Part shown: positions 1 to 64,000 of the stretch, piece by piece | How the letters are laid out: each line of letters begins with the position of its first letter | Numbering within the stretch: position 1 is the first letter of the stretch | Assembly (NCBI GenBank): GCA_963823415.1 | Contig: CAWGLJ010000009.1 | Coordinates: 247,748-311,747 of the forward strand | From: an uncultured Gammaproteobacteria bacterium | GTDB lineage: Bacteria > Pseudomonadota > Gammaproteobacteria > Steroidobacterales > Steroidobacteraceae | Direction: 5' to 3' | Length of the DNA stretch: 64,000 nt | Notes under the pieces: model-generated | What the model saw: the letters and a program-made list of their open reading frames with translations, nothing else | What the model was told of the DNA's origin: nothing | The model's database searches: none | Program-made: the position numbers and the translations under genes

Positions 1-322
1 CGAGATGCCGCGCATCGAGAGCGCGTCGGTGAAGCCGTCCGCGGTGTTGCCGCTGAACCCCGGCGTGAAGTCGACGATGGCGCGGATGTCGGCCATGCGG
101 CCCTCGCTCAGCATGTCGCCGGTGAAGGCGGACACCGAGAGCGGCACGTCCTGCAGGGACTGCTGGCGCTTCTGCGCCGTGATCACGACTTCCTCGAGGC
201 CGACGATTTCCGACTCGGGCGCCGGTGGGGGCGGCGGTTCCTGCTGGGCATGCGCCGCAAGCGGGCAAGCCCATCGCAAGGGCGACGGCCGCGCGGACCG
301 AGGTCAGGCAAAGATCCTTCAT
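1..322 (-). pseudogene. TonB-dependent receptor, N-terminal part only (gene runs off the left edge); signal peptide and plug domain lie in different frames
   Basis: Reverse translation of ~1-250 gives AAHAQQEPPPPPAPESEIVGLEEVVITAQKRQQSLQDVPLSVSAFTGDMLSEGRMADIRAIVDFTPGFSGNTADGFTDALSMRGIS, a typical TonB-box/plug N-terminus. The ATG at 322 opens a signal peptide MKDLCLTSVRAAVALAMGL in another frame, so there is one indel near 255-265. Confidence 0.65.
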
Positions 323-388
323 ACGCAATCCCCCCGGACGGTACGAGAACACCGAGCCCCGGGACGAGGATACGCGCGTGCGGCGCAT

Positions 389-1717
389 TCAGTCCAAGCG
401 GTCGATGATCCCCGACAGCGTTTCGAAGATCCGGTCCACGTCCTTGCGCTCGACGGTGAGCGGCGGCGACATCGCGATCGTGTCGCCGGTGATGCGGATC
501 AGCAGGCCGGCGTTGAACGCCGCGACCATCGCGTCGTAGCCGCGGCTGCCCGGCGCCCCGTCGCGCGGGGCCAGTTCGATGCCGGCGACGAGGCCGTAGG
601 CGCGCAGGTCGACGACGTTCTTGCGGCCCTTCAGGGCGTGCACGGCATCCGACCAGTAGGGCGCCAGTGCCTTGGCACGCTCGAACAGGCGCTCGCCGCG
701 GTAGATTTTCTGCGTCGCGAGGCCGGCGGCGCAGGCGATCGGGTGCGCCGAGTAGGTGTAGCCGTGGAACAGCTCGATGGAGCCTGCCGGCCCCGACATG
801 AACGTGTCGTAGATCTCGCGCTTCACGAATACCGCGCCCATCGGCACGGCGCCATTCGTGAGTCCCTTGGCGCAGGTCATGATGTCCGGGACGACGTCGA
901 ACTCCTGGGCCGCGAAGGCGGAGCCGGTGCGGCCGAAGCCGGTGATGACCTCGTCGAATATGAGCAGGATCCCGTGCTTGGTGCACAGTTCCCGCAGCCG
1001 CTTCAGGTAGCCCTTCGGCGGCAGCAGCACGCCGGTCGAGCCCGCGATCGGCTCGACGATCACGGCGGCGATCGTCGATGCGTCGTGCAGCGCGACAAGG
1101 CGATCGAGGTCGTCGGCGAACTCGGCGCCGTGCTCCGGGAGTCCCTTCGAGTACGAGTTCCGCGCCGGATCGTGCGTGTGGCGCAGGTGGTCGACGCCCG
1201 GCAGCATCATGCCGAAGTACTTGCGGTTGTTGACCATGCCGCCCACGGAGATGCCGCCGAAGCCGACGCCGTGGTAACCGCGCTCGCGGCCGATCAGGCG
1301 GCTCCGGGCGCCTTCGCCGCGCACGCGGTGGTACGCGATCGCGATCTTCAGCGCCGTGTCCACGGACTCCGAGCCCGAGTTCGTGAAGAACACGCGGTCG
1401 AGCCCCGGCGGCGTGATCTCGACGAGCGCGTTGGCGAGTTCGAAGGCGACCGGGTGGCCCATCTGGAAGGGCGGCGCGTAGTCCAGCACCGCGATCTGCT
1501 TCGCGACCGCGTCGGTGATCTCCTTGCGGCCGTGGCCGGCATTGACGCACCACAGCCCCGACGCGGCGTCGAGCACCTGGCGTCCCTCCGGCGTCCAGTA
1601 ATGGAGGCCCTCGGCGCGCGCGAGCATGCGGGGATTCGCCTTGAACTGCCGGTTCGCCGTGAACGGCATCCAGAAGGCGTCGAGGTCGGTCGGGACTGCG
1701 CTCATGATAATTGACAC
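389..1717 (-). CDS. class-III PLP aminotransferase, omega-amino acid (beta-alanine)--pyruvate transaminase-like
   Basis: Intact 442-aa ORF. Motifs: WMPFTANRQFK, SGLWCVNAGHGR, FTNSGSESVDTA, IFDEVITGFGRTG and TCAKGLTNG (PLP lysine context). The start is GTG 1717 or ATG 1706. Confidence 0.9.
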   Translation of the reverse strand: MSIIMSAVPTDLDAFWMPFTANRQFKANPRMLARAEGLHYWTPEGRQVLDAASGLWCVNAGHGRKEITDAVAKQIAVLDYAPPFQMGHPVAFELANALVEITPPGLDRVFFTNSGSESVDTALKIAIAYHRVRGEGARSRLIGRERGYHGVGFGGISVGGMVNNRKYFGMMLPGVDHLRHTHDPARNSYSKGLPEHGAEFADDLDRLVALHDASTIAAVIVEPIAGSTGVLLPPKGYLKRLRELCTKHGILLIFDEVITGFGRTGSAFAAQEFDVVPDIMTCAKGLTNGAVPMGAVFVKREIYDTFMSGPAGSIELFHGYTYSAHPIACAAGLATQKIYRGERLFERAKALAPYWSDAVHALKGRKNVVDLRAYGLVAGIELAPRDGAPGSRGYDAMVAAFNAGLLIRITGDTIAMSPPLTVERKDVDRIFETLSGIIDRLD

Positions 1718-1769
1718 TGTTGGGATGACGACGCGATATTACGCAAATCCGTGTTTAAAATCATAGACA
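1704..1769. promoter_or_regulatory. A/T-rich boxes in the divergent aminotransferase/puuR-like spacer: ATGATAATTGACACTG (1704-1719) and GTTTAAAATCATAGACA (1753-1769). Candidate PuuR/PauR-type operator or -10 elements
   Basis: The GTTYAAAAT(C/A)(A/T)T core recurs at 43015-43030 and 43229-43246 in the second polyamine locus. Such A/T runs stand out in this G+C-rich sequence. Confidence 0.4.
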
Positions 1770-1782
1770 GACCGGGGTGCCC

Positions 1783-2331
1783 ATGGCGAACGACGTCGCA
1801 TTGCGGCTGAAGGCCGTCCGGCAGATGCATGGCCTTTCCCAGCGCGAACTTGCCAAGCGCGCCGGGGTCACGAACGGCATGATTTCGCTGATCGAACAGG
1901 GGCGCGTGAGCCCTTCCGTCGCCTCGCTCAAGAAGGTGCTCGACAGCCTGCCCATGGGCCTCGCCGAATTCTTCACCATGGACACCGCCGGGACCACGCA
2001 GGTCTTCTACGGCAAGGAAGAGCTGGTCGAGCTCGGCGAGGGGCCCGTTTCCCTGCGGCTCGTCGCCGCCCGCCGGCCGGGCCGGCGCATGACGGTCCTG
2101 CGCGAGAGCTACGAGCCGGGGGCCGATACCGGCTCTGACATGCTGCGCCACGTCGGCGAGGAAGGCGGGGTCGTCGTCTCCGGCAAGGTCGAAGTGACGA
2201 TCGGCGGCCAGACCCGCGTCCTCGGGCCCGGGGACGCTTATTATTTCGCGAGCGCCGTGCCGCACCGCTTCCGCAATCGCGGGCGCGAGCGCTGTGAGAT
2301 CATCAGCGCCTCGAGCCCACCGACCCTCTGA
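1783..2331 (+). CDS. puuR: XRE-family HTH + cupin transcriptional regulator (PuuR/PauR-like)
   Basis: Intact ORF (track 1777-2331; ATG at 1783). N-terminal HTH: LRLKAVRQMHGLSQRELAKRAGVTNGMISLIEQGRVSPS. C-terminal cupin: GEEGGVVVSGKVEVTIGG..LGPGDAYYF..VPHRFRN. It is divergent from an aminotransferase and upstream of aldehyde dehydrogenase/aguB. Confidence 0.8.
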   Translation: MANDVALRLKAVRQMHGLSQRELAKRAGVTNGMISLIEQGRVSPSVASLKKVLDSLPMGLAEFFTMDTAGTTQVFYGKEELVELGEGPVSLRLVAARRPGRRMTVLRESYEPGADTGSDMLRHVGEEGGVVVSGKVEVTIGGQTRVLGPGDAYYFASAVPHRFRNRGRERCEIISASSPPTL

Positions 2332-2341
2332 GGACATCGCC

Positions 2342-3842
2342 GTGACCCGCGAACAGAAGACAGTCGACTGGCAGGCGCTCGCCAAGACCCTGACGCCGCG
2401 CACGCAGGCCTTCGTCGACGGCAAGTACGTGCCGGCCATCTCGGGCGCGACCTTCGACTGCGTCAACCCGGCGAACGGCCAGGTCATCGCGCAGGTCGCC
2501 TCCTGCGATGCCGCGGACGTGGAGGCCGCGGTGCGCGAGCGCGCGCAAGGCGTTCGAGGGCGGCGCCTGGTCGCGGCGCGCGCCGGCCGCACGCAAGAAA
2601 GTGCTGTTGCGTTTCGCGGAGCTGATCCGCAAGCATCGCGACGAGCTCGCGCTCACCGAAACGATGGACATGGGCAAGCCCATCTCGGACTCGATGAAGG
2701 TCGACATCCCCGCGGCTGCGAACTGCATCGCCTGGTACGCCGAGGCGACCGACAAGGTCTATGACGAAGTCGCGCCGACCCCGCACGAGACGCTCGCCCT
2801 GATCACGCGCGAGTCGGTCGGCGTCGTCGCGGCGATCGTGCCCTGGAACTTCCCGCTGCTGATGGCTTCCTGGAAGCTCGGCCCGGCGCTCGCGACCGGC
2901 AACTCGATCGTGCTGAAGCCCTCCGAGAAGTCGCCGCTCACGGCGTTGCGCATCGCGGAGCTGGCCATGGAGGCGGGACTTCCCGAGGGCGTGCTGAACG
3001 TCGTACCGGGCTTCGGCTACACGGCGGGCGAGGCGCTCGCGATGCACATGGACGTCGACTGCGTCGCCTTCACGGGCTCGACCCGCACCGGCAAGCGCAT
3101 GCTCGAGTACGCCGGCAAGTCGAACATGAAGCGCGTCTGGCTCGAGTGCGGCGGCAAGGCGCCGAACGTGGTGCTCGGCGACGTCGCGGACATCGAGCGC
3201 GCGGCGAGCGCCGCCGCCTACGGCATCTTCTTCAACCAGGGCGAGATGTGCTCGGCGGCCTCGCGGCTCGTCGTGCACGAGTCCGTGAAGGACGCGATGC
3301 TCGAGAAGATCGTCGAGATCGGCCGGACCATGGCGCCCGGCGACCCGCTGGACCCGAAGACGCGCCTCGGCGCGATCGTCGACCAGGTGCAGCTCAACAC
3401 CGTGATGGGCTACATCGAGTCCGGACAGGAGGAGGGCGCCGAGCTGCGCCTCGGCGGCAAGCGCGCCCGCAAGGAGAGCGGCGGCTATTTCGTCGAGCCG
3501 ACGGTGTTCGCCGACGTGAAGCCCGACATGAAGATCGCCCGCGAGGAGATCTTCGGGCCGGTGCTGTCGACGATCACGTTCAGCGACGTCGAGGAGGCGG
3601 TGAAGATCGCCAATGACGTCAGCTACGGCCTCACGGCGGCGGTCTGGAGCCGCGACATCACGACCGCGCACCGGGTCGCGAAGCGGCTGCGCGCCGGCAC
3701 CGTGTACGTCAACTGCTACGACGCGGACGACATCACCGTGCCGTTCGGCGGCTTCAAGCAGTCCGGCAACGGCCGCGACAAGTCGCTGCACGCCATGGAC
3801 AAGTACACCGAGCTCAAGACCACCTGGATCGACCTGTCATGA
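2342..3842 (+). pseudogene. puuC: NAD(P)-aldehyde dehydrogenase, gamma-glutamyl-gamma-aminobutyraldehyde dehydrogenase-like (PuuC/PauC type); one frame change
   Basis: The N-terminus VTREQKTVDWQALAKTLTPRTQAFVDGKYVPAISGATFDCVNPANGQVIAQV lies in the frame of ORF 2294-2764. The rest (VPWNFPLLM, LECGGKAP, FFNQGEMCSAAS, EEIFGPV, PFGGFKQSGNGRD) lies in ORF 2508-3842. The switch is near 2525-2540. Confidence 0.85.
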
Positions 3843-4708
3843 AGGTCACCGTCGCCGCGACGCAGATGGCCTGCAGCTGGGACCGCGAGGCGAACGTCGC
3901 GAACGCCGAGCGGCTGATCCGCGAGGCGGCGAAGCAGGGCGCGAACGTGATCCTGATCCAGGAGCTGTTCGAGGCGCCGTACTTCTGCAAGGACCACCTC
4001 GCGAAGCACTTCGAGCTGGCCGTGCCGATCGCCGAGAACACCGCGATCCAGCGGCTGGCGAAGGTCGCGAAGGAACTGAAGGTGGTGCTGCCGCTGTCCG
4101 TGTTCGAGCGCGCGCAGAACGCCTACTTCAACACGCTGGTGATGGTGGACGCCGACGGGTCGACGCTCGGCATCTACCGCAAGTCGCACATCCCGGAGAG
4201 CCCGGGCTACCACGAGAAGTTCTACTTCTCGCCGGGCGACACGGGATTCAAGGTGTGGCCGACCCGGTATGGCACGCTGGGCGTCGCAGTGTGCTGGGAC
4301 CAGTGGTTCCCGGAGTCCGCGCGCGCGATGGCGCTCATGGGCGCCGAGATCCTGCTGTACCCGACCGCGATCGGCTCGGAGCCGCAGGATCCCTCGCTCG
4401 ACTCGCGCCGTCACTGGCAGCGGACGATGCAGGGCCACGCCGCGGCCAACATCATGCCGCTCGTCGCCTCGAACCGGATCGGTACCGAGCAGGGCGAAAA
4501 GCTCTCGATCACCTTCTACGGCACCTCGTTCATCGCCGACCACACCGGCGCGGTCCTCGCCGAGGCCGACGACCACAGCGAACAGGTGCTGACCGCAAGC
4601 TTCGACCTCGAGGAGATCCGCCGTTACCGTCATTCCTGGGGTGTCTATCGCGACCGGCGCCCGGACCTCTACGGGCCATTGCTGAAGCTGGACGGTGGCC
4701 GGGGCTGA
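3839..4708 (+). CDS. aguB: N-carbamoylputrescine amidase (CN-hydrolase/nitrilase superfamily)
   Basis: Intact 289-aa ORF with full-length family look (VILIQELFEAPYFC, GIYRKSHIPESPGYHEKFYFSPGD, GVAVCWDQWFPE, LLYPTAIGSEP). ATGA start/stop overlap with the aldehyde dehydrogenase. Confidence 0.85.
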   Translation: MKVTVAATQMACSWDREANVANAERLIREAAKQGANVILIQELFEAPYFCKDHLAKHFELAVPIAENTAIQRLAKVAKELKVVLPLSVFERAQNAYFNTLVMVDADGSTLGIYRKSHIPESPGYHEKFYFSPGDTGFKVWPTRYGTLGVAVCWDQWFPESARAMALMGAEILLYPTAIGSEPQDPSLDSRRHWQRTMQGHAAANIMPLVASNRIGTEQGEKLSITFYGTSFIADHTGAVLAEADDHSEQVLTASFDLEEIRRYRHSWGVYRDRRPDLYGPLLKLDGGRG

Positions 4709-6058
4709 GGACGCGCTCGCAGGCCGGATCGCCTGCGTGGACCTCGAGACCACGGGCGGGCATGCGGGGCGCGACCGGGTCATGGAGGCGGGCATCGTCC
4801 TGCTCGAGGACGGCGCGATCGTCGAGGAATGGTCGACGCTCGTGAACCCGGAAGTGCGAATCCCCTATGCGATCCAGCAGTTCACCGGCATCACCGAGGC
4901 GATGGTCGCGGACGCGCCGCCGTTCGCCAGGGTCGCGGACGAGATCGCCTCGCGGATCGAGGGCCGGCTGTTCGTCGCGCACAACGCGCGCTTCGACTAC
5001 GGGTTCCTGCGCGGGGAGTTCCGGCGCCTCGGCCGGCGTTTCCGCGCGCCGGTGCTGTGCACCGTGCGGCTCTCGCGCGCGCTGACACCCGACGAGCGCG
5101 GCCACAACCTCGACGCGGTCATGACACGCCACGGCATCAGCTGCGAAGCGCGCCACCGCGCGCTCGGCGACGCGCGCGTGCTGGCGGAATTCCTCGGCAT
5201 CGCGCGGGCGCGCTGGCCGGCCGGCGACGCTCGGCCCGGTGGTCGAGCGGCTGACCTCCGTCCCGCGGCTGCCGCCGCAGCTCGACCCCGGGCTCGCGGA
5301 CGAGCTGCCGGAAGGGCCGGGCGTCTACCTCTTCCACGGCGAGGACGACGCGCTGCTCTACGTCGGCAAGGCGAAGAACCTCGCGACCCGCGTGCTCGCG
5401 CATTTCGCCGAACCGCACTCGAAGCTCGACGGCGAGATCGCGCGGCGCGTCCGGCGCATCGAGTGGATCGAGACGGCCGGCGAGTTCGGCGCGCTCCTGA
5501 CCGAGGCGCGGCTCATCAAGGTCGCGAAGGCCCGCTGTTCAACCGTCGGCCCCGCGGCTCCGACGCGCTCTGGGGGATTCACCTGCGCGAGGACGGGGCG
5601 ATGCCGCTCGCCGGCGATCCGCGAGCTGGACGCGCTCGACGATCCCGGCGCCAGCTACGGGATCTTCCGGCGCGCCGTGGACGCCGAGCGCGCACTCGAA
5701 GGGCTCGCCGCGCACCCACGAGCTGTGCGCGAAATGGCTGGGACTCGAGCCCGGGGAGGGCTCCTGCCTCGGCTTCCAGCTCGGGCGCTGCCGCGGCGTC
5801 TGCATCGGCAAGGAGCCGCCCGCGCTCCACGCCGTGCGCGTGAAGCTCGCGCTCGCGGGTCTCAAGCGCCGCGACTGGCCGTTTCCCGGCCCGATCGGCA
5901 TCCGCGAGCGCGACTGGCGGGGCCATGAGGAAACGCACGTCTTCGATCGCTGGTGCCACGCCGACGAGCCGTTCGACCTCGACGTCTACCGCATCCTGAC
6001 CGGATTCCTCGACCGGCCGCTGCGCGGCGCGCAGATCGTGCGCCCGGGCGACGACTGA
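4695..6058 (+). pseudogene. DnaQ-type 3'-5' exonuclease fused to a GIY-YIG (UvrC/Cho-like) nuclease domain; several frame changes
   Basis: Exonuclease motifs CVDLETTG, LFVAHNARFDYGFL and HRALGDARV lie in ORF 4695. The GIY-YIG motif PGVYLFHGEDDALLYVGKAKNLATRV...IEWIETAGEFGALLTEARLIK lies in ORF 5239. The C-terminus RRDWPFPGPIGIRE... lies in ORF 5834-6058. At least four frame switches. Confidence 0.75.
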
Positions 6059-8249
6059 TGCGCGCGCCCTTCTTCGTGACGGCGGCCACGGGCACCGCGG
6101 ACCTGCTCGCCGCGGAGCTCGCGGCGCTCGGCATCGAAGGCGCGCGCGAGGTGCAGGGCGGCGTCACCTGCGAGGGCGAGCTGGCCGCCGCCTACCGCGC
6201 CTGCCTCGAATCGCGGCTCGCGCTGCGCGTGCTCTGGCAGATCGCGCGCTTCCCGGTCGCCGATGCCGCCGCGCTCTACGCGGGCGTCGGCGAGACCGAC
6301 TGGGCAGCCCACATGGATGCATCGGGCACGCTCGCGGTCGATTTCTCGGGCGCCGTCGCCGGGCATCACGCACACGCAGTTCGGCGCGCAGCGCGTCAAG
6401 GACGCGATCGTCGACCAGTTCCGCGAGCGCGACCGGCAGCCGTCCCTCCGTGGACCGCGACTCACCGACGCTGCGCATCAACGCGCACGCCGCGCGCGGC
6501 GCGCTGACGCTCGCGATCGACCTGTCCGGCGAGAGCCTGCACCGGCGCGGCTACCGCGGCGGCGCGGGCGCGGCGCCGCTCAAGGAGAACCTCGCCGCCG
6601 CGATCCTGATCCGCGCCGGCTGGCCCGCGATCGCGGCGGCCGGCGGCTCGCTTCGTGGACCCGATGTGCGGCTCCGGCACGCTGCCCATCGAGGCGGCGC
6701 TGATCGCCGCCGACATCGCGCCGGGCCTGCTGCGCGCCGGGCTTCGGCTTTCGAGCGCTGGAAGCAGCACGACGCCGATGCCTGGGCGGCGGTACGCGGC
6801 GGCCGCCGAGGCGCGCCGGCAGGTCGGGCTGCTGACGCCCGGGCCGCATCCGCGGCTTCGACCGCGACCCGGTCGCGATCCGCGATGCCGAGGCGAACGC
6901 CGCGCGCGCGGGCCTCGACAAGCGGCTCTTCCTCCAGCGCTGCGAGCTCGAGAAGCTGCCGGCCGCGCCGGCGCCCACCGGCCTCTTCGCCGTGAACCCG
7001 CCCTACGGCGAGCGCATCGGCGAGACCGACGAACTGCGCAGCCTCTACGCGCTGCTCGGCGAGCGGCTGCGCGCCGGCTACCTCGGCTGGGAGGCGGCCG
7101 TCTTCACGGGCAACCCGGCGCTCGGCCGCGAGCTCGGCATCAACGCGCGGCGCACGCACCGCATGATGAACGGGCCGATCGAGTGCCGGCTGCTGCGGCT
7201 GCGCATCGAGCCTGCCGAGTTCGTGCAGGCGCGCGAGCCCGGCCGGCCGCCGGTGATCGACGCCGAGGCGGCGCGCGCGCGGCCCGGCGCGCAGATGTTC
7301 GCGAACCGCCTGAAGAAGAACCTGGACCGGCTCGCGGGCTGGGCCCGAGCGCGAGGCGGTCTCCTGCTACCGCGTCTACGACGCCGACATGCCGGAGTAC
7401 GCGTTCGCGATCGACCTGTACCAGTCGGACCCGGCGGGAAGCGCGGGCCGCTGGCTGTACGTGCAGGAGTACGCGCCGCCCGCGACGGTCGACAAGGACA
7501 AGGCGAGGGCGCGCCGCGAGGAAGCGATCTCCGTGCTGCCCGAGGTGCACGGGCCTCGCCGCCGAGTGCGATCTACTGGCGCACGCGCCGCCCGCAGAAG
7601 GGCAGCTCGCAGTACGAGGCGATGGCGGAGGTGGACGAGCGCGTGGTCGTCGAGGAGGGCGGGCTCAAGTTCCTGGTCAACTTCACGGACTACCTCGACA
7701 CGGGCCTGTTCCTCGACCACCGGCCGACGCGCGCGCGGATCCGGATGCTGGCGAAGGGCAAGCGCTTCCTCAACCTCTTCTGCTACACCGGCGCGGCGAC
7801 GGTGTACGCGGCCGCGGGCGGCGCGGCGTCGACGACCAGCATCGACATGTCGCGCACCTACGTCGAGTGGGCGAAGCGCAACCTCGCGGTCAACGGCACT
7901 GCACGGCGCGCAACACGAGTTCATCCAGGAGGACTGCCTCGCCTGGCTGGCGGAGGCGCGGGCGGAACGCTACGACCTCATCTTCCTCGACCCGCCGACC
8001 TTCTCGAACTCCAAGCGCATGGACCGCGAGTTCGACGTGCAGCGCGACCACGTCGACCTCATCCGCGCGACGATGAAGCTGCTCGCGCCGGGCGGGCTGC
8101 TGCTGTTCTCCACCAACTTCCGCAAGTTCAAGCTGGATGCCGAGGCGCTGAAGGACCTGCAGATCCGCGACATCACAAAGGGGACAGTCCCCTTCGACTT
8201 CGCGCGCGACGCGAAGGTGCACGCCTGCTTCGAGGTCCGGCGCGGATAG
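6058..8249 (+). pseudogene. rlmL: 23S rRNA (guanine2445-N2/guanine2069-N7) methyltransferase RlmKL; many frame changes
   Basis: Pieces spread over all three + frames: [28 protein letters not shown].., [108 protein letters not shown]. At least eight frame switches. Confidence 0.85.
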
Positions 8250-8371
8250 GCTCTGCCTGAGGGTCCGACCCTGCACGGGATGTGGTTTTCGGGTCGTTCC
8301 GAGCGTAACGCAGTGACGCTCAAAGTGCCGAAAAGCGAACTACCGGAGTCCCGTAGGCGTCGCGCGGCCGG

Positions 8372-8581
8372 CTACGCCAGCTTCTTGACGGCCTGGATCG
8401 CGATCGACGACAGGCCCTCGCCGCCGGCGCTGACGTGACGGCGGATCTCCGCGCGCATGCGCGGCTCCCAGAACTTCTTCATGTGGCCGGCGACCTGCTC
8501 GGCGGCGGCCGCCTTGTCGGGGTCGGAACCGAAGAAGTTCGCGATGTCGTTGGCCATCGTGACCAGGCGCTGGACATTCAT
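8372..8581 (-). CDS. fdsD: formate dehydrogenase delta subunit
   Basis: Intact 69-aa ORF MNVQRLVTMANDIANFFGSDPDKAAAAEQVAGHMKKFWEPRMR.., the typical FdsD family sequence. Last gene of the fds operon. Confidence 0.8.
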   Translation of the reverse strand: MNVQRLVTMANDIANFFGSDPDKAAAAEQVAGHMKKFWEPRMRAEIRRHVSAGGEGLSSIAIQAVKKLA

Positions 8582-8594
8582 CGCCGCGCGCCCC

Positions 8595-11431
8595 TCAGCC
8601 GGCCGTCGCCGTGGCGCCCTTGCGGGTGGTGCGCATCGCGGCGACGCGCTCGCGCCAGGCGTCCGGCTGCGTGACCTTGGCGACCTCGACGGCCGTGACC
8701 TTGTACTCGGGGCAGTTGGTCGCCCAGTCCGAGTTCTCGGTCGTCACCAGGTTCACGCCGGATTCCGGGAAGTGGAAGGTGGTGTACACGACGCCGCGCG
8801 CGATGCGCGTGGTGAGCGACGCGTGCACGACGATCTCGCCGGCGCGGCTCGCGACGCCGACCAGGTCGCCGTGCTTGATGCCGCGGGCCTCGGCGTCGTC
8901 CGGGTGCATCTCGAGGACGTCTTCCTTGTTGAAGACGACGTTCTTCGTGCGGCGCGTCTGCGTGCCGACGTTGTACTGGTACAGCACGCGGCCGGTCGTG
9001 AGCAGCAGCGGGTAGCGGCTGGTCGAGCGCTCCGCGGTCGCCACGTACTCGGTGCGGTAGAACTTGCCCTTGCCGCGCACGAAGCTGCCGACGTGCATGG
9101 TCGGCGTGCCGTCGGGCGCGTTGTCGTTGCAGGGCCACTGGATGCTGCCGAGGCGCTCGAGCTTCTCGTAGCTGACGCCGGTGAAGGTCGGGCGTCAGGC
9201 GCGCGATCTCGTCCATGATCTCGGACGGGTGCGCGTACTCCATCGGGTAGCCGAGCGCCTGCGCGAGGCGCATCGTGACTTCCCAGTCCGCGAGCCCGGC
9301 GAGCGGCTCCATGACCTTGCGCACGCGCGAGATGCGCCGCTCGGCGTTGGTGAACGTGCCGTCCTTCTCCAGGAAGGACGCGCCCGGCAGGAAGACGTGC
9401 GCGTAGCGCGCGGTCTCGACCAGGAACAGGTCCTGCACGACGACGCATTCCATCGCGGTGAGCGCGGCGGCCACGTGGCTCGTGTTGGGGTCCGACTGGG
9501 CGAAGTCCTCGCCCTGGATGTACATCGCCTTGAAGCTGCCGTCGAGCGCCGCCTCGAACATGTTCGGGATGCGAAGGCCCGGCTCGCCGCCGAGCGAGAC
9601 GTTCCAGGCCGACTCGAACACGCCGCGCGCGATGGCGTCCGACACGTGCCGGTAGCCCGGCAGCTCGTGCGGGAAGGAGCCCATGTCGCAGGAGCCCTGC
9701 ACGTTGTTCTGGCCGCGCAGCGGGCTCACGCCGACGCCCTCGCGCCCGAGGTTCCCGGTCGCCATCGCGAGGTTCGCGATGCCCATGACCATGGTCGTGC
9801 CCTGGCTGTGCTCGGTGACGCCGAGGCCGTAGTAGATGGCGCTGTTCGGGCCCGCGGCGTACAGGCGCGCGGCCTCGCGCACCGCGCGGCCGGAACGCCG
9901 CGTGATCGCCTCGGTCGCCTCCGGCGAATGGCGCGGGTCGGCGATGAAGTCCTTCCACTCGCGCCAGGACTTCGACTTCGCAGCGCGCGAGCGCGTAGTC
10001 GTCCTTCGCGAGGCCTTCCGTGACGATGACGTGCGCGAGCGCGTTGATGACCGCGACGTTCGTGCCGGGCCGCAGCTGCAGGTGCTGGGCGGCCTCGATG
10101 TGCGGCGTCTTCACGAGGTCGATCGCGCGCGGGTCGATGACGATGAGCTTCGCGCCCTGGCGCAGGCGGCGCTTGAGCTGCGAGCCGAACACCGGGTGGC
10201 CGTCGGTCGGGTTCGCGCCGATCACGACGACCACGTCCGCCTTCTGCACCGAGGTGAAGGCCTGGGTGCCGGCGGATTCGCCGAGCGTGTGCTTGAGGCC
10301 GTAGCCGGTCGGCGAATGGCAGACGCGGGCGCAGGTGTCGACGTTGTTGGTCAGGAGCGCAGCGCGCACCAGCTTCTGGACGAGGTAGGTCTCCTCGTTG
10401 GTGCAGCGCGAGGAGGTGATGCCGCCCACCGAGTCGCGGCCGTACTTCTGCTGGATGCGGCGGAACTCGCGCGCCGTGTACTCGAAGGCCTCTTCCCAGC
10501 TCACTTCGCGCCAGGGATCCGTGATGCGCGCGCGGATCATCGGCTTCGTGACGCGGTCCTTGTGGGTCGCGTAGCCGTAGGCGAAGCGTCCCTTGATGCA
10601 GGCGTGGCCCTGGTTGGCCTGGCCTGCACGGTTCGGGACCATGCGCACGACGGTCTCCTCTTGACTTCCGCCTTCAGCGAGCAGCCGACGCCGCAGTAGC
10701 CGCAGGTGGTCGCCACCGCGCGCTCGGGCTGGCCGAGCGTCGCGAGCGACTTCTCGCTGAGCGCAGCGGTCGGGCAGGCCTCGACGCAGGCGCCGCAGGA
10801 GACGCACTCGGAGGCGAGGAAAGGCTGGTGCTCGCTCGCGGAGACCCGCGAGCCGAAGCCGCGGCCCTCGATCGTCAGCGCGAGCGTGCTCTGCGTCTCG
10901 TCGCAGGCGCGCACGCAGCGCGAGCAGACGATGCACAGGTCCGGGTTGAAGTCGAAATACGGGTTGCTGACGTCCGGCGCCGCGCCGCGCTGGGTCTGGC
11001 CCTTCGCCCAGCGGGAGTGCGTGACGCCCGTGACTTCCGCCGCGTCCTGCAGCTCGCAGTGGCCGTTGGCGGGGCAGTCGTCGCAGTCGAGCGGGTGGTC
11101 GGAGACGTACAGCTCGACGACGCCGCGGCGCAGCTGCTGGATGCGCGGCGAGTTCGTGCGCACCTTCATGCCGGCCGCGACGGCGGTCGTGCAGGACGCC
11201 GGGAAGCCCTTGCGCCCCTCGATCTCGACCAGGCACAGGCGGCAGGAACCGAAGGCCTTCAGCGAATCGGTCGCGCACAGCTTCGGGAATCTGCGTGTCG
11301 GCGAGCGCGGCGGCGCGCATGACCGAGGTCCCCGCGGGGACGGTCACGGTCGCGCCGTCGATTTCGAGCGTGACGGAGTCGGCCGAGGTGGCCGGCGGCG
11401 TGCCGAGGTCGCGATGGTCGATCGAATACAT
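8595..11431 (-). pseudogene. fdsA: NAD-dependent formate dehydrogenase alpha (molybdopterin/Fe-S) subunit; many frame changes
   Basis: Fragments are found in ORFs 8753-11431 (N-terminus, plus IKGRFAYGYATHKDRVTKPM..CARVCHSPTGYG), 10537-11169 (Fe-S clusters: DHPLDCDDCPANGHCELQ, CIVCSRCVRAC, CVSCGACVEACPT, CGYCGVGCS), 8578-9882 and 8595-9098 (C-terminal molybdopterin-binding domain). At least six frame switches. Confidence 0.9.
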
Positions 11432-12980
11432 CTAGCCTCCTCGCGCCCTGGCCCTGAAGTCTTCCGGGAAGTGCTTCATGGCGCTCTGCACGGGAAAGGG
11501 GGTCATGCCCCCGAGTCCGCACAGGGACGCATTCAACATCGTATCGCAGAGTTCCTCGACCAGGGCAAGTTGCCGGTCACGGTCCTCGCCCCGGCCGGCG
11601 GCCGCCAGCGCCTCGGCGCCGCGGATCGAGCCGATGCGGCAGGGCGTGCACTTGCCGCAGGACTCGATGGCGCAGAACTCCATGGCATAACGCGCCATCT
11701 CGAGCATGTCGACGGTGTCGTCGAAGGCGACCACGCCGCCGTGGCCCAGCAACGCGCCGATGGCGGACAGCGATTCGTACTCGAGCGGCGTGTCGAACTG
11801 CGAGGCCGGCAGGTACGCGCCGAGCGGCCCGCCGATCTGCACCGCGCGGATCGGCCGCCCGCTCATCGAGCCGCCGCCGTAGTCCTCGAGCAGCTCGCGC
11901 ACGGTGAGCCCGAAGGCGCGCTCGACGAGCCCGCCGCGGCGGATGTTGCCGGCGAGCTGCAGCGGCAGCGTGCCGCGCGACTTCGCCTGGCCGTAGTCCT
12001 TGTACGTCGCCGCGCCGTTCGCGAGGATCGTCGGCACGGTCGCGAGCGTGATGACGTTGTTGACGATCGTCGGCGCGCCGAACAGGCCCTTCTCGGCCGG
12101 CAGCGGCGGGCGCACGCGGATCTCGCCGCGGCGTGCCCTCGAGGCTTTCCAGCATCGAGGTTTCCTCGCCGCAGATGTAGGCGCCGGCGCCGAGGCGCAC
12201 TTCCAGGTCGAAGGCCTTGCCGCTGCCCAGCACGTCCGCGCCGAGCAGGCCGGCCTCGCGCGCGACCGCGATCGCGCTGTTCAGGACCTTGTACGCGTGC
12301 GGATACTCGACGCGCAGGTAGACGTAGCCCTTCGTCGCGCCGACCGCGACGCCGGCGATCGTCATGCCCTCGATGAGCGAGAACGGGTCGCCTTCCATCA
12401 GCATGCGGTCGGAGTAGGTGCCCGAGTCGCCTTCGTCGGCGTTGCAGGTGACGTACTTCTGGCCGGGCGGCTGGCGCAGCACGGTCTGCCACTTGATGCC
12501 GGTCGGGAAGGCCGCGCCGCCACGGCCGCGCAGGCCGGACTCCAGCACTTCGTTGACGGTCGCGTCGGGCCCGAGTTCGATGGCGCGCGCGAGTCCCGCG
12601 TAGCCGCCCGAGGCGCGGTAGGCCGCGAGGTCGAGCGGATCGATGCGGCCGACGCGCGCGAAGGTCAGTCGCTGCTGCGAGGCGAACCAGGGATGCTCCT
12701 CGATCTTGCCGAGGCGAAGCGGATGCGCGGCGCCCTTCAGCAGCCCCTTCGCGACGAGATCCGGCACCTCGCGCTCGGTGACCGGGCCGTAGGCGATGCG
12801 GCCGTCTGCGCACTCGACTTCGACCAGCGGCTCGAGCCAGTAGAGCCCGCGCGAGCCGTTGCGTCGGACCTTGATCTCCACGCCCGCGGCGCGGGCTTCC
12901 GCGACCAGGCGCTTCGCGGTCGCTTCCGCGCCAAGCGCGAGCGCCCCCGCGTCGCGCGGGATCCAGACCGTGACGCTCAT
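11432..12980 (-). pseudogene. fdsB: NAD-dependent formate dehydrogenase beta (NuoF-like flavoprotein) subunit; one frame change
   Basis: The N-terminal two thirds lie in ORF 11577-12980 (GLRGRGGAAFPTGIKW, CNADEGDSGTYSDR, AYICGEETSMLESLEG). The C-terminus lies in ORF 11432-12115 (ESCGKCTPCR, LCGLGG). The switch is near 12115-12135. Confidence 0.9.
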
Positions 12981-13471
12981 GACTTCACTCCGGCCTTTGC
13001 GTCGAGCAGCGCATCGAGGCGTTCCGGCGTCACGCGCCCGTGGACTTCGTCATCGAGCATCGCGGCAGGCGAGCAGGCGCAGAGACCGAGGCAATAGACC
13101 GCCTCGAGCGTGACCCGCCCGTCCGGCGTCGTCTCGCCGAAGCCGATGCCGAGCCGCTTCTGCGCGTGCTGCTCGAGCGCCTTGCCGCCGGCGGCCTGGC
13201 AGGACTCCGCGCGGCAGACCTGCAGCACCTGCCGGCCCGCCGGCCGGGTGCGGAAGTGGTGATAGAAGGTGACGACGCCGTGCACCTCGGCGCGCGAGAG
13301 GTTGAGCGCGCGCGCGAGCACGGGCACGGCGCCCGGCGGCACGCAGCCGAAGGCCGCCTGCACGTCGTGCAGGATCTCGATCAGCGGGCCGTCCTGGTGC
13401 CGGTGCTGCGCGACGATCGCGAGGATCCGGCCCTCATCGACCTGGCCGGCCGGCGCGGCGACGGCGCTCAT
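12977..13471 (-). CDS. fdsG: formate dehydrogenase gamma (NuoE-like 2Fe-2S) subunit
   Basis: Intact 164-aa ORF with the thioredoxin-like 2Fe-2S pattern (CRAESCQAAG ... CLGLCACSP). ATGA overlaps on both sides. Confidence 0.85.
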   Translation of the reverse strand: MSAVAAPAGQVDEGRILAIVAQHRHQDGPLIEILHDVQAAFGCVPPGAVPVLARALNLSRAEVHGVVTFYHHFRTRPAGRQVLQVCRAESCQAAGGKALEQHAQKRLGIGFGETTPDGRVTLEAVYCLGLCACSPAAMLDDEVHGRVTPERLDALLDAKAGVKS

Positions 13472-14304
13472 TGCAGGCGCTCCCGGTGGGCATAGACATT
13501 GAAGGAGCGACCGCGCAGGAAGCCGACCAGCATGATGCCGGTGCGCTGCGCGAGGTCGATGGCGAGCGAGGAGGGCGCGCCGACCGCGGCGACCACGGGG
13601 ATGCCCGCGGCGGCGGCCTTCTGCAGCAGCTCGAAGCTCGCGCGTCCCGACAGGAACAGGACGCTGTCCGAGAGCGGCAGCTCGCCCGCGAGCAGGCGCG
13701 CGCCGACGAGCTTGTCGAGCGCATTGTGGCGGCCGACGTCCTCGCGCACGTCGAGCAGCCGGCCCTCGGCGTCGAACAGGCAGGACGCATGGAGTCCGCC
13801 GGTCTCGCGGAACACGTCCTGGCCCGCACGCGCGCGGTCCGACAGGGATTCGATCAGCGCGGTCGAGACCTGGAGTTTTCCGTCCACGCTCGGCGAGCGC
13901 AGCATGCGCTCGACGGCGGCGAGCGAGGCGTTGCCGCAGACGCCGCAGCTCGAAGTCATGTAGAAGTGGCGCTGCAGCTTTGCGGCATCGAAGTCGACGC
14001 CCCCGGCGAGCTGGATCCGCACGATGTTGCCGTCCAGGCCGCTGATGCGGCTGCCGGCGACGTCCTCACGGGACCGGACGATGCCCTCGCCGTGCAGGAA
14101 GCCGACCGCGAGCTCGACATCGTGCCCGGGCGTGCGCATCGTGACCGACAGTGAAGTTCCCGGTCCTTCGTCGCCGGCACCGGCGACGCGGATCTCGAGC
14201 GGCTCCTCGACGACCACCAGGTCCTGGCGCGCGATCAGGTGCTCGTCCCGCATCGCATCGATCGGAACCTGCCGCACCGAATCGAGGTGGTGCTGTGCGC
14301 TCAT
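13468..14304 (-). CDS. fdhD: formate dehydrogenase accessory sulfurtransferase FdhD
   Basis: 278 codons from ATG 14304 ([12 protein letters not shown]...). Conserved SSCGVCG and GRHNALDK motifs. The longer ORF-track start at 14706 is an Arg/Pro-rich over-extension into the upstream gene. Confidence 0.85.
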
Positions 14305-15818
14305 CGCGGCCGGCGACCCGAGCGGCGACGTTGCAGCGGGGCTTCCGCCAGGGCGTGGTCGGGCGGCGGCGGCAGGACCGGCAGTTCCTTCTGGTCCTTC
14401 AGGCCCGACATCACGATGCGGCGCATCTCGGCATCCACGGCAGCGTCGGTCGGGATCTCCACCCAGGCCGCGAGGCGCTTCTCGACCTGTTCGACGGCGC
14501 GGGACTGCAGGTCGCGCGATCCCTGCTTGATCCAGGTTTCGCGATTCTCGCGGTCGATGACCGGGTCGGTCAGGTACAGCTCCTGCGGCCAGTACTTGAG
14601 CGTGTGCGGCGAGGTGATGAGGTGATCGTTGGCGCGCACTTCCGCGACGAGATTGCCGCAGGGCACGTCCTCCAGCACCTTCGTCTCGCGCACGAAGTTG
14701 AGGCACTGGCCGCAGACCTCGTTGTCGAACAGCAGCTTCGCCAGGCTGAAGGTCAGCACGAAGTCGAGCATGCCGGGGCCGGAAACGGAGTTGACGCCCG
14801 CGAGCGCGGCCAGCAGCGCGCTCGACATCGTCTCGGCGCCCGCCTGGGCATCGAGGAACTTGCCGTCCGAGAGCGCCATGTAGGCCTGGGTCGGCAGGCC
14901 GAGCGACTTCGCGATGGCGACATAGCCGACGTTCAGCCGCTGCGCCTCGATCGCCGCCATCGGCGCGCTCGCGGCGCGCATGTGGAAGGTCGCGGGCGCG
15001 CCGCCGAACAGCACCGGCGCGCCGGGCTTGATCACCTGCGCCATCGTGATGCCGGTCAGCACGTCCACGCAGTGGAAGACCAGGGCGCCCATCAGCGTGA
15101 CCGGCGCGATGAGGCCCATCAGCGTGACCGGCACGATCTCGACCGGGATGCCGGCCTCGACGCAGTCGAGCAGGTTCTGGCAGGAGTCCTCGCCGAAGCG
15201 GAAGTTGCCGGTCGCCGTGATCGTGAAGATCGACATCGGCTTCGCGATGAGCTCCGCGCGGTCGCGGCGGAAGAGCTGCATCATCTCCGCCATGCGCGGC
15301 ACGCCGTGCTCGCCGAAGGCGCCGGAGACGACCGGCTTCTTCGTGTTCGTGAGCACCATGTAGAGCCGCCAGACGTCGGAGACCTGCGGCTCGATGTCGG
15401 CGTTCGTCGAGAACGCCGTGGCGAGGTAGGGAATGTGCGGCAGGCCGTCGCAGAGGCGCGCGTACTCGACGAAGTCCGTCGAGTCCGCAAGGCGCGTCTC
15501 GCCCGTGCGGTGGTCCATGATCTTGAGGCCGCTGGAGCCCGGGATGAAGTGCACGTTCCAGCCGCCGATTTCCGCGTGCGGCTCACCGTCGCGGTTGTAG
15601 AGCGTGAAGGACTTCGGCGCGGTCGCGATCGCGCGGTCCACGACCGCGGTGGGGAAGAGCACGCGGCCGGTCGCATCGGTCGGCAGGCCCGCGTCGATCA
15701 GGCGCTGGCGCATCTTCGCGCCGCGGATCTCCATGCCGGTCTCGGCCATGATCCGCTTCGCCTCGGCGAGCACCGCGGCGATCTGGTCAGGCTCGAGAAT
15801 CTGGATCGTCGGTCTCAT
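14301..15818 (-). CDS. MttB-superfamily (trimethylamine methyltransferase-like, no in-frame amber codon) methyltransferase, probably acting on a quaternary amine
   Basis: Intact 505-aa ORF with full-length MttB-family look ([60 protein letters not shown]). The stop TGA overlaps the fdhD ATG (ATGA at 14301-14304). Confidence 0.8.
15087..15140. repeat. in-frame 27-bp tandem duplication inside the mttB-like gene
   Basis: gcccatcagcgtgaccggcgcgatgag / gcccatcagcgtgaccggcacgatctc: 23 of 27 positions are identical and the first 19 are contiguous. It encodes [18 protein letters not shown]. Confidence 0.8.
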
Positions 15819-15854
15819 TTCACGACTTCCCCCGTTGCGCTGCGGCCGGGCTTA

Positions 15855-15870
15855 TTGTACGATCGTTCAA
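15855..15870. promoter_or_regulatory. 16-bp near-perfect palindrome TTGTACGATCGTTCAA in the 54-bp divergent spacer; candidate operator of the adjacent BetI-like TetR regulator
   Basis: 14 of 16 positions are symmetric around a perfect ACGATCGT core. It lies 3 nt before the Rieske ATG and 37 nt from the mttB-like start. Confidence 0.4.
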
Positions 15871-15872
15871 CA

Positions 15873-17063
15873 ATGAATGCACGTATCCATGCCGACCGCT
15901 CCGCCACCCCCGATCTTCGCACAGAAGACGATTTCAGCCTGCCCGGCTGGACCTACTGGGACCCCGAGTTCTTCGAGCTCGAGCGCCAGGTCGTGTTCAG
16001 GAAGAGCTGGCACCTGGTCTGCCACGTCAACGACCTGCGCGAGGCCGGCGATTACCTGACCTTCAAGTTCCTGAACGAGTCGATCCTGACCGTGCGGGGC
16101 ACGGACGGCCGCGTGCGCAGCTTCCATAACGTCTGCCGGCACCGCGCCGCGCGCCTCGTGAACGGGGAGCAGGGCAACTGCGGCAAGCGCATCACCTGCC
16201 CGTACCACGCCTGGACCTATTCGACCGACGGTCGCCTGGTCGGCGTGCCGCTGCGCGCCAGCTACCCGGGCATGCAGACCGAGGACTACGGCCTCGCCGA
16301 GGTCGAGCAGGAGATCTGGCGCGGCTTCGTGTTCGTGCGCTTCGCGCCGGGCCTGCCGTCGGTCAACGACCAGATGGCGCCGTACGCGGCCGAACTCGCC
16401 GGCGCACCGCTCGAGGACCTCGTGCCGCTCGGCCCGCCGCGGGTGCAGACGCGCCACGTCAACTGGAAGAACGTCGCGGACAACTATTCCGACGGCCTGC
16501 ACATCCCCGTCGCGCACCCGGGCCTCATGCGCATCTTCGGCAAGAGCTACGCGATCGAGGCGCGCGAGTGGGTGGACAAGATGTCCGGCGAGCTCGTCGA
16601 GCACGATTCGCCGCACGCCTCCGAGCGCATGTACCAGAAGCTCATGCACGACATGGGCCTCGCCGAGGGCGCGAAGTGGGCCTACTACAAGCTCTGGCCG
16701 AACGCGGCGATCGAGCTGTACCCGGACCAGATCGACTTCATGCAGTTCATCCCGGTCTCGCCGACCGAGACGCAGCTGCGCTACATCAACTACGGGCTGC
16801 CGGACGGGCGGCGCGAGATGAAGGCCGCGCGCTACCTCAACTGGCGCATCAACCGGCTGGTGAACCTCGAGGACAAGGACCTGATCGAGCGCGTGCAGGC
16901 CGGCATGGCGTCGTCCAGCTACACGGTCGGCCCGCTCGGCGAGGGCGAGGTGTGCCTGCGCAGCTTCGGCCGGCGCATGCGCGCGCTGTTCCCGGAGGCG
17001 CGCGAGGGCGCGCCGCCGCCGAAGGGCTGGAGCATCAACCGCAAGGCGCCGCGGCCCCAGTGA
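15873..17063 (+). CDS. Rieske [2Fe-2S] non-heme-iron oxygenase, alpha-subunit type
   Basis: 396 codons from ATG 15873. The upstream part of ORF 14151-17063 is antisense read-through. Rieske motif [16 protein letters not shown]; mononuclear iron motif [14 protein letters not shown]. Confidence 0.85.
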
Positions 17064-17680
17064 GCGGCGCGGCCCGCAAGCCCCGCTACGAGCGCCAGGT
17101 CGCGAGCGACCGGCGCGAGGCGCTGGTGGACGCGGCGATCGAGAGCCTGAAGCGCTACGGCTACGAGGGCCTGTCGGTGCGGCGCATCGCGGCCGAGGCC
17201 GGCGTCTCCATCGGCCTGATCAACCACCACTTCCCGAACAAGGACACGCTGGTCGCCGAGAGCTACCGGACGTTCGGGCGCCGGCTCGCCGCGAACTTCG
17301 AGGCGGCGGTTGCGGCCGCGGGCCCGGACCCGCGCGCGCGGCTGCGCGCCTACCTCGACGCGTTCTTCTCGGGCCCGAACCTCAACCCGCAGGTGCTGAC
17401 GGCCTGGGTCGTGTACTGGAGCCTGGTGCAGGTGTCGCCGGAGATGAGGCGGTGCGCGACGAGGAGGGCAAGGGCTACAGCGAGGTGCTCGGGCAGCTGC
17501 TGTCCGACCTCGCGCAAGCGCGCGGCGGCACTGTCCGTGGACCTCGGCCTCGCCGTCACCGGCCTCACCGCGCTGCTCGACGGCCTGTGGCTGCAGCTCT
17601 GCCTCGATCCCACGAGCATCCGCCCGAAGGACGCCGCCGCGCTCTGCGACGACTGGGTCGACCGCGTGGTCGGCGCCTAG
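17060..17680 (+). CDS. TetR-family regulator, BetI-like; the ORF is open but an internal segment (~17445-17525) reads better in another frame
   Basis: HTH: [29 protein letters not shown]-terminus: [16 protein letters not shown], as in BetI. The middle in-frame text [24 protein letters not shown] is implausible, while the alternative frame gives [28 protein letters not shown] overlap with the Rieske stop. Confidence 0.7.
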
Positions 17681-19369
17681 AACAGCCCGGTAATCTTCCC
17701 GTCGTCGGTCACGTCGATGTTGTTCGCCGCCGGCGTCACCGGCAGGCCCGGCATCGTCATGATGTCGCCGCAGATCATCACGATGAACTCCGCGCCGGCC
17801 GCGAGGCGCACCTCGCGGATGTTCACGACGTGCCCGTGCGGCGCGCCGCGCAGCTTCGGGTCGGTCGAGAAGGAGTACTGGGTCTTCGCCACGCAGACCG
17901 GGTAGTGGCCGTAGCCCGATTCCTGGAGCTGCTTGATCTGCCCGCGCACCTTGCTGTCGGCCGTGATCTCGGCGGCGCCGTAGATCTTGGTCGCGACCGC
18001 CTTCATCTTGTCCCAGAGCGTGTCCTTGTCGTCGTAGACGAACTTGAAGTAGTTCGCGTGGCTGCACAGCTCGACGACTTCCTTCGCGACGTCGACGGCG
18101 CCCTTGCCGCCCTCGGCGTAGTGCTTCGCGACGATGACCTTCACGCCGTGGTGCGTCGCGCGCTCCTGCAGCCAGTTGAGCTCGGCCTCGCTGTCCTCGG
18201 CGCGGTGGTTGATCGCGACCAGGCAGGGCAGGCCGAAGACGTCGCGCACGTTGTCGATGTGGCGGTCGAGGTTCGCGATGCCGGCCTGCAGCGCCTTCAG
18301 GTTCTCCTTGCCGAGGTCCGCGACTTCGACGCCGCCGTGGTACTTGATCGCGCGCACCGTCGCGACGATCACCGCGGCGGCGGGCTTCAGGCCCGCCTTG
18401 CGGCACTTGATGTCCACGAACTTCTCGGCGCCGAGGTCGGCGCCGAAGCCGCCCTCCGTGACCACGTAGTCGGCGAGCTTGAGCGCCGTCTTGGTCGCCA
18501 TCACCGAGTTGCAGCCGTGCGCGATGTTCGCGAACGGGCCGCCGTGGATGAAGGCCGGGTTGTTCTCGAGCGTCTGGACCAGGTTCGGGGCGAGCGCGTC
18601 CTTCAGCAGCGCCGCCATCGCGCCCGCGGCCTTGATGTCGCGCGCGTGGATCGGCTTCTGGTCGCGCGTGTAGCCGACCACGATCTTGCCGAGGCGCTCC
18701 TTGAGGTCCTTGAGGCTGGTCGACGAGGCAGAAGATCGCCATGACTTCGGAGGCGACGACGATGTCGAAGCCGTCCTGGCGCGGGAAGCCGTTGCCCGGG
18801 CCGCCGAGGCCGACCGTGATGTCGCGCAGCGCGCGGTCGTTGCAGTCCACGACCCGCCGCCAGGTGATGCGGCGCACGTCGAAGCCGCAGGCGTTGCCGT
18901 GGTGGATGTGGTTGTCGATCATCGCCGCGAGCAGGTTGTTCGCGAGCGCGATCGCCGAGAAGTCGCCGGTGAAGTGGAGGTTGATGTCCTCCATCGGCAC
19001 GACCTGGGCGTAGCCGCCGCCCGCCGCGCCGCCCTTCATGCCGAACACCGGGCCGAGCGCCGGCTCGCGCAGGCAGATGATCGCCTTCTTGCCGATGCGG
19101 TTCAGCGCGTCGCCGAGGCCGACCGTCATCGTCGTCTTGCCTTCGCCCGCCGGGGTGGGGGAGATGGCGGTGACGAGGATCAGCTTGCCGTCCTGCTTGC
19201 CCTCGAGGTGGGTGCAGTAGTCGAGCGAGATCTTGGCCTTGTAGTGGCCGAAGGGGGAGAGGTGCTCCTCAGGGATGCCGAGCCGCTCCTTCGCGAGCGG
19301 AACGATCGGCTTCATCTTGGCGTGCTGGGCGATCTCGATATTGCTGAGGCTTCCCTTCGACGGCGGCAT
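17677..19369 (-). pseudogene. fhs: formate--tetrahydrofolate ligase; one frame change
   Basis: The N-terminus lies in ORF 16919-19369 ([14 protein letters not shown].., [28 protein letters not shown]). The remainder lies in ORF 17677-18681 ([16 protein letters not shown] ... PGLP). The switch is near 18690-18730. Confidence 0.9.
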
Positions 19370-19552
19370 GGTTTCTTGTCCCGGCTTGAAAAAAAGAGTG
19401 CGTAGGATGCCTGCAAGGCGTCCGTTTTGCCATTTGGACGGATGTCTGGCGGTAGTGGGGTCGAACTTCAGCCCCGATTAAGTCAGGTCCGATTCGACTG
19501 AGCCGGAACAACGACTTGACAGGCGGGCGGATGATATTCGGCTGGGAATGAC

Positions 19553-19593
19553 GTAAAACATTGCGTCAGGTTCAGACCCAACAGACGTTAGAC
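19553..19593 (+). repeat. degenerate attC remnant ending in a canonical core site GTTAGAC (19587-19593)
   Basis: GTAAAAC-ATTGCGTCAGG...CCCAAC-AGAC-GTTAGAC resembles the ends of attC1/attC2 but is too short and pairs poorly. GTTAGAC is the exact complement of R'' of attC1. Confidence 0.35.
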
Positions 19594-19608
19594 CACATCG
19601 GAGGTTTG

Positions 19609-19863
19609 GTGCTAGAACTTCGGCCGGGTTGCGAGTGCTGTGATGTCGACCTGCCGCCAGATGCGACAGATGCCTACATTTGTAGCTTCGAGTGCACTTT
19701 CTGCCGTTCATGTGCGGAAACCAGACTTCACGGCAAGTGTCCGAATTGCGGAGGCAAACTGATGCAGCGTCCTCCTCGACCTATCGAATTGCTTCAGCGG
19801 CATCCGGCATCGACCCGTCGCACTTTCAAGCCGTCCGGTTGTCCGCCGCGCGATGCGGTCTAA
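19609..19863 (+). CDS. DUF1272-type small Cys-rich (zinc-ribbon-like) protein, cassette-borne
   Basis: GTG 19609 is preceded by GGAGG. Sequence: LELRPGCECCDVDLPPDATDAYICSFECTFCRSCAETRLHGKCPNCGGKL. The stop TAA lies inside the attC1 inverse core GTCTAAC. Confidence 0.7.
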   Translation: MLELRPGCECCDVDLPPDATDAYICSFECTFCRSCAETRLHGKCPNCGGKLMQRPPRPIELLQRHPASTRRTFKPSGCPPRDAV

Positions 19864-19983
19864 CTATGCGTTGGAGCGGTCCGTGAGAGCTTGCGGGTGG
19901 CGCGCCGCAGGCGCGCGAAGAGATTTTACGCCTGCGGCGCGCTGCAACGGCCGCACGTGCGCCGCTCAACGCGGACGTCAGAC
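19858..19983 (+). repeat. attC site 1 (126 bp)
   Basis: GTCTAAC-TATGC-GTTGGAGCGG...CCGCTCAAC-GCGGAC-GTCAGAC. It has an RYYYAAC inverse core and a GTTRRRY-like core, and its arms pair with one unpaired G. The central part carries a 12-bp perfect hairpin (19902-19913 / 19929-19940). Confidence 0.7.
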
Positions 19984-20004
19984 GTCATTCAGCTTGGAGG
20001 TTGC

Positions 20005-20437
20005 ATGAGGCGATTATTGATCTTACTGGTGGCGGCTCTGGGACTCGTCACCGCCGAGGCCGCGACACTCCAGGCCGATGCAGACGTCCGCGCGTTTGCT
20101 GATCGCGTCATGGCAAAGGTCGCGAAGGCCGATCTGCCAGGTGCGTTCGCCGAAATGAAGCCGTACACCATCATCCCGCCAACGGAGTTCGATGCGGCTG
20201 CACTTCAATCGAAGTCGCAGCGCGACCTGGTTGGCACGCGCTTTGGCGCCACGATTGGCTATGAATTCATCAGTGAGAAACGCAGCGGCCAGTCCTTGTT
20301 GAAGCTGACATATATCGAAATGACGGAGCGCCATGCCATACCGTGGATTTTCTACTTCTATAGATACGCCGGATGGCTGGGTACTGAATTCCTTCTTCTG
20401 GCACGATCGAATGACGGATCTGCTGACTGGTCAATGA
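20005..20437 (+). pseudogene. hypothetical secreted protein (signal peptide), cassette-borne; one frame change near 20371
   Basis: ATG 20005 follows GGAGG. Signal peptide MRRLLILLVAALGLVTAEA. After ..IPWIFYFYRYA the alternative frame reads DGWVLNSFFWHDRMTDLLTGQ* and stops at 20435-20437, 1 nt before attC2. The uncorrected ORF instead runs into attC2 and ends at 20481. Confidence 0.55.
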
Positions 20438-20438
20438 C

Positions 20439-20518
20439 ACCTGACCATGCGTTGGAGCAGTCCGTGAAGCCTTGCGGGTGACGTGCCCCGAGCAGCCTGC
20501 TCGACGCGGACGTTAGGA
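20439..20518 (+). repeat. attC site 2 (80 bp)
   Basis: ACCTGAC-CATGC-GTTGGAGCAG...CTGCTCGAC-GCGGAC-GTTAGGA. It has the same architecture as attC1 with a shorter variable centre. There is a compensatory arm change relative to attC1 (GAGCAG:CTGCTC versus GAGCGG:CCGCTC). Confidence 0.7.
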
Positions 20519-20526
20519 GGGATGAC

Positions 20527-20688
20527 GTGGCGAAGTGGCACCCTTGCTCCGATGTGGGTGCATTCATTCGCCATGGGGCAGGTTGCCGGGCATTACTTCA
20601 GGAAGGTCGAGTCGTTAATGACAACGCCTTGTACGTTTTCAAGGCACTCAGTCAGGAACTGGTGCGCGCAAGAATCAAAGTCAGGTGA
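20527..20688 (+). CDS. candidate 53-codon ORF at the start of the next cassette-like unit (unknown function)
   Basis: GTG 20527 lies 6 nt after a perfect AGGAGG (20515-20520). It encodes MAKWHPCSDVGAFIRHGAGCRALLQEGRVVNDNALYVFKALSQELVRARIKVR and ends 3 nt before the DUF302 ATG. It is below the ORF-track length cutoff and I recognise no homology. Confidence 0.25.
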   Translation: MAKWHPCSDVGAFIRHGAGCRALLQEGRVVNDNALYVFKALSQELVRARIKVR

Positions 20689-20691
20689 TCC

Positions 20692-21075
20692 ATGTACTAC
20701 CTCGTTGAGACCGGAAAATCATTCGACCAGGCGGCGGCAGATCTTGAAGCGGCAGTCAATCGCCTGGGCTTCGGAGTCCTGCATGTCCACGACCTGGGCA
20801 CCACGCTTCGGAGCAAGGGGATTGCATTTGAAGAGCAGTGCAAGGTTTTCGAGGTCTGCAATCCAAAGCAGGCTGCCAGGGTGTTGTCCACCGACATGCG
20901 CCTGAATATGGCCTTGCCGTGTCGCATATCGGTGTTCACGGAGAAGGGCAAGACGAAGATCGGCCTCATCAAGCCCGTGCAGATGCTTTCGGCCCTGTCG
21001 AAGGATGCGGCGTTGGTACAGGTTGCCAACGAGGTCGAGGCAAAGACCATTCAGATGGTCGACGAAGCGAAATGA
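20692..21075 (+). CDS. DUF302 domain protein
   Basis: Intact 127-aa ORF MYYLVETGKSFDQAAADLEAAVNRLGFGVLHVHDLG...FEVCNPKQAARVL..MALPCRISVF, the typical DUF302 sequence. Confidence 0.8.
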   Translation: MYYLVETGKSFDQAAADLEAAVNRLGFGVLHVHDLGTTLRSKGIAFEEQCKVFEVCNPKQAARVLSTDMRLNMALPCRISVFTEKGKTKIGLIKPVQMLSALSKDAALVQVANEVEAKTIQMVDEAK

Positions 21076-21105
21076 TGACGCAGCTTGCTGCGTAAGGACA
21101 GATCG

Positions 21106-21426
21106 ATGCTCACTTCGACAACGTTCGAGATAACCGGAGCGCGAACCGTGAAGTCATTGGGAGTGGTTCGCGGAATCACCGTCAGGACGCGGTCGCTTCC
21201 CATGACCATCGTCGGTGGAATTCGCACGATATTCGGCGGCAAGGCCGGCATCTTCACGACGCTGTGCGAAACAGCCAGGGAGGAGGCTTTCGAGCTCATG
21301 AAGGCGCACGCAAAGCAGCTGGGCGCCAATGCCGTGGTTGGGGTCCGGTATGACACCGGCCCAATGGTCGGCGCTGCAGAGGTCTTGTGCTACGGCACCG
21401 CTGTCCTCATCGAGCCAGCTTCGTGA
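21106..21426 (+). CDS. ybjQ: YbjQ/UPF0145 family (putative heavy-metal-binding) protein
   Basis: MLTSTTFEITGARTVKSLGVVRGITVRTRS...[40 protein letters not shown]...LCYGTAVLIE, with a full-length family look. Confidence 0.8.
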   Translation: MLTSTTFEITGARTVKSLGVVRGITVRTRSLPMTIVGGIRTIFGGKAGIFTTLCETAREEAFELMKAHAKQLGANAVVGVRYDTGPMVGAAEVLCYGTAVLIEPAS

Positions 21427-21851
21427 CGCTCGCGCAATCGCGCGACCAACTCATACGCCTGGCTGTGCTTCTGATGGTGTATCTGGTCGCCAGCCTCCTG
21501 CACTTCGCGCATAACGCGGAATTCCTCGGCGACTACCCCAATCTGCCGACCGGGCTGACTCGGTCGGATGTCTATTTCGTCTGGATGGGGCAAGCGGCCA
21601 TCGGGGTGGTCGGCTTTGCTCTCTATCTCCGCGGTCGGCAGACGCCTGGTCTCCTGCTCATCGGACTCTTCGCTGCCTTCGGTTTCGACGGACTCCTCCA
21701 TTACTCCCGGGCTCCCTTCGGCGCACACACGGTCGCAATGAATTTCACGATCTGGTTTGAGGTCGCCGCCGCTGGCGTGCTGCTGGTCGCCGTGGTATTT
21801 GCGCTCGTTAGACGCCGGTATGGCGCGCCGGTTTCCCCTGGCGTACCGTAG
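21423..21851 (+). CDS. hypothetical integral membrane protein (about four predicted helices)
   Basis: The GTG at 21423 overlaps the ybjQ stop (GTGA). Hydrophobic segments: [55 protein letters not shown]. Confidence 0.55.
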
Positions 21852-21895
21852 CGGCCGGCCGGACCCAGATCCGGGCGTCTCAACAGGGGGGTGGC

Positions 21896-22593
21896 ATGAA
21901 CAAGTATTTCGCCGAGTTCTTCGGCACGTTCTGGCTGGTGCTCGGCGGCTGCGGCAGCGCGGTGCTGGCGGCGGCGTTTCCCGAGGTCGGCATCGGCCTG
22001 CTCGGCGTCTCGCTCGCCTTCGGCCTCACGGTCCTGACGATGGCCTTCGCGATCGGCCACATCTCCGGTTGCCACCTCAACCCGGCGGTTTCCATCGGGC
22101 TCTGGGTCGGGCGGCCGCTTCCCGGCGAGCCAGCTCGTCCCGTACATCGTCGCCCAGGTGCTCGGCGGCATCGTCGCGGGCGGCGTGCTCTACCTGATCG
22201 CGAGCGGCAAGGCGGGCTTCGACGTCATCGGCCGGCTTCGCCTCGAACGGCTACGGCGAACACTCGCCGGGCGGGTACTCGCTGCAGGCCGCGCTCGTCA
22301 CCGAAGTCGTGATGACGATGATGTTCCTGGTCATCATCCTCGGCGCGACGGACAAGCGGGCGCCGCAGGGCTTCGCGCCGATCGCGATCGGCCTCGCGCT
22401 GACGCTGATCCACCTCATCAGCATCCCGGTGACCAACACCTCGGTGAACCCGGCGCGCAGCACGGGCGTCGCGGTGTTCGTCGGCGACTGGGCCGTCTCG
22501 CAGCTCTGGCTCTTCTGGGTGGCGCCGATCCTGGGCGGCATGCTCGGCGCGGTCGTCTACCGGATCATCGGCGGCAGCGGCGACCGAGCCTGA
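21896..22593 (+). pseudogene. aqpZ: aquaporin Z; at least two frame changes
   Basis: [23 protein letters not shown]...[17 protein letters not shown] lies in ORF 21896. [37 protein letters not shown] lies in the frame of ORF 22158. [15 protein letters not shown]...[13 protein letters not shown]...[12 protein letters not shown] lies in ORF 22309-22593. Both NPA boxes are present. Confidence 0.9.
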
Positions 22594-23133
22594 GTGACGC
22601 CCGACCAGGTACTCCGCTTCTGGTTCGAGGAAACGCCGCCGAAGGCCTGGTGGACGGTCGATGCGGCGTTCGACCGGACGCTGACGGCGCGCTTCGGCGA
22701 GCTGTTGTGCCGGGCGGCTGCCTGCGAGTTGAACAGCTGGCGGATCGATGCGCGCGGAAGGCTCGCGGAGATCGTCGTCCTCGACCAGTTCTCGCGCAAC
22801 ATCCACCGGGATACGGCGCGGGCGTTCGCGCAGGACGCCATGGCGCTGGTCCTGGCGCAGGAAGCGGTCGCGGCTGGCGCGCTGGCGCAGCTGCCGCCGA
22901 TCCAGCGCGCCTTCCTGCTGCTGCCGTACATGCACAGCGAGTCCCGCCTGATCCACGCGCAGGCGGAAGCGCTGTACCGCGAGCACGCGCCGCCCGAGAA
23001 CTTCGACTTCGAGCTGCGCCACAAGGCGATCATCGACCGCTTCGGGCGCTACCCGCACCGCAACGCGATTCTCGGACGCGCTTCGACGCCGGAGGAAATC
23101 GAATTCCTCCGGACGCCGGGCTCGAGTTTCTGA
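22594..23133 (+). CDS. DUF924 family protein
   Basis: Intact 179-aa ORF starting at GTG. Motifs: [48 protein letters not shown]. Confidence 0.8.
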
Positions 23134-23146
23134 ATCGCGTGTCGGG

Positions 23147-24039
23147 CTAAGCGGTCGCGACCGCCGTCGTCAGCACCATGCCGACGAGCACGGCGACGAT
23201 CCCGCCCCATTGCAGCCGGGTGGGCCGTTCCTTGAGCACTGCCCAGGCGAACGCGATCGTCACCACGGGGTAGGCGCCTGCGAGCGGCGTCACCAGCGAC
23301 GCGGGCCCGTGCTTGTAGGCGATCGCGACCAGCAGGCTCCCGAGCGCCATGGTCGCCATCGGCCCGGCCGAGCGCACAACACTCGGCGCGCGTCGCGCTG
23401 CGCGCGGCGCCTTGCAGCAACACCATACAGGCCGAGCGTCATCAGCCCGCCGATCGCGATGAAGAGCGCGAGGTTCGCCTCGTGCGCGGCCGGGAAGCTG
23501 TACGCGTAGCGGATCAGCGTGCCGCTCACGCCCCAGATGACGAGCGCGGCGCCGGCGTAGAGCTTCCAGCGTCCGCTCGTCGGCTTCGCTCGAGTCCGGC
23601 GGCGACCAGGCGAGCGCCAGGCAGCCGGCCAGCACGGCCGCGACGCCGAGGCCCTGCATCGCGGTCAGGTCTTCACCCAGGAAGTAGCGCGCGAAGATGA
23701 CGGTCAGGGCAGGGTAGGCCGCGGACAGCGTGCCGACGATGGAGATCGGGCCGTAGGTCAGCGACTGGTAGTAGAAGATCCACGCGATGCCGTCGAGCAC
23801 GTAGGCGAGCAGTCCCCAGAACGCGAACTCCCGGCCCTCGGCCGCGAACGGCGGCGGCGCATCGTGGAAGCGACCAGAACGCCACGTTCACGATCGCGTT
23901 GGCGATCGCGTAGTAGAGGCAGAAGCGCGCGGCGGAGACTTCGCCGATGTACTTCTTGACGAGGCCCTGCGCGAGTCCCCAGGCGAAGAGCGCCCCGAGC
24001 GTCGGCGCGAGCCAGGGAAGTTGCCCGACAGCTGCTCAT
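23147..24039 (-). pseudogene. EamA/DMT-family transporter; several frame changes
   Basis: Fragments: PWLAPTLGALFAWGLAQGLVKKYIGEVSAARFCLYYAIANAIVNVA (23890-24020), MLDGIAWIFYYQSLTYGPISIVGTLSAAYPALTVIFARYFLGEDLTAMQGLGVAAVLAGCLALAW, and the C-terminus LVTPLAGAYPVVTIAFAWAVLKERPTRLQWGGIVAVLVGMVL. Confidence 0.75.
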
Positions 24040-24052
24040 CGGATTCCCGGCG

Positions 24053-25370
24053 CTAGTTCGACAGCGTGCCGCGGGGCGCCTGCGCGCCGCCCGGCGACTT
24101 CACCACCTTGCCGCCGATCATCACGAACTCGACGCGCTCGAGCGCCTTCATGTCCTCGAGCGGGTTGCCGCTGACGGCGACGAGGTCCGCGAGCTTGCCG
24201 GCCTGCACGGTGCCGAGCCGGTCGTCCCAGCGCAGCAGTTCCGCGCCGACGCGCGTGCCGGCCTGGATCGCCTGCATCGGCGTGAGGCCGGCCTCGACCA
24301 GGACCGTCATCTCGCGCACGAACACGACCGGGTCGGTCATGTAGCCGCCGAGGTCCACGCCGACGGCGATCTTGACGCCCTGCTGGTGCGCGCGGCCGAC
24401 GGCGGCCAGGAACTTGCGGGCGCTGGTTCGCGGCGTAGTCGTCCTGCTTGTCCTGCGCGCGCAGCTTGTCGCCTTCCGTGTAGTAGTCGCCGACGTAGAT
24501 GGTCGGCACGAGGAACGTGCCCTTCGCCGCCATCATCTGGATGCCTTCGTCGTCGATGAAGGTGCCGTGCTCGATGGACCGCACGCCGGCGGCGACGGCC
24601 TGCTTGATGCCTTCGGCGGCGTGGGCGTGCGCGGCGACCGGCACGTTGTGCCGGCTCGCTTCCTCGACGGCCGCGCGCAGCTCTTCCGGGCTGAACGCGA
24701 CGTTGCGCGGGTCGTCGCCGACCGACTGGTAGGCACCGGTGACCAGCAGCTTGATCCAGTCGGAGCCGAACTTGATCTCCTCGCGGATGGCCTTGCGGAT
24801 CTCCTCCGGGCCGTCCGCGACCAGCCCGTCGGCGATCACGTGCTGCTCGGGCGAGATGTAGTTGACGTCGCCGCCGCCGCCGGTGATCGAGATGTAGTGA
24901 CCGGCGCCGGTCAGGCGCGGCGCAATGAAGATGCCGTTGTCGACGGTCTTGCGGATGTCCTGGTTCGCGTAGAAGACGTCCGCATCGCCCATGACGCGCA
25001 CGGTCGTCCAGCCCGCGAGCAGCTGGCGCTGCAGCGCGGCGAGCCCCATCAGCGCCTTGTAGGCGGAGGACGCCTGCAGGTGCGCGTTCTGGTAGTCGTC
25101 GCCGTACATCAGCGGATGTTCGTGGCAGTTGATGAAGCCGGGCATCAGGGTCTGGCCGGGCAGCTCGATGACCTTCGCGCCCGCGGGAATGACCGAGCGG
25201 TCGCCGACCGCGACGATGCGCTCGCCGTCCACGACCACGACGGTGTTGGTCCGGGCGCGATCGCCGACGCCGTCGATCACGCGTTCCGCAATGAGCGCCA
25301 CGGGTTCGGCAGCGGCCAGGCCGCACCACAGGATTGCCGACAACGACAACAGGGCGACGCTCGATTTCAT
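24053..25370 (-). pseudogene. secreted amidohydrolase-superfamily metallohydrolase (signal peptide); one frame change
   Basis: MKSSVALLSLSAILWCGLAAA, then PGFINCHEHP..., KLLVTGA, VAAHAHAAEGI and IEHGTF lie in ORF 24036-25532. The C-terminus GLTPMQAIQAGT..GKLADLVAV lies in ORF 24053-24358. The switch is near 24360-24420. Confidence 0.8.
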
Positions 25371-25428
25371 GCGGGCTCCGGATTGCTGGCAGAACGGTGC
25401 GCCATCATAATCGTGAAAAGGGGAATAC

Positions 25429-26600
25429 GTGGTGGATCTGGCTCGCTTGCGGCGCGACCGCCTCGCGAAGGTGCAGCGCGCCATGGCCGCGCACGACCTC
25501 GGCGCGCTCGTCCTGACGGACATCGTCAACATCCGCTACTGCACGGGCGTCGCCGTCATGCCGCTGTGGACGGCGGTCAACATCGCGCACTACGTGGTCG
25601 TCCCGGTCACGGGCGATCCGGTCATCTTCGAGTACGGCGGGGCGGAGTTCCGCCAGCGCGCCTTCTGGCCGGACGTGCGGCCCTCGATGTTCTGGCAGGC
25701 GCGCGTGACCGATTCGGATTCGCCGGGCAAGGCGGCGGCCTGGGCGGTTCAGATCCAGGGCGTGCTCAGGGAAAAAGGCCTCGCCGGCGAGCGGATCGGC
25801 ATCGACGTGCTCGACTACAACGGGTATTGCGTCCCTGCAGGCGCTCGGCTTGCAGCTCGCGGACGCCGACCGGGCGATGTCCACGGCACGCATCATCAAG
25901 CTGCCGGACGAAGTCGAGTTGATGCGCCGCTCCTGCGCGGTCGTCGAGACCGCGCTCGCCGAAATGGAGCAGGCGATCCGTCCCGGGATCTCCGAGAACG
26001 AGCTGCTCGCCATCTTCTGGCACCGGATCCTGGCGCTGGGCGGCGAGCATTGCTTCACGCGCCTGCTCGTCTCCGGCCAGAAGACCAATCCCTGGCTTCA
26101 CGAGGCGGACGGAAAGCTCGTCGAGCCGGGCGATCTCGTCGCCATCGATACGGACACGATCGGTCCCGAGGGTTACGTGGCCGATTTCTCGCGCACCTTC
26201 CTGTGCGGCGAGAAGGCGAGTGCGGAACAGCGCGAAGCCTACAAGGTGGCCCACGACTTCGTGCGCGGCTGCTCGGAGCTGATCAGGCCGGGACTCGCGT
26301 TTTCGGACTTCGTCGCGCGCTGCCCGGTGCTTCCGGCGGCGTATCGCGAGCAGGGCTACGGCGTGATCCTGCACGGCATCGGCGTGGACGACGAATCGCC
26401 GAACATTCCGCTGCCGGGCGATCCCTACACCGAGATGCCGGAAGGGGAGTTCAGGGAGAACATGGTCCTGGCCGTCGAGTGCTACGCCGGCAAGGTCGGC
26501 GCGCGGGACGGCGTCAAGCTCGAGGACGAAGTCTGGGTGTCCGCCGACAGGTCCGGTGGTACTTTCCCGGTATCCGTATGACTCCAAACTGCTGGGTTGA
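25429..26600 (+). pseudogene. M24-family metallopeptidase (Xaa-Pro dipeptidase/creatinase-like); two frame changes
   Basis: The N-terminal domain lies in ORF 25429. The catalytic domain lies in ORF 25850-26581 (GDLVAIDTDTIGPEGYVADFSRTF, HGIGV, ENMVLAVE). The last residues read better as PVVLSRYPYDSKLLG* in a third frame, with the stop at 26598-26600. Confidence 0.75.
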
Positions 26601-26603
26601 ATC

Positions 26604-28106
26604 ATGAAGCGCACGCTTTCGCTCGCCGTCCTTTCCCTCGCGCTCGGCTCCCCGGGCGTCATCGCCGAAGGCGAGCGCTTCGGGCCTGCCGACCCGGTCG
26701 TCAAGGATGCGACCCAGCTCGATCCGAAGCGGCCGATCGAGGCCGAGATGCAGGCGAGCGTGCCGGACGGCTTCACGGCCGCCGCCGTCGGCGACCTCAT
26801 CATCTCGCGCCCGCTGTCGCAGGTTGCGCCGCAGGTGCCGGCCTTCGCCGCCGTCATCGAGATCCTGCGCGGCACGAACGTCACCTTCGGCAACCTCGAG
26901 ACGACGATCTTCGACCCGCGCACCTTCGAGGGCGCGCCGTACTCCTGGGACGGCGACTGGACCAACGCCTCCGTGCCGGCGGTCGCCTACGACCTGAAGT
27001 CGATGGGCTTCTCGCTCGTCGGCCGCGCGAACAACCACAGCCAGGACTGGGGCCTCGAAGGCATGCGCGAGACCGCGAAGTGGCTCGACGACGCCGACAT
27101 CGCCCACGCCGGCGCCGGCGACTCGCACCGCATGGCGCGCGCGCCCGCGTACTTCGAAAGTCCGGCGGGCCGCATCGGGCTCGTGTCGATCGCCTCGACG
27201 TTCCGGCCGACCAGCGAGTCGCTGCCGCCCGCGCCGACCGCGCCGGGCCGGCCGGGGCTCAGCGCGCTGCGCGTGCGCGCGACCGTCGCGGCGCCGAAGT
27301 CCGCCGTCGAGGCGCTCGCCAGGGCGCAGTGCGCGCTGAACGGCAAGCACTGCGATGGCGCGCCGAAGCAGGGCAGCCTGTTCGGCACTTCGTACCGCCA
27401 GGCCGACCGCCTCTCGTACGAGTACACGATGGATCCCGGCGATCTCGCCGAGATCCATGCCGCCGTCCGGGCCGCCCAGCTCAATGCCGACTTCGTGATC
27501 GTCGCGATCCACGCGCACGAATGCTCGCTCGGCTGCGACGGCGACAACGCGCCGCGCGGGGCGGCGGATTTCCTCAAGGAACTGGCGCGCGGCGCGATCG
27601 ACTCCGGCGCGGACATGTTCGTGACCACGGGCAACCACAATCTCGGCCCGATGGAGATCTACGATTCGCCGAATCGCGGCAAGCGGCCGATCTTCTACGG
27701 GCTCGGCAACTTTTTCTGGAGCGACGTGCAGGAGCTGCTGCCGGCCGACCTGTTCGCCAGGAACCGCGAGCTGCTCGCCAAGACCTGGCAGAACCCGCAG
27801 CGTGCGACCGAGTACGACCTGACCGCACCGCTCAACGCGGGATACTTCGCGAATGCCTTCACGTTCCAGAGCGTGATTGCACAGGTCCGCTTCAGCGGCA
27901 ACGAGCTCTCGGAAGTCGTGCTGCATCCCGTCGAGCTCGGCTACGGCGACCGGCTGACGATGAGCGGGATCCCGCGGCTGGTCACGGACGGTGCGGCCGC
28001 ACGCGAGATCACCGACCAGATCGTGAAGCAGACCGCGCAGTTCGGGCTGCCGGAACTCGGGCTCCGCCATGACGGAGCCCGCGCCGTGATCACGATCCGG
28101 CGTTAA
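26604..28106 (+). CDS. CapA/PGA_cap-family (metallophosphoesterase-fold) secreted protein
   Basis: Intact 500-aa ORF with a signal peptide MKRTLSLAVLSLALGSPGVIA. Motifs: AAVGDLIISRP, FGNLETT, VGRANNHSQDWG, VAIHAHE and TTGNHN. Confidence 0.75.
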   Translation: MKRTLSLAVLSLALGSPGVIAEGERFGPADPVVKDATQLDPKRPIEAEMQASVPDGFTAAAVGDLIISRPLSQVAPQVPAFAAVIEILRGTNVTFGNLETTIFDPRTFEGAPYSWDGDWTNASVPAVAYDLKSMGFSLVGRANNHSQDWGLEGMRETAKWLDDADIAHAGAGDSHRMARAPAYFESPAGRIGLVSIASTFRPTSESLPPAPTAPGRPGLSALRVRATVAAPKSAVEALARAQCALNGKHCDGAPKQGSLFGTSYRQADRLSYEYTMDPGDLAEIHAAVRAAQLNADFVIVAIHAHECSLGCDGDNAPRGAADFLKELARGAIDSGADMFVTTGNHNLGPMEIYDSPNRGKRPIFYGLGNFFWSDVQELLPADLFARNRELLAKTWQNPQRATEYDLTAPLNAGYFANAFTFQSVIAQVRFSGNELSEVVLHPVELGYGDRLTMSGIPRLVTDGAAAREITDQIVKQTAQFGLPELGLRHDGARAVITIRR

Positions 28107-28332
28107 CCGGGGCGGTGACGCGGGCGACGACCTTCCGCACCCAGGGCGCCACGAGCGTCACTGCCACGAAGGCGACCGGCCAGGTCGTGGCGCAACTGCG
28201 AATCCACTGCGCCGCGAATCCCGGTCCCACGCCCTGGCTGGTCGCCAGCACGAAGGCGGATACGATCGAAACCATGAACACGGACAGCAAGGCTCCAAAG
28301 ACGATCGGTGCAAATCGGGCGGGAATGCGCAT
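28090..28332 (-). CDS. DUF2798 family small membrane protein
   Basis: Intact 80-aa ORF MRIPARFAPIVFGALLSVFMVSIVSAFVLA...WIRSCATTWPVAFVAVTLVAPWVRKVVARV. Confidence 0.7.
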   Translation of the reverse strand: MRIPARFAPIVFGALLSVFMVSIVSAFVLATSQGVGPGFAAQWIRSCATTWPVAFVAVTLVAPWVRKVVARVTAPVNAGS

Positions 28333-28341
28333 GTCGTTCTC

Positions 28342-28811
28342 CTAGTAAAAGATGACGTTCGTGATCCAGCCGGCCGCGTAGAGGCCGACTCCAAATACGA
28401 GGTGCGTGACCAGGCTGTGCGTCGCGCGGCCGGCCGAGAACCCGACGCCCATGCCCGGCTGCATCAGGAGCAGCGGCGCAGCGACGGTGACGATCCCCAC
28501 GAGCAGGGCGGGCACGAGCCTCGGCTGCCGGATCCACTCGATGCCCCAGACGCCGAGCAGGACGCCGGCGAAGGCGATGCCGATCAGGTAATGGGCGATC
28601 CAGCCGACCAGTCGCTCGCCGCGCACGGCGCGGCGTGGCCGCAATGGATTCGTGGCGAAAGCGCCCGTGCGGCATGCAGGCGAGCCACCGGCCCACGAGG
28701 CCGAAGTCCGGCGGCGCGACGCCGAGGAGGCGCTTGCGGGCCAGGGCCCAGAGATCGGTCAGCGGCAGTCGCGCCGATACCGACCAGCAGCACGCTCACC
28801 ATGAAATCCAT
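28342..28811 (-). pseudogene. DUF2938 family membrane protein; two frame changes
   Basis: MDFMVSVLLVGIGAT lies in ORF 28584-28811. GRWLACMPHGRFRHESIAATP lies in ORF 28103-28696. GERLVGWIAHYLIGIAFAGVLL...MQPGMGVGF...HLVFGVGLY lies in ORF 28342-28644. Confidence 0.7.
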
Positions 28812-28857
28812 TGAAGCCTCCGTTCGCTTGCCTTAAATCCCTCGAGGCCGCACGATG

Positions 28858-28883
28858 CCACTTGAAGTCCACTTGAGGTCAAG
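28858..28883. promoter_or_regulatory. tandem 11-bp repeat CCACTTGAAGT/CCACTTGAGGT ending in the palindrome CTTGAGGTCAAG; candidate MerR-type operator
   Basis: It lies in the 75-bp spacer between the divergent DUF2938 and merR-like genes. The CTTGA..TCAAG arms are reminiscent of MerR/SoxR-type dyads. Confidence 0.4.
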
Positions 28884-28886
28884 AGG

Positions 28887-29268
28887 GTGAAGAATCTCGA
28901 CATTGCGCAGGTCGCGAGGCAGTCCGGCGTGCCTGCCTCGACGCTGCGCTTCTACGAGAAGAAGGGCCTCATCCGGTCCATCGGCAGGCGGGGCCTGTAT
29001 CGACTCTTCGACCAGGGCGTGCTGGAGCGGCTGGCGCTGATCGCGCTCGGGCGTTCCGCAGGATTTTCGCTGGCACGAGATCAAGCGCATGTTCGCGCCC
29101 GACGGTCGCCTGCGCATCGACCGGAAAATGCTCGCGGCGAAGGCGGATGAACTGGGCGACACGATCCGGCGCCTCGGCGCCATGCGGCGCGGCCTGCGCC
29201 ATGCCGCCGTGTGCCCGGCACCGAGCCATCTGGAATGCCCGACCTTCCGCCGGCTGCTGGGCCTGCGC
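28887..29268 (+). pseudogene. MerR-family transcriptional regulator; one frame change near 29075, and no stop codon where the family normally ends
   Basis: The HTH VKNLDIAQVARQSGVPASTLRFYEKKGLIRSIGRRGLYRLFDQGVLERLALIALGRSAGFSL lies in ORF 28887. The text then continues in ORF 29089 as MFAPDGRLRIDRKMLAAKADELGDTIRRLGAMRRGLRHAAVCPAPSHLECPTFRRLL. Confidence 0.75.
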
Positions 29269-29565
29269 CCGGTGACCGACTGGCTGCACGCCGAGTACCG
29301 CGACTTTGACGACGTGCCTCGCGCGATGCTGTGCACGAGCGCCTCGGGCTGTTATTTTTTCCTTTCCCGGTTCGATGCAACGCGCGGCGAGTATTCCAAT
29401 GCTTATGAGGTGTACCGAATCCTGCCTCCTGCCGAGAGCGAGACCTGCCAATCCTGGTTCGGGCTCGAGACGCGCGCGCAGGAAAGGATGCCGGACATCC
29501 CGGTCAGGAGCTTTCCATTCGATGGCGTGGCGCTCAGGTTCCTTCCGTACGACTCGATTGCGCCG
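29269..29565 (+). CDS. unknown ~100-residue segment in the same open frame between the MerR C-terminus and the DinB-like domain
   Basis: DWLHAEYRDFDDVPRAMLCTSASGCYFFLSRFDATRGEYSNAYEVYRILPPAESETCQSWFGLETRAQERMPDIPVRSFPFDGVALRFLPYDSI. It is locally A/T-richer and I recognise no family. Whether it is a separate gene or a linker domain is unresolved. Confidence 0.3.
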
Positions 29566-30108
29566 ATGCTGGGCGAACGCGTGACGGCGGACAATGAAGC
29601 TTCGGACGGCCTGCGCCGGCAGTTTCAGATCGCCTGGAAGCTGGCGACGTATCACCTCGATGGACTGACGACCGAGGAATGCCTGTGGCGACCGGCGCAG
29701 CGCGGCCTGCATGTCGTCAGGGATGCCGACGGCCAGTGGCACGGTGAGTGGCCGGAGCACGAGGGATACGAACTCGGCCCGCCCAGCATCGCCTGGCTGA
29801 CCTGGCACATCGGTCTGTGGTGGTCGATGACGCTGGACCACTCGTTCGGTCCAGGCACCCTGACGCGCAAGGACGTCACCTGGCCAGGGTCGGCCGACGC
29901 AGCGCGCCGCTGGATCGCGGAGTTATCGGAGCAGTGGCAACGCCGGGTCGGCGAACTCGGCGCGGATGACCTGCAATCGAGCGGGAGGACGCGCTGGCCG
30001 TTCACAGATCGGCCGTTCGGGGACGTCGTGGCCTGGGTCAACATCGAGCTGACCAAGAACGCGGCGGAGATCGGCTATGCGCGTTTTCTGTACGGCGCGA
30101 AAAAGTGA
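29566..30108 (+). CDS. DinB-superfamily (four-helix-bundle metalloenzyme-like) protein/domain
   Basis: From Met 29566: LRRQFQIAWKLATYHLDGLTTEECLWRP..., IAWLTWHIGLWW, VVAWVNIELTKNAAEIGYARFLYG. It is part of the uninterrupted frame 29089-30108. Confidence 0.6.
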   Translation: MLGERVTADNEASDGLRRQFQIAWKLATYHLDGLTTEECLWRPAQRGLHVVRDADGQWHGEWPEHEGYELGPPSIAWLTWHIGLWWSMTLDHSFGPGTLTRKDVTWPGSADAARRWIAELSEQWQRRVGELGADDLQSSGRTRWPFTDRPFGDVVAWVNIELTKNAAEIGYARFLYGAKK

Positions 30109-30647
30109 CGACCTTCGTCGCTCTCCTGCGCGGCGTGAACATCGGCAAGGCGAAGCGCGTGCCGATGGCCGAGTTCAAAAAGCTCCTGGCTGGGCTCGGT
30201 CACGAGGACGTCGTCACCTTGCTCAATAGCGGCAATGCGGTGTTCCGCTCGAAATCGGTCGCGCCGGCCCGGATCGCGTCCGACATTGCGACGGCGATCT
30301 CCCGCAAGCTGAAAGTGGAAGTGCCGGTGATCGTGAAGTCGGCGAAGGAGTTCGCGGCAGTCGTGGCGGACAATCCGTTCGAGGTCGGCGCTTCGGATCA
30401 CTCGCGATTCCTCGTCGCGTTCACGCAGGACACTGCAACGCTCGCGGAACTCGCACCGATCGAGTCGCTCATCAGGCCCCCCGAGCGCTTCGCAATCGGC
30501 CGGCATGCGGCCTACCTGCACTGCGCCGAGGGTATCCTGAAGAGCAAGGCCGGCGAGGCATTGCTCGGCAAGATCGGCCGGCGGGCGACCACCCGAAACC
30601 TGGCGACCACGCTGAAGCTCCGTGCGCTTGCGGGAGAGACTGCGTGA
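30105..30647 (+). CDS. DUF1697 family protein
   Basis: Intact 180-aa ORF starting at GTG: [48 protein letters not shown]. Confidence 0.75.
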
Positions 30648-30995
30648 AGAAATCGACTGCACTGCCATACGCGCTCGCCGTCATCGCCGGTGCAACGCTC
30701 TGGGCGGTCGGCTCCGCGCTTTCGGACCGTCGCGAGGCCTGGGACTCAGGCAGCTACTGGACGATCTTCTATCCGGCCGCGATCATCACCTGCGGCCTGC
30801 TGGGATACCTGTTTCCCGACCGGCCATGGCGCTGGTGTCTCGCGCTCTTCGCCGCGCAGTTCGTGACAATGGCCGTGCTCGCCGGCGAGATCGGCAACCT
30901 GGCGCCGCTGGGATTGATCCTGTTTGGAGTCCTTGCCTTGCCTGCAATAGGCGCCGCAATGCTCGCATCCCGGACGAAGCGCAGCCGCAATGATC
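30644..30995 (+). CDS. hypothetical membrane protein (3' end uncertain)
   Basis: The GTG at 30644 overlaps the preceding stop. Sequence: [26 protein letters not shown]...[64 protein letters not shown]. The frame then runs on into the next gene. Confidence 0.5.
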
Positions 30996-32635
30996 TGATC
31001 ACGGAAAGCCATCGATCGCCCTGCTGGCGGGCCTCCTCGCACTCGCGGCGTCGGTCAGCTCGCGCGCTGCGCCGCCCGTGCCGGAATCCGCGGTCGATGC
31101 GCACTTCGCGGCCTGGTCATCGTCGACGCCCGGCTGCGCCGTCGGCGTCTCGGACGACGGCCGCATCGTGCTCGAGCGCGCCTACGGCATGGCCGACCTC
31201 GAGCACGGCGTCGCCGAACCGCCCCGACACGATCTTCGAGGCGGGTTCCGTGTCGAAGCAGTTCACGGCAGCGGCCGTGCTGCTGCTCGCCGGGGACGGC
31301 AAGCTCTCGCTCGACGATCCGGTCCGCAAGTACGTGCCGGAGCTGCCGGAGTATCAGCGGCGGCGATCACGATCCGGCAGATGCTGCATCACACGAGCGG
31401 CCTGCGCGACTGGGGGAACGTCGCCTGGATCGGCGGCTGGCCGCGCGGCACGCGCGTCCACACGCACGACCACGTGCTCGACATCCTGGGCCGGCAGGAA
31501 GCGCTCAACTTCGCGCCGGGCACGCGCTGGTCGTACAGCAACTCGGGCTACAACCTCGCCGCGATCATCGTCTCCCGCGTCGCCGGCGAATCCTTCGCGG
31601 AGTTCACGCGCAAGCGCCTCTTCGAGCCGCTCGGCATGACGCGCACGTCCTGGCGCGACGATTTCACGCGCGTCGTCAAGGACCGCGCGGTCGCGTACGC
31701 GAAGTCCGGCGACCGCTACGTGCTCGACATGCCGTTCGAGAACGTGCACGGCAACGGCGGGCTGCTGACGACGGTCGGCGACCTGCTGCGCTGGAACGAG
31801 AACTTCGCGACGCCGAAGATCGGCGGCGCCGGACTTCGCGCGCACGATGCAGGCGTCCGGGCGGCTCGAGGGCGGCGCGGAGACCGGCTACGGCTTCGGA
31901 CTCGGCGTCGGGCACTACCAGGGCGTCCCGGAGGTGCGGCACAGCGGCACGACGGGAAGCTACCGCGCCTTCCTCGCGCGCTATCCGGAGCAGCAGCTCT
32001 CCGTCGCCGTGCTCTGCAACGCGGGCGACAGCATGCCGCGGCAGTCGCTGCACGCGGTCGCGGATCTCTACCTCGGCGGATGCGCTGAAGCCCGACCCGG
32101 CGCCGAGGGCAGTGAAGCTCTCCGGGCCGAGCTCGATGCGATCGCCGGACTGTACCGCAACGTCGATCGCGGCGACGTCATCCGGATCGAGCGCGATGGC
32201 GACAGGCTCCGCCTGGGCGGCGAGACACCGCTCTTTGCGCTGTCTGCCGATTGCGCCTCACGGACGGGGAGGGCACGACCATCGAGCTCGACGGCACGGG
32301 CCGCGGGCTGATGGATGAGGGCAGCGGCGCGCCGATCGTCCTCGAACGCGTGCCGGCCGTGCAGCCGACGCTGGCGGAGCTCGAAACGCTCGCGGGCCGC
32401 TATGTCAGCGATGAAGCGGAGACTACTTTCACCGCGCGCGTGCGCGAGGGTGCGCTCGAACTCGCCGCAGCGTCCCGCCACGGCGTATCGCCTCGCGCCG
32501 CTCTATGAAGACGCATTCGACAGCGAGCTCGGCACGATCGTCTTCCGGCGCGACGCCGCCGGGGCGGTGACGGCGCTCAGCGTCGTGCAGGACCGCGTCT
32601 GGGACCTCAGGTTCCGGCGCGAGGCTCCCGCCGCG
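30990..32635 (+). pseudogene. beta-lactamase-fold (class C/PBP-like) serine hydrolase with signal peptide; many frame changes
   Basis: [19 protein letters not shown] signal peptide; [22 protein letters not shown]; [36 protein letters not shown] (SxxK motif); [13 protein letters not shown]; [15 protein letters not shown]; GNGGLLTTVGDLLRW; HSGTTGSYRAF. The pieces are scattered over ORFs 30644, 31078, 31847, 32251 and 32315. Confidence 0.8.
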
Positions 32636-33304
32636 ACGAAGCGCGTCCTCGTGTTCGGCGATTCCAACACCTGGGGCTGGATACCCGTGGAGCGGGGGAT
32701 TCCCACCACGCGCTACGCAGCCGACCAGCGCTGGCCCGGCGTCGCGCAGGCCGTGCTGGGCGACGGCTTCGAGATCATCGAAGAAGGATTGAGCGGACGC
32801 ACGACGGATCTCTTCGACAGCGATCCGACGGTGAAGGAACTGTCCGGGGCCGGCCTGGATGGCAGCGCCTACCTGCCCGCCGCAGTGGCTTCGCACCTGC
32901 CGCTCGACCTGGTCGTCATCATGCTCGGTACGAACGACCTCAAGACCAAGTTTGACCGCTCGCCGGAGGCCATCGCGCTGGGCGTGCGCGGGCTCATCGA
33001 GCGGGTCCGCAGGATCGACCGCGGCGCCTGGACCGAATATCCGGCGCCGAGGGTACTCGTGCTTTCGCCGCCGCCGCTCGTGCAGACGGAGAGGTTCCCG
33101 GCCGCGATCCTCGCTGGCGGCGTCGACAAGTCGCGGGCGCTCGCATCGCAGCTGGAAGCAGTCGCAGATTCAACCGGTGCCGCATTCTTCGACGTCGGTG
33201 CGGTCACGAGCGCCGACGGCGTGGACGGCATCCACCTGAGCGAAGCGGCGCACCGCAAGATCGGGCTTGCGGTTGCGGACAAGATCCGCGCGATTCTCGA
33301 ATAG
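32636..33304 (+). CDS. SGNH/GDSL-family hydrolase; no canonical start codon, in frame with the upstream hydrolase
   Basis: TKRVLVFGDSNTWGW (block I, GDS), GLSGRTT, IMLGTNDL, DGIHLS (block V). The codon where family members usually start (MKR..) is ACG at 32636. Confidence 0.75.
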   Translation, partial: TKRVLVFGDSNTWGWIPVERGIPTTRYAADQRWPGVAQAVLGDGFEIIEEGLSGRTTDLFDSDPTVKELSGAGLDGSAYLPAAVASHLPLDLVVIMLGTNDLKTKFDRSPEAIALGVRGLIERVRRIDRGAWTEYPAPRVLVLSPPPLVQTERFPAAILAGGVDKSRALASQLEAVADSTGAAFFDVGAVTSADGVDGIHLSEAAHRKIGLAVADKIRAILE

Positions 33305-33309
33305 CATTC

Positions 33310-33703
33310 ATGGTCGAAAGAATCTGGTCGTACGCCTGGGCGAGCCCGAACACGGCCATTGGGTTCGCGTTCGGCCTGCTGGCAGTCCTGTTCGGCGCGC
33401 AGCTCCGCCCGCGACAGGGCGTCTTCGAATTCTCCGGCGGTGGACTCGGCAGGCTTTTCGCGGCGCCCTGGCTCGCCTGCCCGTTCCGGGCCGTCACGCT
33501 CGGCCACGTGATCCTCGGCTACGGATGCGGACAACGCTCGACTGCGTCGCGCACCCACGAGCAGGTCCACGTGCGCCAGTACGAGCAGTGGGGACCGCTC
33601 TTCCTGCCGGCGTACTGCGGCCTCCAGCCTCTGGCAGCTCGCCTGCGGCCGACGCTGCTATCGCGACAACTGGTTCGAGCGGCAGGCATATGACCGTTCT
33701 TGA
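33310..33703 (+). pseudogene. hypothetical conserved protein; probable frame change near 33615
   Basis: MVERIWSYAWASPNTAIGFAFGLLAVL...THEQVHVRQYEQWGPLFLPAY lies in ORF 33310. The tail reads more protein-like in another frame (SSLWQLACGRRCYRDNWFERQAYDRS*). Confidence 0.45.
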
Positions 33704-34910
33704 CCGGCGCCGCTTCCTGGAACTGTGCGCGGCGGCGGCGCTGGCTCCGCGGCGCACGCGGCGCCGAGGTTGCGCGTCGTCGTCGCCGGCGCCGGCATCA
33801 TCGGCGCGTCCGTCGCCTGGCATCTCGCGAAGGCCGGCGCGGAGGTCACGGTCATCGATCGCGACGGTCCCGCGACGCACGCCAGCCGCGGCTCGTTCGC
33901 CTGGATCAACGCCACCTGGTCGAAGCAGCCGCGGGCGTATCACGCGCTGAACCAGGCCGGCGTGTCGGCCTGGAAGCAGCCTGCAGCCCGAACTCAAGCT
34001 GCCGGTGCGCTGGGGCGGCTCGCTCGAAGGCAACGCCGACGCGGCGTTCGAGGCGAAGCTCATCCTGCGCGTGGCGGAACAGCGGGACTGGGGCGAGAAC
34101 GACGCGGCTCGTCGAGAGCGCCGAGCTTGCGACGCTGGAGCCGAACGTGGACTTCAGCAGCGCTCCGCCAGGTGGTCTACTCCGCGAACGACGGCGCGAC
34201 CGATCCGGTGGCTGCGACCCGCGTGTTCCTGGCCGCCGCGGTCGCGCTCGGCGCGCGGGTCGAGTATCCCTGCGAGCTGACCGGCGTTGCGCTGGCGACG
34301 GGCCGCCTGACGGCGGTGCGTACGAGCCGTGGCGACATTCCGGCGGACCGGCTCGTGCTCGCGACCGGCGCCGCGGCCGACGCGGCCGGCGCTTCGCGGA
34401 CTGGGACCTCCCGCAACGCGACGAACCCGGGTGCAACGACGGTCACGACGCCGATGCCGCGCCTCGTGAATCGCGTGCTGTGGTTGCCGGGCGTGCACCT
34501 GCACCAGCGCGACGACGGCCGCATCGTGCTCGGCGCGGAGGCGGGCCCGCCGCCCGGCGAGGCGCATGCGCTTCGCCTGCAGGGGCATCCCAACGATTTT
34601 CCCGTGCGCGAGATTGCGCTGCAGCACGCCGAGCGCATGCGTGCGGCCGCGCAGCGCTATCGTGCCTGGCCTTCCGGCGCTCGAATACGAGGACGTCCGC
34701 GTCTGCTGGCGGCCGATGCCGCTCGACGGATATCCGGTGCTCGGCGCCTCGCCCGCGCGCCGCGACGTCTATCTCGCGGTGATGCACAGCGGCGTGACGC
34801 TCGCGCCGGTCGTCGGCACGCAGGTCGCGCAGGAGATCGTGGACGGCGGAACCTGCCGATCGAGCTGGCGAACTTTCAGGCCCGATCGCGAGTTGCAAAG
34901 CGAGCACTGA
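33690..34910 (+). pseudogene. FAD-dependent oxidoreductase (DAO/DadA-like) with a twin-arginine signal; many frame changes
   Basis: MTVLDRRRFLELCAAAAL (Tat motif), then RVVVAGAGIIGASVAWHLAKAGAEVTVIDR, FAWINATW, LVESAELATLEPNV, VVYSANDGATDPVAATRVFLAAA, LVLATGAAA and the C-terminus CWRPMPLDGYPVLG..VYLAVMHSGVTLAPVVG. The pieces are spread over three frames. Confidence 0.75.
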
Positions 34911-34942
34911 CGGGAACTCACCTTGATTCGAGAGGAACGCCC

Positions 34943-35604
34943 ATGAAGAACCACCGCCCCTTCGCGCTCCTTGCATCGATCGTGTTCTCGGGCGCATCTG
35001 CCGGGGCGGCCGAACCGGTCGAAGGCAAGGACTACCAGCGCATCAACCCGCCGGTCGCGACCTCGGATCCGTCGAAGATCGTCGTGACGCAGTTCTTCTC
35101 GTACCAGTGCCCGCATTGCTACAAGTTCGAGAAGCCGTACGCGGCCTGGGCCGCGAAACTGCCCGCGGACGTGAAGGTCGGAGCGCGCCGCGGTTTCCAT
35201 CGGCCATGCCGGCTGGGTGCCCGCCGCGCAGGCCTTCTATGCGCTGTCGGCCATGAAGAAGGTGCCGGCGATCGACGACGCCTTCTTCGGCGCCATCCAC
35301 CGGACCAGCGGCTCGGCCTGACGGACGAGGCCGGCGATCGCGGCCTGGGTCGCGAAGCAGGGCATCGATCGTGCCGAGTTCGAGAAGATGGCTCCGGTCG
35401 TTCAGCGTCGGGTTGCAGGTGCGGCGCGCGGACGAGCAGTCGCGCAAGGTCCGCCTGCCGAGCGTCCCGACGATCGTCATCGACGGCCGGTATCTCGTGC
35501 CGATCCGGGACGACGGCGATTTCCGCGACCAGCTCGCGCTCGTCGATTCGCTCATCGAGCGCGTGCGCCGCGAACGGGCGGGCGCTAGGCCGGCTTCGCC
35601 GTAG
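34943..35604 (+). pseudogene. dsbA: thiol:disulfide interchange protein DsbA; several frame changes
   Basis: MKNHRPFALLASIVFSGASAGAAEPVEGKDYQRINPPV...VTQFFSYQCPHCYKFEKPY (CPHC motif). Later pieces: GHAGWVPAAQAFYAL and VRLPSVPTIVIDGRYLV. Confidence 0.8.
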
Positions 35605-36773
35605 CGACTGCGCCGGTAGGCTTCCCGGAAGGGAATGCCTTCCTCCACGACCAGCGCGTTCGCGCGCGCCGTCGCGTGGATGTCGTCGTCGAGCCGGATG
35701 CGTTCCGGCCGGAACGCCAGGCCTTCCAGCACCACCGGCACGAGGTCGAGCACCTGCGCGGCGATGTCGATGCCGCGGAACAGCGGCGCCTTGATGAGCT
35801 GCAGGTCGCGGTGATAGCCGGACGGCAGCCTCGATGAGATCCCGAGCACTTCGACCAGGCAGGCGAGGGCGGTCGCCGAGCGGCCGCGGATCAGCTCGAG
35901 CACGTCGGGGTTGCGCTTCTGCGGCATGATCGAGGAGCCGGTCGTGAGCTCCGGCGCGAGCGTGACGTAGCCGAACTCGCGCGTGTAGAAGAGCAGCAGG
36001 TCGGCCGCCAGGCGGCCGAGGTCCTGGAGCAGCAGCGTGAGTTCGAGCAGCAGTTGCGCTTCCGCCTTGCCGCGCGAGAGCTGCACGGCGGTCACCGGCT
36101 CCTGCACTTCCGCGAAGCCGAGCCGCGCGCGCGTCGCCTCGCGCGACACGGGCAGGCCCGGCGTGCCGAAGCCGGCGGCCGATCCGAGCGGATTGCGGTT
36201 GATGCGGCGCACGGTCTGGCGGATGCCCTCGGCATCGTCGCGCACCTCGGCGGCGAAGCCGCGCGCCCACAGCCCGACGCTCGAGGGCATCGCCTGCTGC
36301 ATGTGCGTGTAGCCGGGCAGCGCGATCTCGCCCTGGCGCGCAGCCAGCGCCTCGAGCGCGTCGGCGACGCGCGTCGGCGCCTGCCGCGAGCTCGCCCGGC
36401 GACGTCGCGCAGGTACAGGCGCAGCGCCGCCAGCACCTGGTCGTTGCGCGAGCGGCCGAGGTGGATGCGCGCGCCCGCCGCGCCGATCAGCGCGGTCAGG
36501 CGACCCTCGAGCGCGGTCTGGCCGTCCTCTTCCTCGAGCGTCACGCGCCACTCGCCGCGCGCGTGTGCCTCGGCGAGCCGCTGCGAGTCCGTCGCGGATC
36601 GACTCGAGATCGGCGGGCTGGAGCAGTTTCGCCTCCGCCAGCATTTCGGCGTGCGCGATCGAGGCGCGCACGTCGTAGGCGACGAGGCGGTCGTCGAGCG
36701 CGTGGTCCTCGCCCGCGGTGAAGGCGAGCACGCGCGCGTCGAGCGGCGCTCCCTTGTCCCAGAGCCGGCTCAT
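35585..36773 (-). pseudogene. argH: argininosuccinate lyase; several frame changes
   Basis: MSRLWDKGAPLDARVLAFTAGEDHALDDRLVAYDVRASIAHAEMLA, HLGRSRNDQV, LPGYTHMQQAMPS, GSSIMPQKRNPDVLE (signature sequence), ..VVEEGIPFREAYRR. The stop is inferred at 35585 after a last indel. Confidence 0.85.
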
Positions 36774-37795
36774 GCCGCGATCGCCGCGCGGCCGCGGTTC
36801 GCAAGCAGCCGGTGCAGCACGGCGCGCTGCACGACCAGGCGGTTGTGCGCCTGCGGCAGCACGGCGCTGCGCGGGCCGTCGAGCAGTTCGTCGGCGACCG
36901 CGACGTTGCGGCGCACCGGCAGGCAGTGCATGAGCCGGCAGTCGGGCCGCGCCCTGGCGAACCAGGACTCACGCAGCGTCCAGTCGCCGAGCGAGGCGCG
37001 AAGCTGGGCATCGCCGGCGGCGTCGCCGTAGTGCGCGGTCGATCCCCACTCCTTGGCGTACACGACGTGCGCGCCGGCGAGCGCGGTCTCGCGGTCGTCG
37101 GTCTCGACGATGCTGCCGCCGGTCGCGGCGGCGGCGTCGCGCGCCTTCTTCATCAATCGGCTCGGGCAGGGCATAGCCCTCGGGCCGCAGGACGACGACT
37201 TCCATGCCGCGCAGCGCCGCCATGTGCGCGGCGGCGGCCGGCACGGCGAGCGGCAGCGCGCGCGGGTGGTTCGCCCAGGACAGCACGAACTTGCCGCGCC
37301 GGGGCACGGCGAGGTCGTCGAGCGTCTTCCAGTCCGCGAGCGCCTGGCAGGGATGGTTGACGGCGGACTCGAGGTTGACGAGCGGCTTGTCGCAGAGCGC
37401 GGCGATCTTCCGGAACATCGGTTCCGCGAGGTCCGTGGCGAGATCGCGGCCCTCGGCGAAGGCGCGCACGCCGAGCACGTCGCAGTAGGACGCAAGCACC
37501 GGGAATGCCCTCGCGGATGTGCTCGGCGGCCTTGCCGTTCATCACGACGCCGTCGCCCGTCTCGAGGTCCCAGCTGCCGCTGCCCGGCGTGATCACGAAC
37601 GAGTGGCCGCCGAGCTGCGGCCATGGCCGCCTGCATCGAGGCGAGCGTGCGCAGCGAGGGATTGAAGAACACGAGGCCGAGCGTGCGGCCGGCGAGGGCC
37701 GCGGGCTCCGGGCGTTCCGCGAGGCGCGTCGCGAGCGCGAGCATGTCCACGACGGCGTCGTGGCTGAAGTCGGCGAGGTCGAGGAAGCCTTTCAT
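36770..37795 (-). pseudogene. argF: N-acetyl(or N-succinyl)ornithine carbamoyltransferase-type transcarbamylase (ArgF' family); several frame changes
   Basis: MKGFLDLADFSHDAV..LVFFNPSLRT (the family-specific FNPSxRT motif instead of STRTR), ESAVNHPCQALAD, HVVYAKEWG, LMHCLPVRRNV. ATGA overlaps with argG and argH. Confidence 0.75.
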
Positions 37796-39012
37796 GGGTT
37801 GGCGCGGCTCCAGAACAGGCCCGGCAGGGAGAGCATCTTCGAGAAGCCGCGCGCGTCCTCGGGCGTCCACTCGCCGGCGGCCTCGCCGTACACGCCGCGG
37901 CTCGCCTTCATGAGCGAGTGCGGGGATTCGACGCCCTCGACGAACGCGGAGCCCTGGCGCAGCAGCACGGTCACGGTGCCGGTCACGCGCGCCTGCGAGG
38001 AGGCGAACAGCGCCTCGATGTCGCGGCAGACCGGGTCGAGGTTCTGTCCCTCGTGCACGAGGTCGCCGTAGGCCGCGGCGACGAGGTCCTTCACGCGCTG
38101 CTGGCGCGCGCTGAGCACGAGCTTCTCGAGCTCGCGGTGGGCCTCGATCAGCACCGCGGCCGCCGGCGCCTCGAAGGCGACCCGGCCCTTGGTGCCGATG
38201 ATCGTGTCGCCGAGGTGGATGCCGCGGCCGATGCCGTACGGGTCCCGCCGCCGCCTCGATCGGCCTCGATGAGCGCGACCGGGTCCAGCGCCGCGCCGTC
38301 GAGCGAGACCGGAACGCCGTGCTCGAAACCGATCGCCAGCTGCTTCGGCGCGCGCGGCGCGTCGAAGGCGCCCGGCGACAGCACCCAGGCGGATTCGGGG
38401 ATGCTGCCCGCGGAGGTGAGCGTCTCGCGGCCGCCGATCGTGACGCCCCACAGGCCGCGATTCGTGGAGTACGCCGCGCCGTGCGGCGGCACCGGCAGGC
38501 CGCGTCGCCTCGAGGTAGGCGAGCTGCTCGGGGCGCTTGAACGCGCGGTCGCGCACCGGCGCGAGGATCTCGATGTCGGGGGCGAGCGTGCGCAGCGCCA
38601 CTTCGAAGCGCACCTGGTCGTTGCCGGCCGCCGTGCAGCCGTGCGCGATCGTGGCGGAGCCGAGCTCGATCGCCTTCGCCGCGACGACCTGCGCCTGCAC
38701 GGTGCGCTCGGCGCCGACGCAGAGCGGGTAGAGCTGGCCGCGGCGCACGTTGCCGACCAGCAGCCACTTCAGCACGCGCTCGAAGTACTCGCGGCGTGCG
38801 TCCACGAGGTGATGCGCGACGGCGCCGAGCGCGAGCGCCCGCGCCGCGAGCGCGGCGGCCGCGGCGTCGTCGATGCCGCCGGTGTTGACCGTGACGGTGA
38901 CGACCGGCCGGCCGTAGGTTTCCGTGAGCCAGGGCACGCAGAACGACGTGTCGAGGCCACCGGAGAAAGCGAGGAGGATGGGCGCGGGCGCGCCCGGCGA
39001 ATGTGCGGACAT
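37792..39012 (-). CDS. argG: argininosuccinate synthase; the ORF is open, but residues ~160-270 read correctly only in other frames (compensating indels)
   Basis: LLAFSGGLDTSFCVPWL, IAHGCTAAGNDQVRFE and the C-terminus are in frame. The middle PPHGAAYSTNRGLWGVTIGGRETL...GFEHGVPVSLDG lies in ORF 38148-38492. There are at least two, probably three, indels. Confidence 0.85.
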   Translation of the reverse strand: MSAHSPGAPAPILLAFSGGLDTSFCVPWLTETYGRPVVTVTVNTGGIDDAAAAALAARALALGAVAHHLVDARREYFERVLKWLLVGNVRRGQLYPLCVGAERTVQAQVVAAKAIELGSATIAHGCTAAGNDQVRFEVALRTLAPDIEILAPVRDRAFKRPEQLAYLEATRPAGAAARRGVLHESRPVGRHDRRPRDAHLRGQHPRIRLGAVAGRLRRAARAEAAGDRFRARRSGLARRRGAGPGRAHRGRSRRRRDPYGIGRGIHLGDTIIGTKGRVAFEAPAAAVLIEAHRELEKLVLSARQQRVKDLVAAAYGDLVHEGQNLDPVCRDIEALFASSQARVTGTVTVLLRQGSAFVEGVESPHSLMKASRGVYGEAAGEWTPEDARGFSKMLSLPGLFWSRANP

Positions 39013-39019
39013 GGGGGCC

Positions 39020-39469
39020 TCAGGCTCGGAGCTTGTCGTGCAGGCGGGCGAGCAGGCGGCGCTGCGTCGCCGCGCTCGCCGTGGCGACGAAGATCGTGTC
39101 GTCGCCGGAGAGGGTGCCGACGACCTCGGGCCAGTCGGCGCGGTCGAGCACGATCGCGACGCTCTGCGCGGCGCCGACCGTGGTGCGGATCACGGCGAGG
39201 TTCGGGCCGGCGGCGCGGATGTCGCGCACGAAGCGCGCGACGGCCGCGAAATCGTCCACCACCGGCGCCGCGTCGTCCGGCAGCACGTAGCGGTCGCCGC
39301 GCTTGGCGACGCCGAGCTCGCGCAGGTCGCGGCTCACGCTCGACTGCGTGGCGGGGTAGCCGGCCTTGCCGAGCAGGCGCACGAGGTCTTCCTGCCGCCC
39401 GATCGGCGAGCCATTGATGATGCGACGGAGGGTTTCGCGGCGTGCGATGCATAAATGTGCATTCATCAT
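39020..39469 (-). CDS. argR: arginine repressor ArgR/AhrC
   Basis: From ATG 39469: MMNAHLCIARRETLRRIINGSPIGRQEDLVRLLGKAGYPATQSSVSRDLRELG... (winged helix), then a C-terminal oligomerisation domain (VIRTTVGAAQSVAIVLD..GTLSGDDTIFV). The ORF-track start at 39529 is probably over-extended. Confidence 0.8.
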   Translation of the reverse strand: MMNAHLCIARRETLRRIINGSPIGRQEDLVRLLGKAGYPATQSSVSRDLRELGVAKRGDRYVLPDDAAPVVDDFAAVARFVRDIRAAGPNLAVIRTTVGAAQSVAIVLDRADWPEVVGTLSGDDTIFVATASAATQRRLLARLHDKLRA

Positions 39470-39483
39470 GCATAAATATGCAG
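39447..39483. promoter_or_regulatory. two tandem ARG-box-like palindromes, 21 bp start to start, overlapping the argR start codon
   Basis: ATGCATAAATGTGCAT (39447-39462) and ATGCATAAATATGCAG (39468-39483). They have the TNTGCAT-A/T-rich-ATGCANA architecture typical of ARG boxes (18 bp plus a 3-bp spacer). Confidence 0.6.
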
Positions 39484-39607
39484 AACCGGTCAAGGCCGGG
39501 CGCACCGCGGGCCGCCGCGGACCGCGCACCGGTCGTCGCAGGTTGGTTGCGGCGGTTCCGGGCGGTCCCTACGCTCGATCTGGACCCCGAACCCGGAGGA
39601 ATCGACG

Positions 39608-40300
39608 ATGCGCTACGGACTTCCCGCCCTGCTGCTGCTTTCCTGCGGTTTCTTCGCGGACTCGGCCCCGGCCGAGAGTCCGGCTGGCGGTGCCGACGTC
39701 CTCGCGGACCGGATGCTCGCCGCGATCGGCGGGCGAGAGCGCTGGGCGAGTCTGCGCAACACGGTCAACGACTCGCTGCAGTTCCGGCTCGAGGAGCCAT
39801 TCGTGGTGCGGGCCGTGATCCGCATGGATTTCACGCAGCCGCGCTTCCGGGTCGACACGACCGCGCCGGGGCTCACGCTCGCGCGCGTGATGGACGGCGA
39901 GCGCCACTGGCGGCTGAACCGGGCCGGTGTGGTGGAGGACGTGCCGGCCGAGATCCTTGCGGAGGACCGGCGCTGGCATGCAGGGCACGTGTACCGCACG
40001 ATCCATCGCGTCGCGGCGCGTGACCCGGCGCTGCGGGTGGCCGTCAATGACAAGGGACGGCTCGAGGTCCACGAGGGCGCGGCGCGCATCGCCTGGTTCG
40101 CTCTCGACGCGCGCGGCGAGCCCTATGCCTTCGGCGCGCACGACGACGAGGTCGGCAGCATCAGCGGCCCGTGGAATTTCGTCCAGGACGGCATCCACCA
40201 TCCCGCCTGGGTCGCGCGGCCGGACGGCAGCTGGCGCGCCGCCGTGCAGGCGCTCGCGATCAACGCGGAGTTCAACGAGGCCGACTTCGCGCGCCCGTAA
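39608..40300 (+). CDS. hypothetical secreted protein
   Basis: Intact 230-aa ORF with a signal peptide MRYGLPALLLLSCGFFADSAPA. I recognise no family. Confidence 0.55.
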   Translation: MRYGLPALLLLSCGFFADSAPAESPAGGADVLADRMLAAIGGRERWASLRNTVNDSLQFRLEEPFVVRAVIRMDFTQPRFRVDTTAPGLTLARVMDGERHWRLNRAGVVEDVPAEILAEDRRWHAGHVYRTIHRVAARDPALRVAVNDKGRLEVHEGAARIAWFALDARGEPYAFGAHDDEVGSISGPWNFVQDGIHHPAWVARPDGSWRAAVQALAINAEFNEADFARP

Positions 40301-40347
40301 CGAAGGGACGAAAAGGGGGCTCCCCTTCGATTTCCCCTTCGTTACGG
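40295..40347. terminator. nested bidirectional hairpin between convergent genes
   Basis: A 13-bp perfect outer stem ccgtaacgaaggg / cccttcgttacgg encloses both stop codons (TAA at 40298-40300 and TAA at 40342-40344 on the reverse strand). The inner hairpin GAAAAGGGGGCTCCCCTTCGATTT has A/T tracts on both sides. Confidence 0.55.
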
Positions 40348-41623
40348 CATCAGGTCCCGGAGCCGGAACCAGGTCATGGCGGCGACCAGGGTCGGGCGGC
40401 GGAACAGCTTGCCGCCCGGGAAGTCCTGGTGCTTCAGTCGCGCGAAGACGTCGAAGCGCTCCGCCTGGCCGGCGATCGCCTCGGCAGCGATCTTGCCGGC
40501 GATCGGCGCGAGCAGCATGCCGTGGCCGGAGTACCCCTGCAGGTAGTACACGTTCGGCGCGAGCCGCCCGAAGTCCGGCGCGCGGCTCATCGAGATGTCG
40601 ATCATCCCGCCCCAGGCATAGTCGATCTCGACGTCGGCGAGCTGCGGGAACACCTTGAGCATCCGCTGCCGCGTCGCACGGGCCGTGCCGAGCGGGTCGA
40701 CGCCCGAGTAGCTGACGCGCCCGCCGAACAGCAGGCGGTGGTCGGACGAGAGCCGGTAGTAGTCGATGATCCAGTTGAGGTCTGCGATCGCGACGTTGTC
40801 CTTCAGCAGCGCCCGCGCGCGCTCCGCGCCGAGCGGCTTCGTCGCGACGATGTACGAGGCGACGCCGATGTTCCGGCGCGCCAGCGGGCGCGAGAGTTCC
40901 TCGTGCCCGACGTTGGCGCACAGCGCGACGAACTTCGCGCGGACGCTCCCCTTGTCCGTGCGTACCGTGACGGTCGCGCCATGCTCGACTCTGCGTGACG
41001 CGGCTGTGCTCGTGCAGGCGCACGCCCGCGGCGACCGCGGCCCGGCCGACCCCGAGTGTGAAGCGCAGCGGATGCAGGTGGCCCGCGCCGCTGTCGAGCA
41101 GTCCCGCGAGGTAGCGCTCGCTCGCGACCCACTGGCGCACTTCGTCCCGTTCCATGAAGCGGAGCAGGCGATAGCCGTAGTCGCCTTCCTGCTCGCGCTG
41201 CCATTCGAGCAGCTCCTCGCGCTGGCGCGGCTTGATGCCGACGTGCATGTGGCCCCAGACGAGGTCGCAGTCGATGCGGTTCTTCGCGACCAGGTCGCGC
41301 GTCAGGCCGACGGCCTCGACGCTGATGTCCCACAACCGCTTCGCATCGGCCTTGCCGAGCTGCGCGGCGAGCTTCGCCATGCCGCAGGCATAGCCGGGAA
41401 TGATCTGGCCGCCGGAGCGCCCGGAGGCGCCGTAGCCGACGCGGTCGGCCTCGAGCAGCACGACCTTGTAGCCGCGCTCGGCCAGGTGCAGCGCGGCCGA
41501 GCAGCCGGAGAGCCCGGCGCCCACGACGCAGACGTCCGCCTCGACGTCGCCCTCGAGCGGCGGCGCGGGGGCGCCGCGGCCGGCGGTCGCCTCGTACCAG
41601 CTGTCGGCGGGCCGCAGGATCAC
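40342..41623 (-). pseudogene. puuB: FAD-dependent gamma-glutamylputrescine oxidase-like oxidoreductase (PuuB/PauB type); frame changes
   Basis: N-terminus DVCVVGAGLSGCSAALHLAERGYKVVLLEA...GRSGGQ lies in ORF 39569-41623. The C-terminus MLKVFPQLADVEIDYAWGGMIDISMSRAPDFGRL..YLQGYSGHGM lies in ORF 40342-40662, and the middle lies in a third frame. Confidence 0.8.
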
Positions 41624-43002
41624 ACCTGCTCCAGGTACCAGCTGTAGTCGAGCGCGGTCAGGTGCGAATTGAAACTCTGCATCTCGCCGCGGCGCGTCAG
41701 CTCATAGAGCGTCACGAAGCGCCCGTCGAAATACTTGCGGACGAATGCGCTCTCGCCGAAACGCGTGAGCGCCGTCGGCCAGTCGCCGGGCAGGCGCGGC
41801 GCCGTGAGGCGCTGCGTGTAGGCGTTGCCGACCAGCGGGTCGGGCGGCACGAGCTTCTCCTCGATGCCGTGCAGCATGCCGGCGAGCACGGCGGCCGCGA
41901 CCAGGTAGGGATTCGCGTCGGCGCCGGCGACGCGGTGCTCGAGGCGGCGGTCGGAGGCGCCTGAGACCGGCACGCGCACGGCGACGCCGCGGTTGTTGTA
42001 GCCCCAGGTCGCGTTCATCGGCACGTACAGCTCGGGCCGCAGGCGCCGGTAGCTGTTCGCGTTCGGCGCGAAGATCGCCATGCCGTCGGCCATCGTCTCG
42101 AGCAGGCCTGCCGCGGCCTGCTTCAGGAGGTCGTTGCCGAGCACGTCGTCGGAAGCGAAGACGTTATTCCCGGCGCGGTCGAGCACGCTCACGTGCAGGT
42201 GCATGCCGCTGCCCGGCGCGTCGGCGTAGGGCTTGGCCATGAAGGTCGCCTCGACGCCGTGCGCGTGCGCGACGCCCTTGACGATGCGCTTGAAGCGGAT
42301 GGCCTGGTCGCAGGCCTCGCGCGCGTCGGCGACGTGCCGCAGGTTCACTTCCCACTGGTTGGGGCCGCACTCGGCGAGCGCGGCGCCGGTCGGCACGCCC
42401 TGCGCCTCGCAGGCGGCCACGATCGCCGCGAGGATGTCGGAGACCGACTCGAGGTCGGCCATCGAGTTGACCTGCGTGCGCGTCTCGCGCCGGCCGGTGT
42501 AACGCGAGCGCGGCGGCTGGGCGTGGCCTGCGGCCGTGCGTTCCACGTCGACGAGATAGAACTCGAGCTCGACGGCGATGACCGGCTGCCAGCCGCGCGC
42601 CGCAAAGCGGTCGAGCACCGCGCCGAGCGCGCTGCCGCGGGTCGCCGTAGAACGGGCCGCCGTCATGGTCGAGCATCTGCACCTGCAGCTGGGCGACGGC
42701 CGGGCCCATCCAGGGCGCGGGGTGCAGTGTCCGCGGGAATCGGGACGCAGGCGCGGTCGGCGTCGCCTTCGTCAAATCCGAGGCCGGTGGTCTGGATCGT
42801 GTCGCCGAGGACGTCGAGCGCGAACATGGACCCGGGCAGGAACATGCCGCTTTTGGTAGATGCCCGGCAGGTCCGCGCGGTCGATGCGCTTGCCGCGCAG
42901 GACGCCGCAGAGATCAGGCAGCAGGAGGTCGAAGAACTGCACCGCGGGATGGGCGGCGAGAAAGGCCTCGGCATTGGAGAAATCGTCGCGGACCAGGGCC
43001 AT
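41620..43002 (-). pseudogene. glutamine-synthetase-family gamma-glutamylpolyamine synthetase (PuuA/SpuI-like); frame changes in the N-terminal third
   Basis: The C-terminal 340 residues are intact in ORF 41620-42666 (ELEFYLV, NQWEVNL, FMAKPY..PGSGMHLHVS, NSYRRL, NRGVAVRVP). The N-terminus MALVRDDFSNAEAFLAAHPAVQFFDLLLPDLCGVLRGKRI lies in ORF 42772-43002. Confidence 0.85.
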
Positions 43003-43014
43003 GCGTCACCGGGC

Positions 43015-43030
43015 GTTTAAAATCTTGTAT
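43015..43030. promoter_or_regulatory. A/T-rich box GTTTAAAATCTTGTAT, 13 nt upstream of the spuI-like start
   Basis: It shares GTTTAAAATC with 1753-1762 and GTTYAAAAT with 43229-43237. Confidence 0.4.
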
Positions 43031-43228
43031 CGCGAGCCGGGGGTGGCCGCAAGGCAGGATAACCAGCCCCCCTTGCCGCGGGCAAGGTTCATGCAGCGCA
43101 ACATAATCGGGTCAAAATGCCCCCTTGAGGGCTGACAGAACGGGCCCCGGGCCTGCCAAGCTGCGGGGCGCCGCACCCCCTGGTTGTGAGACAATGGACC
43201 CCGTGAACAGGTCTCCATACCGGGGACC

Positions 43229-43246
43229 GTTCAAAATAATTAACAG
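43229..43246. promoter_or_regulatory. A/T-rich box GTTCAAAATAATTAACAG abutting the spuA-like start codon
   Basis: It has the same GTTYAAAAT core. Its ATAATTAACA part matches ATAATTGACA at 1707-1716. Confidence 0.4.
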
Positions 43247-44006
43247 ATGCACATGCGAAAGCCGATCATCGGAATTCCCGCCGATCGCCGCCTTTTGAAC
43301 TCGCACTGGTTCCATTGCGTGGGCGAGAAGTACATCAACGCCGTGGTCCAGGCGGCCGACGGCGTGCCCGTGCTCGTCCCGGCGCTCGGCGAGCGCTACA
43401 TGCGCGAGTGGCTCGGGGCGTTCGACGCGATCCTGTTCACCGGCAGCCCCTCGAACGTGGAACCGCACCATTACCTGGGGCCGCAGTCGGCGCCGGGCAC
43501 CTGGCACGACCCGGAGCGTGACGCGACCACGCTGCCGATGATCAACGGGGCACTCGATGTCGGCCTGCCGATCCTCGGCATCTGCCGCGGCTTCCAGGAG
43601 ATCAACGTCGCGCTCGGCGGCACGCTCGCGCAGAAGCTGCACGAGCTGCCGGGCCACCTCGATCACCGCGAGGACAAGGAACTTCCGCTCGAGGAGCAGT
43701 ACGCGCCCGCGCACGAGATCGACCTGGTGGAGGGCGGCGTCCTGCACAAGATCGCGGGCCGCCGCCAGCATGAAGGTCAACTCGCTGCACTCGCAGGGCG
43801 TCGAGCGGCTCGCGCCGCGCCTGGTGACCGAGGCGACGGCCAGCGACGGCGTGATCGAGGCCTTCCGCATCGACGGCGCGAAGACCTTCGCGCTCGCCGT
43901 GCAGTGGCACCCGGAATGGAAGGTGATGGAAAACCCGTTCTCACGCGCGCTGTTCGCCGCCTTCGGCCAGGCGGGGCGTGAACATGCAAGCAGGCGGACC
44001 CGATGA
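43247..44006 (+). pseudogene. spuA: gamma-glutamyl-gamma-aminobutyrate hydrolase (class-I glutamine amidotransferase, PuuD/SpuA-like); one frame change near 43770
   Basis: KPIIGIPADRR..., LPILGICRGFQEINVALGG (catalytic Cys) lies in ORF 43247. The sequence continues as VNSLHSQGVERLAP...AVQWHPEW in ORF 43557-44006. Confidence 0.85.
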
Positions 44007-45337
44007 GCGACATCCAGAAGTTCCTGAAGGACCACAGCATCACCGAGGTCGAGGCGCTCGTGCCGGACATGGCGGGCGTCGCGCGCGGCAAGGTCATGCC
44101 GGCCGCGAAGTACGCGGAAGACGAGGGCATGCGCCTGCCCGAATCCATCTTCCTGCAGACGGTCACGGGCGAGTACCCGTCGGACGACAGCTCGATCCAC
44201 CCCTCCGAGATCGACATCGCGCTCACCGGCGACCCGAAGACGATCCGCGTCGTGCCCTGGGCCGCGGAACCGACCGCGCAGGTGATCCACGACTGCTTCT
44301 ACGACGACGGCCGCCCGGTGCCGATGGCGCCGCGCTACGTGCTGCGGCGCGTGCTCGACCTGTACGCGGCGAAGGGCTGGCGGCCGGTGGTCGCGCCGGA
44401 ACTCGAGTTCTTCCTGGTCGAGCCGAACATCGACGCGGACTACCCGTTGAAGCCGCCGATCGGCCGCTCGGGCCGGGCGGAGATCGGCCGGCAGGCCTAC
44501 AGCATCGCCGCGGTCAACGAGTTCGACCCGCTGTTCGACGACATCTACGCCTTCTGCGAGGCGCAGAACCTCGACATCGACACGCTGATCCACGAGGAAG
44601 GCGCGGCGCAGATGGAGATCAACCTGATCCACGGCGACGCGCTCGACCTCGCCGACCAGGCGTTCCTGTTCAAGCGCACGGCGCGCGAGGCGGCGCTGCG
44701 GCACAAGATGTACGCGACCTTCATGGCGAAGCCGCTCGCCGGCGAGCCGGGCAGCGCGATGCACATCCACCAGAGCATCGTCGACGCGAAGACCGGCGAC
44801 AACATCTTCAGCGACGCGGAGGGCAAGCCGACGGCGCTGTTCGAGTCGTTCATCGCGGGCCTGCAGAAGTACCTGGCCTCGGCGATGTCGCTGTTCGGGC
44901 CGAACGTCAACAGCTACCGGCGCATCACGCGCTACAACTCGGCCCCGATCAACGTGCAGTGGGGCTTCGACAACCGCACCGCGGGACTGCGCGTGCCGGT
45001 GTCCGAGCCGCAGGCGCGGCGCGTCGAGAACCGCCTCGGCGGCGCCGACGCGAATCCTTACCTCGCGATCGGCGCGTCGCTCGCCTGCGGCTACCTCGGC
45101 ATGATCGAGGGACTGAAGCCGACGGCGCCGATCACCGGCTCGGCCTACGACCTGCCGTTCTCGCTGCCGCGCTCGCTCGCCGACGCGCTGGCGATGCTGC
45201 AGGCGAGCAAGACGCTGGTCGAGGTGTTCGGCGAACGCTTCGTTGCGGCATACTGTGCCGTCAAGGAAAACGAGTACGAAACGTTCTCGCGGGTGATCAG
45301 CTCGTGGGAACGGGAACACCTGTTGCTGAACGTCTGA
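44003..45337 (+). CDS. spuB: glutamine-synthetase-family gamma-glutamylpolyamine synthetase (SpuB/PuuA-like)
   Basis: Intact 444-aa ORF with PELEFFLV, AAQMEINL, FMAKPLAGEPGSAMHIHQS, NSYRRI and NRTAGLRVP. ATGA overlap with the spuA-like stop. Confidence 0.9.
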   Translation: MSDIQKFLKDHSITEVEALVPDMAGVARGKVMPAAKYAEDEGMRLPESIFLQTVTGEYPSDDSSIHPSEIDIALTGDPKTIRVVPWAAEPTAQVIHDCFYDDGRPVPMAPRYVLRRVLDLYAAKGWRPVVAPELEFFLVEPNIDADYPLKPPIGRSGRAEIGRQAYSIAAVNEFDPLFDDIYAFCEAQNLDIDTLIHEEGAAQMEINLIHGDALDLADQAFLFKRTAREAALRHKMYATFMAKPLAGEPGSAMHIHQSIVDAKTGDNIFSDAEGKPTALFESFIAGLQKYLASAMSLFGPNVNSYRRITRYNSAPINVQWGFDNRTAGLRVPVSEPQARRVENRLGGADANPYLAIGASLACGYLGMIEGLKPTAPITGSAYDLPFSLPRSLADALAMLQASKTLVEVFGERFVAAYCAVKENEYETFSRVISSWEREHLLLNV

Positions 45338-45353
45338 GAGCGGGGGAACTGCC

Positions 45354-46741
45354 ATGAGCGCGAAGCCGAAGATCACCGGAAGGGGAACGCGCGACTGGCA
45401 GGAACTCGACGCCCGCCACTACATGCATCCGTTCACGGACTTCCGCGCGCTCGCCGCCGAGGGCTCGCGCGTCATCACGCGCGCCGAGGGCGTGCACCTG
45501 TACGACTCCGAGGGCCAGAAGATCCTGGACGCGATGTCCGGGCTGTGGTGCGTGAACATCGGCTACGGGCGCAACGAGCTGGCCGACGTCGCCGCGCGCC
45601 AGATGCGGGAGCTGCCGTACTACAACAGCTTCTTCAAGAGCTCGCAACCCGCCCGCGATCGAGCTCGCGCAGCTGCTCGACGAGCTGACGCCGCCGCAGT
45701 TCCACCGCGTGTTCTTCACGCAGTCGGGCTCGGAGGCGAACGACACGATCCTGCGCATGACGCGCCGCTACTGGGAACTGCTGGGCCAGCCGAAGCGCAA
45801 CGTCATCATCAGCCGCATCAATGCCTACCACGGCAGCACGGTGGCGGCGGCGAGCCTCGGCGGCATGGCCTTCATGCACGCCCAGGGCGGGCTGCCGATC
45901 CCGGACATCGTCGCACATCGAGCAGCCGTACTGGTACGAGAACGGCACCGACGTCTCGCCGGAGGAATACGGCCTGCGCGCCGCCCGGCGGCTCGCCGAG
46001 AAGATCGAGGAGCTCGGGCCCGAGCGCGTCGCCGCGTTCATCGGCGAGCCGGTGCAGGGCGCGGGCGGCGTGATCGTCCCGCCGTCGACCTACTGGCCGG
46101 AGATCCAGCGCATCTGCCGCGAGTACGGGATCCTGCTGATCGCCGACGAGGTGATCTGCGGCTTCGGGCGCACCGGGCAGTGGTTCGGCAGCGACTACTT
46201 CGGCATCGAGCCGGACTTCATGACGATCGCCAAGGGCCTCACGTCGGGCTACCAGCCGCTCGGCGGCGCGATGGTCTCGGACCGGGTCGCCGAAGTGCTG
46301 ATCGAGAAGGGCGGGGAGTTCGCCCACGGCTTCACCTGGTCGGGCCACCCGGTCTGCTGCGCGGTGGCGATCGAGAACCTGAACATCATGCGCCGCGAGA
46401 AGATCGTCGAGCGCGTGCGCGAGGAGATCGCGCCGTATTTCCAGAAGCGCATCCGCGAGCTGGCGGAGCACAGGCTGGTCGGCGAGGTGCGCGGCGTCGG
46501 CATGCTCGGCGCGATCGAGCTGGTCGCCCACAAGGGCAGCCGCACCTTCTTCCGCGACCGCGGCGCGGTCGGCCTCGTGTGCCGCGACCACTGCTTCAAG
46601 AACGGGCTCATCATGCGCGCGGTGCGCGACACGATGATCATGGCGCCGCCGCTCGTCATGACCAAGGAGAACGTGGACGAGCTGGTCACGAAGGCGAGGC
46701 TGTGCCTCGACCTGACGGCCCGCGACATCGGCATCGGCTGA
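45354..46741 (+). pseudogene. spuC: class-III aminotransferase, putrescine/polyamine--pyruvate transaminase-like; at least two frame changes
   Basis: DARHYMHPFTDF..SGLWCVNIGYGR lies in ORF 45354. FFTQSGSEANDT..NAYHGST lies in ORF 45709. EQPYWY..., IADEVICGFGRTG and TIAKGLTSGY lie in ORF 45821-46741. Confidence 0.85.
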
Positions 46742-46754
46742 GGAGGACAGGGGA

Positions 46755-47882
46755 ATGACGCGCGCGATTCGACTCTGGCCCCTTGCCGCGCTCGCGGCGC
46801 TCGCCGCCTGCGGCGGCAAGCAGGAAACCGGGACTGCGGCAACCGCCGCGGCGCCGGAGGAAAAGACCGTCAACGTCCTGAACTGGTCCGACTACGTCGC
46901 CGACACCACCGTCGCGGACTTCCAGCAGGCGACCGGCATCAAGGTCACCTACGACGTCTTCGACTCCAACGAGGTGCTCGAGACCAAGCTCCTCTCCGGC
47001 CGCTCGGGCTACGACGTCGTCGTGCCGACCGCGCCGTTCCTCGAGCGCCAGATCAAGGCGGGCGTGTTCCTGCCGCTCGACAAGTCGAAGCTGCCGAACA
47101 TCAAGAACATGGACCCGGAGCTGATGCAGCGGGTCGCGGCGCACGACCCGGGCAACCAGTACTCGCTGATCTACCTCTGGGGGACCATCGGCCTCGGTTA
47201 CAACCCGGAGCTTGTCAAGAAGGCACTCGGCACGGACACGATCGACAGCTGGAGCGCGATCCTCGACCCGGCGAACGCCGCCAAGCTCGCCAAGTGCGGC
47301 ATCGCGGTGCTCGACGCGCCGACCGACGTGTTCGGCTCGGTCGCCATCTCCCTGGGACTCGACCCGAACAGCGAGAAGCCCGAGGACCTCAAGGCCTTCG
47401 AGGACGCGATGATGAAGGTGCGGCCGTACATCCGCTACTTCCACTCGTCGTCGTACATCAACGACCTCGCCGCCGGCGAGATCTGCGTGGCGCTCGGCTG
47501 GAGCGGGGACATCCTCCAGGCCCGCGACCGCGGCGCCGCGGCGGCCAGGCCCGTCACGGTGAAGTACGCGATCCCGAAGGAGGGCGCGATCAACTACTTC
47601 GACATGCTGGCCATCCCGGCCGATGCGCCGCACCCGGACAACGCGCACGCCTTCCTCAATTACCTCATGGACCCGGAAGTCATCGCGAAGGTCACCAACA
47701 AGACGCGCTTCGCGAACCCCAACGCCGCCTCGCTGCCGTTCGTGGAGGAAGCGATCAAGAACGACCCGGGCATCTACCCCGACGCCGAAGTGCGCGCGCG
47801 CCTGCACCCGGACCTCGTCGAGTCGCAGGAATTCAGCCGCGAGCTCAACCGCGCCTGGACGCGCATCCGCAGCGGCCAGTGA
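46755..47882 (+). CDS. potF: polyamine ABC transporter periplasmic binding lipoprotein, PotF/SpuD type (paralog 1, intact)
   Basis: Intact 375-aa ORF with lipobox LAALAACGG. Motifs: EEKTVNVLNWSDYVADTTVADFQQATGIKVTYDVFDSNEVLETKLL and ICVALGWSGD. Confidence 0.9.
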   Translation: MTRAIRLWPLAALAALAACGGKQETGTAATAAAPEEKTVNVLNWSDYVADTTVADFQQATGIKVTYDVFDSNEVLETKLLSGRSGYDVVVPTAPFLERQIKAGVFLPLDKSKLPNIKNMDPELMQRVAAHDPGNQYSLIYLWGTIGLGYNPELVKKALGTDTIDSWSAILDPANAAKLAKCGIAVLDAPTDVFGSVAISLGLDPNSEKPEDLKAFEDAMMKVRPYIRYFHSSSYINDLAAGEICVALGWSGDILQARDRGAAAARPVTVKYAIPKEGAINYFDMLAIPADAPHPDNAHAFLNYLMDPEVIAKVTNKTRFANPNAASLPFVEEAIKNDPGIYPDAEVRARLHPDLVESQEFSRELNRAWTRIRSGQ

Positions 47883-47886
47883 CCGC

Positions 47887-49002
47887 GTGAGCGCGCGACG
47901 CTCGGCGGGTTCGGCGTCTCGCGCTTGCGGCCGCGCTGCGGCACTGGACTGCCGGCCGGCGGCGGCGCAGGAAGAAAAGGTCGTCAACGTCTACAACTGG
48001 GCCGACTACATCGGGCCGACGACGCTCGCCGACTTCGAGACGACGGACCGGAATCAAGGTGAACTACGACACCTACGATTCCAACGAGATCCTCGAGACC
48101 AAGCTGCTGACCGGGCGCACCGGCTACGACATCGCCGTTCCCTCGCTCACCAACTTCGAGCGGCTGGCCAATGCCGGCGCATTCCGCAAGCTCGACAAGG
48201 CGCAGTTGCCGAACCTGGCGAACATGGACCCCTGGGTCATGCGGAACATGGCGCTGAACGACCCGGACAATGCGTACGCCATTCCCTACATGTGGGGCAC
48301 GATCGGCATCGGTTACGTGCCGGAGCGCGTCGAGCGCGCGCTCGGGACCGCCACGATCGACAGCTGGAGCGCGGTGTTCGATCCTGCGGTCGCGTCGAAG
48401 CTCGCGTCATGCGGCATCGCGCTGCTGGATGCGCCGGAGGACGTCTTCGCTTCCGCGCTCGTCTACCTCGGCCGCGACCCGAACAGCGAGAAGGCGGAGG
48501 ACCTCGCGGCCGCAGAGGCGCTGCTGCTGCGCGTGCGCCCGTACTTCCGCTACATCGATCGCCTACCGGCACGTGGACGACCTCGCGAGCGGCGAGATCT
48601 GCGTGTCGCTCAGCTGGAACGGCCAGGTCATCCAGGCGCGGGAGCGCGGCGCCGAGGCGGCGAACCCCGTCGAAGTGGCCTATGCGAACCCGAAGGAGGG
48701 CTCGACGCTCTGGTTCGATGCGATCGGGATCCCGGCCGACGCGCCGCACCCCGAAAACGCGCACGCTTTCCTGAACTTCCTGATGGAGCCGGAAGTCATC
48801 GCGGCGATCAGCCAGCAGATCCGCTACGCGAACGGCAACGCCGCCGCGCGTGCGATCATGGACGAATCTCAAGGGCGACGACCCGCCGTGTATCCGCACG
48901 CCGGAGTACAGTGAAGACGCTGCATCCCGTCCAAGGCGTCACACGCCGGATTACAGCCGCGAGCTGAACCGCGCGTGGACGCGGTTCAAGTCGGGGCAGT
49001 GA
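47887..49002 (+). pseudogene. potF: PotF/SpuE-type binding protein (paralog 2); many frame changes
   Basis: EEKVVNVYNWADYIGPTTLADFE, NYDTYDSNEILETKLLTGRTGYDIAVPS...YMWGTIGIGY (ORF 48059), VDDLASGEICVSLSWNGQVIQAR...IPADAPHPENAHAFLNFLM (ORF 48270), and the tail YSRELNRAWTRFKSGQ*. Confidence 0.8.
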
Positions 49003-49011
49003 TTCTCGCGC

Positions 49012-50144
49012 ATGAGCCGATCCGCTGGTCGCCGCTCGTTCGCCGGCGCTGCACGCTCGCCGCCTGCGGCGGCGGCAGACGACACGCCGATGCAGCCCGC
49101 CGCCGAAGAGAAGGTCGTCCACGTCTACAACTGGGTCGACTACATCGGCCCGACGACGATCGCCGACTTCGAGGCGAGGACGGGCATCAAGGTCGTCTAC
49201 GACACCTACGATTCCAACGAGATCCTCGAGACCAAGATGCTGACGGGCCGCACGCGGCTACGACGTCGTGTTCCCGTCGGCTGTTCCGCTGGCGCGCCAG
49301 ATCGGGGCCGGCGCGCTCGGCAAGCTCGACAAGTCGAAGCTGCCGAACCTCGTCGAACATGGATCCCGTCGCCATGGAACGCATCGCGCTGCAACGACCC
49401 CGGCAACGCGCACGCAATCCCCTACATGTGGGGCACGGCGGGCATCGGCTACAACCCGGACCAAGGTCGCGAAGGTGCTCGGGCACCGACCGCATCGACA
49501 GCTGGAGCGCAGTCTTCGATCCGGCGATCGCATCGAAACTCGCGAAGTGCGGCATCGCGTTCATGGACGTGCCCGAGGACAACTTCATGATCGCGCGCAT
49601 CTACCTCGGGCCTGCGACCCGAACAGCCAGAACCTCGGAGGATCTCGCCGCGGCGGAGGCCCTGTTGCAAGCGGGCGCGGCCGTACATCCGGTACTTCAA
49701 CACCTCGCAGCTCGTGAACGACCTCGCGAGCGGCGAGATCTGCGTGGCCGTCAACTGGAACGGCTACATCATCCAGGCGCGCGACCGCGGCGCGGCGGCG
49801 GCGAACGCCGGTGAAGATCGTCTACGCGATCCCGAAGGAAGGCACGCTTCATCTGGTTCGACACGGCGGCCATGCCGGCCGACGCGCCGCACCCGGACAA
49901 TGCGCACGCCTTCCTGGACTACCTGATGGAGCCCGAGGTCATCGCGAAGGTCAGCAACCAGATCGGCTACGCGAACGGCAACCTCGCCTCCCTGCCGTTC
50001 CTGGACGCGCGGGTCCGGGACGATCCGGCCGTCTATCCGCCCGAGGAGATCGGTCGAGAAGCTGCATCCGGACACGACGCGACATCGCCGGCCTATATCC
50101 GCGAGGCCAGCCGCGCGTGGACTCGCATCAAGACGGGCCAGTAG
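49012..50144 (+). pseudogene. potF: PotF-type binding protein (paralog 3); many frame changes
   Basis: Lipobox TLAACGGG in one frame, then [122 protein letters not shown] and ..AWTRIKTGQ*. Confidence 0.8.
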
Positions 50145-50166
50145 ACTCCCGGTCCAAGGGGGAACC

Positions 50167-51315
50167 ATGGCCAGCCCACGACCAGACCAGAAGAACGAGC
50201 CCTGGAAGGACCCGGGCGCCCAGCCCTACGTACGGCTCGAGAAGCTGACCAAGAAGTTCGGCGACTTCGTCGCCGTCGACGACGTCTCCCTCAACATCTA
50301 CCGCAACGAGATCTTCTGCCTGCTCGGCGGCTCGGGCTCGGGCAAGACGACGCTGCTGCGCATGATGGCGGGCTTCGAGCGGCCGACGGAGGGCAAGATC
50401 TGGATCGACGGCGTGGACGTCACGGGCGCGCCGCCCTACGAGCGCCCGGTCAACATGATGTTCCAGTCCTATGCGCTGTTCCCGCACATGAGCGTGCAGA
50501 AGAACATCGCCTTCGGGCTGAAGCAGGACAAGGTCGCGACCCGCGAGGTCGACGAGCGGGTCGCGGAGATCCTGAAGCTCGTGCGCATGGAGCAGTTCGC
50601 GAAGCGCATGCCGCACCAGCTCTCCGGCGGCCAGCGCCAGCGCGTCGCGCTCGCGCGCGCGCTCGTGAAGCGCCCGAAGCTGCTGCTGCTCGACGAGCCG
50701 CTCGCGGCCCTCGACCGGAAGCTGCGCGAACACACGCAGTTCGAGCTGCTGAACATCCAGGAGACGCTCGGCGTCACCTTCGTGGTCGTGACCCACGACC
50801 AGGAGGAGGCGATGACGCTCGCCACGCGCATCGGCGTCATGAACCACGGCGAGATCGTGCAGATCGGCACGCCGTCGCGACATCTACGAGTACCCGGGCT
50901 CGCGCTTCGTCGCCGACTTCATCGGCTCGGTCAACATGTTCGAGGGCCGGATCGTCGAGGACGAGCCGGACTACGTGCGCGTCGACTCCAAGGAGCTCGG
51001 CGCCACCTTCCACGTCGGGCACGGCGTCAGCGCGGCGCCGGACGCGACTGTCTGGGTCGCGCTGCGGCCGGAGAAGATCGTCGCTCACGCGCGAGCGGCC
51101 GGAGGGCGACGGGCGACAACCGGGTCGAGGGCGTCGTCGCCGAGGTCGCCTACCGCGGCGACCAGTCCATCTACCTCGTCAAGCTCGCGAGCGGCCGGCA
51201 GATGCGCGTGACGCAGCCGAACACGCTGCGGCAGGGCGCGGGCGACCGCGTCCGCTGGGACGACCGCGTGTGGCTCTCCTGGGATTCCTCGAGCCCGGTG
51301 GTGGTCACGCAGTGA
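50167..51315 (+). CDS. potG: polyamine ABC transporter ATP-binding protein (PotG/SpuF type); the ORF is open, but ~50880-51090 reads correctly in another frame
   Basis: Walker [10 protein letters not shown], signature [15 protein letters not shown] and Walker B LLLLDEP are in frame. The central TOBE-domain text [31 protein letters not shown]...[10 protein letters not shown] lies in ORF 50936-51211. Confidence 0.9.
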
Positions 51316-52287
51316 GCAAGCCCTTCCTGCTGGGCGAGCTGATGGCCTGGATCCGCGCGCACGGGCCCTGGCGCTGGGCCTCGCAGGGACTGCGCTCGCG
51401 CGGCTATTCGGGTCGCACGCTGGTCACGGCGGTGCCGTACCTGTGGCTGCTGCTGTTCTTCCTGGCGCCGTTCCTGATCGTGCTCAAGATCTCGGTGTCC
51501 GAGATGCAGCTCGCGATGCCGCCCTACCAGCCGCTCGTCACCTGGATCTCCGACGGCGTCGTCGCCCTCCGGATCAGCTTCGAGAACTACGCGTTCCTGC
51601 TGAAGGACTCGCTGTACTGGAAGTCCTACCTGAACTCGATCACGACGGCCGCGATCTCGACCGTGATCTGCCTGCTGATCGGCTACCCGATGGCCTACGG
51701 CATCGCGCGCAGCCCCGCCGCCTGGCGGAACCTGCTGCTGCTGCTCGTCATGCTGCCGTTCTGGACCTCGTTCCTGCTGCGCGTCTACGCGTGGATCGGC
51801 ATCCTCAAGAACAACGGCGTGATCAACAATGTGCTGATGGCGCTCGGGATCATCGACGAGCCGATCGTCATGCTGCAGACGAACTTCGCCATGTACATCG
51901 GCATCGTCTATTCCTACCTGCCGTTCATGGTGCTGCCGCTCTACACGGCGGTCGAGAAGCTCGACAACTCGCTGCTCGAGGCGGCGGCCGACCTCGGCTG
52001 CCGGCCGGTCAAGGCCTTCTTCCTGCATCACGGTGCCGCTCACCAAGGCCGGCATCATCGCCGGCTGCATGCTGGTCTTCATCCCGGCGGTCGGCGAGTT
52101 CGTGATCCCGGCGCTGCTCGGCGGGCCCGACGCGCTGATGATCGGCCGCGTGCTGTGGGAGGAGTTCTTCAACAACCGCGACTGGCCGGTGGCGAGCGCG
52201 GTCGCGATCGCGATGCTGCTGCTGCTCGTGGTCCCGATCATGATCTACCAGCGCTCGCAGGGGCAGCAGCTCGGGGGCCACCCGTGA
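51312..52287 (+). pseudogene. potH: polyamine ABC transporter permease (PotH/SpuG type); one frame change near 52025
   Basis: LWLLLFFLAPFLIVLKIS..., LEAAADLGCRPVKAFF (EAA loop) lies in ORF 51270. The sequence continues as PLTKAGIIAGCMLVFIPAVGEFVIPALLGG in ORF 52033-52287. Confidence 0.85.
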
Positions 52288-53127
52288 ACGGCTCCCGCTC
52301 GCGGTTCGTGACGGCGATGATGATCGCCGGATTCCTGTTCCTGTACCTGCCGATCGTGCTGATGATCGTCTTCTCCTTCAACGAGTCGCGCCTGGTGACG
52401 GTCTGGGGCGGGTTCTCGACGAAGTGGTACGGCGAGCTGTTCCGCAACCAGCAGATCCTCGGCGCCGCCTGGCTGTCGTTCAAGATCGCGGCGATGAACG
52501 CGACCGGCGCGACCGTGCTCGGCACGCTGGCCGGCCTCGCGCTCACGCGCTTCGGCCGCTTCCGCGGCCGGCCGCTGCTGACCGGGCTCGCGACCGCGCC
52601 GCTGGTGATGCCCGAGGTGATCACCGGGCTCTCGCTGCTGCTGCTGTTCGTCGCCATGGAGCAGGCGATCGGCTGGCCGGAGGGTCGCGGCATCACGACC
52701 ATCACGATCGCGCACATGACGTTCTCGATGGCCTACGTCACGGTCGTCGTGCAGTCGCGCCTCGCCACGCTCGACGAGTCGCTCGAGGAGGCCGCGATGG
52801 ACCTCGGCGCGCGGCCGGCCAAGGTGTTCTTCCTGATCACGCTGCCGATCATCCTGCCGGCGATCCTCGCGGGCTGGCTGCTCGCCTTCACGCTCTCCTG
52901 GGACGACCTCGTGATCACGAGCTTCGTCACGGGCCCGGGCTCGAGCACGCTGCCGGTGGTGATCTTCTCGAAGGTGCGGCTCGGCGTGAGCCCGGACATC
53001 AATGCGCTGGCGACGCATCCTGGTGCTGTTCGTCGCGATCTTCACCACGGTCTTCGGCCTGTACATGATCCGCCAGCAGAAGCGGCGCGACCTGGAAGTG
53101 CAGCGAGCCGTCGCGGCCAACGAGTGA
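52284..53127 (+). pseudogene. potI: polyamine ABC transporter permease (PotI/SpuH type); one frame change near 53010
   Basis: FLFLYLPIVLMIVFSFNES..., EEAAMDLGARPAKVFFLITLPII, FVTGPGSSTLPVVIF. The last ~35 residues are in another frame and end at TGA 53125-53127. Confidence 0.85.
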
Positions 53128-54272
53128 TGCCGGACTCGAAGCTCCCCCGGGTCGGCACCACGATCTTCACGGTGATGTCGCGGCTCGCGGCCGAGACCGG
53201 CGCGATCAACCTCGGCCAGGGCTTCCCGGACTTCCAGCCGCCGGAGCGGCTGCGCCAGCTCGTGGCGCGAGCACCTCGCCGCCGGGCACAACCAGTACGC
53301 GCCGATGGCCGGCCTGCCGGCGCTCTGCGATGCGATCGCGGAGTCGGCGCTGCGCCGGCACGGCTGGCGCATCGACCCGGCGACGGAGATCACGGTGACC
53401 GCGGGCGGCACGGAGGCGATCTTCGCGGCGATCCATGCGGTCGTGCGCGCGGGCGAGGAAGTGATCCTGCTCGACCCGAGCTACGACTCCTACGGTCCCG
53501 CGGCCGAGCTCGCCGGCGCGCGCGTCGTGCACGTGCCGCTCGCGATCGCGGATTTCGGCATCGACTGGCAGCGCCTCGCGCAGGCGATCACCCCGCGCAC
53601 GCGCCTGCTGATCGTCAACACGCCGCTCAACCCGGCGGGCTCCGTGCTGACCGCCGCGGACTGGGACCGGATCGCGGACCTGCTCGAAGGACGGGACGTC
53701 TTCGTGCTGTCGGACGAGGTCTACGAGGCGCTGGTCTTCGACGGCCGTCGTCACGCGGGCGTGCTCGGCAACGCGCGCCTGCGCGATCGCGCCTTCGCCG
53801 TGTTCTCCTTCGGGAAGACCTACAACGCGACCGGCTGGAAAGTCGGCTACTGCGTCGCCGCGCCGCCGCTCACCGCGGAGTTCCGCAAGGTGCACCAGTT
53901 CCTGACTTTCGCCGTGTCGACGCCGGTGCAGTACGCGATCGCGGATTTCATGCGCGAGCAGCCGGGCTTCGCGGACGGCCAGGCGCCTTTCTACCAGGCG
54001 CGCCGCGACCGCTTTGCGGAGCTGCTCGACAGGCTCACGCTTCCGGCTCGCGGCCCGTCCATGGGACATATTTCATGCTGGCCGACTATTCGGCGGTCTC
54101 CGACCTGCCGGATACGGCATTCTGCGAGGAATTGACGCGCCGCCACGGGGTCGCGGCCATTCCCTTGTCGCCCTTCTGCGACGAGATTCCTGCAGCGCGC
54201 ATCGTCCGTTTCTGCTTTGCTAAGGAGGACAGCACGCTGGAGGCCGCGGCGGCGAAACTTCGCGCCGTGTGA
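53127..54272 (+). pseudogene. class-I/II PLP aminotransferase (YbdL/methionine aminotransferase-like); at least three frame changes
   Basis: MPDSKLPRVGTTIFTVMSRLAAETGAINLGQGFPDF.., NQYAPMAGLPAL, NTPLNPAGSV, FSFGKTYNATGWKVGY (PLP Lys), and the tail GTYFMLADYS...IRFCFAKE. Confidence 0.8.
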
Positions 54273-54309
54273 GCGGTCAGCAGAGAAGGCCCACGCAAGG
54301 AACGCGCCC

Positions 54310-55565
54310 ATGAATCCCCGCAAAGCAGTGCCCGCCGCCGTCGCGCTCGCGCTCGTCGCCTGCGGCGGCGGCGATGGCGACGGCGGCAACGTCCCGCCGC
54401 CGGACTCCGGACCGCCTTCCTGCGCCACCGGGCTCGAGACGCCGCGCGCCTTCGCGAGCCTCGCGTTCGACTCGCCGATCGCGATGAAGCAGGCGCCGAA
54501 CGACGCCTCGCGCTGGTTCGTGGCCGAGCAGGGCGGACGGATCCGCGCGTTCGACAACGACCCGGACGCGGACACGGCCGCCGACTTCGTGGACCTGCAG
54601 CGGCCGCGTGCACGCTGAGCGGCGAGGCCGGCCTGCTCGGCATGGCCTTCCACCCGGACTTCGCGACGAACGGCCTGGTCTACCTCAACTTCAGCGAGCT
54701 GGTCGGCGGCGTGGTGCGCTCGGTGACGGCGGAGTTCGCGAGCGCGGACGGCGGCCAGACGCTCGCGCCGGCTTCCGAGCGCGTGCTGCTGACGGTCACG
54801 AAGCCGGCGACCAACCACAACGGCGGCAACCTCGAGTTCGGCCCGGACGGCTTCCTCTACGTCGGCCTCGGCGACGGCGGCGGCTCCGGCGACCCGCAGG
54901 GCAACGCCCAGAACCCGCAGCGCCTGCTCGGCAAGATGCTGCGCATCGACGTGGACACGCGGCCGGGCGGCGCGCCCTACGGAATCCCGCGCCGGCAACC
55001 CGTTCGCGGCGAACCCGCTCTGCAACGCCGGCGGCACCGGCCTGCAGAACTGCCCGGAGATCTATGCGACCGGCTTCCGCAATCCCTGGCGCTGGAGCTT
55101 CGACCGGCAGAACGGCGATCTCTGGGTCGGCGACGTGGGCCAGGGAAACTGGGAAGAGATCGACCTCGTCGTGGCCGGCGGCAACTACGGCTGGGACATC
55201 CGCGAGGGCGCGCACTGCTTCGAGCCCGCGAGCGGCTGCCAGACCGCGGGCCTCATCGACCCGGTCGCCGAGTACGACCACGACGCCGGCTTCTCGATCA
55301 CCGGCGGCTACGTGTACCGCGGCGGCCAGGCGACCGACGGTCGCGGGCCGCTACGTGTTCGGCGACTTCGGCGGCATGATTTCCTCGCTCGCGCCGGACG
55401 GCGTCGGGCGGCTTCGACATCGTCGAGCACGTGCCGCAGGGCTGCGCGCCGGAAGGCGCGACGGGCGCCCTCAGCATCTCGTCGTTCGCCGAGGACCTGG
55501 ACGGGGAGCTGTACCTGCTCGATTACGGCCGCGGCGAGATCCGCGAGCTCCAGTTCACGGATTGA
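54310..55565 (+). pseudogene. PQQ-dependent (soluble) sugar dehydrogenase lipoprotein, YliI/sorbosone-dehydrogenase family; several frame changes
   Basis: Lipobox LALVACGG; GLLGMAFHPDFATNGLVYLNF; NHNGGNLEFGPDGFLYVGLGDGGGSGDP; LGKMLRIDV; GFRNPWRWSFD..GDLWVGDVGQGNWEEI; GGNYGW; ITGGYVYRG. Confidence 0.8.
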
Positions 55566-56797
55566 CGACCCCGGCGCTCAGGCGGCGTCGAGCGCCTTCT
55601 TCGCGCGATTCCTGGCTGCCTGCCGGCAGCGGCTGGTCGGCGCTCCTGCGCATCACGCGGCCGTACACGCCGCGCCCGGAATTGCGGCGCGTCATGACGA
55701 GCTGCCACAGGTGCAGCTTCTCGACGTCGAAGGCCGCCTTGCAGGACATCAGGTAGTAGTTCCACAGCCGGCGGAAGCGCTCGTCGAAGGGCCGCTTCGT
55801 CGGCAGCGCGCGGATCCGGTCCCAGTTCGCGTTGAAGCGGTCGTACCAGGCCTGCAGCGTCGGCACGTAGTAGTGACCGTAGTTCTCCCAGTCCTCGATC
55901 ACGAACTTGCCCTCGGCCGCATCCGACAGCTGCTGCATCGCCGGGACCATCGAATTCCGGAAGATGTACTTCTCGATCCAGGGATCGACGACCGTCGTTT
56001 CCTCGCAGTTGCCGATCGTGTGCAGCAGGAACAGGCCGCCCGGCTTCAGCATCTGGTGCACGACGTCCATGATGCCGGCGTAGTTCTTGTAGCCGACGTG
56101 CTCGATCATGCCGACGATCGAGATCTTGTCGAAGGGCGCGAGGCCCGATTCCGGCAGGTCGCGGTAGTCGAGCCGCTTGATCGTGACCGGCAGGCCCTTC
56201 GTGTACTCCACCGCGTAGCGGATCTGCTCGTCCGAGAGGCTGATGCCCGTGACTTCGCAGCCGCGGGTCTGGGCCGCGTACTTCGCGAAGCCGCCCCAGC
56301 CGCAGCCGATGTCGAGCAGCGCGGTCGCCGGCCTTGAGTTCCAGCTTGTCGCAGAGCATCTCGAGCTTGATGACTTCGGCGCGCTCGAGGTCCGTCGTGC
56401 CGTCGAAGAAGCAGCAGGTGTACTGGTTCCAGGGCCCGAGGAAGAGCGCGTACATCCGGTGGTCGATGTCGTAGTGCTCTTCCGCGACGGCGCGCGAGCG
56501 GCGTTTCGTCTGCAGGTTCGTCAGCCGGGCTTGCAGCGCCTTCAGGGCGCCGGCGGCGCGGACCAGCAGCCGCTGCTGGGCATCCGAGCTGAGGACGCGG
56601 CGGAACATCTCGTCGAGGGCGTCGCAGTCCCAGTCGCCGTCCATGTACGACTCGCCGATGCCGAGCGAGCCGCGCAGCGCGCGGCGGTACAGGCGGTCGT
56701 TACGGACCTGGATGTCCCAGGGCCGGTCGCCGCCGATGGCAACGCCCGAACCCGCGAGCAGGGATTCCAGCAGCGGCTTGAAGAGGCGGTTGCTCAT
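55555..56797 (-). pseudogene. cfa: cyclopropane-fatty-acyl-phospholipid synthase; one frame change near 56330
   Basis: The N-terminus lies in ORF 55523-56797 (..RSRAVAEEHYDIDHRMYALFLGPWNQYTCCFF). The SAM domain and C-terminus lie in ORF 55555-56211 (KISIVGMIEHVG, GGLFLLHTIG, IEKYIFRNSMVP). The GCGWGG motif sits at the junction. Confidence 0.85.
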
Positions 56798-56837
56798 GGC
56801 GAGGCCGGCGGCATTTTAAACCGAGGCGGGCGTAGAA

Positions 56838-56858
56838 TGTCACGGCCCGGCCGTGACA
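56838..56858. promoter_or_regulatory. perfect 21-bp palindrome TGTCACGGCC-C-GGCCGTGACA just after a TAGAAT hexamer
   Basis: It has 10-bp arms and lies in the 78-bp spacer between the divergent cfa and the hypothetical gene at 56876. It could be an operator or an RNA hairpin. Confidence 0.35.
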
Positions 56859-56875
56859 GGCTCAGGGACGTCGGA

Positions 56876-57360
56876 ATGAGCAGACGTCCGTCCTGGCGCG
56901 CTCGCCTTGCTGGCCATCCTCACGCTGGTCGTGCCGGCCGCCCATGGCCAGCTCCTGCCGGACGCCGATGCGCGCGAAGTCCAGAACTACGTGCTGACCG
57001 AGGCGGGTCTCGCCCGGTACACGCAGGCGACGCGCAGCCTGAACGGCGTGCAGATTCCAGGACTGCGACGACGACTCGGAGGTCAGCAGCCTCGCCGAGG
57101 CGGCGGCGAAGATCGACGCCGAGCCGCGTGCAAAGGCCGCGGTCCAGGCGGCCGGCATGACCAGCCGGGAGTACGTCGTGTTCGTCTTCTCGCTGGTCCA
57201 GAACGGCCTTGCGTCGTACACGCTGCAGACGCCGGGCGCGAAACTGCCGGCCGGCGTTTCCATGGCGAACGTGGAGTTCTTCCGGAAGCATGCGGCAGAG
57301 CTGGAAAAGCTCGCCGCGGAAACCGAAGTCGAAAGCTGCGAAGAAGAAGCGGGCGATTGA
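56876..57360 (+). pseudogene. hypothetical secreted acidic protein; two frame changes
   Basis: ATG 56876. The signal-like LALLAILTLVVPAAHG and QLLPDADAREVQNYVLTEAGLARYTQATRSLNGVQIP lie in ORF 56907. The sequence then reads DCDDDSEVSSLAEAAAKIDAEP...MTSREYVVFVFSLVQNGLASYTLQ...FFRKHAAELEKL in ORF 57157-57360. Confidence 0.5.
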
Positions 57361-57366
57361 ACCCGG

Positions 57367-57834
57367 TCAGCTCCTCGCGAGCGGCAGCACGGTCGATTCC
57401 TTGATCACCGTGACGACGATCGACGAGTTCACCGACTGCACGTTGGGGATGCGCGAAAGGTGATCGAGGAAGAAGGCCTCGTATTCCTTCATGTCGTGCG
57501 TGACGATGCGCAGGTGGAAATCCCACTCGCCGGTCAGCGTGCAGCAGTCGAGCACCTCGGGCCGGTCGCGGATCGCGCGCTCGAACTGGGCGAGGGCGTC
57601 GCGGCCCTGGCTGCGCAGCTTCACGTGCACGTACACCATCACGTCGAGCCCGAGCGCCGTGCGGTCGAGCAGGGCGACGCGCCGGCGGATCACGCCGTCG
57701 GTTTCGAGCTGCTGGATGCGCCGCCAGCAGGTGGTATTGGAAAGTCCGAGTTTGGTCGCGACGTCCGCCGCCGACTGGGCGCCGTCGCGCTGCAGCTCGT
57801 CGAGAATGCGGCGGTCCGTAGAGTCGATAGACAT
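57367..57834 (-). CDS. bkdR: Lrp/AsnC-family transcriptional regulator (BkdR-like)
   Basis: From ATG 57834: MSIDSTDRRILDELQRDGAQSAADVATKLGLSNTTCWRRIQQLETDGVIRR.., plus a RAM/AsnC_trans_reg C-terminal domain. It is divergent from bkdA1 across an A/T-rich spacer. Confidence 0.85.
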   Translation of the reverse strand: MSIDSTDRRILDELQRDGAQSAADVATKLGLSNTTCWRRIQQLETDGVIRRRVALLDRTALGLDVMVYVHVKLRSQGRDALAQFERAIRDRPEVLDCCTLTGEWDFHLRIVTHDMKEYEAFFLDHLSRIPNVQSVNSSIVVTVIKESTVLPLARS

Positions 57835-57978
57835 TGAAAGATTTGTCTCATTTTCGTGACAAAAACGCAATGATTCTTTCACTATTTTGCAGGACAGCAC
57901 AAGAAACCACCGTCGGGCCTGCGACGACGGGTACGATGCGCGGCTAAGCCCGGGCCTGCCGCGCAGCGAGGGAGCCGA

Positions 57979-59220
57979 ATGGTCGCGAAGTCACGCCTGC
58001 ACGTCCCCAAGACGCCCGCGCGTCCCGGCGATGCCCCGGATTTCGGCTATCTCAAGCTGTCGCCTGCCGGCAAGGTCGCCCGCCCGGACGTGGCCAGCGC
58101 GGCGACCGAGATCCGCTACCTCTCCGAGGAGCTGGTGCGCGTGCTCGACGAGGAGCACCGCGCCGTCGGCCCCTGGCATCCCCACCTCGACGCGTCCGAG
58201 CTGCAGGTGGGGCTGCGCCACATGCTGCTGACGCGCGTGTTCGACGACCGCATGCAGCGCATCCAGCGCTCCGGGAAGATTTCCTTCTACATGCGCTCCC
58301 TCGGCGAGGAGGCCGTCTCGGTCGCGATGGCGATGGCGCTCAAGCCGTCCGACATGCTGTTCCCCTCGTACCGCAACCAGGGGATCTACGTGGTGCGCGG
58401 CCGGCCGATGCTCGACCTGATGTGCCAGCTGCTCTCGAACACGCGCGACATGTGCAAGGGCCGCCAGCTCCCGGTCATGTACCACTGGCGCGACGGCAAC
58501 ATCTTCTCGATCTCCGGCAACCTCGCGACGCAGTTCCCGCAGGCGGTCGGCTGGGCGATGGCGGCCGCGATCAAGGGCCAGGACGACATCGCGGTGAGCT
58601 GGATCGGCGAGGGCTCGAGCGCCGAGGCGGACTTCCACCACGCGCTGCTGTTCGCCTCCGTCTACAAGGCGCCCGTGATCCTGTGCGTGACCAACAACCA
58701 GTGGGCGATCTCGACCTTCCAGGGCCACGCGGGCGGCGAGCGCCAGACCTTCGCGGCGCGCGGACCCGGCTACGGCGTCGCGGGCATCCGCGTGGACGGC
58801 AACGACTTCCTCGCGGTGCACGCGGTCACGCAGTGGGCCGCGGAGCGCGCCCGCACCGGCCGCGGCCCGACGCTGATCGAGCACGTGACCTACCGCGCCG
58901 CCGCGCACTCGACCAGCGACGACCCCGCGCGCTACCGGCCGAAGGACGACTACCAGGGCTTCCCGCTCGGCGATCCGGTCGAGCGGCTCAAGAACCACCT
59001 GATCGGGATCGGCGAGTGGTCGGAGGAGCGGCACAAGTCGCTCACCGCCGAACTCGAGGAGCACGTGGTGAAGTCCTGGAAGGAGGCCGTCAGCTACGGC
59101 ACGCTGACCGACCCGCCGCGGCTCGATCCCGGGCTGATGTTCGAGGACGTCTTCAAGGAGACGCCCCCGCACCTGCGCCGCCAGGCCGCCGAGATGCGCG
59201 CCGAGATCGAGGGCAAATAG
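57979..59220 (+). CDS. bkdA1: branched-chain 2-oxoacid dehydrogenase E1 alpha subunit
   Basis: Intact 413-aa ORF with FYMRSLGEEAV, YRNQG, the GEGSSAEADFHHALLFA TPP-binding region and HSTSDDP. Confidence 0.9.
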   Translation: MVAKSRLHVPKTPARPGDAPDFGYLKLSPAGKVARPDVASAATEIRYLSEELVRVLDEEHRAVGPWHPHLDASELQVGLRHMLLTRVFDDRMQRIQRSGKISFYMRSLGEEAVSVAMAMALKPSDMLFPSYRNQGIYVVRGRPMLDLMCQLLSNTRDMCKGRQLPVMYHWRDGNIFSISGNLATQFPQAVGWAMAAAIKGQDDIAVSWIGEGSSAEADFHHALLFASVYKAPVILCVTNNQWAISTFQGHAGGERQTFAARGPGYGVAGIRVDGNDFLAVHAVTQWAAERARTGRGPTLIEHVTYRAAAHSTSDDPARYRPKDDYQGFPLGDPVERLKNHLIGIGEWSEERHKSLTAELEEHVVKSWKEAVSYGTLTDPPRLDPGLMFEDVFKETPPHLRRQAAEMRAEIEGK

Positions 59221-59224
59221 CGCC

Positions 59225-60241
59225 ATGGCCCAGATGAACATGATCCAGGCGCTGAACTCGGCGATGGACATCAAGCTCGACCAGGACCCGTCGGTGGTCG
59301 TGCTCGGCGAGGACGTCGGCTACTTCGGCGGCGTGTTCCGCGTGACCGACGGGCTGCAGCGCAAGTACGGCGAGAGCCGTGTCATGGACACGCCGATCGC
59401 CGAGGGGGGCATCATCGCCGCGGCCATCGGCATGGCGGTGAACGGCCTCCGGCCGGTCGCCGAAATCCAGTTCGCGGACTACATCTACCCGGGCTTCGAC
59501 CAGATCGTCAGCGAGCTCGCGCGCATCCGCTACCGCAGCGCGGGCGATTTCACGGCCCCGGTCACCGTGCGCACGCCCTGCGGCGGCGGCATCCGCGGCG
59601 GCCAGACCCATTCGCAAAGTCCCGAGGCGCTCTTTGCGCACGTCGCGGGCCTCAAGGTCGTGATGCCCTCGAACCCGTACGACGCCAAGGGGCTGCTGAT
59701 CGCCGCGATCGAGGACGACGACCCGGTCATCTACTTCGAGCCGAAGCGCATCTACAACGGGCCATTCGACGGCAACCCGCACAAGCCGGCCGTGCCCTGG
59801 AGCACGCATCCGAAGGGCGCCGTGCCCGACGGGCACTTCACCGTGCCGATCGGCAAGGCGGAAATCACCCGCGCGGGCAGCGACCTCACCGTCGTCACCT
59901 ATGGCACCATGGTGCACGTCGCCGATGCTGCAGCACGCAGCCTCGGGCTCGACGCGGAGATCGTCGACGTGCGTACGATAGTGCCGCTCGACACGGACAC
60001 GATCTGCAACTCGGTCGCGCGCACCGGGCGCTGCGTCGTCGTGCACGAGGCGACGCGCTTCGCGGGTTTCGGGGCTGAGTTGTCGGCCACGATCCAGGAA
60101 AACTGCTTCTGGAACCTCGAGGCGCCGATCCTGCGCGTCGCGGGCTGGGATACGCCTTACCCGCACGCCTTCGAGTGGGAATACTTCCCCGGCGAGGCGC
60201 GCGTCGCCAAAGCCCTGAAGGCCGTCATGGAGGCTTCATGA
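59225..60241 (+). CDS. bkdA2: branched-chain 2-oxoacid dehydrogenase E1 beta subunit
   Basis: Intact 338-aa ORF with MNMIQALNSAM..GEDVGYFGGVFRVT, DTPIAEGGI, QFADYIYP and HSQSPEA. Confidence 0.9.
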   Translation: MAQMNMIQALNSAMDIKLDQDPSVVVLGEDVGYFGGVFRVTDGLQRKYGESRVMDTPIAEGGIIAAAIGMAVNGLRPVAEIQFADYIYPGFDQIVSELARIRYRSAGDFTAPVTVRTPCGGGIRGGQTHSQSPEALFAHVAGLKVVMPSNPYDAKGLLIAAIEDDDPVIYFEPKRIYNGPFDGNPHKPAVPWSTHPKGAVPDGHFTVPIGKAEITRAGSDLTVVTYGTMVHVADAAARSLGLDAEIVDVRTIVPLDTDTICNSVARTGRCVVVHEATRFAGFGAELSATIQENCFWNLEAPILRVAGWDTPYPHAFEWEYFPGEARVAKALKAVMEAS

Positions 60242-61478
60242 GCCGCTACGTCTTCAAGATGCCGGACCTCGGCGAAGGCACGGTCACCGCCGAAGTCGTG
60301 GAGTGGAAGGTCAAGGTCGGCGACATGGTCCAGGAAGACCAGGTCATCGCCGAGGTGATGACCGACAAGGCGGCGGTGGAGATTCCGTCGCCGGTGACCG
60401 GCCGGGTGCTGTCCCTCACGGGCCAGCCGGGCGAGATGGTCGCCGTCGGCGCCGAGCTGATCGCGTTCGATACCTCGGGCGCGGCTGCGCCGGAGCCTGC
60501 TGCTGCCGCTGCGCCCGCTGCTGCGCCGGCCGCAGCCGCCGCCGCCTGCTGCGGCCGCGAAACCGCAGGCGACCGCCCCGGCCGCCGCGCTGCCCGCCGC
60601 AACGGACGCGCGCGTCATGGCGTCGCCGGCCACGCGCCGCAAGGCGCATGTCGCCGGGGTCGACCTCGCCGCCGTGAGCGGCACGGGCCCGGGCGGGCGC
60701 ATTTCCGCCCAGGACATCGAGGCCGCGATCTCGGGCAAGGGCGGCGCCGCCCGGCCGCAGGCCGCGGCGCGGCGGCAGGGCGTCGAGGAGATCAAGATCA
60801 TCGGCGTGCGGCGCGTGATCGCCGAGCGCATGAGCGCGGCGAAGCGGAACATCCCGCATTTCGCCTACGTCGAGGAAGTGGACGTCACGGAGCTCGAGTC
60901 GCTGCGCCAGTACCTCAACGCGCGCCAGCCGAAGGGCACGCCCTCGCTGACCTACCTGCCGTTCCTGGTCGCCGCGCTGGTGCGCGTGCTCGAGAAGTTC
61001 CCGCAGTGCAACGCGACCTCACGACGCGGAACGGAACCTCATCCTGCGCCACTCGGCGGTGCACGTCGGCGTCGCGGCCCAGACGCCCGACGGGCTGAAG
61101 GTGCCGGTCGTGAAGCACGCCGAGGCGCGCTCGCTGCACGACCTGGCGGCCGAGATCCGCCGCGTGTCCGAGGCGGCGCGCAGCAACAAGGCGACCCGCG
61201 ACGAGCTCACGGGCTCCACCATCACGGTCACGAGCCTCGGCCGGCTCGGCGGCATCGCCTCGACCCCGGTCATCAACGCCCCCGAGGTCGCGATCGTGGG
61301 CGTCAACAAGGCCGTCGAGCGGCCGGTCGTCCTGGACGGGGCGATCGCGATCCGCCGCATCATGAATCTCTCGTCCTCATTCGATCACCGTTTCGTGGAC
61401 GGCTTCGACGCCGCCGCGATGATCCAGGCGCTCAAGGAAAAGCTCGAGCATCCCGCCACCATCTTCATACAGGACTGA
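60238..61478 (+). pseudogene. bkdB: branched-chain 2-oxoacid dehydrogenase E2 (lipoamide acyltransferase); two frame changes
   Basis: The lipoyl domain FKMPDLGEGTVTAEVVEWKVKVGD..EVMTDKAAVEIPS lies in ORF 60175. The E3-binding domain ASPATRRKAHVAGVDL..GTGPGGRI and the start of the core lie in ORF 60617. The catalytic end SSSFDHRFVDG lies in ORF 61059-61478. The switches fall in the Ala/Pro linker (~60540) and near 61020. Confidence 0.9.
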
Positions 61479-61483
61479 CAGCG

Positions 61484-62525
61484 ATGAATGCACAGGTCAT
61501 GCCGACGACGAACGTCACCGATACCACGGCCCGGCCGGCCTTCGGCACGGTGCTCGCGAGCCAGATGGCGGTCGCATCCTGGAAGGACGGCAAGTGGTCG
61601 CAGCACGAGTTCCGCAAGTACGGGACGCTCGAGCTGTCGCCCGCGATCCACGCGCTGCACTACGGCAGCGCCTGCTTCGAGGGCTTCAAGGCCTACCGCT
61701 GGGCGGACGGCAGCGTGAACGTGTTCCGCATGGACCGGCACATCGCGCGGCTGCAGCGCAGCGCCGACTGCCTCGATGCTGCCGAAGCCGGACGCGACGC
61801 AGGCCGCGGCCATGGTGTCGGGCGTCATCGACCGCGTGCGCGGCGAGGTGCCCGAGGCCCCGGGCGCGCTGTACCTGCGCCCGACGCTGTTCGGCACCGG
61901 CGCCTCGATCGGCGGCGCCACCTCGCCCGCGACCGAGGCGATGCTGGTCGTCCTCGCGAGCCCGGTCTGGGACTACTTCGCGAAGGGCGAGAAGCCGCTG
62001 CGCATCTTCGTCGAGGAGAAGCTGACGCGCACCTCGACGCTGATGGGCCAGGTCAAGGCAGCCGGCAACTACGCGGCGGCGCTCGGCCCGACGCTGACGG
62101 CGCGCCAGCAGTACCAGGCGGACCAGGTCCTGTTCTGCCCGGGCGGCTCCGTGCAGGAGACCGGCGCCGCGAACTTCCTGCTGATCCGCGAGGGGAAGAT
62201 CCTGACGCGCAGCCTCGACACGACCTTCCTGCACGGCGTCACGCGCGATTCGCTGCTGACGATCGCCCCGCAACTCGGCTTCGCCGTCGAAGAGCGGCAG
62301 TTCAGCGTCGACGAGATGCTGGCCTGGGTGAAGGACGGCGAGGCTGCGCTGTGCGGCACTGCGGCCGTGCTCTCGGGCGTCGGCACGCTGGTGCGCGAGG
62401 GCGGCCAGGAATTCGCCGTCGGCACCGGCGAGGTCGGCCCGCACACCCGGCGCCTGCGCAAGGCGCTCGTCTCGATGCAGCGGGGCGAGATCCCGACGCC
62501 CGCGGGCTGGATCACGCGGGTCTGA
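61484..62525 (+). pseudogene. ilvE: branched-chain amino acid aminotransferase (fold-type IV); one frame change near 61770
   Basis: HALHYGSACFEGFKAYR..VNVFRMDRHIARL lies in ORF 60617-62551. YLRPTLFGTG..., MGQVKAAGNYAA, ETGAANFLLI and LHGVTRDS lie in ORF 61776-62525. Confidence 0.85.
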
Positions 62526-62547
62526 GCGGGACCCGGACGCGCCTGCG

Positions 62548-63721
62548 ATGAAGGGCCGCACGCGCGTCAACCATCCGCCGGAAGCGCCGCTGCCGGCGGA
62601 CAACCGGGCGCTGGTCGGCGCGATCCACCAGAGCGTCAAGTTCGCCTTCGAGAGCCTCGAGGAGACGCTGCGCTTCAACCGCGGCGAGCGCGAGGGCTAT
62701 TTCTACACGCGCCGCGCGAACCCGACGACGCGCCAGCTCGAGCTGCTGCTCGCCGAGCTGCAGCAGCGCGACGACTGCGTCGCGACCGGCTCGGGCGCCG
62801 CGGCGGTCGCCACCGCGCTGATCTCGCAGCTGCGCGCCGGCGACCATATCCTGTGCTTCGCGGAGACCTACGGGCCGACGCTCGGCCTGATCCGCGGGAC
62901 GCTCGCGCGGCTCGGCGTCACGCACACGATGCTCACGATCGAGGACGACGAGGGCATCGAGCGCGAGCTGGCCGCGCGCAAGACCAGGATCGTCTACTTC
63001 GAGTCGCCGACCAACCCCGTCACCCGGATCGCCGACATCGCGCGCATCACGAAGGCGGCGCACGCGGCAGGCGCGCTGACCGTGATGGACAACACCTTCG
63101 CGGGCTTCCACAACCACGGCCAGTACGGCGTCGACATCTTCGTGCACAGCCTGACCAAGTACGCCTCGGGCCACGGCGACGTGATGGGCGGCGCCGTCAT
63201 CGCGCGCAAGGAACTGGCGCAGGCGATCCGCCGCGAGGGCGTGCTGCTCGGCCCGCTGCTGGACCCGCACGCGGCCTTCCTCGTGATGCGCGGCATGAAG
63301 ACCTATTACCTGCGCTACGAGGCGCAGGCGGCATCGGCCCACAAGATCGCGCAGTTCCTCGCGGAGCACCCGGCGGTCTCGCGCGTGCACTACCCGGGAC
63401 TGCCGGACCACCCGCGCCACGCGCTCGCGCGCGCGCAGATGCGGGAGTTCGGCTCCATCGTCAGCTTCGACCTGGCGCGCGGCGCGGAGGCCGTGCGGCC
63501 GTTCGTGGACTCGCTCGAGTTCTTCGCGATCACGCCGAGCCTCGGCTCGGTCGAGTCGCTGGTGATGCCGCCGCAGCTGCTGAAGGTGCGCGGGCTCGGC
63601 CCGGAGCTGCAGGCGAAGGCGGGCATCGGAGAGGGGACGATCCGGCTCTCGATCGGCATCGAGGACACCGGAGGACCTGATCGAGGACCTCGAGGCGGCG
63701 CTGGATCGGGTCACGGAGTAG
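62548..63721 (+). pseudogene. Cys/Met-metabolism PLP-dependent enzyme (cystathionine gamma-synthase / methionine gamma-lyase family); one frame change near 63668
   Basis: YTRRANPTTRQLE, FESPTNP, VMDNTFA, HSLTKYASGHGDVMGG (PLP Lys), IRLSIGIED. The last ~15 residues DLIEDLEAALDRVTE* are in another frame. Confidence 0.85.
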
Positions 63722-63739
63722 GGGCCAGCGGCGGGCCGC

Positions 63740-64000
63740 TTACTCGACGACGACCGCCGTGCCGCTGGCTGACACCATCAGCATGCTGTTGCCCTGCCCG
63801 AGCACCTCATAATCCAGGTCGACGCCAACGACAGCGTTTGCCCCCAACGATCTTGCGCGCTCCTGAAGTTCCGTGAGCGCGATGTCCCGGGCTCGCTGCA
63901 ATTCCTTTTCATAGGTGGCCGAGCGGCCACCGACGATGTCTCGGACGCTCGCGAAGAGATCCTTGAAAACGTTGGCGCCAAGAATTGCCTCTCCAGCGGT
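63740..64000 (-). CDS. ybjQ: YbjQ/UPF0145 family protein, 3' part (the 5' end lies beyond the right edge)
   Basis: Reverse translation gives [86 protein letters not shown]. This frame is not listed in the ORF track because it has no start inside the window. Confidence 0.8.

Follow-up and report, generated by a model that had tools for sequence, protein, structure and literature searches.

An MttB-superfamily methyltransferase gene leads an NAD-linked formate dehydrogenase operon in a stretch of 64,000 nucleotides (the window, analysed at its full length) from an uncultured, soil-type Steroidobacteraceae bacterium. This raises the question of what the enzyme demethylates, which acceptor takes the methyl group, and whether the neighbouring genes would carry that carbon on to CO2.

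Gene layout and integrity of the locus

Gene identities were assigned by Pfam and NCBIfam profile searches. On the minus strand, we found the tight series that the first-pass annotation had described, with the same overlaps and gaps: the mttB-like gene as first cistron (14301-15818, 505 aa, PF06253; its product is called MttB-S here), fdhD for the formate dehydrogenase sulfurtransferase (13468-14304; NF001943, 286 bits against a cutoff of 269), fdsG for the gamma subunit of NAD-linked formate dehydrogenase (12977-13471; NF004638, 237 bits against a cutoff of 198), fdsB for the beta subunit (11432-12980; Pfam Complex1_51K and NADH_4Fe-4S in two frames, and tblastn), fdsA for the molybdopterin alpha subunit (8595-11431; NCBIfam Fdh-alpha, and tblastn pieces in four frames) and, as last cistron, fdsD for the delta subunit (8375-8581; PF11390, E 3e-25, and tblastn). 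Direct reading of the sequence confirmed the ATGA overlap of the mttB stop with the fdhD start (14301-14304); further ATGA overlaps lie at 13468-13471 and 12977-12980, and the gaps are 0 nt between fdsB and fdsA and 13 nt between fdsA and fdsD. All cistrons are thus joined by 4-nt overlaps or gaps of 0-13 nt, terminator-like sites between them are not above chance, and the mttB ATG is preceded at 7 nt by a strong Shine-Dalgarno sequence, GGGGGAAG. From this spacing, mttB-fdhD-fdsGBAD is predicted to be co-transcribed as one unit.

Diverging from mttB across a gap of 54 bp, the plus strand carries the gene of a Rieske/mononuclear-iron oxygenase alpha subunit (15873-17063, 396 aa; Pfam Rieske and Ring_hydroxyl_A), coupled by a GTGA overlap to a BetI-like TetR repressor gene (17060-17680; TetR_N and the BetI-type TetR_C_6), and fhs for formate--tetrahydrofolate ligase (17677-19369, minus strand; PF01268 (FTHFS) in two frames, and tblastn) is convergent with tetR. 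A 16-bp palindrome without strand (15855-15870), conserved across loci, lies in the divergent gap.

Soluble NAD-dependent formate dehydrogenases of the FdsGBA(C)D type form the Cupriavidus necator / Rhodobacter capsulatus family. Four subunits and an FdhD sulfurtransferase stand in one gene string here, as gamma, beta, alpha, delta and an FdhD/FdsC-type sulfurtransferase share one operon in those two organisms, whereas in the window the operon opens with a methyltransferase gene and has fdhD ahead of fdsG. No paper on an mttB-led fds operon was found in the literature.

What the first-pass annotation missed is that single-base indels are present in fdsA, fdsB, fhs and tetR of the window. The fdsB frame is broken by a 1-nt insertion near 12134 (tblastn; an indel relative to the close relative L006), fdsA shows four net frame changes near 11288, 10659, 9970 and 9189 (GC3 phase plot and tblastn; indels relative to L006), fhs has a frameshift near 18716 (tblastn), and in tetR about 30 residues are out of frame between two indels that compensate each other. 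The five net frameshifts of fdsAB, the single one of fhs and the out-of-frame stretch of tetR could describe a decaying pathway in which these four are true pseudogenes. However, similar breaks run through the genes of the whole window (about 143 coding fragments, with aqpZ among those affected), the intact relative L006 lies at a dS of only 0.09, and errors of an unpolished long-read assembly are the simpler explanation, so that decay is extremely unlikely. Because close relatives (96% DNA identity) have the same genes intact, with fdsA of 944 aa and fdsB of 515 aa, the window indels are probably assembly errors. Reading by eye, we also saw argG, potF and others broken.

The methyltransferase and its likely acceptor

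MttB-S belongs to the MttB superfamily (PF06253, E 9.7e-78, residues 3-468 against profile positions 29-491 of 500), and mttB is under purifying selection (dN/dS 0.08-0.23 within the clade). Its best-scoring solved structure is Methanosarcina barkeri MttB (PDB 7XCL; PMC9842639; E 7e-51), with which it shares the active-site loop N-x-x-x-G-x-G-M-L at equal length, whereas Pyl334, Tyr364 and Gly110-Thr111 of that enzyme are replaced by Leu316, Ser346 and Ser95-Ser96. With Leu316 at the pyrrolysine position, none of these three features retained and a TIGR02369 score of 297 bits, under the cutoff of 525, we rejected an identity as the pyrrolysine-dependent trimethylamine methyltransferase MttB. 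An Rfam PYLIS_3 match after the equivalent codon was likewise rejected as functional, since mttB contains no in-frame UAG and the match follows protein-coding homology. The C-terminal tail is Pro/Arg-rich and conserved. MtcB, MtpB and MtyB are non-pyrrolysine quaternary amine methyltransferases of the same superfamily (cited in PMC8604678, PMC13080624); the placement of MttB-S was made against PDB members and 50%-identity representatives, and in the representative search the next full-length relatives were only 38-40% identical.

MttB-S might plainly be the glycine betaine methyltransferase MtgB, and the locus one of ordinary glycine betaine catabolism. It resembles MtgB of anaerobes in having a full-length PF06253 domain, in lacking pyrrolysine and in being expected to use a corrinoid protein as acceptor; moreover, the regulator is BetI-like, the Rieske protein partially matches the GbcA model, the corrinoid protein of relatives best matches MtgC models, and glycine betaine is the substrate of the published aerobic system (PMC12478193). 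However, the glycine-betaine-binding residues of Desulfitobacterium hafniense MtgB, Y97, R312, H348 and F356 (PMC13080624), align in MttB-S to S95, Q311, a gap and V354, so that none of the four is kept and a comparison with MtgB, as the first-pass annotation had proposed, gives no MtgB-type glycine betaine site. MttB', a paralog adjacent to MttB-S in relatives, keeps the Arg and the His and is much nearer to MtgB and 4yyc (1e-89 to 1e-102, against about 1e-49 for MttB-S), and the presence of both paralogs in one operon suggests that they have different substrates. Also, unlike the anaerobes with MtgB, this organism is aerobic and the methyl fate would be oxidative. An MtgB identity is therefore very unlikely.

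As the first-pass annotation had stated, the 64-kb window contains no corrinoid protein, pterin methyltransferase or activase, and tblastn with a relative's proteins also found no MetF or FolD there; no B12-binding or plant-type ferredoxin motif was matched by motif regexes, and these window absences rest on such tblastn searches, the regexes and reading by eye. Within 10 kb on either side of any window-type locus there was no corrinoid, pterin, activase, metF or folD gene, and none of the best 120 MtgC homologs was on a known window-type contig. Cognate corrinoid genes with or near mttB, as in the aerobic MtgBCD type, were thus found neither in the window nor around its window-type relatives. 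Orthologs of MttB-S at 73-85% identity in about 30 species, in turn, belong to MtgC-DUF1638-(PF13769)-MtgD-RACo-MetF-(MttB')-MttB operons, and in architecture types B and C the corrinoid operon runs on into Fhs, FolD and FdhD-Fds, so that sister loci hold the full chain from MtgC, MtgD, RACo, MetF and MttB to Fhs, FolD and FdhD-Fds. Because the orthologs sit in corrinoid operons, the likely acceptor is a corrinoid protein of the MtgC type whose gene lies outside the window; it is assumed rather than seen, since it is absent from the window and from the surroundings of window-type loci, and none of those 120 best homologs fell on a known window-type contig. The methyl acceptor, which had been left as an open question, is thus largely answered by the orthologs' neighbourhoods.

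The general aerobic MtgBCD system was published in 2025 by Mausz et al. for Ruegeria pomeroyi and other marine bacteria (PMC12478193); in R. pomeroyi the genes are scattered, with several MttB paralogs per MtgC and tetrahydrofolate (THF)-linked C1 oxidation, and the paper makes no mention of formate dehydrogenase (PMC12478193). The resemblance lies in an MttB-family methyltransferase of an aerobic proteobacterium, in methyl-THF that would be oxidised through the THF C1 pathway, and in orthologs' loci with an MtgC-like protein, pterin-binding MtgD, DUF1638, a RamA/RACo activase and a MetF paralog. The differences are that MttB-S is of another MttB clade and lacks the glycine-betaine-binding residues, that its gene stands apart from the corrinoid genes and is attached to fdhD-fdsGBAD instead, and that the locus further includes a Rieske oxygenase, a TetR regulator of the BetI-like kind and a conserved palindrome.

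Could window-type lineages have lost the dedicated corrinoid set, so that MttB-S passes methyl groups to a different acceptor (free cobalamin, MetH through its cobalamin domain, or a new one) or does a different job? Such an orphan would fit the absence of corrinoid genes from the window and from near all window-type loci, the failure to find MtgC homologs on window-type contigs and the binding-site residues unlike both MtgB and MttB. However, the search spanned only about 20 kb per relative, the genes are scattered in Ruegeria as well, orthologs at 75-85% identity stand in corrinoid operons and the MttB-S sequence is strongly conserved, which makes an orphan quite unlikely.

Relatives at 88-98% identity keep both the gene order and the close packing. 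The first-pass annotation called for a survey of mttB and fds co-occurrence: the window order is indeed kept in a monophyletic clade of Steroidobacteraceae metagenome genomes, which a neighbour-joining tree places as a derived clade inside the corrinoid-linked types, but sister lineages carry mttB without fds (L008, L010). Since sister lineages carry the parts separately, with fds lacking fdhD in L011 and a corrinoid operon lacking fds in L089-92 besides the two former loci, the physical link of mttB and fds is not obligatory. Indeed, the rlmL-fhs interval is a mosaic with at least six architectures in close relatives, including mttB alone, fds lacking fdhD and no mttB, and the mttB-fdhD ATGA overlap gives way to gaps of about 10-30 nt in some of them. 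These observations would suit a neutral adjacency, in which the mttB-fdhD junction is a by-product of deletion or recombination, maybe with a shared transcript but with no selected functional coupling. We consider this unlikely: in three independent architectures this mttB again has C1 genes for neighbours (folD, metF, fds, and fhs of two different lineages), and the window type, with its mttB under purifying selection, persists across species at dS of about 0.4.

The divergent oxygenase, the repressor and the palindrome

CntA, Stc2 and GbcA are Group V Rieske oxygenases acting on quaternary ammonium compounds (PMC10952381, PMC7948474), and the first-pass annotation had placed the Rieske protein of the window near them. 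The best PDB match is CntA (E 4e-38, over both domains), with Stc2 fifth, so that CntA is the closest solved structure and a CntA/GbcA/Stc2-like type is upheld; against the GbcA model the protein scores 134 bits, far under the cutoff of 670. It has the Rieske CxH...CxxH motif (16134-16208), the His-His iron motif and a Tyr aligned to CntA Tyr203, and these motifs together with the similarity to CntA, Stc2 and GbcA assign it to Group V. Identity is only about 30%, however, and Glu205 is replaced by Asp, while the Cys-X-X-Cys pair beside the iron site, present in some Group V members, is missing, with Gly and Ile aligned to Cys206 and Cys209. No ferredoxin-reductase-type motif for a Rieske reductase partner was found in the window.

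BetI of Escherichia coli (b0313) is a choline-responsive TetR repressor of the bet operon. The TetR of the window has the BetI-type TetR_C_6 domain, 27% identity to E. coli BetI and likewise a gene beside a divergent operon, whereas its scores against the two BetI models (109 bits against a cutoff of 201, 108 bits against 118) leave it outside BetI by the NCBIfam cutoffs. The palindrome in the divergent gap, TTGTACGATCGTTCAA, extending to TTATTGTACGATCGTTCAACAA, had one match where 0.01 would be expected. Its conservation extends to 29 loci, where it precedes the operons, and to at least 120 metagenome stretches; within 1.66 Mb of loci it occurred exclusively upstream of these operons. In soil metagenomes it also precedes Rieske-amine oxidase-TetR cassettes: among the 80 metagenome matches listed, 52 were beside Rieske(-amine oxidase)(-TetR) cassettes, 10 were of the window type and four were near a distant MttB homolog, two of these four (L116, L169) having a DgcA/TMADH-like flavoprotein gene followed by MttB. 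A Tdm-like gene was also seen nearby in L169. Because the palindrome recurs upstream of both, mttB operons and Rieske cassettes would fall in one regulon, and the palindrome is probably the operator of the BetI-like TetR. In the gap between E. coli betI and betT, TTGGACGTTCAA resembles the half-sites TTGAAC/GTTCAA, a loose resemblance only, with the half-site spacing off by 4 bp; nothing usable was found in the literature as a published BetI operator consensus. On the mttB strand, TACAAT (15854-15859) inside the palindrome is a possible -10 box, and a sigma-70 consensus scan called no promoter.

Proposed pathway and its meaning

We estimate at roughly 60% the probability that the locus is half of a regulon, under a repressor's control, in which a methylated and probably quaternary amine is demethylated and its methyl groups are oxidised to CO2. 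Four lines of evidence comparatively support the core of this reading, already put forward in the first-pass annotation, of an MttB methyltransferase with THF-linked C1 oxidation and Fds beside a quaternary-amine-type Rieske oxygenase and a BetI-like repressor: the gene order kept in a monophyletic clade, the full chain in sister loci, the common palindrome and the CntA match. In this pathway, MttB-S would act as a substrate:corrinoid methyltransferase and load the methyl group onto an MtgC-type corrinoid protein, from which an MtgD-type enzyme would move it to tetrahydrofolate while a RACo/DUF1638 pair holds the cobalt reduced; methyl-THF would then be converted to formate via MetF, FolD and Fhs, and formate to CO2 and NADH by FdhD-matured FdsGBAD. 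The divergent Rieske oxygenase probably strips further methyl groups oxidatively, and by binding the palindrome of the divergent gap the BetI-like TetR would repress transcription on both sides. Presumably, a rearrangement in the hypervariable rlmL-fhs interval put mttB directly ahead of fdhD-fdsGBAD in one transcription unit, with the corrinoid genes elsewhere in the genome. Judged from its genes, the locus looks like a compact variant of the aerobic route that oxidises methyl groups of methylated amines to CO2.

The MttB-S clade comprises at least 553 genome loci of Steroidobacteraceae and Woeseiaceae, and sister lineages have two CrtI-like FAD amine oxidases and a GcvT-like protein where the Rieske oxygenase stands here. 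More tentatively, with the odds against it, we propose that MttB-S represents a widespread aerobic corrinoid methyltransferase clade whose substrate is neither glycine betaine nor trimethylamine, in a TetR/palindrome regulon that wires swapped demethylase modules to formate dehydrogenase; the modules exchanged at one chromosomal site would be the Rieske oxygenase, the CrtI-like FAD amine oxidases with the GcvT-like protein, and DgcA-like flavoproteins, and MttB-S of the window lineage may work without a dedicated corrinoid operon.

That aerobes demethylate methylated amines in a cobalamin-dependent way was not recognised until 2025, and then only for marine bacteria and glycine betaine. The locus indicates a second MttB clade that differs in sequence and is abundant among Gammaproteobacteria of soils and sediments; the operon structure itself ties it to complete methyl oxidation through Fhs and Fds. 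Since the locus also provides an exact operator sequence and a candidate for the repressor, the regulon can be tested directly, and so, probably, can the compound that induces it. If the reading is true, it would add a route and marker genes for the turnover of methylated nitrogen compounds in soils.

The formate dehydrogenase gene string and its sequence defects

The gene string of the window (G+C about 70%) was confirmed by ORF listing, a codon-position G+C plot and profile searches. The mttB-like gene (14301-15818; PF06253, E 1e-77) is the first of six genes on the minus strand and is followed by fdhD (13468-14304), fdsG (12977-13471), fdsB (11432-12980) and fdsA (8595-11431), all four recognised by profile searches, and by fdsD (8375-8581, PF11390). 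The ATGA overlap between mttB and fdhD reported by the first-pass annotation was seen by direct reading of the sequence, and the coordinates bear out the remaining overlaps, the direct abutment of fdsB and fdsA and the 13 nt that separate fdsA from fdsD. The neighbours that it had described are also present: a Rieske/Ring_hydroxyl_A oxygenase gene on the strand opposite mttB (15873-17063), with its start 54 bp from mttB, a TetR gene with a BetI-type C-terminal domain (17060-17680) coupled to the Rieske gene by a GTGA overlap, and a convergent fhs (17677-19369). Two Fhs lineages, ~50% identical, occur at this locus in different architectures (window 17677-19369 versus 11536-13167 in L001, a relative's locus with a full corrinoid cluster), one convergent with tetR and the other inside the methyltransferase operon. 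From fhs to aqpZ (19400-22000) the G+C is lower (0.60-0.65) and the coding signal is weak; a DUF302 gene lies there, along with a 196-aa ORF that has no Pfam match and whose N terminus seems to carry a hydrophobic (signal-like) stretch. The region is unlike its counterpart in the window-type locus L088.

Several defects had been overlooked earlier: one frameshift in fdsB (12134), four net frame changes in fdsA (11288, 10659, 9970 and 9189), one frameshift in fhs (~18716), and a compensated indel pair in tetR (~17449-17535) that puts ~30 residues out of frame. Each break is a single-base indel when compared with the metagenome contig L006 (96% identical), which encodes intact FdsB (515 aa) and FdsA (944 aa). 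Breaks of like kind are found window-wide: aqpZ is split, 21815-22590 is among the affected regions, argG, potF and others look broken when the fragments are read by eye, and ~143 coding-like fragments stand in place of roughly 60 genes. Since similar breaks occur across the window and the relatives are intact, we read the indels as assembly error, probably from an unpolished long-read assembly, and not as decay; true pseudogenisation of the frameshifted genes is disfavoured by the same window-wide spread. Translations of ~39800-53300, also read by eye, suggest a putrescine/polyamine catabolism block with PuuA-, PuuB- and PuuD-like genes, an aminotransferase, four tandem potF paralogs and potGHI, together with arginine biosynthesis genes and a branched-chain keto-acid dehydrogenase cluster.

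Architectures of the locus in relatives

More than 120 relatives share ≥77% identity with the MttB homolog, and those bearing a source name are all labelled Steroidobacteraceae or Gammaproteobacteria. At least 553 MttB-homolog loci turned up when species-representative genomes were scanned, and the best 80 are all from Steroidobacteraceae or Woeseiaceae MAGs. Annotation of loci and metagenome contigs by tblastn with a reference set revealed several architectures, often at one chromosomal site, rlmL-cho to fhs. Type A, the window type, has forward fhs, reverse tetR and Rieske genes, forward mttB-fdhD-fdsGBAD and reverse rlmL (L004-L007, L009, L012-L014 and L088), and partial forms of it (type A') were observed. 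The MAGs with contigs CAWIIM010000004.1 and CAWFNJ010000008.1 are examples of window-type genomes. Type B, the full cluster, has reverse tetR, AO1, AO2 (the latter two CrtI-like FAD amine oxidases) and gcvT, then mtgC, DUF1638, PF13769, mtgD, RACo, metF, mttB and forward fhs, then reverse folD, fdhD-fdsGBAD and reverse rlmL (L001, L015, L016 and L021). Type C is a hybrid (L019), with forward fhs, reverse tetR-AO1-AO2-gcvT, and metF, a paralog termed MttB', mttB, fdhD and fdsGBAD. Type D (MtgC...MetF-MttB'-MttB) was found in ~25 species, mostly Woeseiaceae, type E is a solitary mttB, and type F is a corrinoid operon without fds that ends at rlmL (L089-92). In L102 the flanks are as in the window, and the rlmL-fhs interval holds only Rieske-TetR. 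The interval from rlmL-cho to fhs is thus a mosaic hot spot, with at least six combinations of Rieske, amine oxidase/GcvT, corrinoid operon, mttB, fdhD and fds in L102, L008, L010, L011, L089-L092, L001 and L019. The small PF13769 ('Virulence_fact') gene between DUF1638 and the pterin methyltransferase gene (L001 5875-6192 and equivalents) is conserved in most corrinoid operons of this group.

In a neighbour-joining tree of MttB proteins the window type forms one clade, sister to types B and F and, one step further out, to L019, with the corrinoid-linked types outside. Across window-type species dS reaches ~0.4, and mttB is under purifying selection (dN/dS 0.08-0.23). Therefore, the window arrangement is derived, lineage-specific and stable across species. 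The linkage of mttB with fdhD/fds, a survey of which the first-pass annotation had called for, recurs in types A, B and C; fds is absent from the partial loci L008 and L010, and L011 has neither the Rieske gene nor fdhD. Such variants would fit a neutral adjacency of genes in a recombination hot spot, an explanation weakened by the repeated association with C1 genes.

The methyltransferase, its presumed acceptor and the oxygenase

The clade of the window protein, MttB-S, is one 50%-identity cluster in a search of 1.84 billion cluster representatives, and the next full-length relatives beyond it are only 38-40% identical. Of the solved structures, M. barkeri MttB (7e-51) and D. hafniense MtgB (~4e-49) are roughly equidistant from the protein, and S. 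meliloti 4yyc (1e-33) is more remote. At the four positions with which MtgB binds glycine betaine (PMC13080624), the alignment shows Ser95, Gln311, a gap and Val354, and the pyrrolysine-partner residues of MttB (PMC9842639) are altered as well (Pyl334 to Leu316, Tyr364 to Ser346, Gly110-Thr111 to Ser95-Ser96). In many loci the MttB-S ortholog is preceded by MttB', ~25% identical to it, which is far nearer to 4yyc (7e-102) and MtgB (1e-89) and retains the Arg and His. An ordinary glycine betaine MtgB is disfavoured because the binding-site residues differ and an MtgB-like paralog is co-resident; our low-confidence guess for the MttB-S substrate is a quaternary or otherwise charged methyl donor bound without the betaine carboxylate contacts.

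Beyond the Pfam domain, all MttB-S orthologs conserve a C-terminal tail, LPxLPPPPEH...RRRxGRRPR (window 14301-14440, minus strand), whatever their gene neighbourhood. Rfam PYLIS_3, the mttB pyrrolysine insertion sequence, scores above gathering at 14774-14870 (minus strand) inside this non-pyrrolysine gene, directly past the codon aligned with Pyl334, and also in the orthologs of L001 and L093 but not in MttB'. We rejected it as a pyrrolysine element, as there is no UAG and the match reflects coding homology.

As had been claimed, the window lacks corrinoid-system genes: tblastn found no homolog of the L001-type proteins in it, and a motif search no B12-binding motif. Moreover, no corrinoid-set genes were found within 10 kb of window-type relatives, and none of the best 120 MtgC homologs lies on a window-type contig. 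In L001 the best NCBIfam matches of the corrinoid protein are glycine-betaine MtgC models, at a score below their cutoffs, the methyl-THF:corrinoid methyltransferase scores above its cutoff, and an AcsV/RACo-type activase, a weak MetF match and DUF1638 are also located there. This gene set corresponds to that of the aerobic MtgBCD system of Ruegeria pomeroyi, where several MttB paralogs share a single MtgC, genes may lie apart from one another, and methyl-THF feeds THF-linked C1 oxidation (PMC12478193). By this analogy we assume that an MtgC-type corrinoid protein encoded outside the window is the most likely acceptor; alternatively, the window enzyme may be an orphan that hands the methyl to a different acceptor.

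Among solved structures, the Rieske protein is nearest to carnitine monooxygenase CntA (E 4e-38, across both domains), with Stc2 lower in the list. The metal motifs are retained, as is a Tyr that corresponds to CntA Tyr203; the Cys pair of some group V enzymes is missing, and the score falls far under the GbcA family cutoff. In sister loci its position is taken by two CrtO/CrtI-like FAD oxidoreductases and a GcvT-like protein, whose best family match is the THF-binding part of TMAO demethylase; in L100, a locus of the soil type described below, and in most soil matches the Rieske protein is paired with an AO2-like oxidase (44% identity). The Rieske and oxidase-GcvT sets seem to be exchangeable modules that would strip off further methyl groups oxidatively.

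A shared palindrome and the proposed pathway

The 54-bp gap between mttB and the Rieske gene contains a palindrome, TTGTACGATCGTTCAA (15855-15870), with one match in the window versus 0.01 expected; in its extended form it spans 22 bp, and a pattern for finding further copies is TTGWACGATCGTWYAA. The element TTGAACGATCGT(A/T)(C/T)AA lies directly ahead of the leading gene of the methyltransferase operon in types A, C, F and Steroidobacteraceae type-D loci, with two copies in type B and likewise in type F, and precedes the Rieske gene in L100 and L102. It had no match in the Woeseiaceae type-D loci L060-L086 and is absent elsewhere in the 1.66 Mb of fetched loci. In a metagenome scan the 19-mer matched at least 120 stretches; among the 80 matches listed, 52 precede Rieske(-CrtI-like amine oxidase)(-TetR) cassettes, 10 are of window type and four lie near a distant MttB homolog. 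In two of these four, by Pfam scans, the 19-mer precedes a DgcA/trimethylamine-dehydrogenase-like flavoprotein and then MttB (L116 3636-8082, L169 1186-9418); L116 also has a BetI-type TetR gene, and L169 a Tdm-like DUF1989-GcvT gene and an amino-acid permease. The MttB homolog of these other lineages is canonical-scoring. The soil cassette, in which the palindrome is accompanied by genes for a Rieske oxygenase, a CrtI-like amine oxidase and a BetI-like TetR, is widespread (L100 7957-11484; 52 of the 80 listed loci L103-L182), with a 19-nt operator identical to that of the window, and we found no description of its function. From this distribution, we predict that the BetI-like TetR uses the palindrome as its operator and that its regulon would be devoted to methylated-amine demethylation. 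On the mttB strand, TACAAT (15854-15859) within the palindrome is followed by ~29 nt and a GGGGGAAG ribosome-binding site before the ATG. It is plausible as a -10 box, so a bound repressor would block mttB transcription; a consensus promoter scan called no promoter.

Further, we infer the following pathway. Without inducer, TetR would sit on the palindrome and block both divergent units. With inducer, MttB-S would transfer the substrate methyl to a Co(I) corrinoid protein, MtgD would hand it on to THF, MetF, FolD and Fhs would turn it into formate with a gain of ATP, and FdsGBAD, activated by FdhD, would oxidise the formate to CO2 with NAD+. The Rieske enzyme would take off other methyls as formaldehyde, which would likewise flow into this formate pool. 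With mttB on the fds transcript, the supply of methyl groups would be matched to the capacity for disposing of formate.

Full-text searches turned up no report of mttB within or next to an fds operon, in line with the earlier claim of novelty, and no account of these families in Steroidobacteraceae or Woeseiaceae. Corrinoid-dependent demethylation in aerobes that feeds C1 oxidation via THF has already been published; added here are a separate enzyme clade, a locus built of modules and a defined candidate operator.

Follow-up and report, generated by a model that had tools for sequence, protein, structure and literature searches.

Sedentary chromosomal integrons that have homogeneous long attC sites include the superintegron of Vibrio cholerae, whose sites are the VCR repeats, and the Xanthomonas integron at ilvD. 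Remnants of class 1 integrons, in which intI1 is truncated or deleted while attI and the cassettes are retained, are recent and reside on transposons and plasmids of clinical bacteria, and the movement of their cassettes by IntI supplied in trans is a standard laboratory assay. Clusters of attC sites that have no integron integrase are termed CALINs (Cury et al. 2016, PMC4889954). Although common in bacterial genomes, CALINs are poorly understood as to how they arise and whether they are active. In the study cited, 95% of CALINs had no recognisable intI pseudogene nearby, and the origins put forward included intI loss and mobilisation by an integrase from another locus, while the attI search of IntegronFinder was limited to classes 1-3 (Cury et al. 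2016, PMC4889954). Inactivation of intI is frequent in Xanthomonas, where CALINs occur at conserved loci (10.1101/2025.06.18.660453), and the insertion of cassettes at non-classical attG sites has also been described (Loot et al., bioRxiv 10.1101/2022.09.11.507474).

We analyzed a 64,000-nt stretch of DNA from an uncultured member of the Steroidobacteraceae (hereafter, the window). The segment 19479-20518 is best explained as an integron platform comprising an attI-type site and two promoterless cassettes, each with a terminal attC, and lacking intI only (table 1). As in CALINs, two attC sites lie on the same (+) strand, 455 bp apart (the clustering limit being <4 kb), tblastn detected no integrase gene or pseudogene on either side (19 kb upstream, 43 kb downstream), and the cassettes are not resistance genes. 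The locus fits the CALIN definition; in addition, it retains an attI homologous to those of complete integrons, which is no part of the CALIN concept, and at least 11 genomes have it beside one core gene, each with its own set of cassettes. With complete integrons it shares an attI heading the array, as judged from profile homology, whereas the divergent intI that adjoins attI in those systems is replaced here by fhs, located 110 nt from the attI homology. The resemblance to sedentary chromosomal integrons, such as the superintegron or those found at ilvD in Xanthomonas, lies in a homogeneous attC family of ~126 nt, in arrays of many small cassettes (~32 kb in one relative) and in a fixed place by a housekeeping gene; in the window, however, intI is wholly absent instead of being a pseudogene, only two cassettes are recognisable, and the relatives have several integrase-bearing loci besides the orphan platform. 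Cassettes outside an integrase-bearing integron and a G/TT-type crossover recall attG insertion (Loot et al.), but here the cassettes lie at a full homologue of attI, and all relatives have them at this one site. Class 1 remnants likewise keep attI and cassettes without an integrase, whereas the window locus is chromosomal, environmental and common to a clade whose fhs has diverged to 81% nucleotide identity.

Table 1. Features of the fhs-side array and its flanks (positions within the window)
Feature	Position	Strand	Description	Boundaries, motifs or genes
fhs (formate-tetrahydrofolate ligase)	17677-19369	-	Pfam FTHFS, E 6e-148	
attI-type site without adjacent intI	19479-19593	+	R2 profile match 19479-19592	
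Cassette 1	19588-19977	+	TTAGAC ... G of attC1 R' box	DUF1272 gene, GTG 19609 to TAA 19863
attC1	19858-19983	+	126 nt, full-length family member	GTCTAAC-TATGC-GTTG[G]AGCGG ... CCGCTCAAC-GCGGAC-GTCAGAC
Cassette 2	19978-20512	+	TCAGAC ... G of attC2 R' box	143-aa signal-peptide protein gene, ATG 20005 to TGA 20437 after frame correction
attC2	20439-20518	+	80 nt, arms as attC1, without central hairpin	ACCTGAC-CATGC-GTTG[G]AGCAG ... CTGCTCGAC-GCGGAC-GTTAGGA
Low-GC block	20513-21851	+		ORF53 20527-20688; DUF302 20692-21075; YbjQ 21085-21426; membrane ORF 21387-21851

The two repeats had been delimited as attC sites in an initial annotation made from the sequence alone. A family-specific covariance model (R1), for which 68 attC sites were taken from other genomes and none from the window, recovered both of them with exactly the proposed ends, at 122 bits for attC1 (E 1.8e-33) and 61 bits for attC2 (E 1.2e-15); the next, unrelated match in the 64 kb scored 14.7 bits, and nothing besides these two exceeded 15 bits. 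A generic R/L-box scan of 19400-23300, performed on both strands at full stringency, returned attC1 and attC2 only, and the strong sites of two related loci (L093 and L096), used as a positive control, were recovered by it. At the gathering threshold, Rfam revealed no family in the array region, the sole match in the whole window being PYLIS_3 in an MttB-family gene.

In both sites the R boxes are 7 nt long, the spacers measure 5 nt (YATGC) and 6 nt (GCGGAC), and the L boxes pair as GTTG[G]AGCRG with CYGCTCRAC, in which the unpaired G singled out by the initial annotation constitutes one additional base in L''. The difference between the arms of the two sites is compensatory, as had been proposed (GAGCGG:CCGCTC versus GAGCAG:CTGCTC), and the perfect 12-bp hairpin reported within attC1 (19902-19913 / 19929-19940) is real. 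A search for further copies of the 21-nt left arm found it twice only in the 64 kb, both copies being exact, against 0 expected. The features by which attC sites are recognised, namely R''/R' complementarity, an L''/L' inverted repeat with an extrahelical base, and conserved ends around a variable centre, are all present in this pair. The boxes are of the RYYYAAC/GTTRRRY type initially assigned to them, with one or two departures in each of the R''/R' pairs GTCTAAC/GTCAGAC and ACCTGAC/GTTAGGA. Two side observations count against the reading that we prefer: the R' boxes GTCAGAC and GTTAGGA deviate from GTTRRRY, and the base bulged on the bottom strand is a C where a G is usual. When the bottom strands were folded with DNA parameters and R-box pairing enforced, R-box-paired folds were obtained with probabilities of 0.67 (attC1) and 0.38 (attC2); in attC1 the R and L boxes were paired with one base bulged. 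Pairing at two to three bases is possible in the spacers, a departure from the unpaired-spacer pattern.

Judging from the match to R1, the window sites are members of the attC family on which chromosomal integrons in uncultured Steroidobacteraceae rely. This lineage-specific family measures ~126 nt (size range 60-128 nt), with a mean column identity of 79% and a consensus of RYCTAAC / GTTAGRY across the 68 sites, and two base pairs of its central hairpin have changed in a compensatory manner (CG/GC in 37/13 sequences, AU/GC in 37/19). All copies lie on one strand in 54 of the 55 multi-copy loci, with a median spacing of 790 bp. The same family directly adjoins TIGR02249 integron integrases in at least 19 related loci of uncultured Steroidobacteraceae, where the IntI genes are divergently transcribed and reach 444-462 bits on TIGR02249 (cut-off 265). 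A literature search found no paper on Steroidobacteraceae integrons.

In the window itself, tblastn with IntI1 (E <= 1e-3) and with two native IntI proteins (E <= 10) produced only noise (best E 1.6), and no intI remnant was found. These searches, together with the IntI-adjoining attC family, support the initial description of a CALIN-like array, in which the cassettes are genuine, the attC sites look functional and an integrase is missing from the vicinity. At the relative locus L019, the homology of the fhs-adjacent attI does not stop with the attI region but continues for ~30 nt, reaching into the beginning of the L097 intI match (L097 5675-5512, 86.6% identity), an overlap that we count as support for an origin by intI loss, presumably through deletion. 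The L093 genome, with an fhs 95% identical to that of the window, harbors three IntI-matching loci (L031, L064 and L035), two of them full-length; judged from this genome, a trans source of IntI is plausible, and a corresponding intI may reside elsewhere in the genome from which the window derives.

On attI our results depart from the initial annotation, which recognised no such site and took 19553-19593 for a degenerate attC remnant. The profile R2, derived from 12 integrase-adjacent attI regions only, gave a single match in the 64 kb (51.6 bits, E 3.7e-15), which ends at the G/TT crossover and covers the region in question as part of an attI core. This core (19547-19593) reads AATGACGTAAAAC...TTCAGACCCAACAGAC-G/TTAGAC, with the crossover between G19587 and T19588. 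The 12-mer AATGACGTAAAA is invariant (100%) in the 11 fhs-adjacent copies; identity among them is 73% over the 20 nt directly preceding the crossover, against 32-51% upstream and 25% from +4 past the crossover. By this homology the segment 19479-19593 is assigned the role of attI; since its homologues are the intI-side attI regions, the locus would be an integron without intI only, not a secondary-site insertion. The upstream part of the window attI is degenerate, exhibiting AAGTCAGGT where the relatives have GTTAGAT-like repeats, with lower posterior probability in the alignment. A promoter scan of 19300-20700 detected no sigma-70 consensus match, the TTGACA at 19516-19521 being without a -10 hexamer at the proper distance; the lineage's own Pc consensus may differ. 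Because no sigma-70-type promoter was detected in the attI region, expression of the cassettes is unexplained, which, like the degenerate upstream part of attI, counts against the reading that we prefer. The window-specific attI junction had 0 matches in a metagenome scan.

The R'' box of each attC is complementary to the start of its own cassette, as predicted by G/TT exchange, and for attC1 the complementarity with GTTAGAC at 19587-19593 is exact, in agreement with the initial annotation. The product of cassette 1 matches Pfam DUF1272 with 97 bits, and cassette 2 encodes a small secreted protein. As for the claim that both ORF stops fall inside R'' or 1 nt before it, it stands for DUF1272, whose TAA (19861-19863) falls within the R'' of attC1, and for ORF2 it fails in the raw frame, which runs on to a stop at 20479-20481 inside attC2. 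ORF2 carries one extra base near 20365, and once this 1-nt frameshift is corrected, the frame ends at TGA 20435-20437, 1 nt before R''; the shifted-frame C-terminus matches P0001, and nearly all of the 27 homologues of ORF2 are 140-145 aa long. No Pfam domain was detected in this family of 27 homologues.

Homologues of both cassette genes occur as cassettes in integrase-associated arrays elsewhere, which supports the predicted mobility of the window cassettes. A DUF1272 homologue (69% aa identity; 73% nt identity from the R' core) is an attC-bounded cassette in the L100 array, which has a partial IntI match at the 5' end of the locus, and a 59%-identical ORF2 homologue is the first cassette beside a divergent tyrosine-recombinase gene near glmS (L118/L119), this recombinase being named by its Phage_int_SAM_4 and Phage_integrase domains only. 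A link between ORF2 and the 142-aa ORF following its homologues (L118-L120) was considered and rejected, that ORF being unrelated to the membrane ORF of the window. For the six small proteins, an NCBIfam scan yielded YbjQ-type matches only, all under the curated cut-offs, and the PADLOC defence-system profiles gave no match.

The gene fhs represents the conserved left flank of the array; it is transcribed away from the cassettes and occupies the place of intI in a complete integron. Comparison of this junction among relatives, as suggested in the initial annotation, showed that ten species representatives, as well as one metagenomic contig, have the order fhs-attI-cassettes at this place. These loci contain from one to at least seven attC sites, and their first cassettes are unrelated. 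The window fhs exhibits 81-95% nucleotide identity to the fhs of 10 related loci also bearing attI and cassettes, and compared with three relatives, one nucleotide is inserted in it near 18721-18725. The closest relative, contig L117, shares the fhs-attI-cassette arrangement, with 97.5% identity in fhs and 93.8% over 19965-22065. It has one additional GNAT cassette with its own 75-nt attC, inserted exactly at the G/TY junction before cassette 2, such that the window corresponds to L117 left of ...GCGGACG fused to L117 right of the same junction, which resumes with TCAGGCGTCATTCAGC. Owing to the GNAT cassette, this start of cassette 2 is preceded in L117 by a different attC, which bears out the G/TT cassette borders originally proposed; the orthologue of attC2 lies at 1955-2034 of L117. 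Within these near-identical flanks, attI and cassette 1 have 51-67% identity between the window and L117, a divergence that points to segment replacement by homologous recombination, rather than to IntI alone.

On the right side, aqpZ had been taken as the boundary of the array, but the low-GC block of table 1 intervenes for 1.3 kb between attC2 and aqpZ, in the same orientation as the array and with a GC content of 55-63% versus 69% for the window. No attC was found in it by the family model or by the generic R/L-box scan, and 3' of attC2 the family model gave nothing above 15 bits even with filters off. The block possibly consists of old cassettes with eroded attC sites, in which case it would belong to the array; a homologue of its DUF302 gene (83% aa identity) is preceded by a degenerate attC at the distal end of the ~32-kb L085 array. 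Among eight loci, no common sequence that could represent an ancestral right flank was found 3' of the last attC. A tRNA scan of the window detected zero tRNAs; hence, the locus is not a tRNA-targeted island.

The reading that we favor, with a probability of about 0.8, is that of an integron that has lost intI and retained attI, and whose cassette traffic would be served in trans. Its main competitor holds that the array is dead: intI would have been deleted long ago, attI and attC would persist by inertia with no recombination now, and the differences among relatives would either predate the loss or stem from homologous recombination between repeats and lineages. A window of 64 kb without intI, the degenerate upstream part of attI, the attC-free block 3' of attC2 and the apparent segment replacement relative to L117 would all fit such an account. 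We nevertheless consider it unlikely, given that the attI core is far better kept than its surroundings in the 11 genomes, that the GNAT cassette difference is base-exact at G/TY, and that arm complementarity is full in both attC sites, including the compensatory change. The first cassette, moreover, differs in every genome, and to change it takes attI x attC events or, failing these, the exchange of the entire segment next to attI.

Two further explanations were rejected on the evidence against them. The homology of ~114 nt before the crossover to intI-side attI regions contradicts an attG-type event, in which cassettes would have entered an ordinary genomic GTT upstream of fhs with no attI involved, even if an array of few cassettes outside any integron is what such an event would leave. 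The junction position is also identical in 11 genomes, and we count against this scenario, which we regard as highly improbable, that experimental attG insertions were scattered over many loci (Xanthomonas preprint, 10.1101/2025.06.18.660453). Marginally less credible still is a genome-wide REP/MITE-like palindrome or a transcription terminator resembling attC: GC-rich imperfect palindromes do follow the ORFs, and the folding z-scores of attC2 are weak (-1.0 to -1.3), but only two copies are present in the 64 kb, the copies in other genomes form one-strand arrays starting at attI beside integron integrases, the cassette units end exactly at G/TT, and neither repeat is overlapped by a T-tract terminator.

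Under the favored reading of an integron deprived of intI, each attC would act as a folded single strand, its bottom-strand hairpin having the R and L boxes paired and one base bulged, and the tyrosine recombinase IntI would cleave the R' box between G and TT. Recombination of attI x attC would place a circular cassette beside attI, while attC x attC would excise one, the enzyme being supplied in trans by a complete integron elsewhere in the genome. Gene exchange at the fhs-side array by an integrase so encoded is probably ongoing, as the cassette differences among relatives suggest. At about even odds, in our judgment, stands the stronger proposition that the fhs-side site is a "satellite" platform under selection, that is, an attI without its own integrase which has held its chromosomal position throughout the diversification of the Steroidobacteraceae clade, with cassettes gained and lost via IntI acting in trans from complete integrons of the same genome.

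The window array is a well-documented further example of a known integron type, and it offers a clear case in which the origin of a CALIN can be read from sequence, given the attI that is kept, the extension of attI homology into the start of intI in one relative, the same neighboring core gene in at least 11 genomes, and the presence, among the relatives, of complete integrons whose attI and attC are of the same types. The activity of integrase-less arrays thereby becomes directly testable within one lineage. The analysis further defines a new attC family, together with an attI consensus and integrases, for the Steroidobacteraceae of this uncultured soil group, whose genomes appear to hold several integrons each; and if the satellite proposition is true, some CALINs would be working parts of a multi-site integron system, not debris.

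Inspection of the window sequence bore out the positions and the reading that the initial annotation had given to two repeats, attC1 and attC2, lying between fhs and aqpZ. Both follow the canonical attC layout, with R boxes of 7 nt, spacers of 5 and 6 nt and paired L boxes carrying one extra base, and the compensatory arm change proposed between the copies was found as a G-to-A in L'' of attC2 matched by a C-to-T in L'. The 21-nt arm common to both sites has two exact copies in the window, against none expected, and a window search for a right arm beside a left arm with 0–1 mismatches returned only these two. The folding of the bottom strands that had been proposed gave, with DNA parameters, the expected hairpin as the minimum-energy structure of attC1; when R-box pairing was enforced, the ensemble probability was 0.67 for attC1 and 0.38 for attC2.

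Features of the cassette array and its surroundings (window positions)
Feature	Position	Strand	Description
MttB-family methyltransferase gene	14304-15851		Pfam MTTB, 263 bits
PYLIS_3 match	14774-14870	-	Rfam, pyrrolysine insertion sequence of mttB; 41.2 bits, gathering score 38
attI profile match	19479-19592		51.6 bits, E 3.7e-15
Cassette 1	19588-19977	+	DUF1272 protein gene
attC1	19858-19983	+	GTCTAAC-TATGC-GTTG[G]AGCGG ... CCGCTCAAC-GCGGAC-GTCAGAC
Cassette 2	19978-20512	+	143-aa protein, signal-peptide-like N-terminus, without known domain
attC2	20439-20518	+	ACCTGAC-CATGC-GTTG[G]AGCAG ... CTGCTCGAC-GCGGAC-GTTAGGA
ORF53, DUF302, YbjQ, membrane protein	20513-21851	+	four tightly packed ORFs
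aqpZ	21896-22593		split across three frames

A search for the arm TGCGTTGGAGCNGTCCGTG across 185,579 species-representative genomes located at least 116 loci. Among the matches listed, most loci came from MAGs labelled Steroidobacteraceae or "uncultured Gammaproteobacteria", 131 of the 160 delimitable sites shared a length of about 126 nt, and the copies lay on one strand in 54 of 55 multi-copy loci, with a median spacing of about 790 bp. Full-length IntI1 homologues (50–60% identity; tblastn with IntI1 used only as a probe) adjoined the arrays in divergent orientation in 19 of the listed loci, three of these proteins scoring 444–462 bits with NCBIfam TIGR02249 "integron integrase" (cut-off 265). 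The alignment of 68 non-redundant attC sites from other genomes, with none from the window, yielded a consensus fold with paired R boxes, paired L boxes and a central hairpin bearing compensatory changes at two pairs. The family-specific covariance model made from it, searched with filters off, recovered attC1 at 122 bits (E 1.8e-33) and attC2 at 61 bits (E 1.2e-15), both with ends identical to those annotated, in a check of a kind that the initial annotation had suggested; over the 64 kb, beyond both sites and the attC1 reverse strand, the maximum score was 14.7 bits. Because of the array context beside IntI genes and these scores, attC1 and attC2 are genuine attC sites belonging to a lineage-specific family, which is comparable to the Vibrio VCR repeats. 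The same family, sometimes with intI, is also found on short contigs assigned by binning to Nitrospira, Hyphomicrobiaceae, Burkholderiaceae, Dehalococcoidia and Gemmatimonadaceae (L002, L006, L007, L013, L025, L029, L055, L069 and others), reflecting either mis-binned repeat-rich contigs or cross-phylum cassette spread.

Comparison of the fhs junction among relatives, also proposed at the outset, revealed fhs (81–95% nucleotide identity) followed by attC-bearing cassettes at the same position in 10 fetched loci among the matches listed. The aligned fhs-upstream regions share the element GAAATGACGTAAAAC-N7-GTCA...TTCA-ACCCAAT-N4-GTT, which stops exactly at the G/TT crossover, the sequences beyond being unrelated: mean pairwise identity of the fhs-adjacent copies is 100% in AATGACGTAAAA, 73% in the last 20 nt before the crossover and 25%, the random level, from +4 past it. 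In the complete integrons of the lineage, the stretch from the intI start codon to the first cassette contains the same element, with about 90 nt of upstream homology. A sequence profile built exclusively from 12 such intI-adjacent regions has a single match in the window, at the head of the array. Given this match and the shared element, the array starts with an attI site, and the region that had been read as a degenerate attC remnant, with no attI recognised, is reassigned accordingly; the upstream, repeat-bearing part of this attI is degenerate.

The 12-mer AATGACGTAAAA was present in every one of 28 attI regions retrieved with a pattern including this motif (window 19547-19568; L031 1208-1342; 27 other loci), plus L050, often within the inverted repeat TGACGT-N8-ACGTCA, and a conserved ACTTAC ... 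TGAT(T/A)A lies farther upstream; these motifs may be putative IntI-binding boxes, a regulator site or a promoter. There are at least three attI subtypes, with subtypes common to orphan and intI-linked sites. In L041 (about 4100-4800) the intI-adjacent attI is broken directly after GAAATGACG by an inserted element with a gene for a transposase-like protein, and the IntI reading frame of L097 (5659-6603) has an in-frame stop.

The most telling evidence on cassette boundaries and movement comes from L117, a 3.6-kb metagenomic contig carrying P0001, a homologue of the cassette 2 gene (ORF2). Its gene order matches that of the window (fhs-attI-DUF1272-...-ORF2-attC2-ORF53-DUF302-YbjQ-membrane ORF), with identities of 97.5% at the fhs 5' end and 93.8% from 19965 to 22065, and it has one additional unit, in which a GNAT acetyltransferase gene is paired with a separate attC of 75 nt. 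Joining the part of L117 left of ...GCGGACG/TTAGGC (GNAT cassette start) to the part right of ...GCCGGCG/TCAGGCGTCATTCAGC (cassette 2 start) reproduces the window sequence ...CGCTCAACGCGGACG/TCAGACGTCATTCAGC, so that window and contig differ by exactly one cassette at the canonical crossover. The odd C of GTCAGAC, linked to cassette 2 in the initial annotation, is explained by the same comparison, since TCAGRC is cassette 2 sequence. Inside these closely matching flanks, identity drops to 51–67% over the spacer upstream of fhs, attI and cassette 1 (window 19412-19977 versus L117 412-985), a segment for which homologous recombination with another lineage or integron, not IntI alone, is the probable means of exchange. 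A DUF1272 cassette comes first in both versions despite the apparent swap.

Both cassettes have relatives elsewhere. A homologue of cassette 1 (69% aa), with nucleotide similarity starting at the R' core, is flanked by two attC sites in the array of L100, a locus whose 5' end partly matches IntI; the TAA stop of the DUF1272 gene falls within R'', as annotated. The cassette 2 protein has 27 homologues, almost all of 140–145 aa. The ORF2 stop placed 1 nt before R'' holds in the corrected frame (TGA 20435-20437), whose C-terminus matches P0001, and fails if one extra base near 20365 is left in. At glmS in L118/L119, a homologue with 59% identity occupies the first cassette position beside a divergently transcribed tyrosine-recombinase gene, so classed by its Phage_int_SAM_4 and Phage_integrase domains. 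In L118 (4826-7001) and L119 this gene lies directly downstream of and convergent to glmS; the same 142-aa ORF follows the cassette 2 homologue in these two contigs and in L120, where an IS481-type transposase takes the place of the integrase side.

Right of attC2, GC content falls to 55–63% against 69% for the window, and neither the covariance model nor a generic R/L-box scan detected an attC in the four-ORF block. In another genome, an array of roughly 32 kb carries a DUF302 homologue (83% aa) at its distal end, after a degenerate attC, and weaker YbjQ homologues occur in L089, just past the last attC of an fhs-linked array, and in L008. L093 and L096 have other small plus-strand ORFs between the last attC and a conserved EamA gene; no conserved sequence after the last attC was found across the compared fhs loci. 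The four ORFs at 20513-21851 are probable old cassettes with eroded attC sites, their array membership being inferred. Beyond them, aqpZ and DUF924 have native GC content and are not assigned to the array. The single-base frameshifts seen against close homologues in aqpZ, ORF2 (about 20365) and fhs (a 1-nt insertion at 18721-18725 relative to L093, L089 and L019) look like long-read assembly indel errors rather than pseudogenes; they may alternatively be real gene inactivation. On the fhs side, the neighbors of the MttB-family gene (fhs, a Rieske oxygenase and a TetR regulator of BetI type) give the region the look of a cluster for betaine or one-carbon catabolism. The PYLIS_3 match inside the MttB-family gene probably reflects similarity of coding sequence rather than a signal for pyrrolysine.

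No integron integrase or remnant was detected in the window, either with IntI1 at E <= 1e-3 or with two native IntI proteins at E <= 10 (best E 1.6, noise), and fhs holds the place of intI, 110 nt from the attI homology. The locus therefore fits the operational definition of a CALIN, a cluster of attC sites lacking an integron integrase (PMC4889954), and the main claim of the initial annotation, integrase-less cassettes, stands, its denial of an attI being set aside. The 2016 description of CALINs already named loss of intI as a possible origin (PMC4889954). The attI homology at the array head excludes a different route, in which cassettes insert at attG sites (10.1101/2022.09.11.507474). The identity of the parts (attI, attC and cassettes) is established, and the best-supported reading is that an integron has lost only its integrase gene. 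In L019, homology to the intI-adjacent region extends about 30 nt past attI and reaches the start of the L097 intI match (86.6% identity), which fits an origin by intI deletion. Against full functionality stand the degenerate upstream attI, the non-consensus R' cores of the window attC sites and their bulged C, instead of G, on the bottom strand. A promoter search found no sigma-70 consensus match in the attI region.

If the integron lost only its integrase gene, attI x attC insertion and attC x attC excision would both depend on IntI from another integron of the same genome. In the relative L093 (MAG MFD02242.bin.2.304: L031, L035, L064, L093), the orphan fhs-attI site is accompanied elsewhere in the genome by three loci matching IntI, of which two are full-length; single genomes of the lineage seem to bear several integrons. 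In MAG MFD04651.bin.2.41, the arm pattern runs through five consecutive 8-kb loci (L085-L020-L095-L074-L111; about 32 kb), ending at intI.

Our searches found no paper on Steroidobacteraceae integrons. CALINs at conserved chromosomal positions are reported in Xanthomonas (10.1101/2025.06.18.660453), and since both this and the CALIN concept are published, the locus belongs to a known kind, of which it is an unusually well-resolved case. Less ordinary is that members of a clade keep an orphan attI next to a single core gene and carry different cassettes in each genome, which makes the servicing of CALINs in trans testable.
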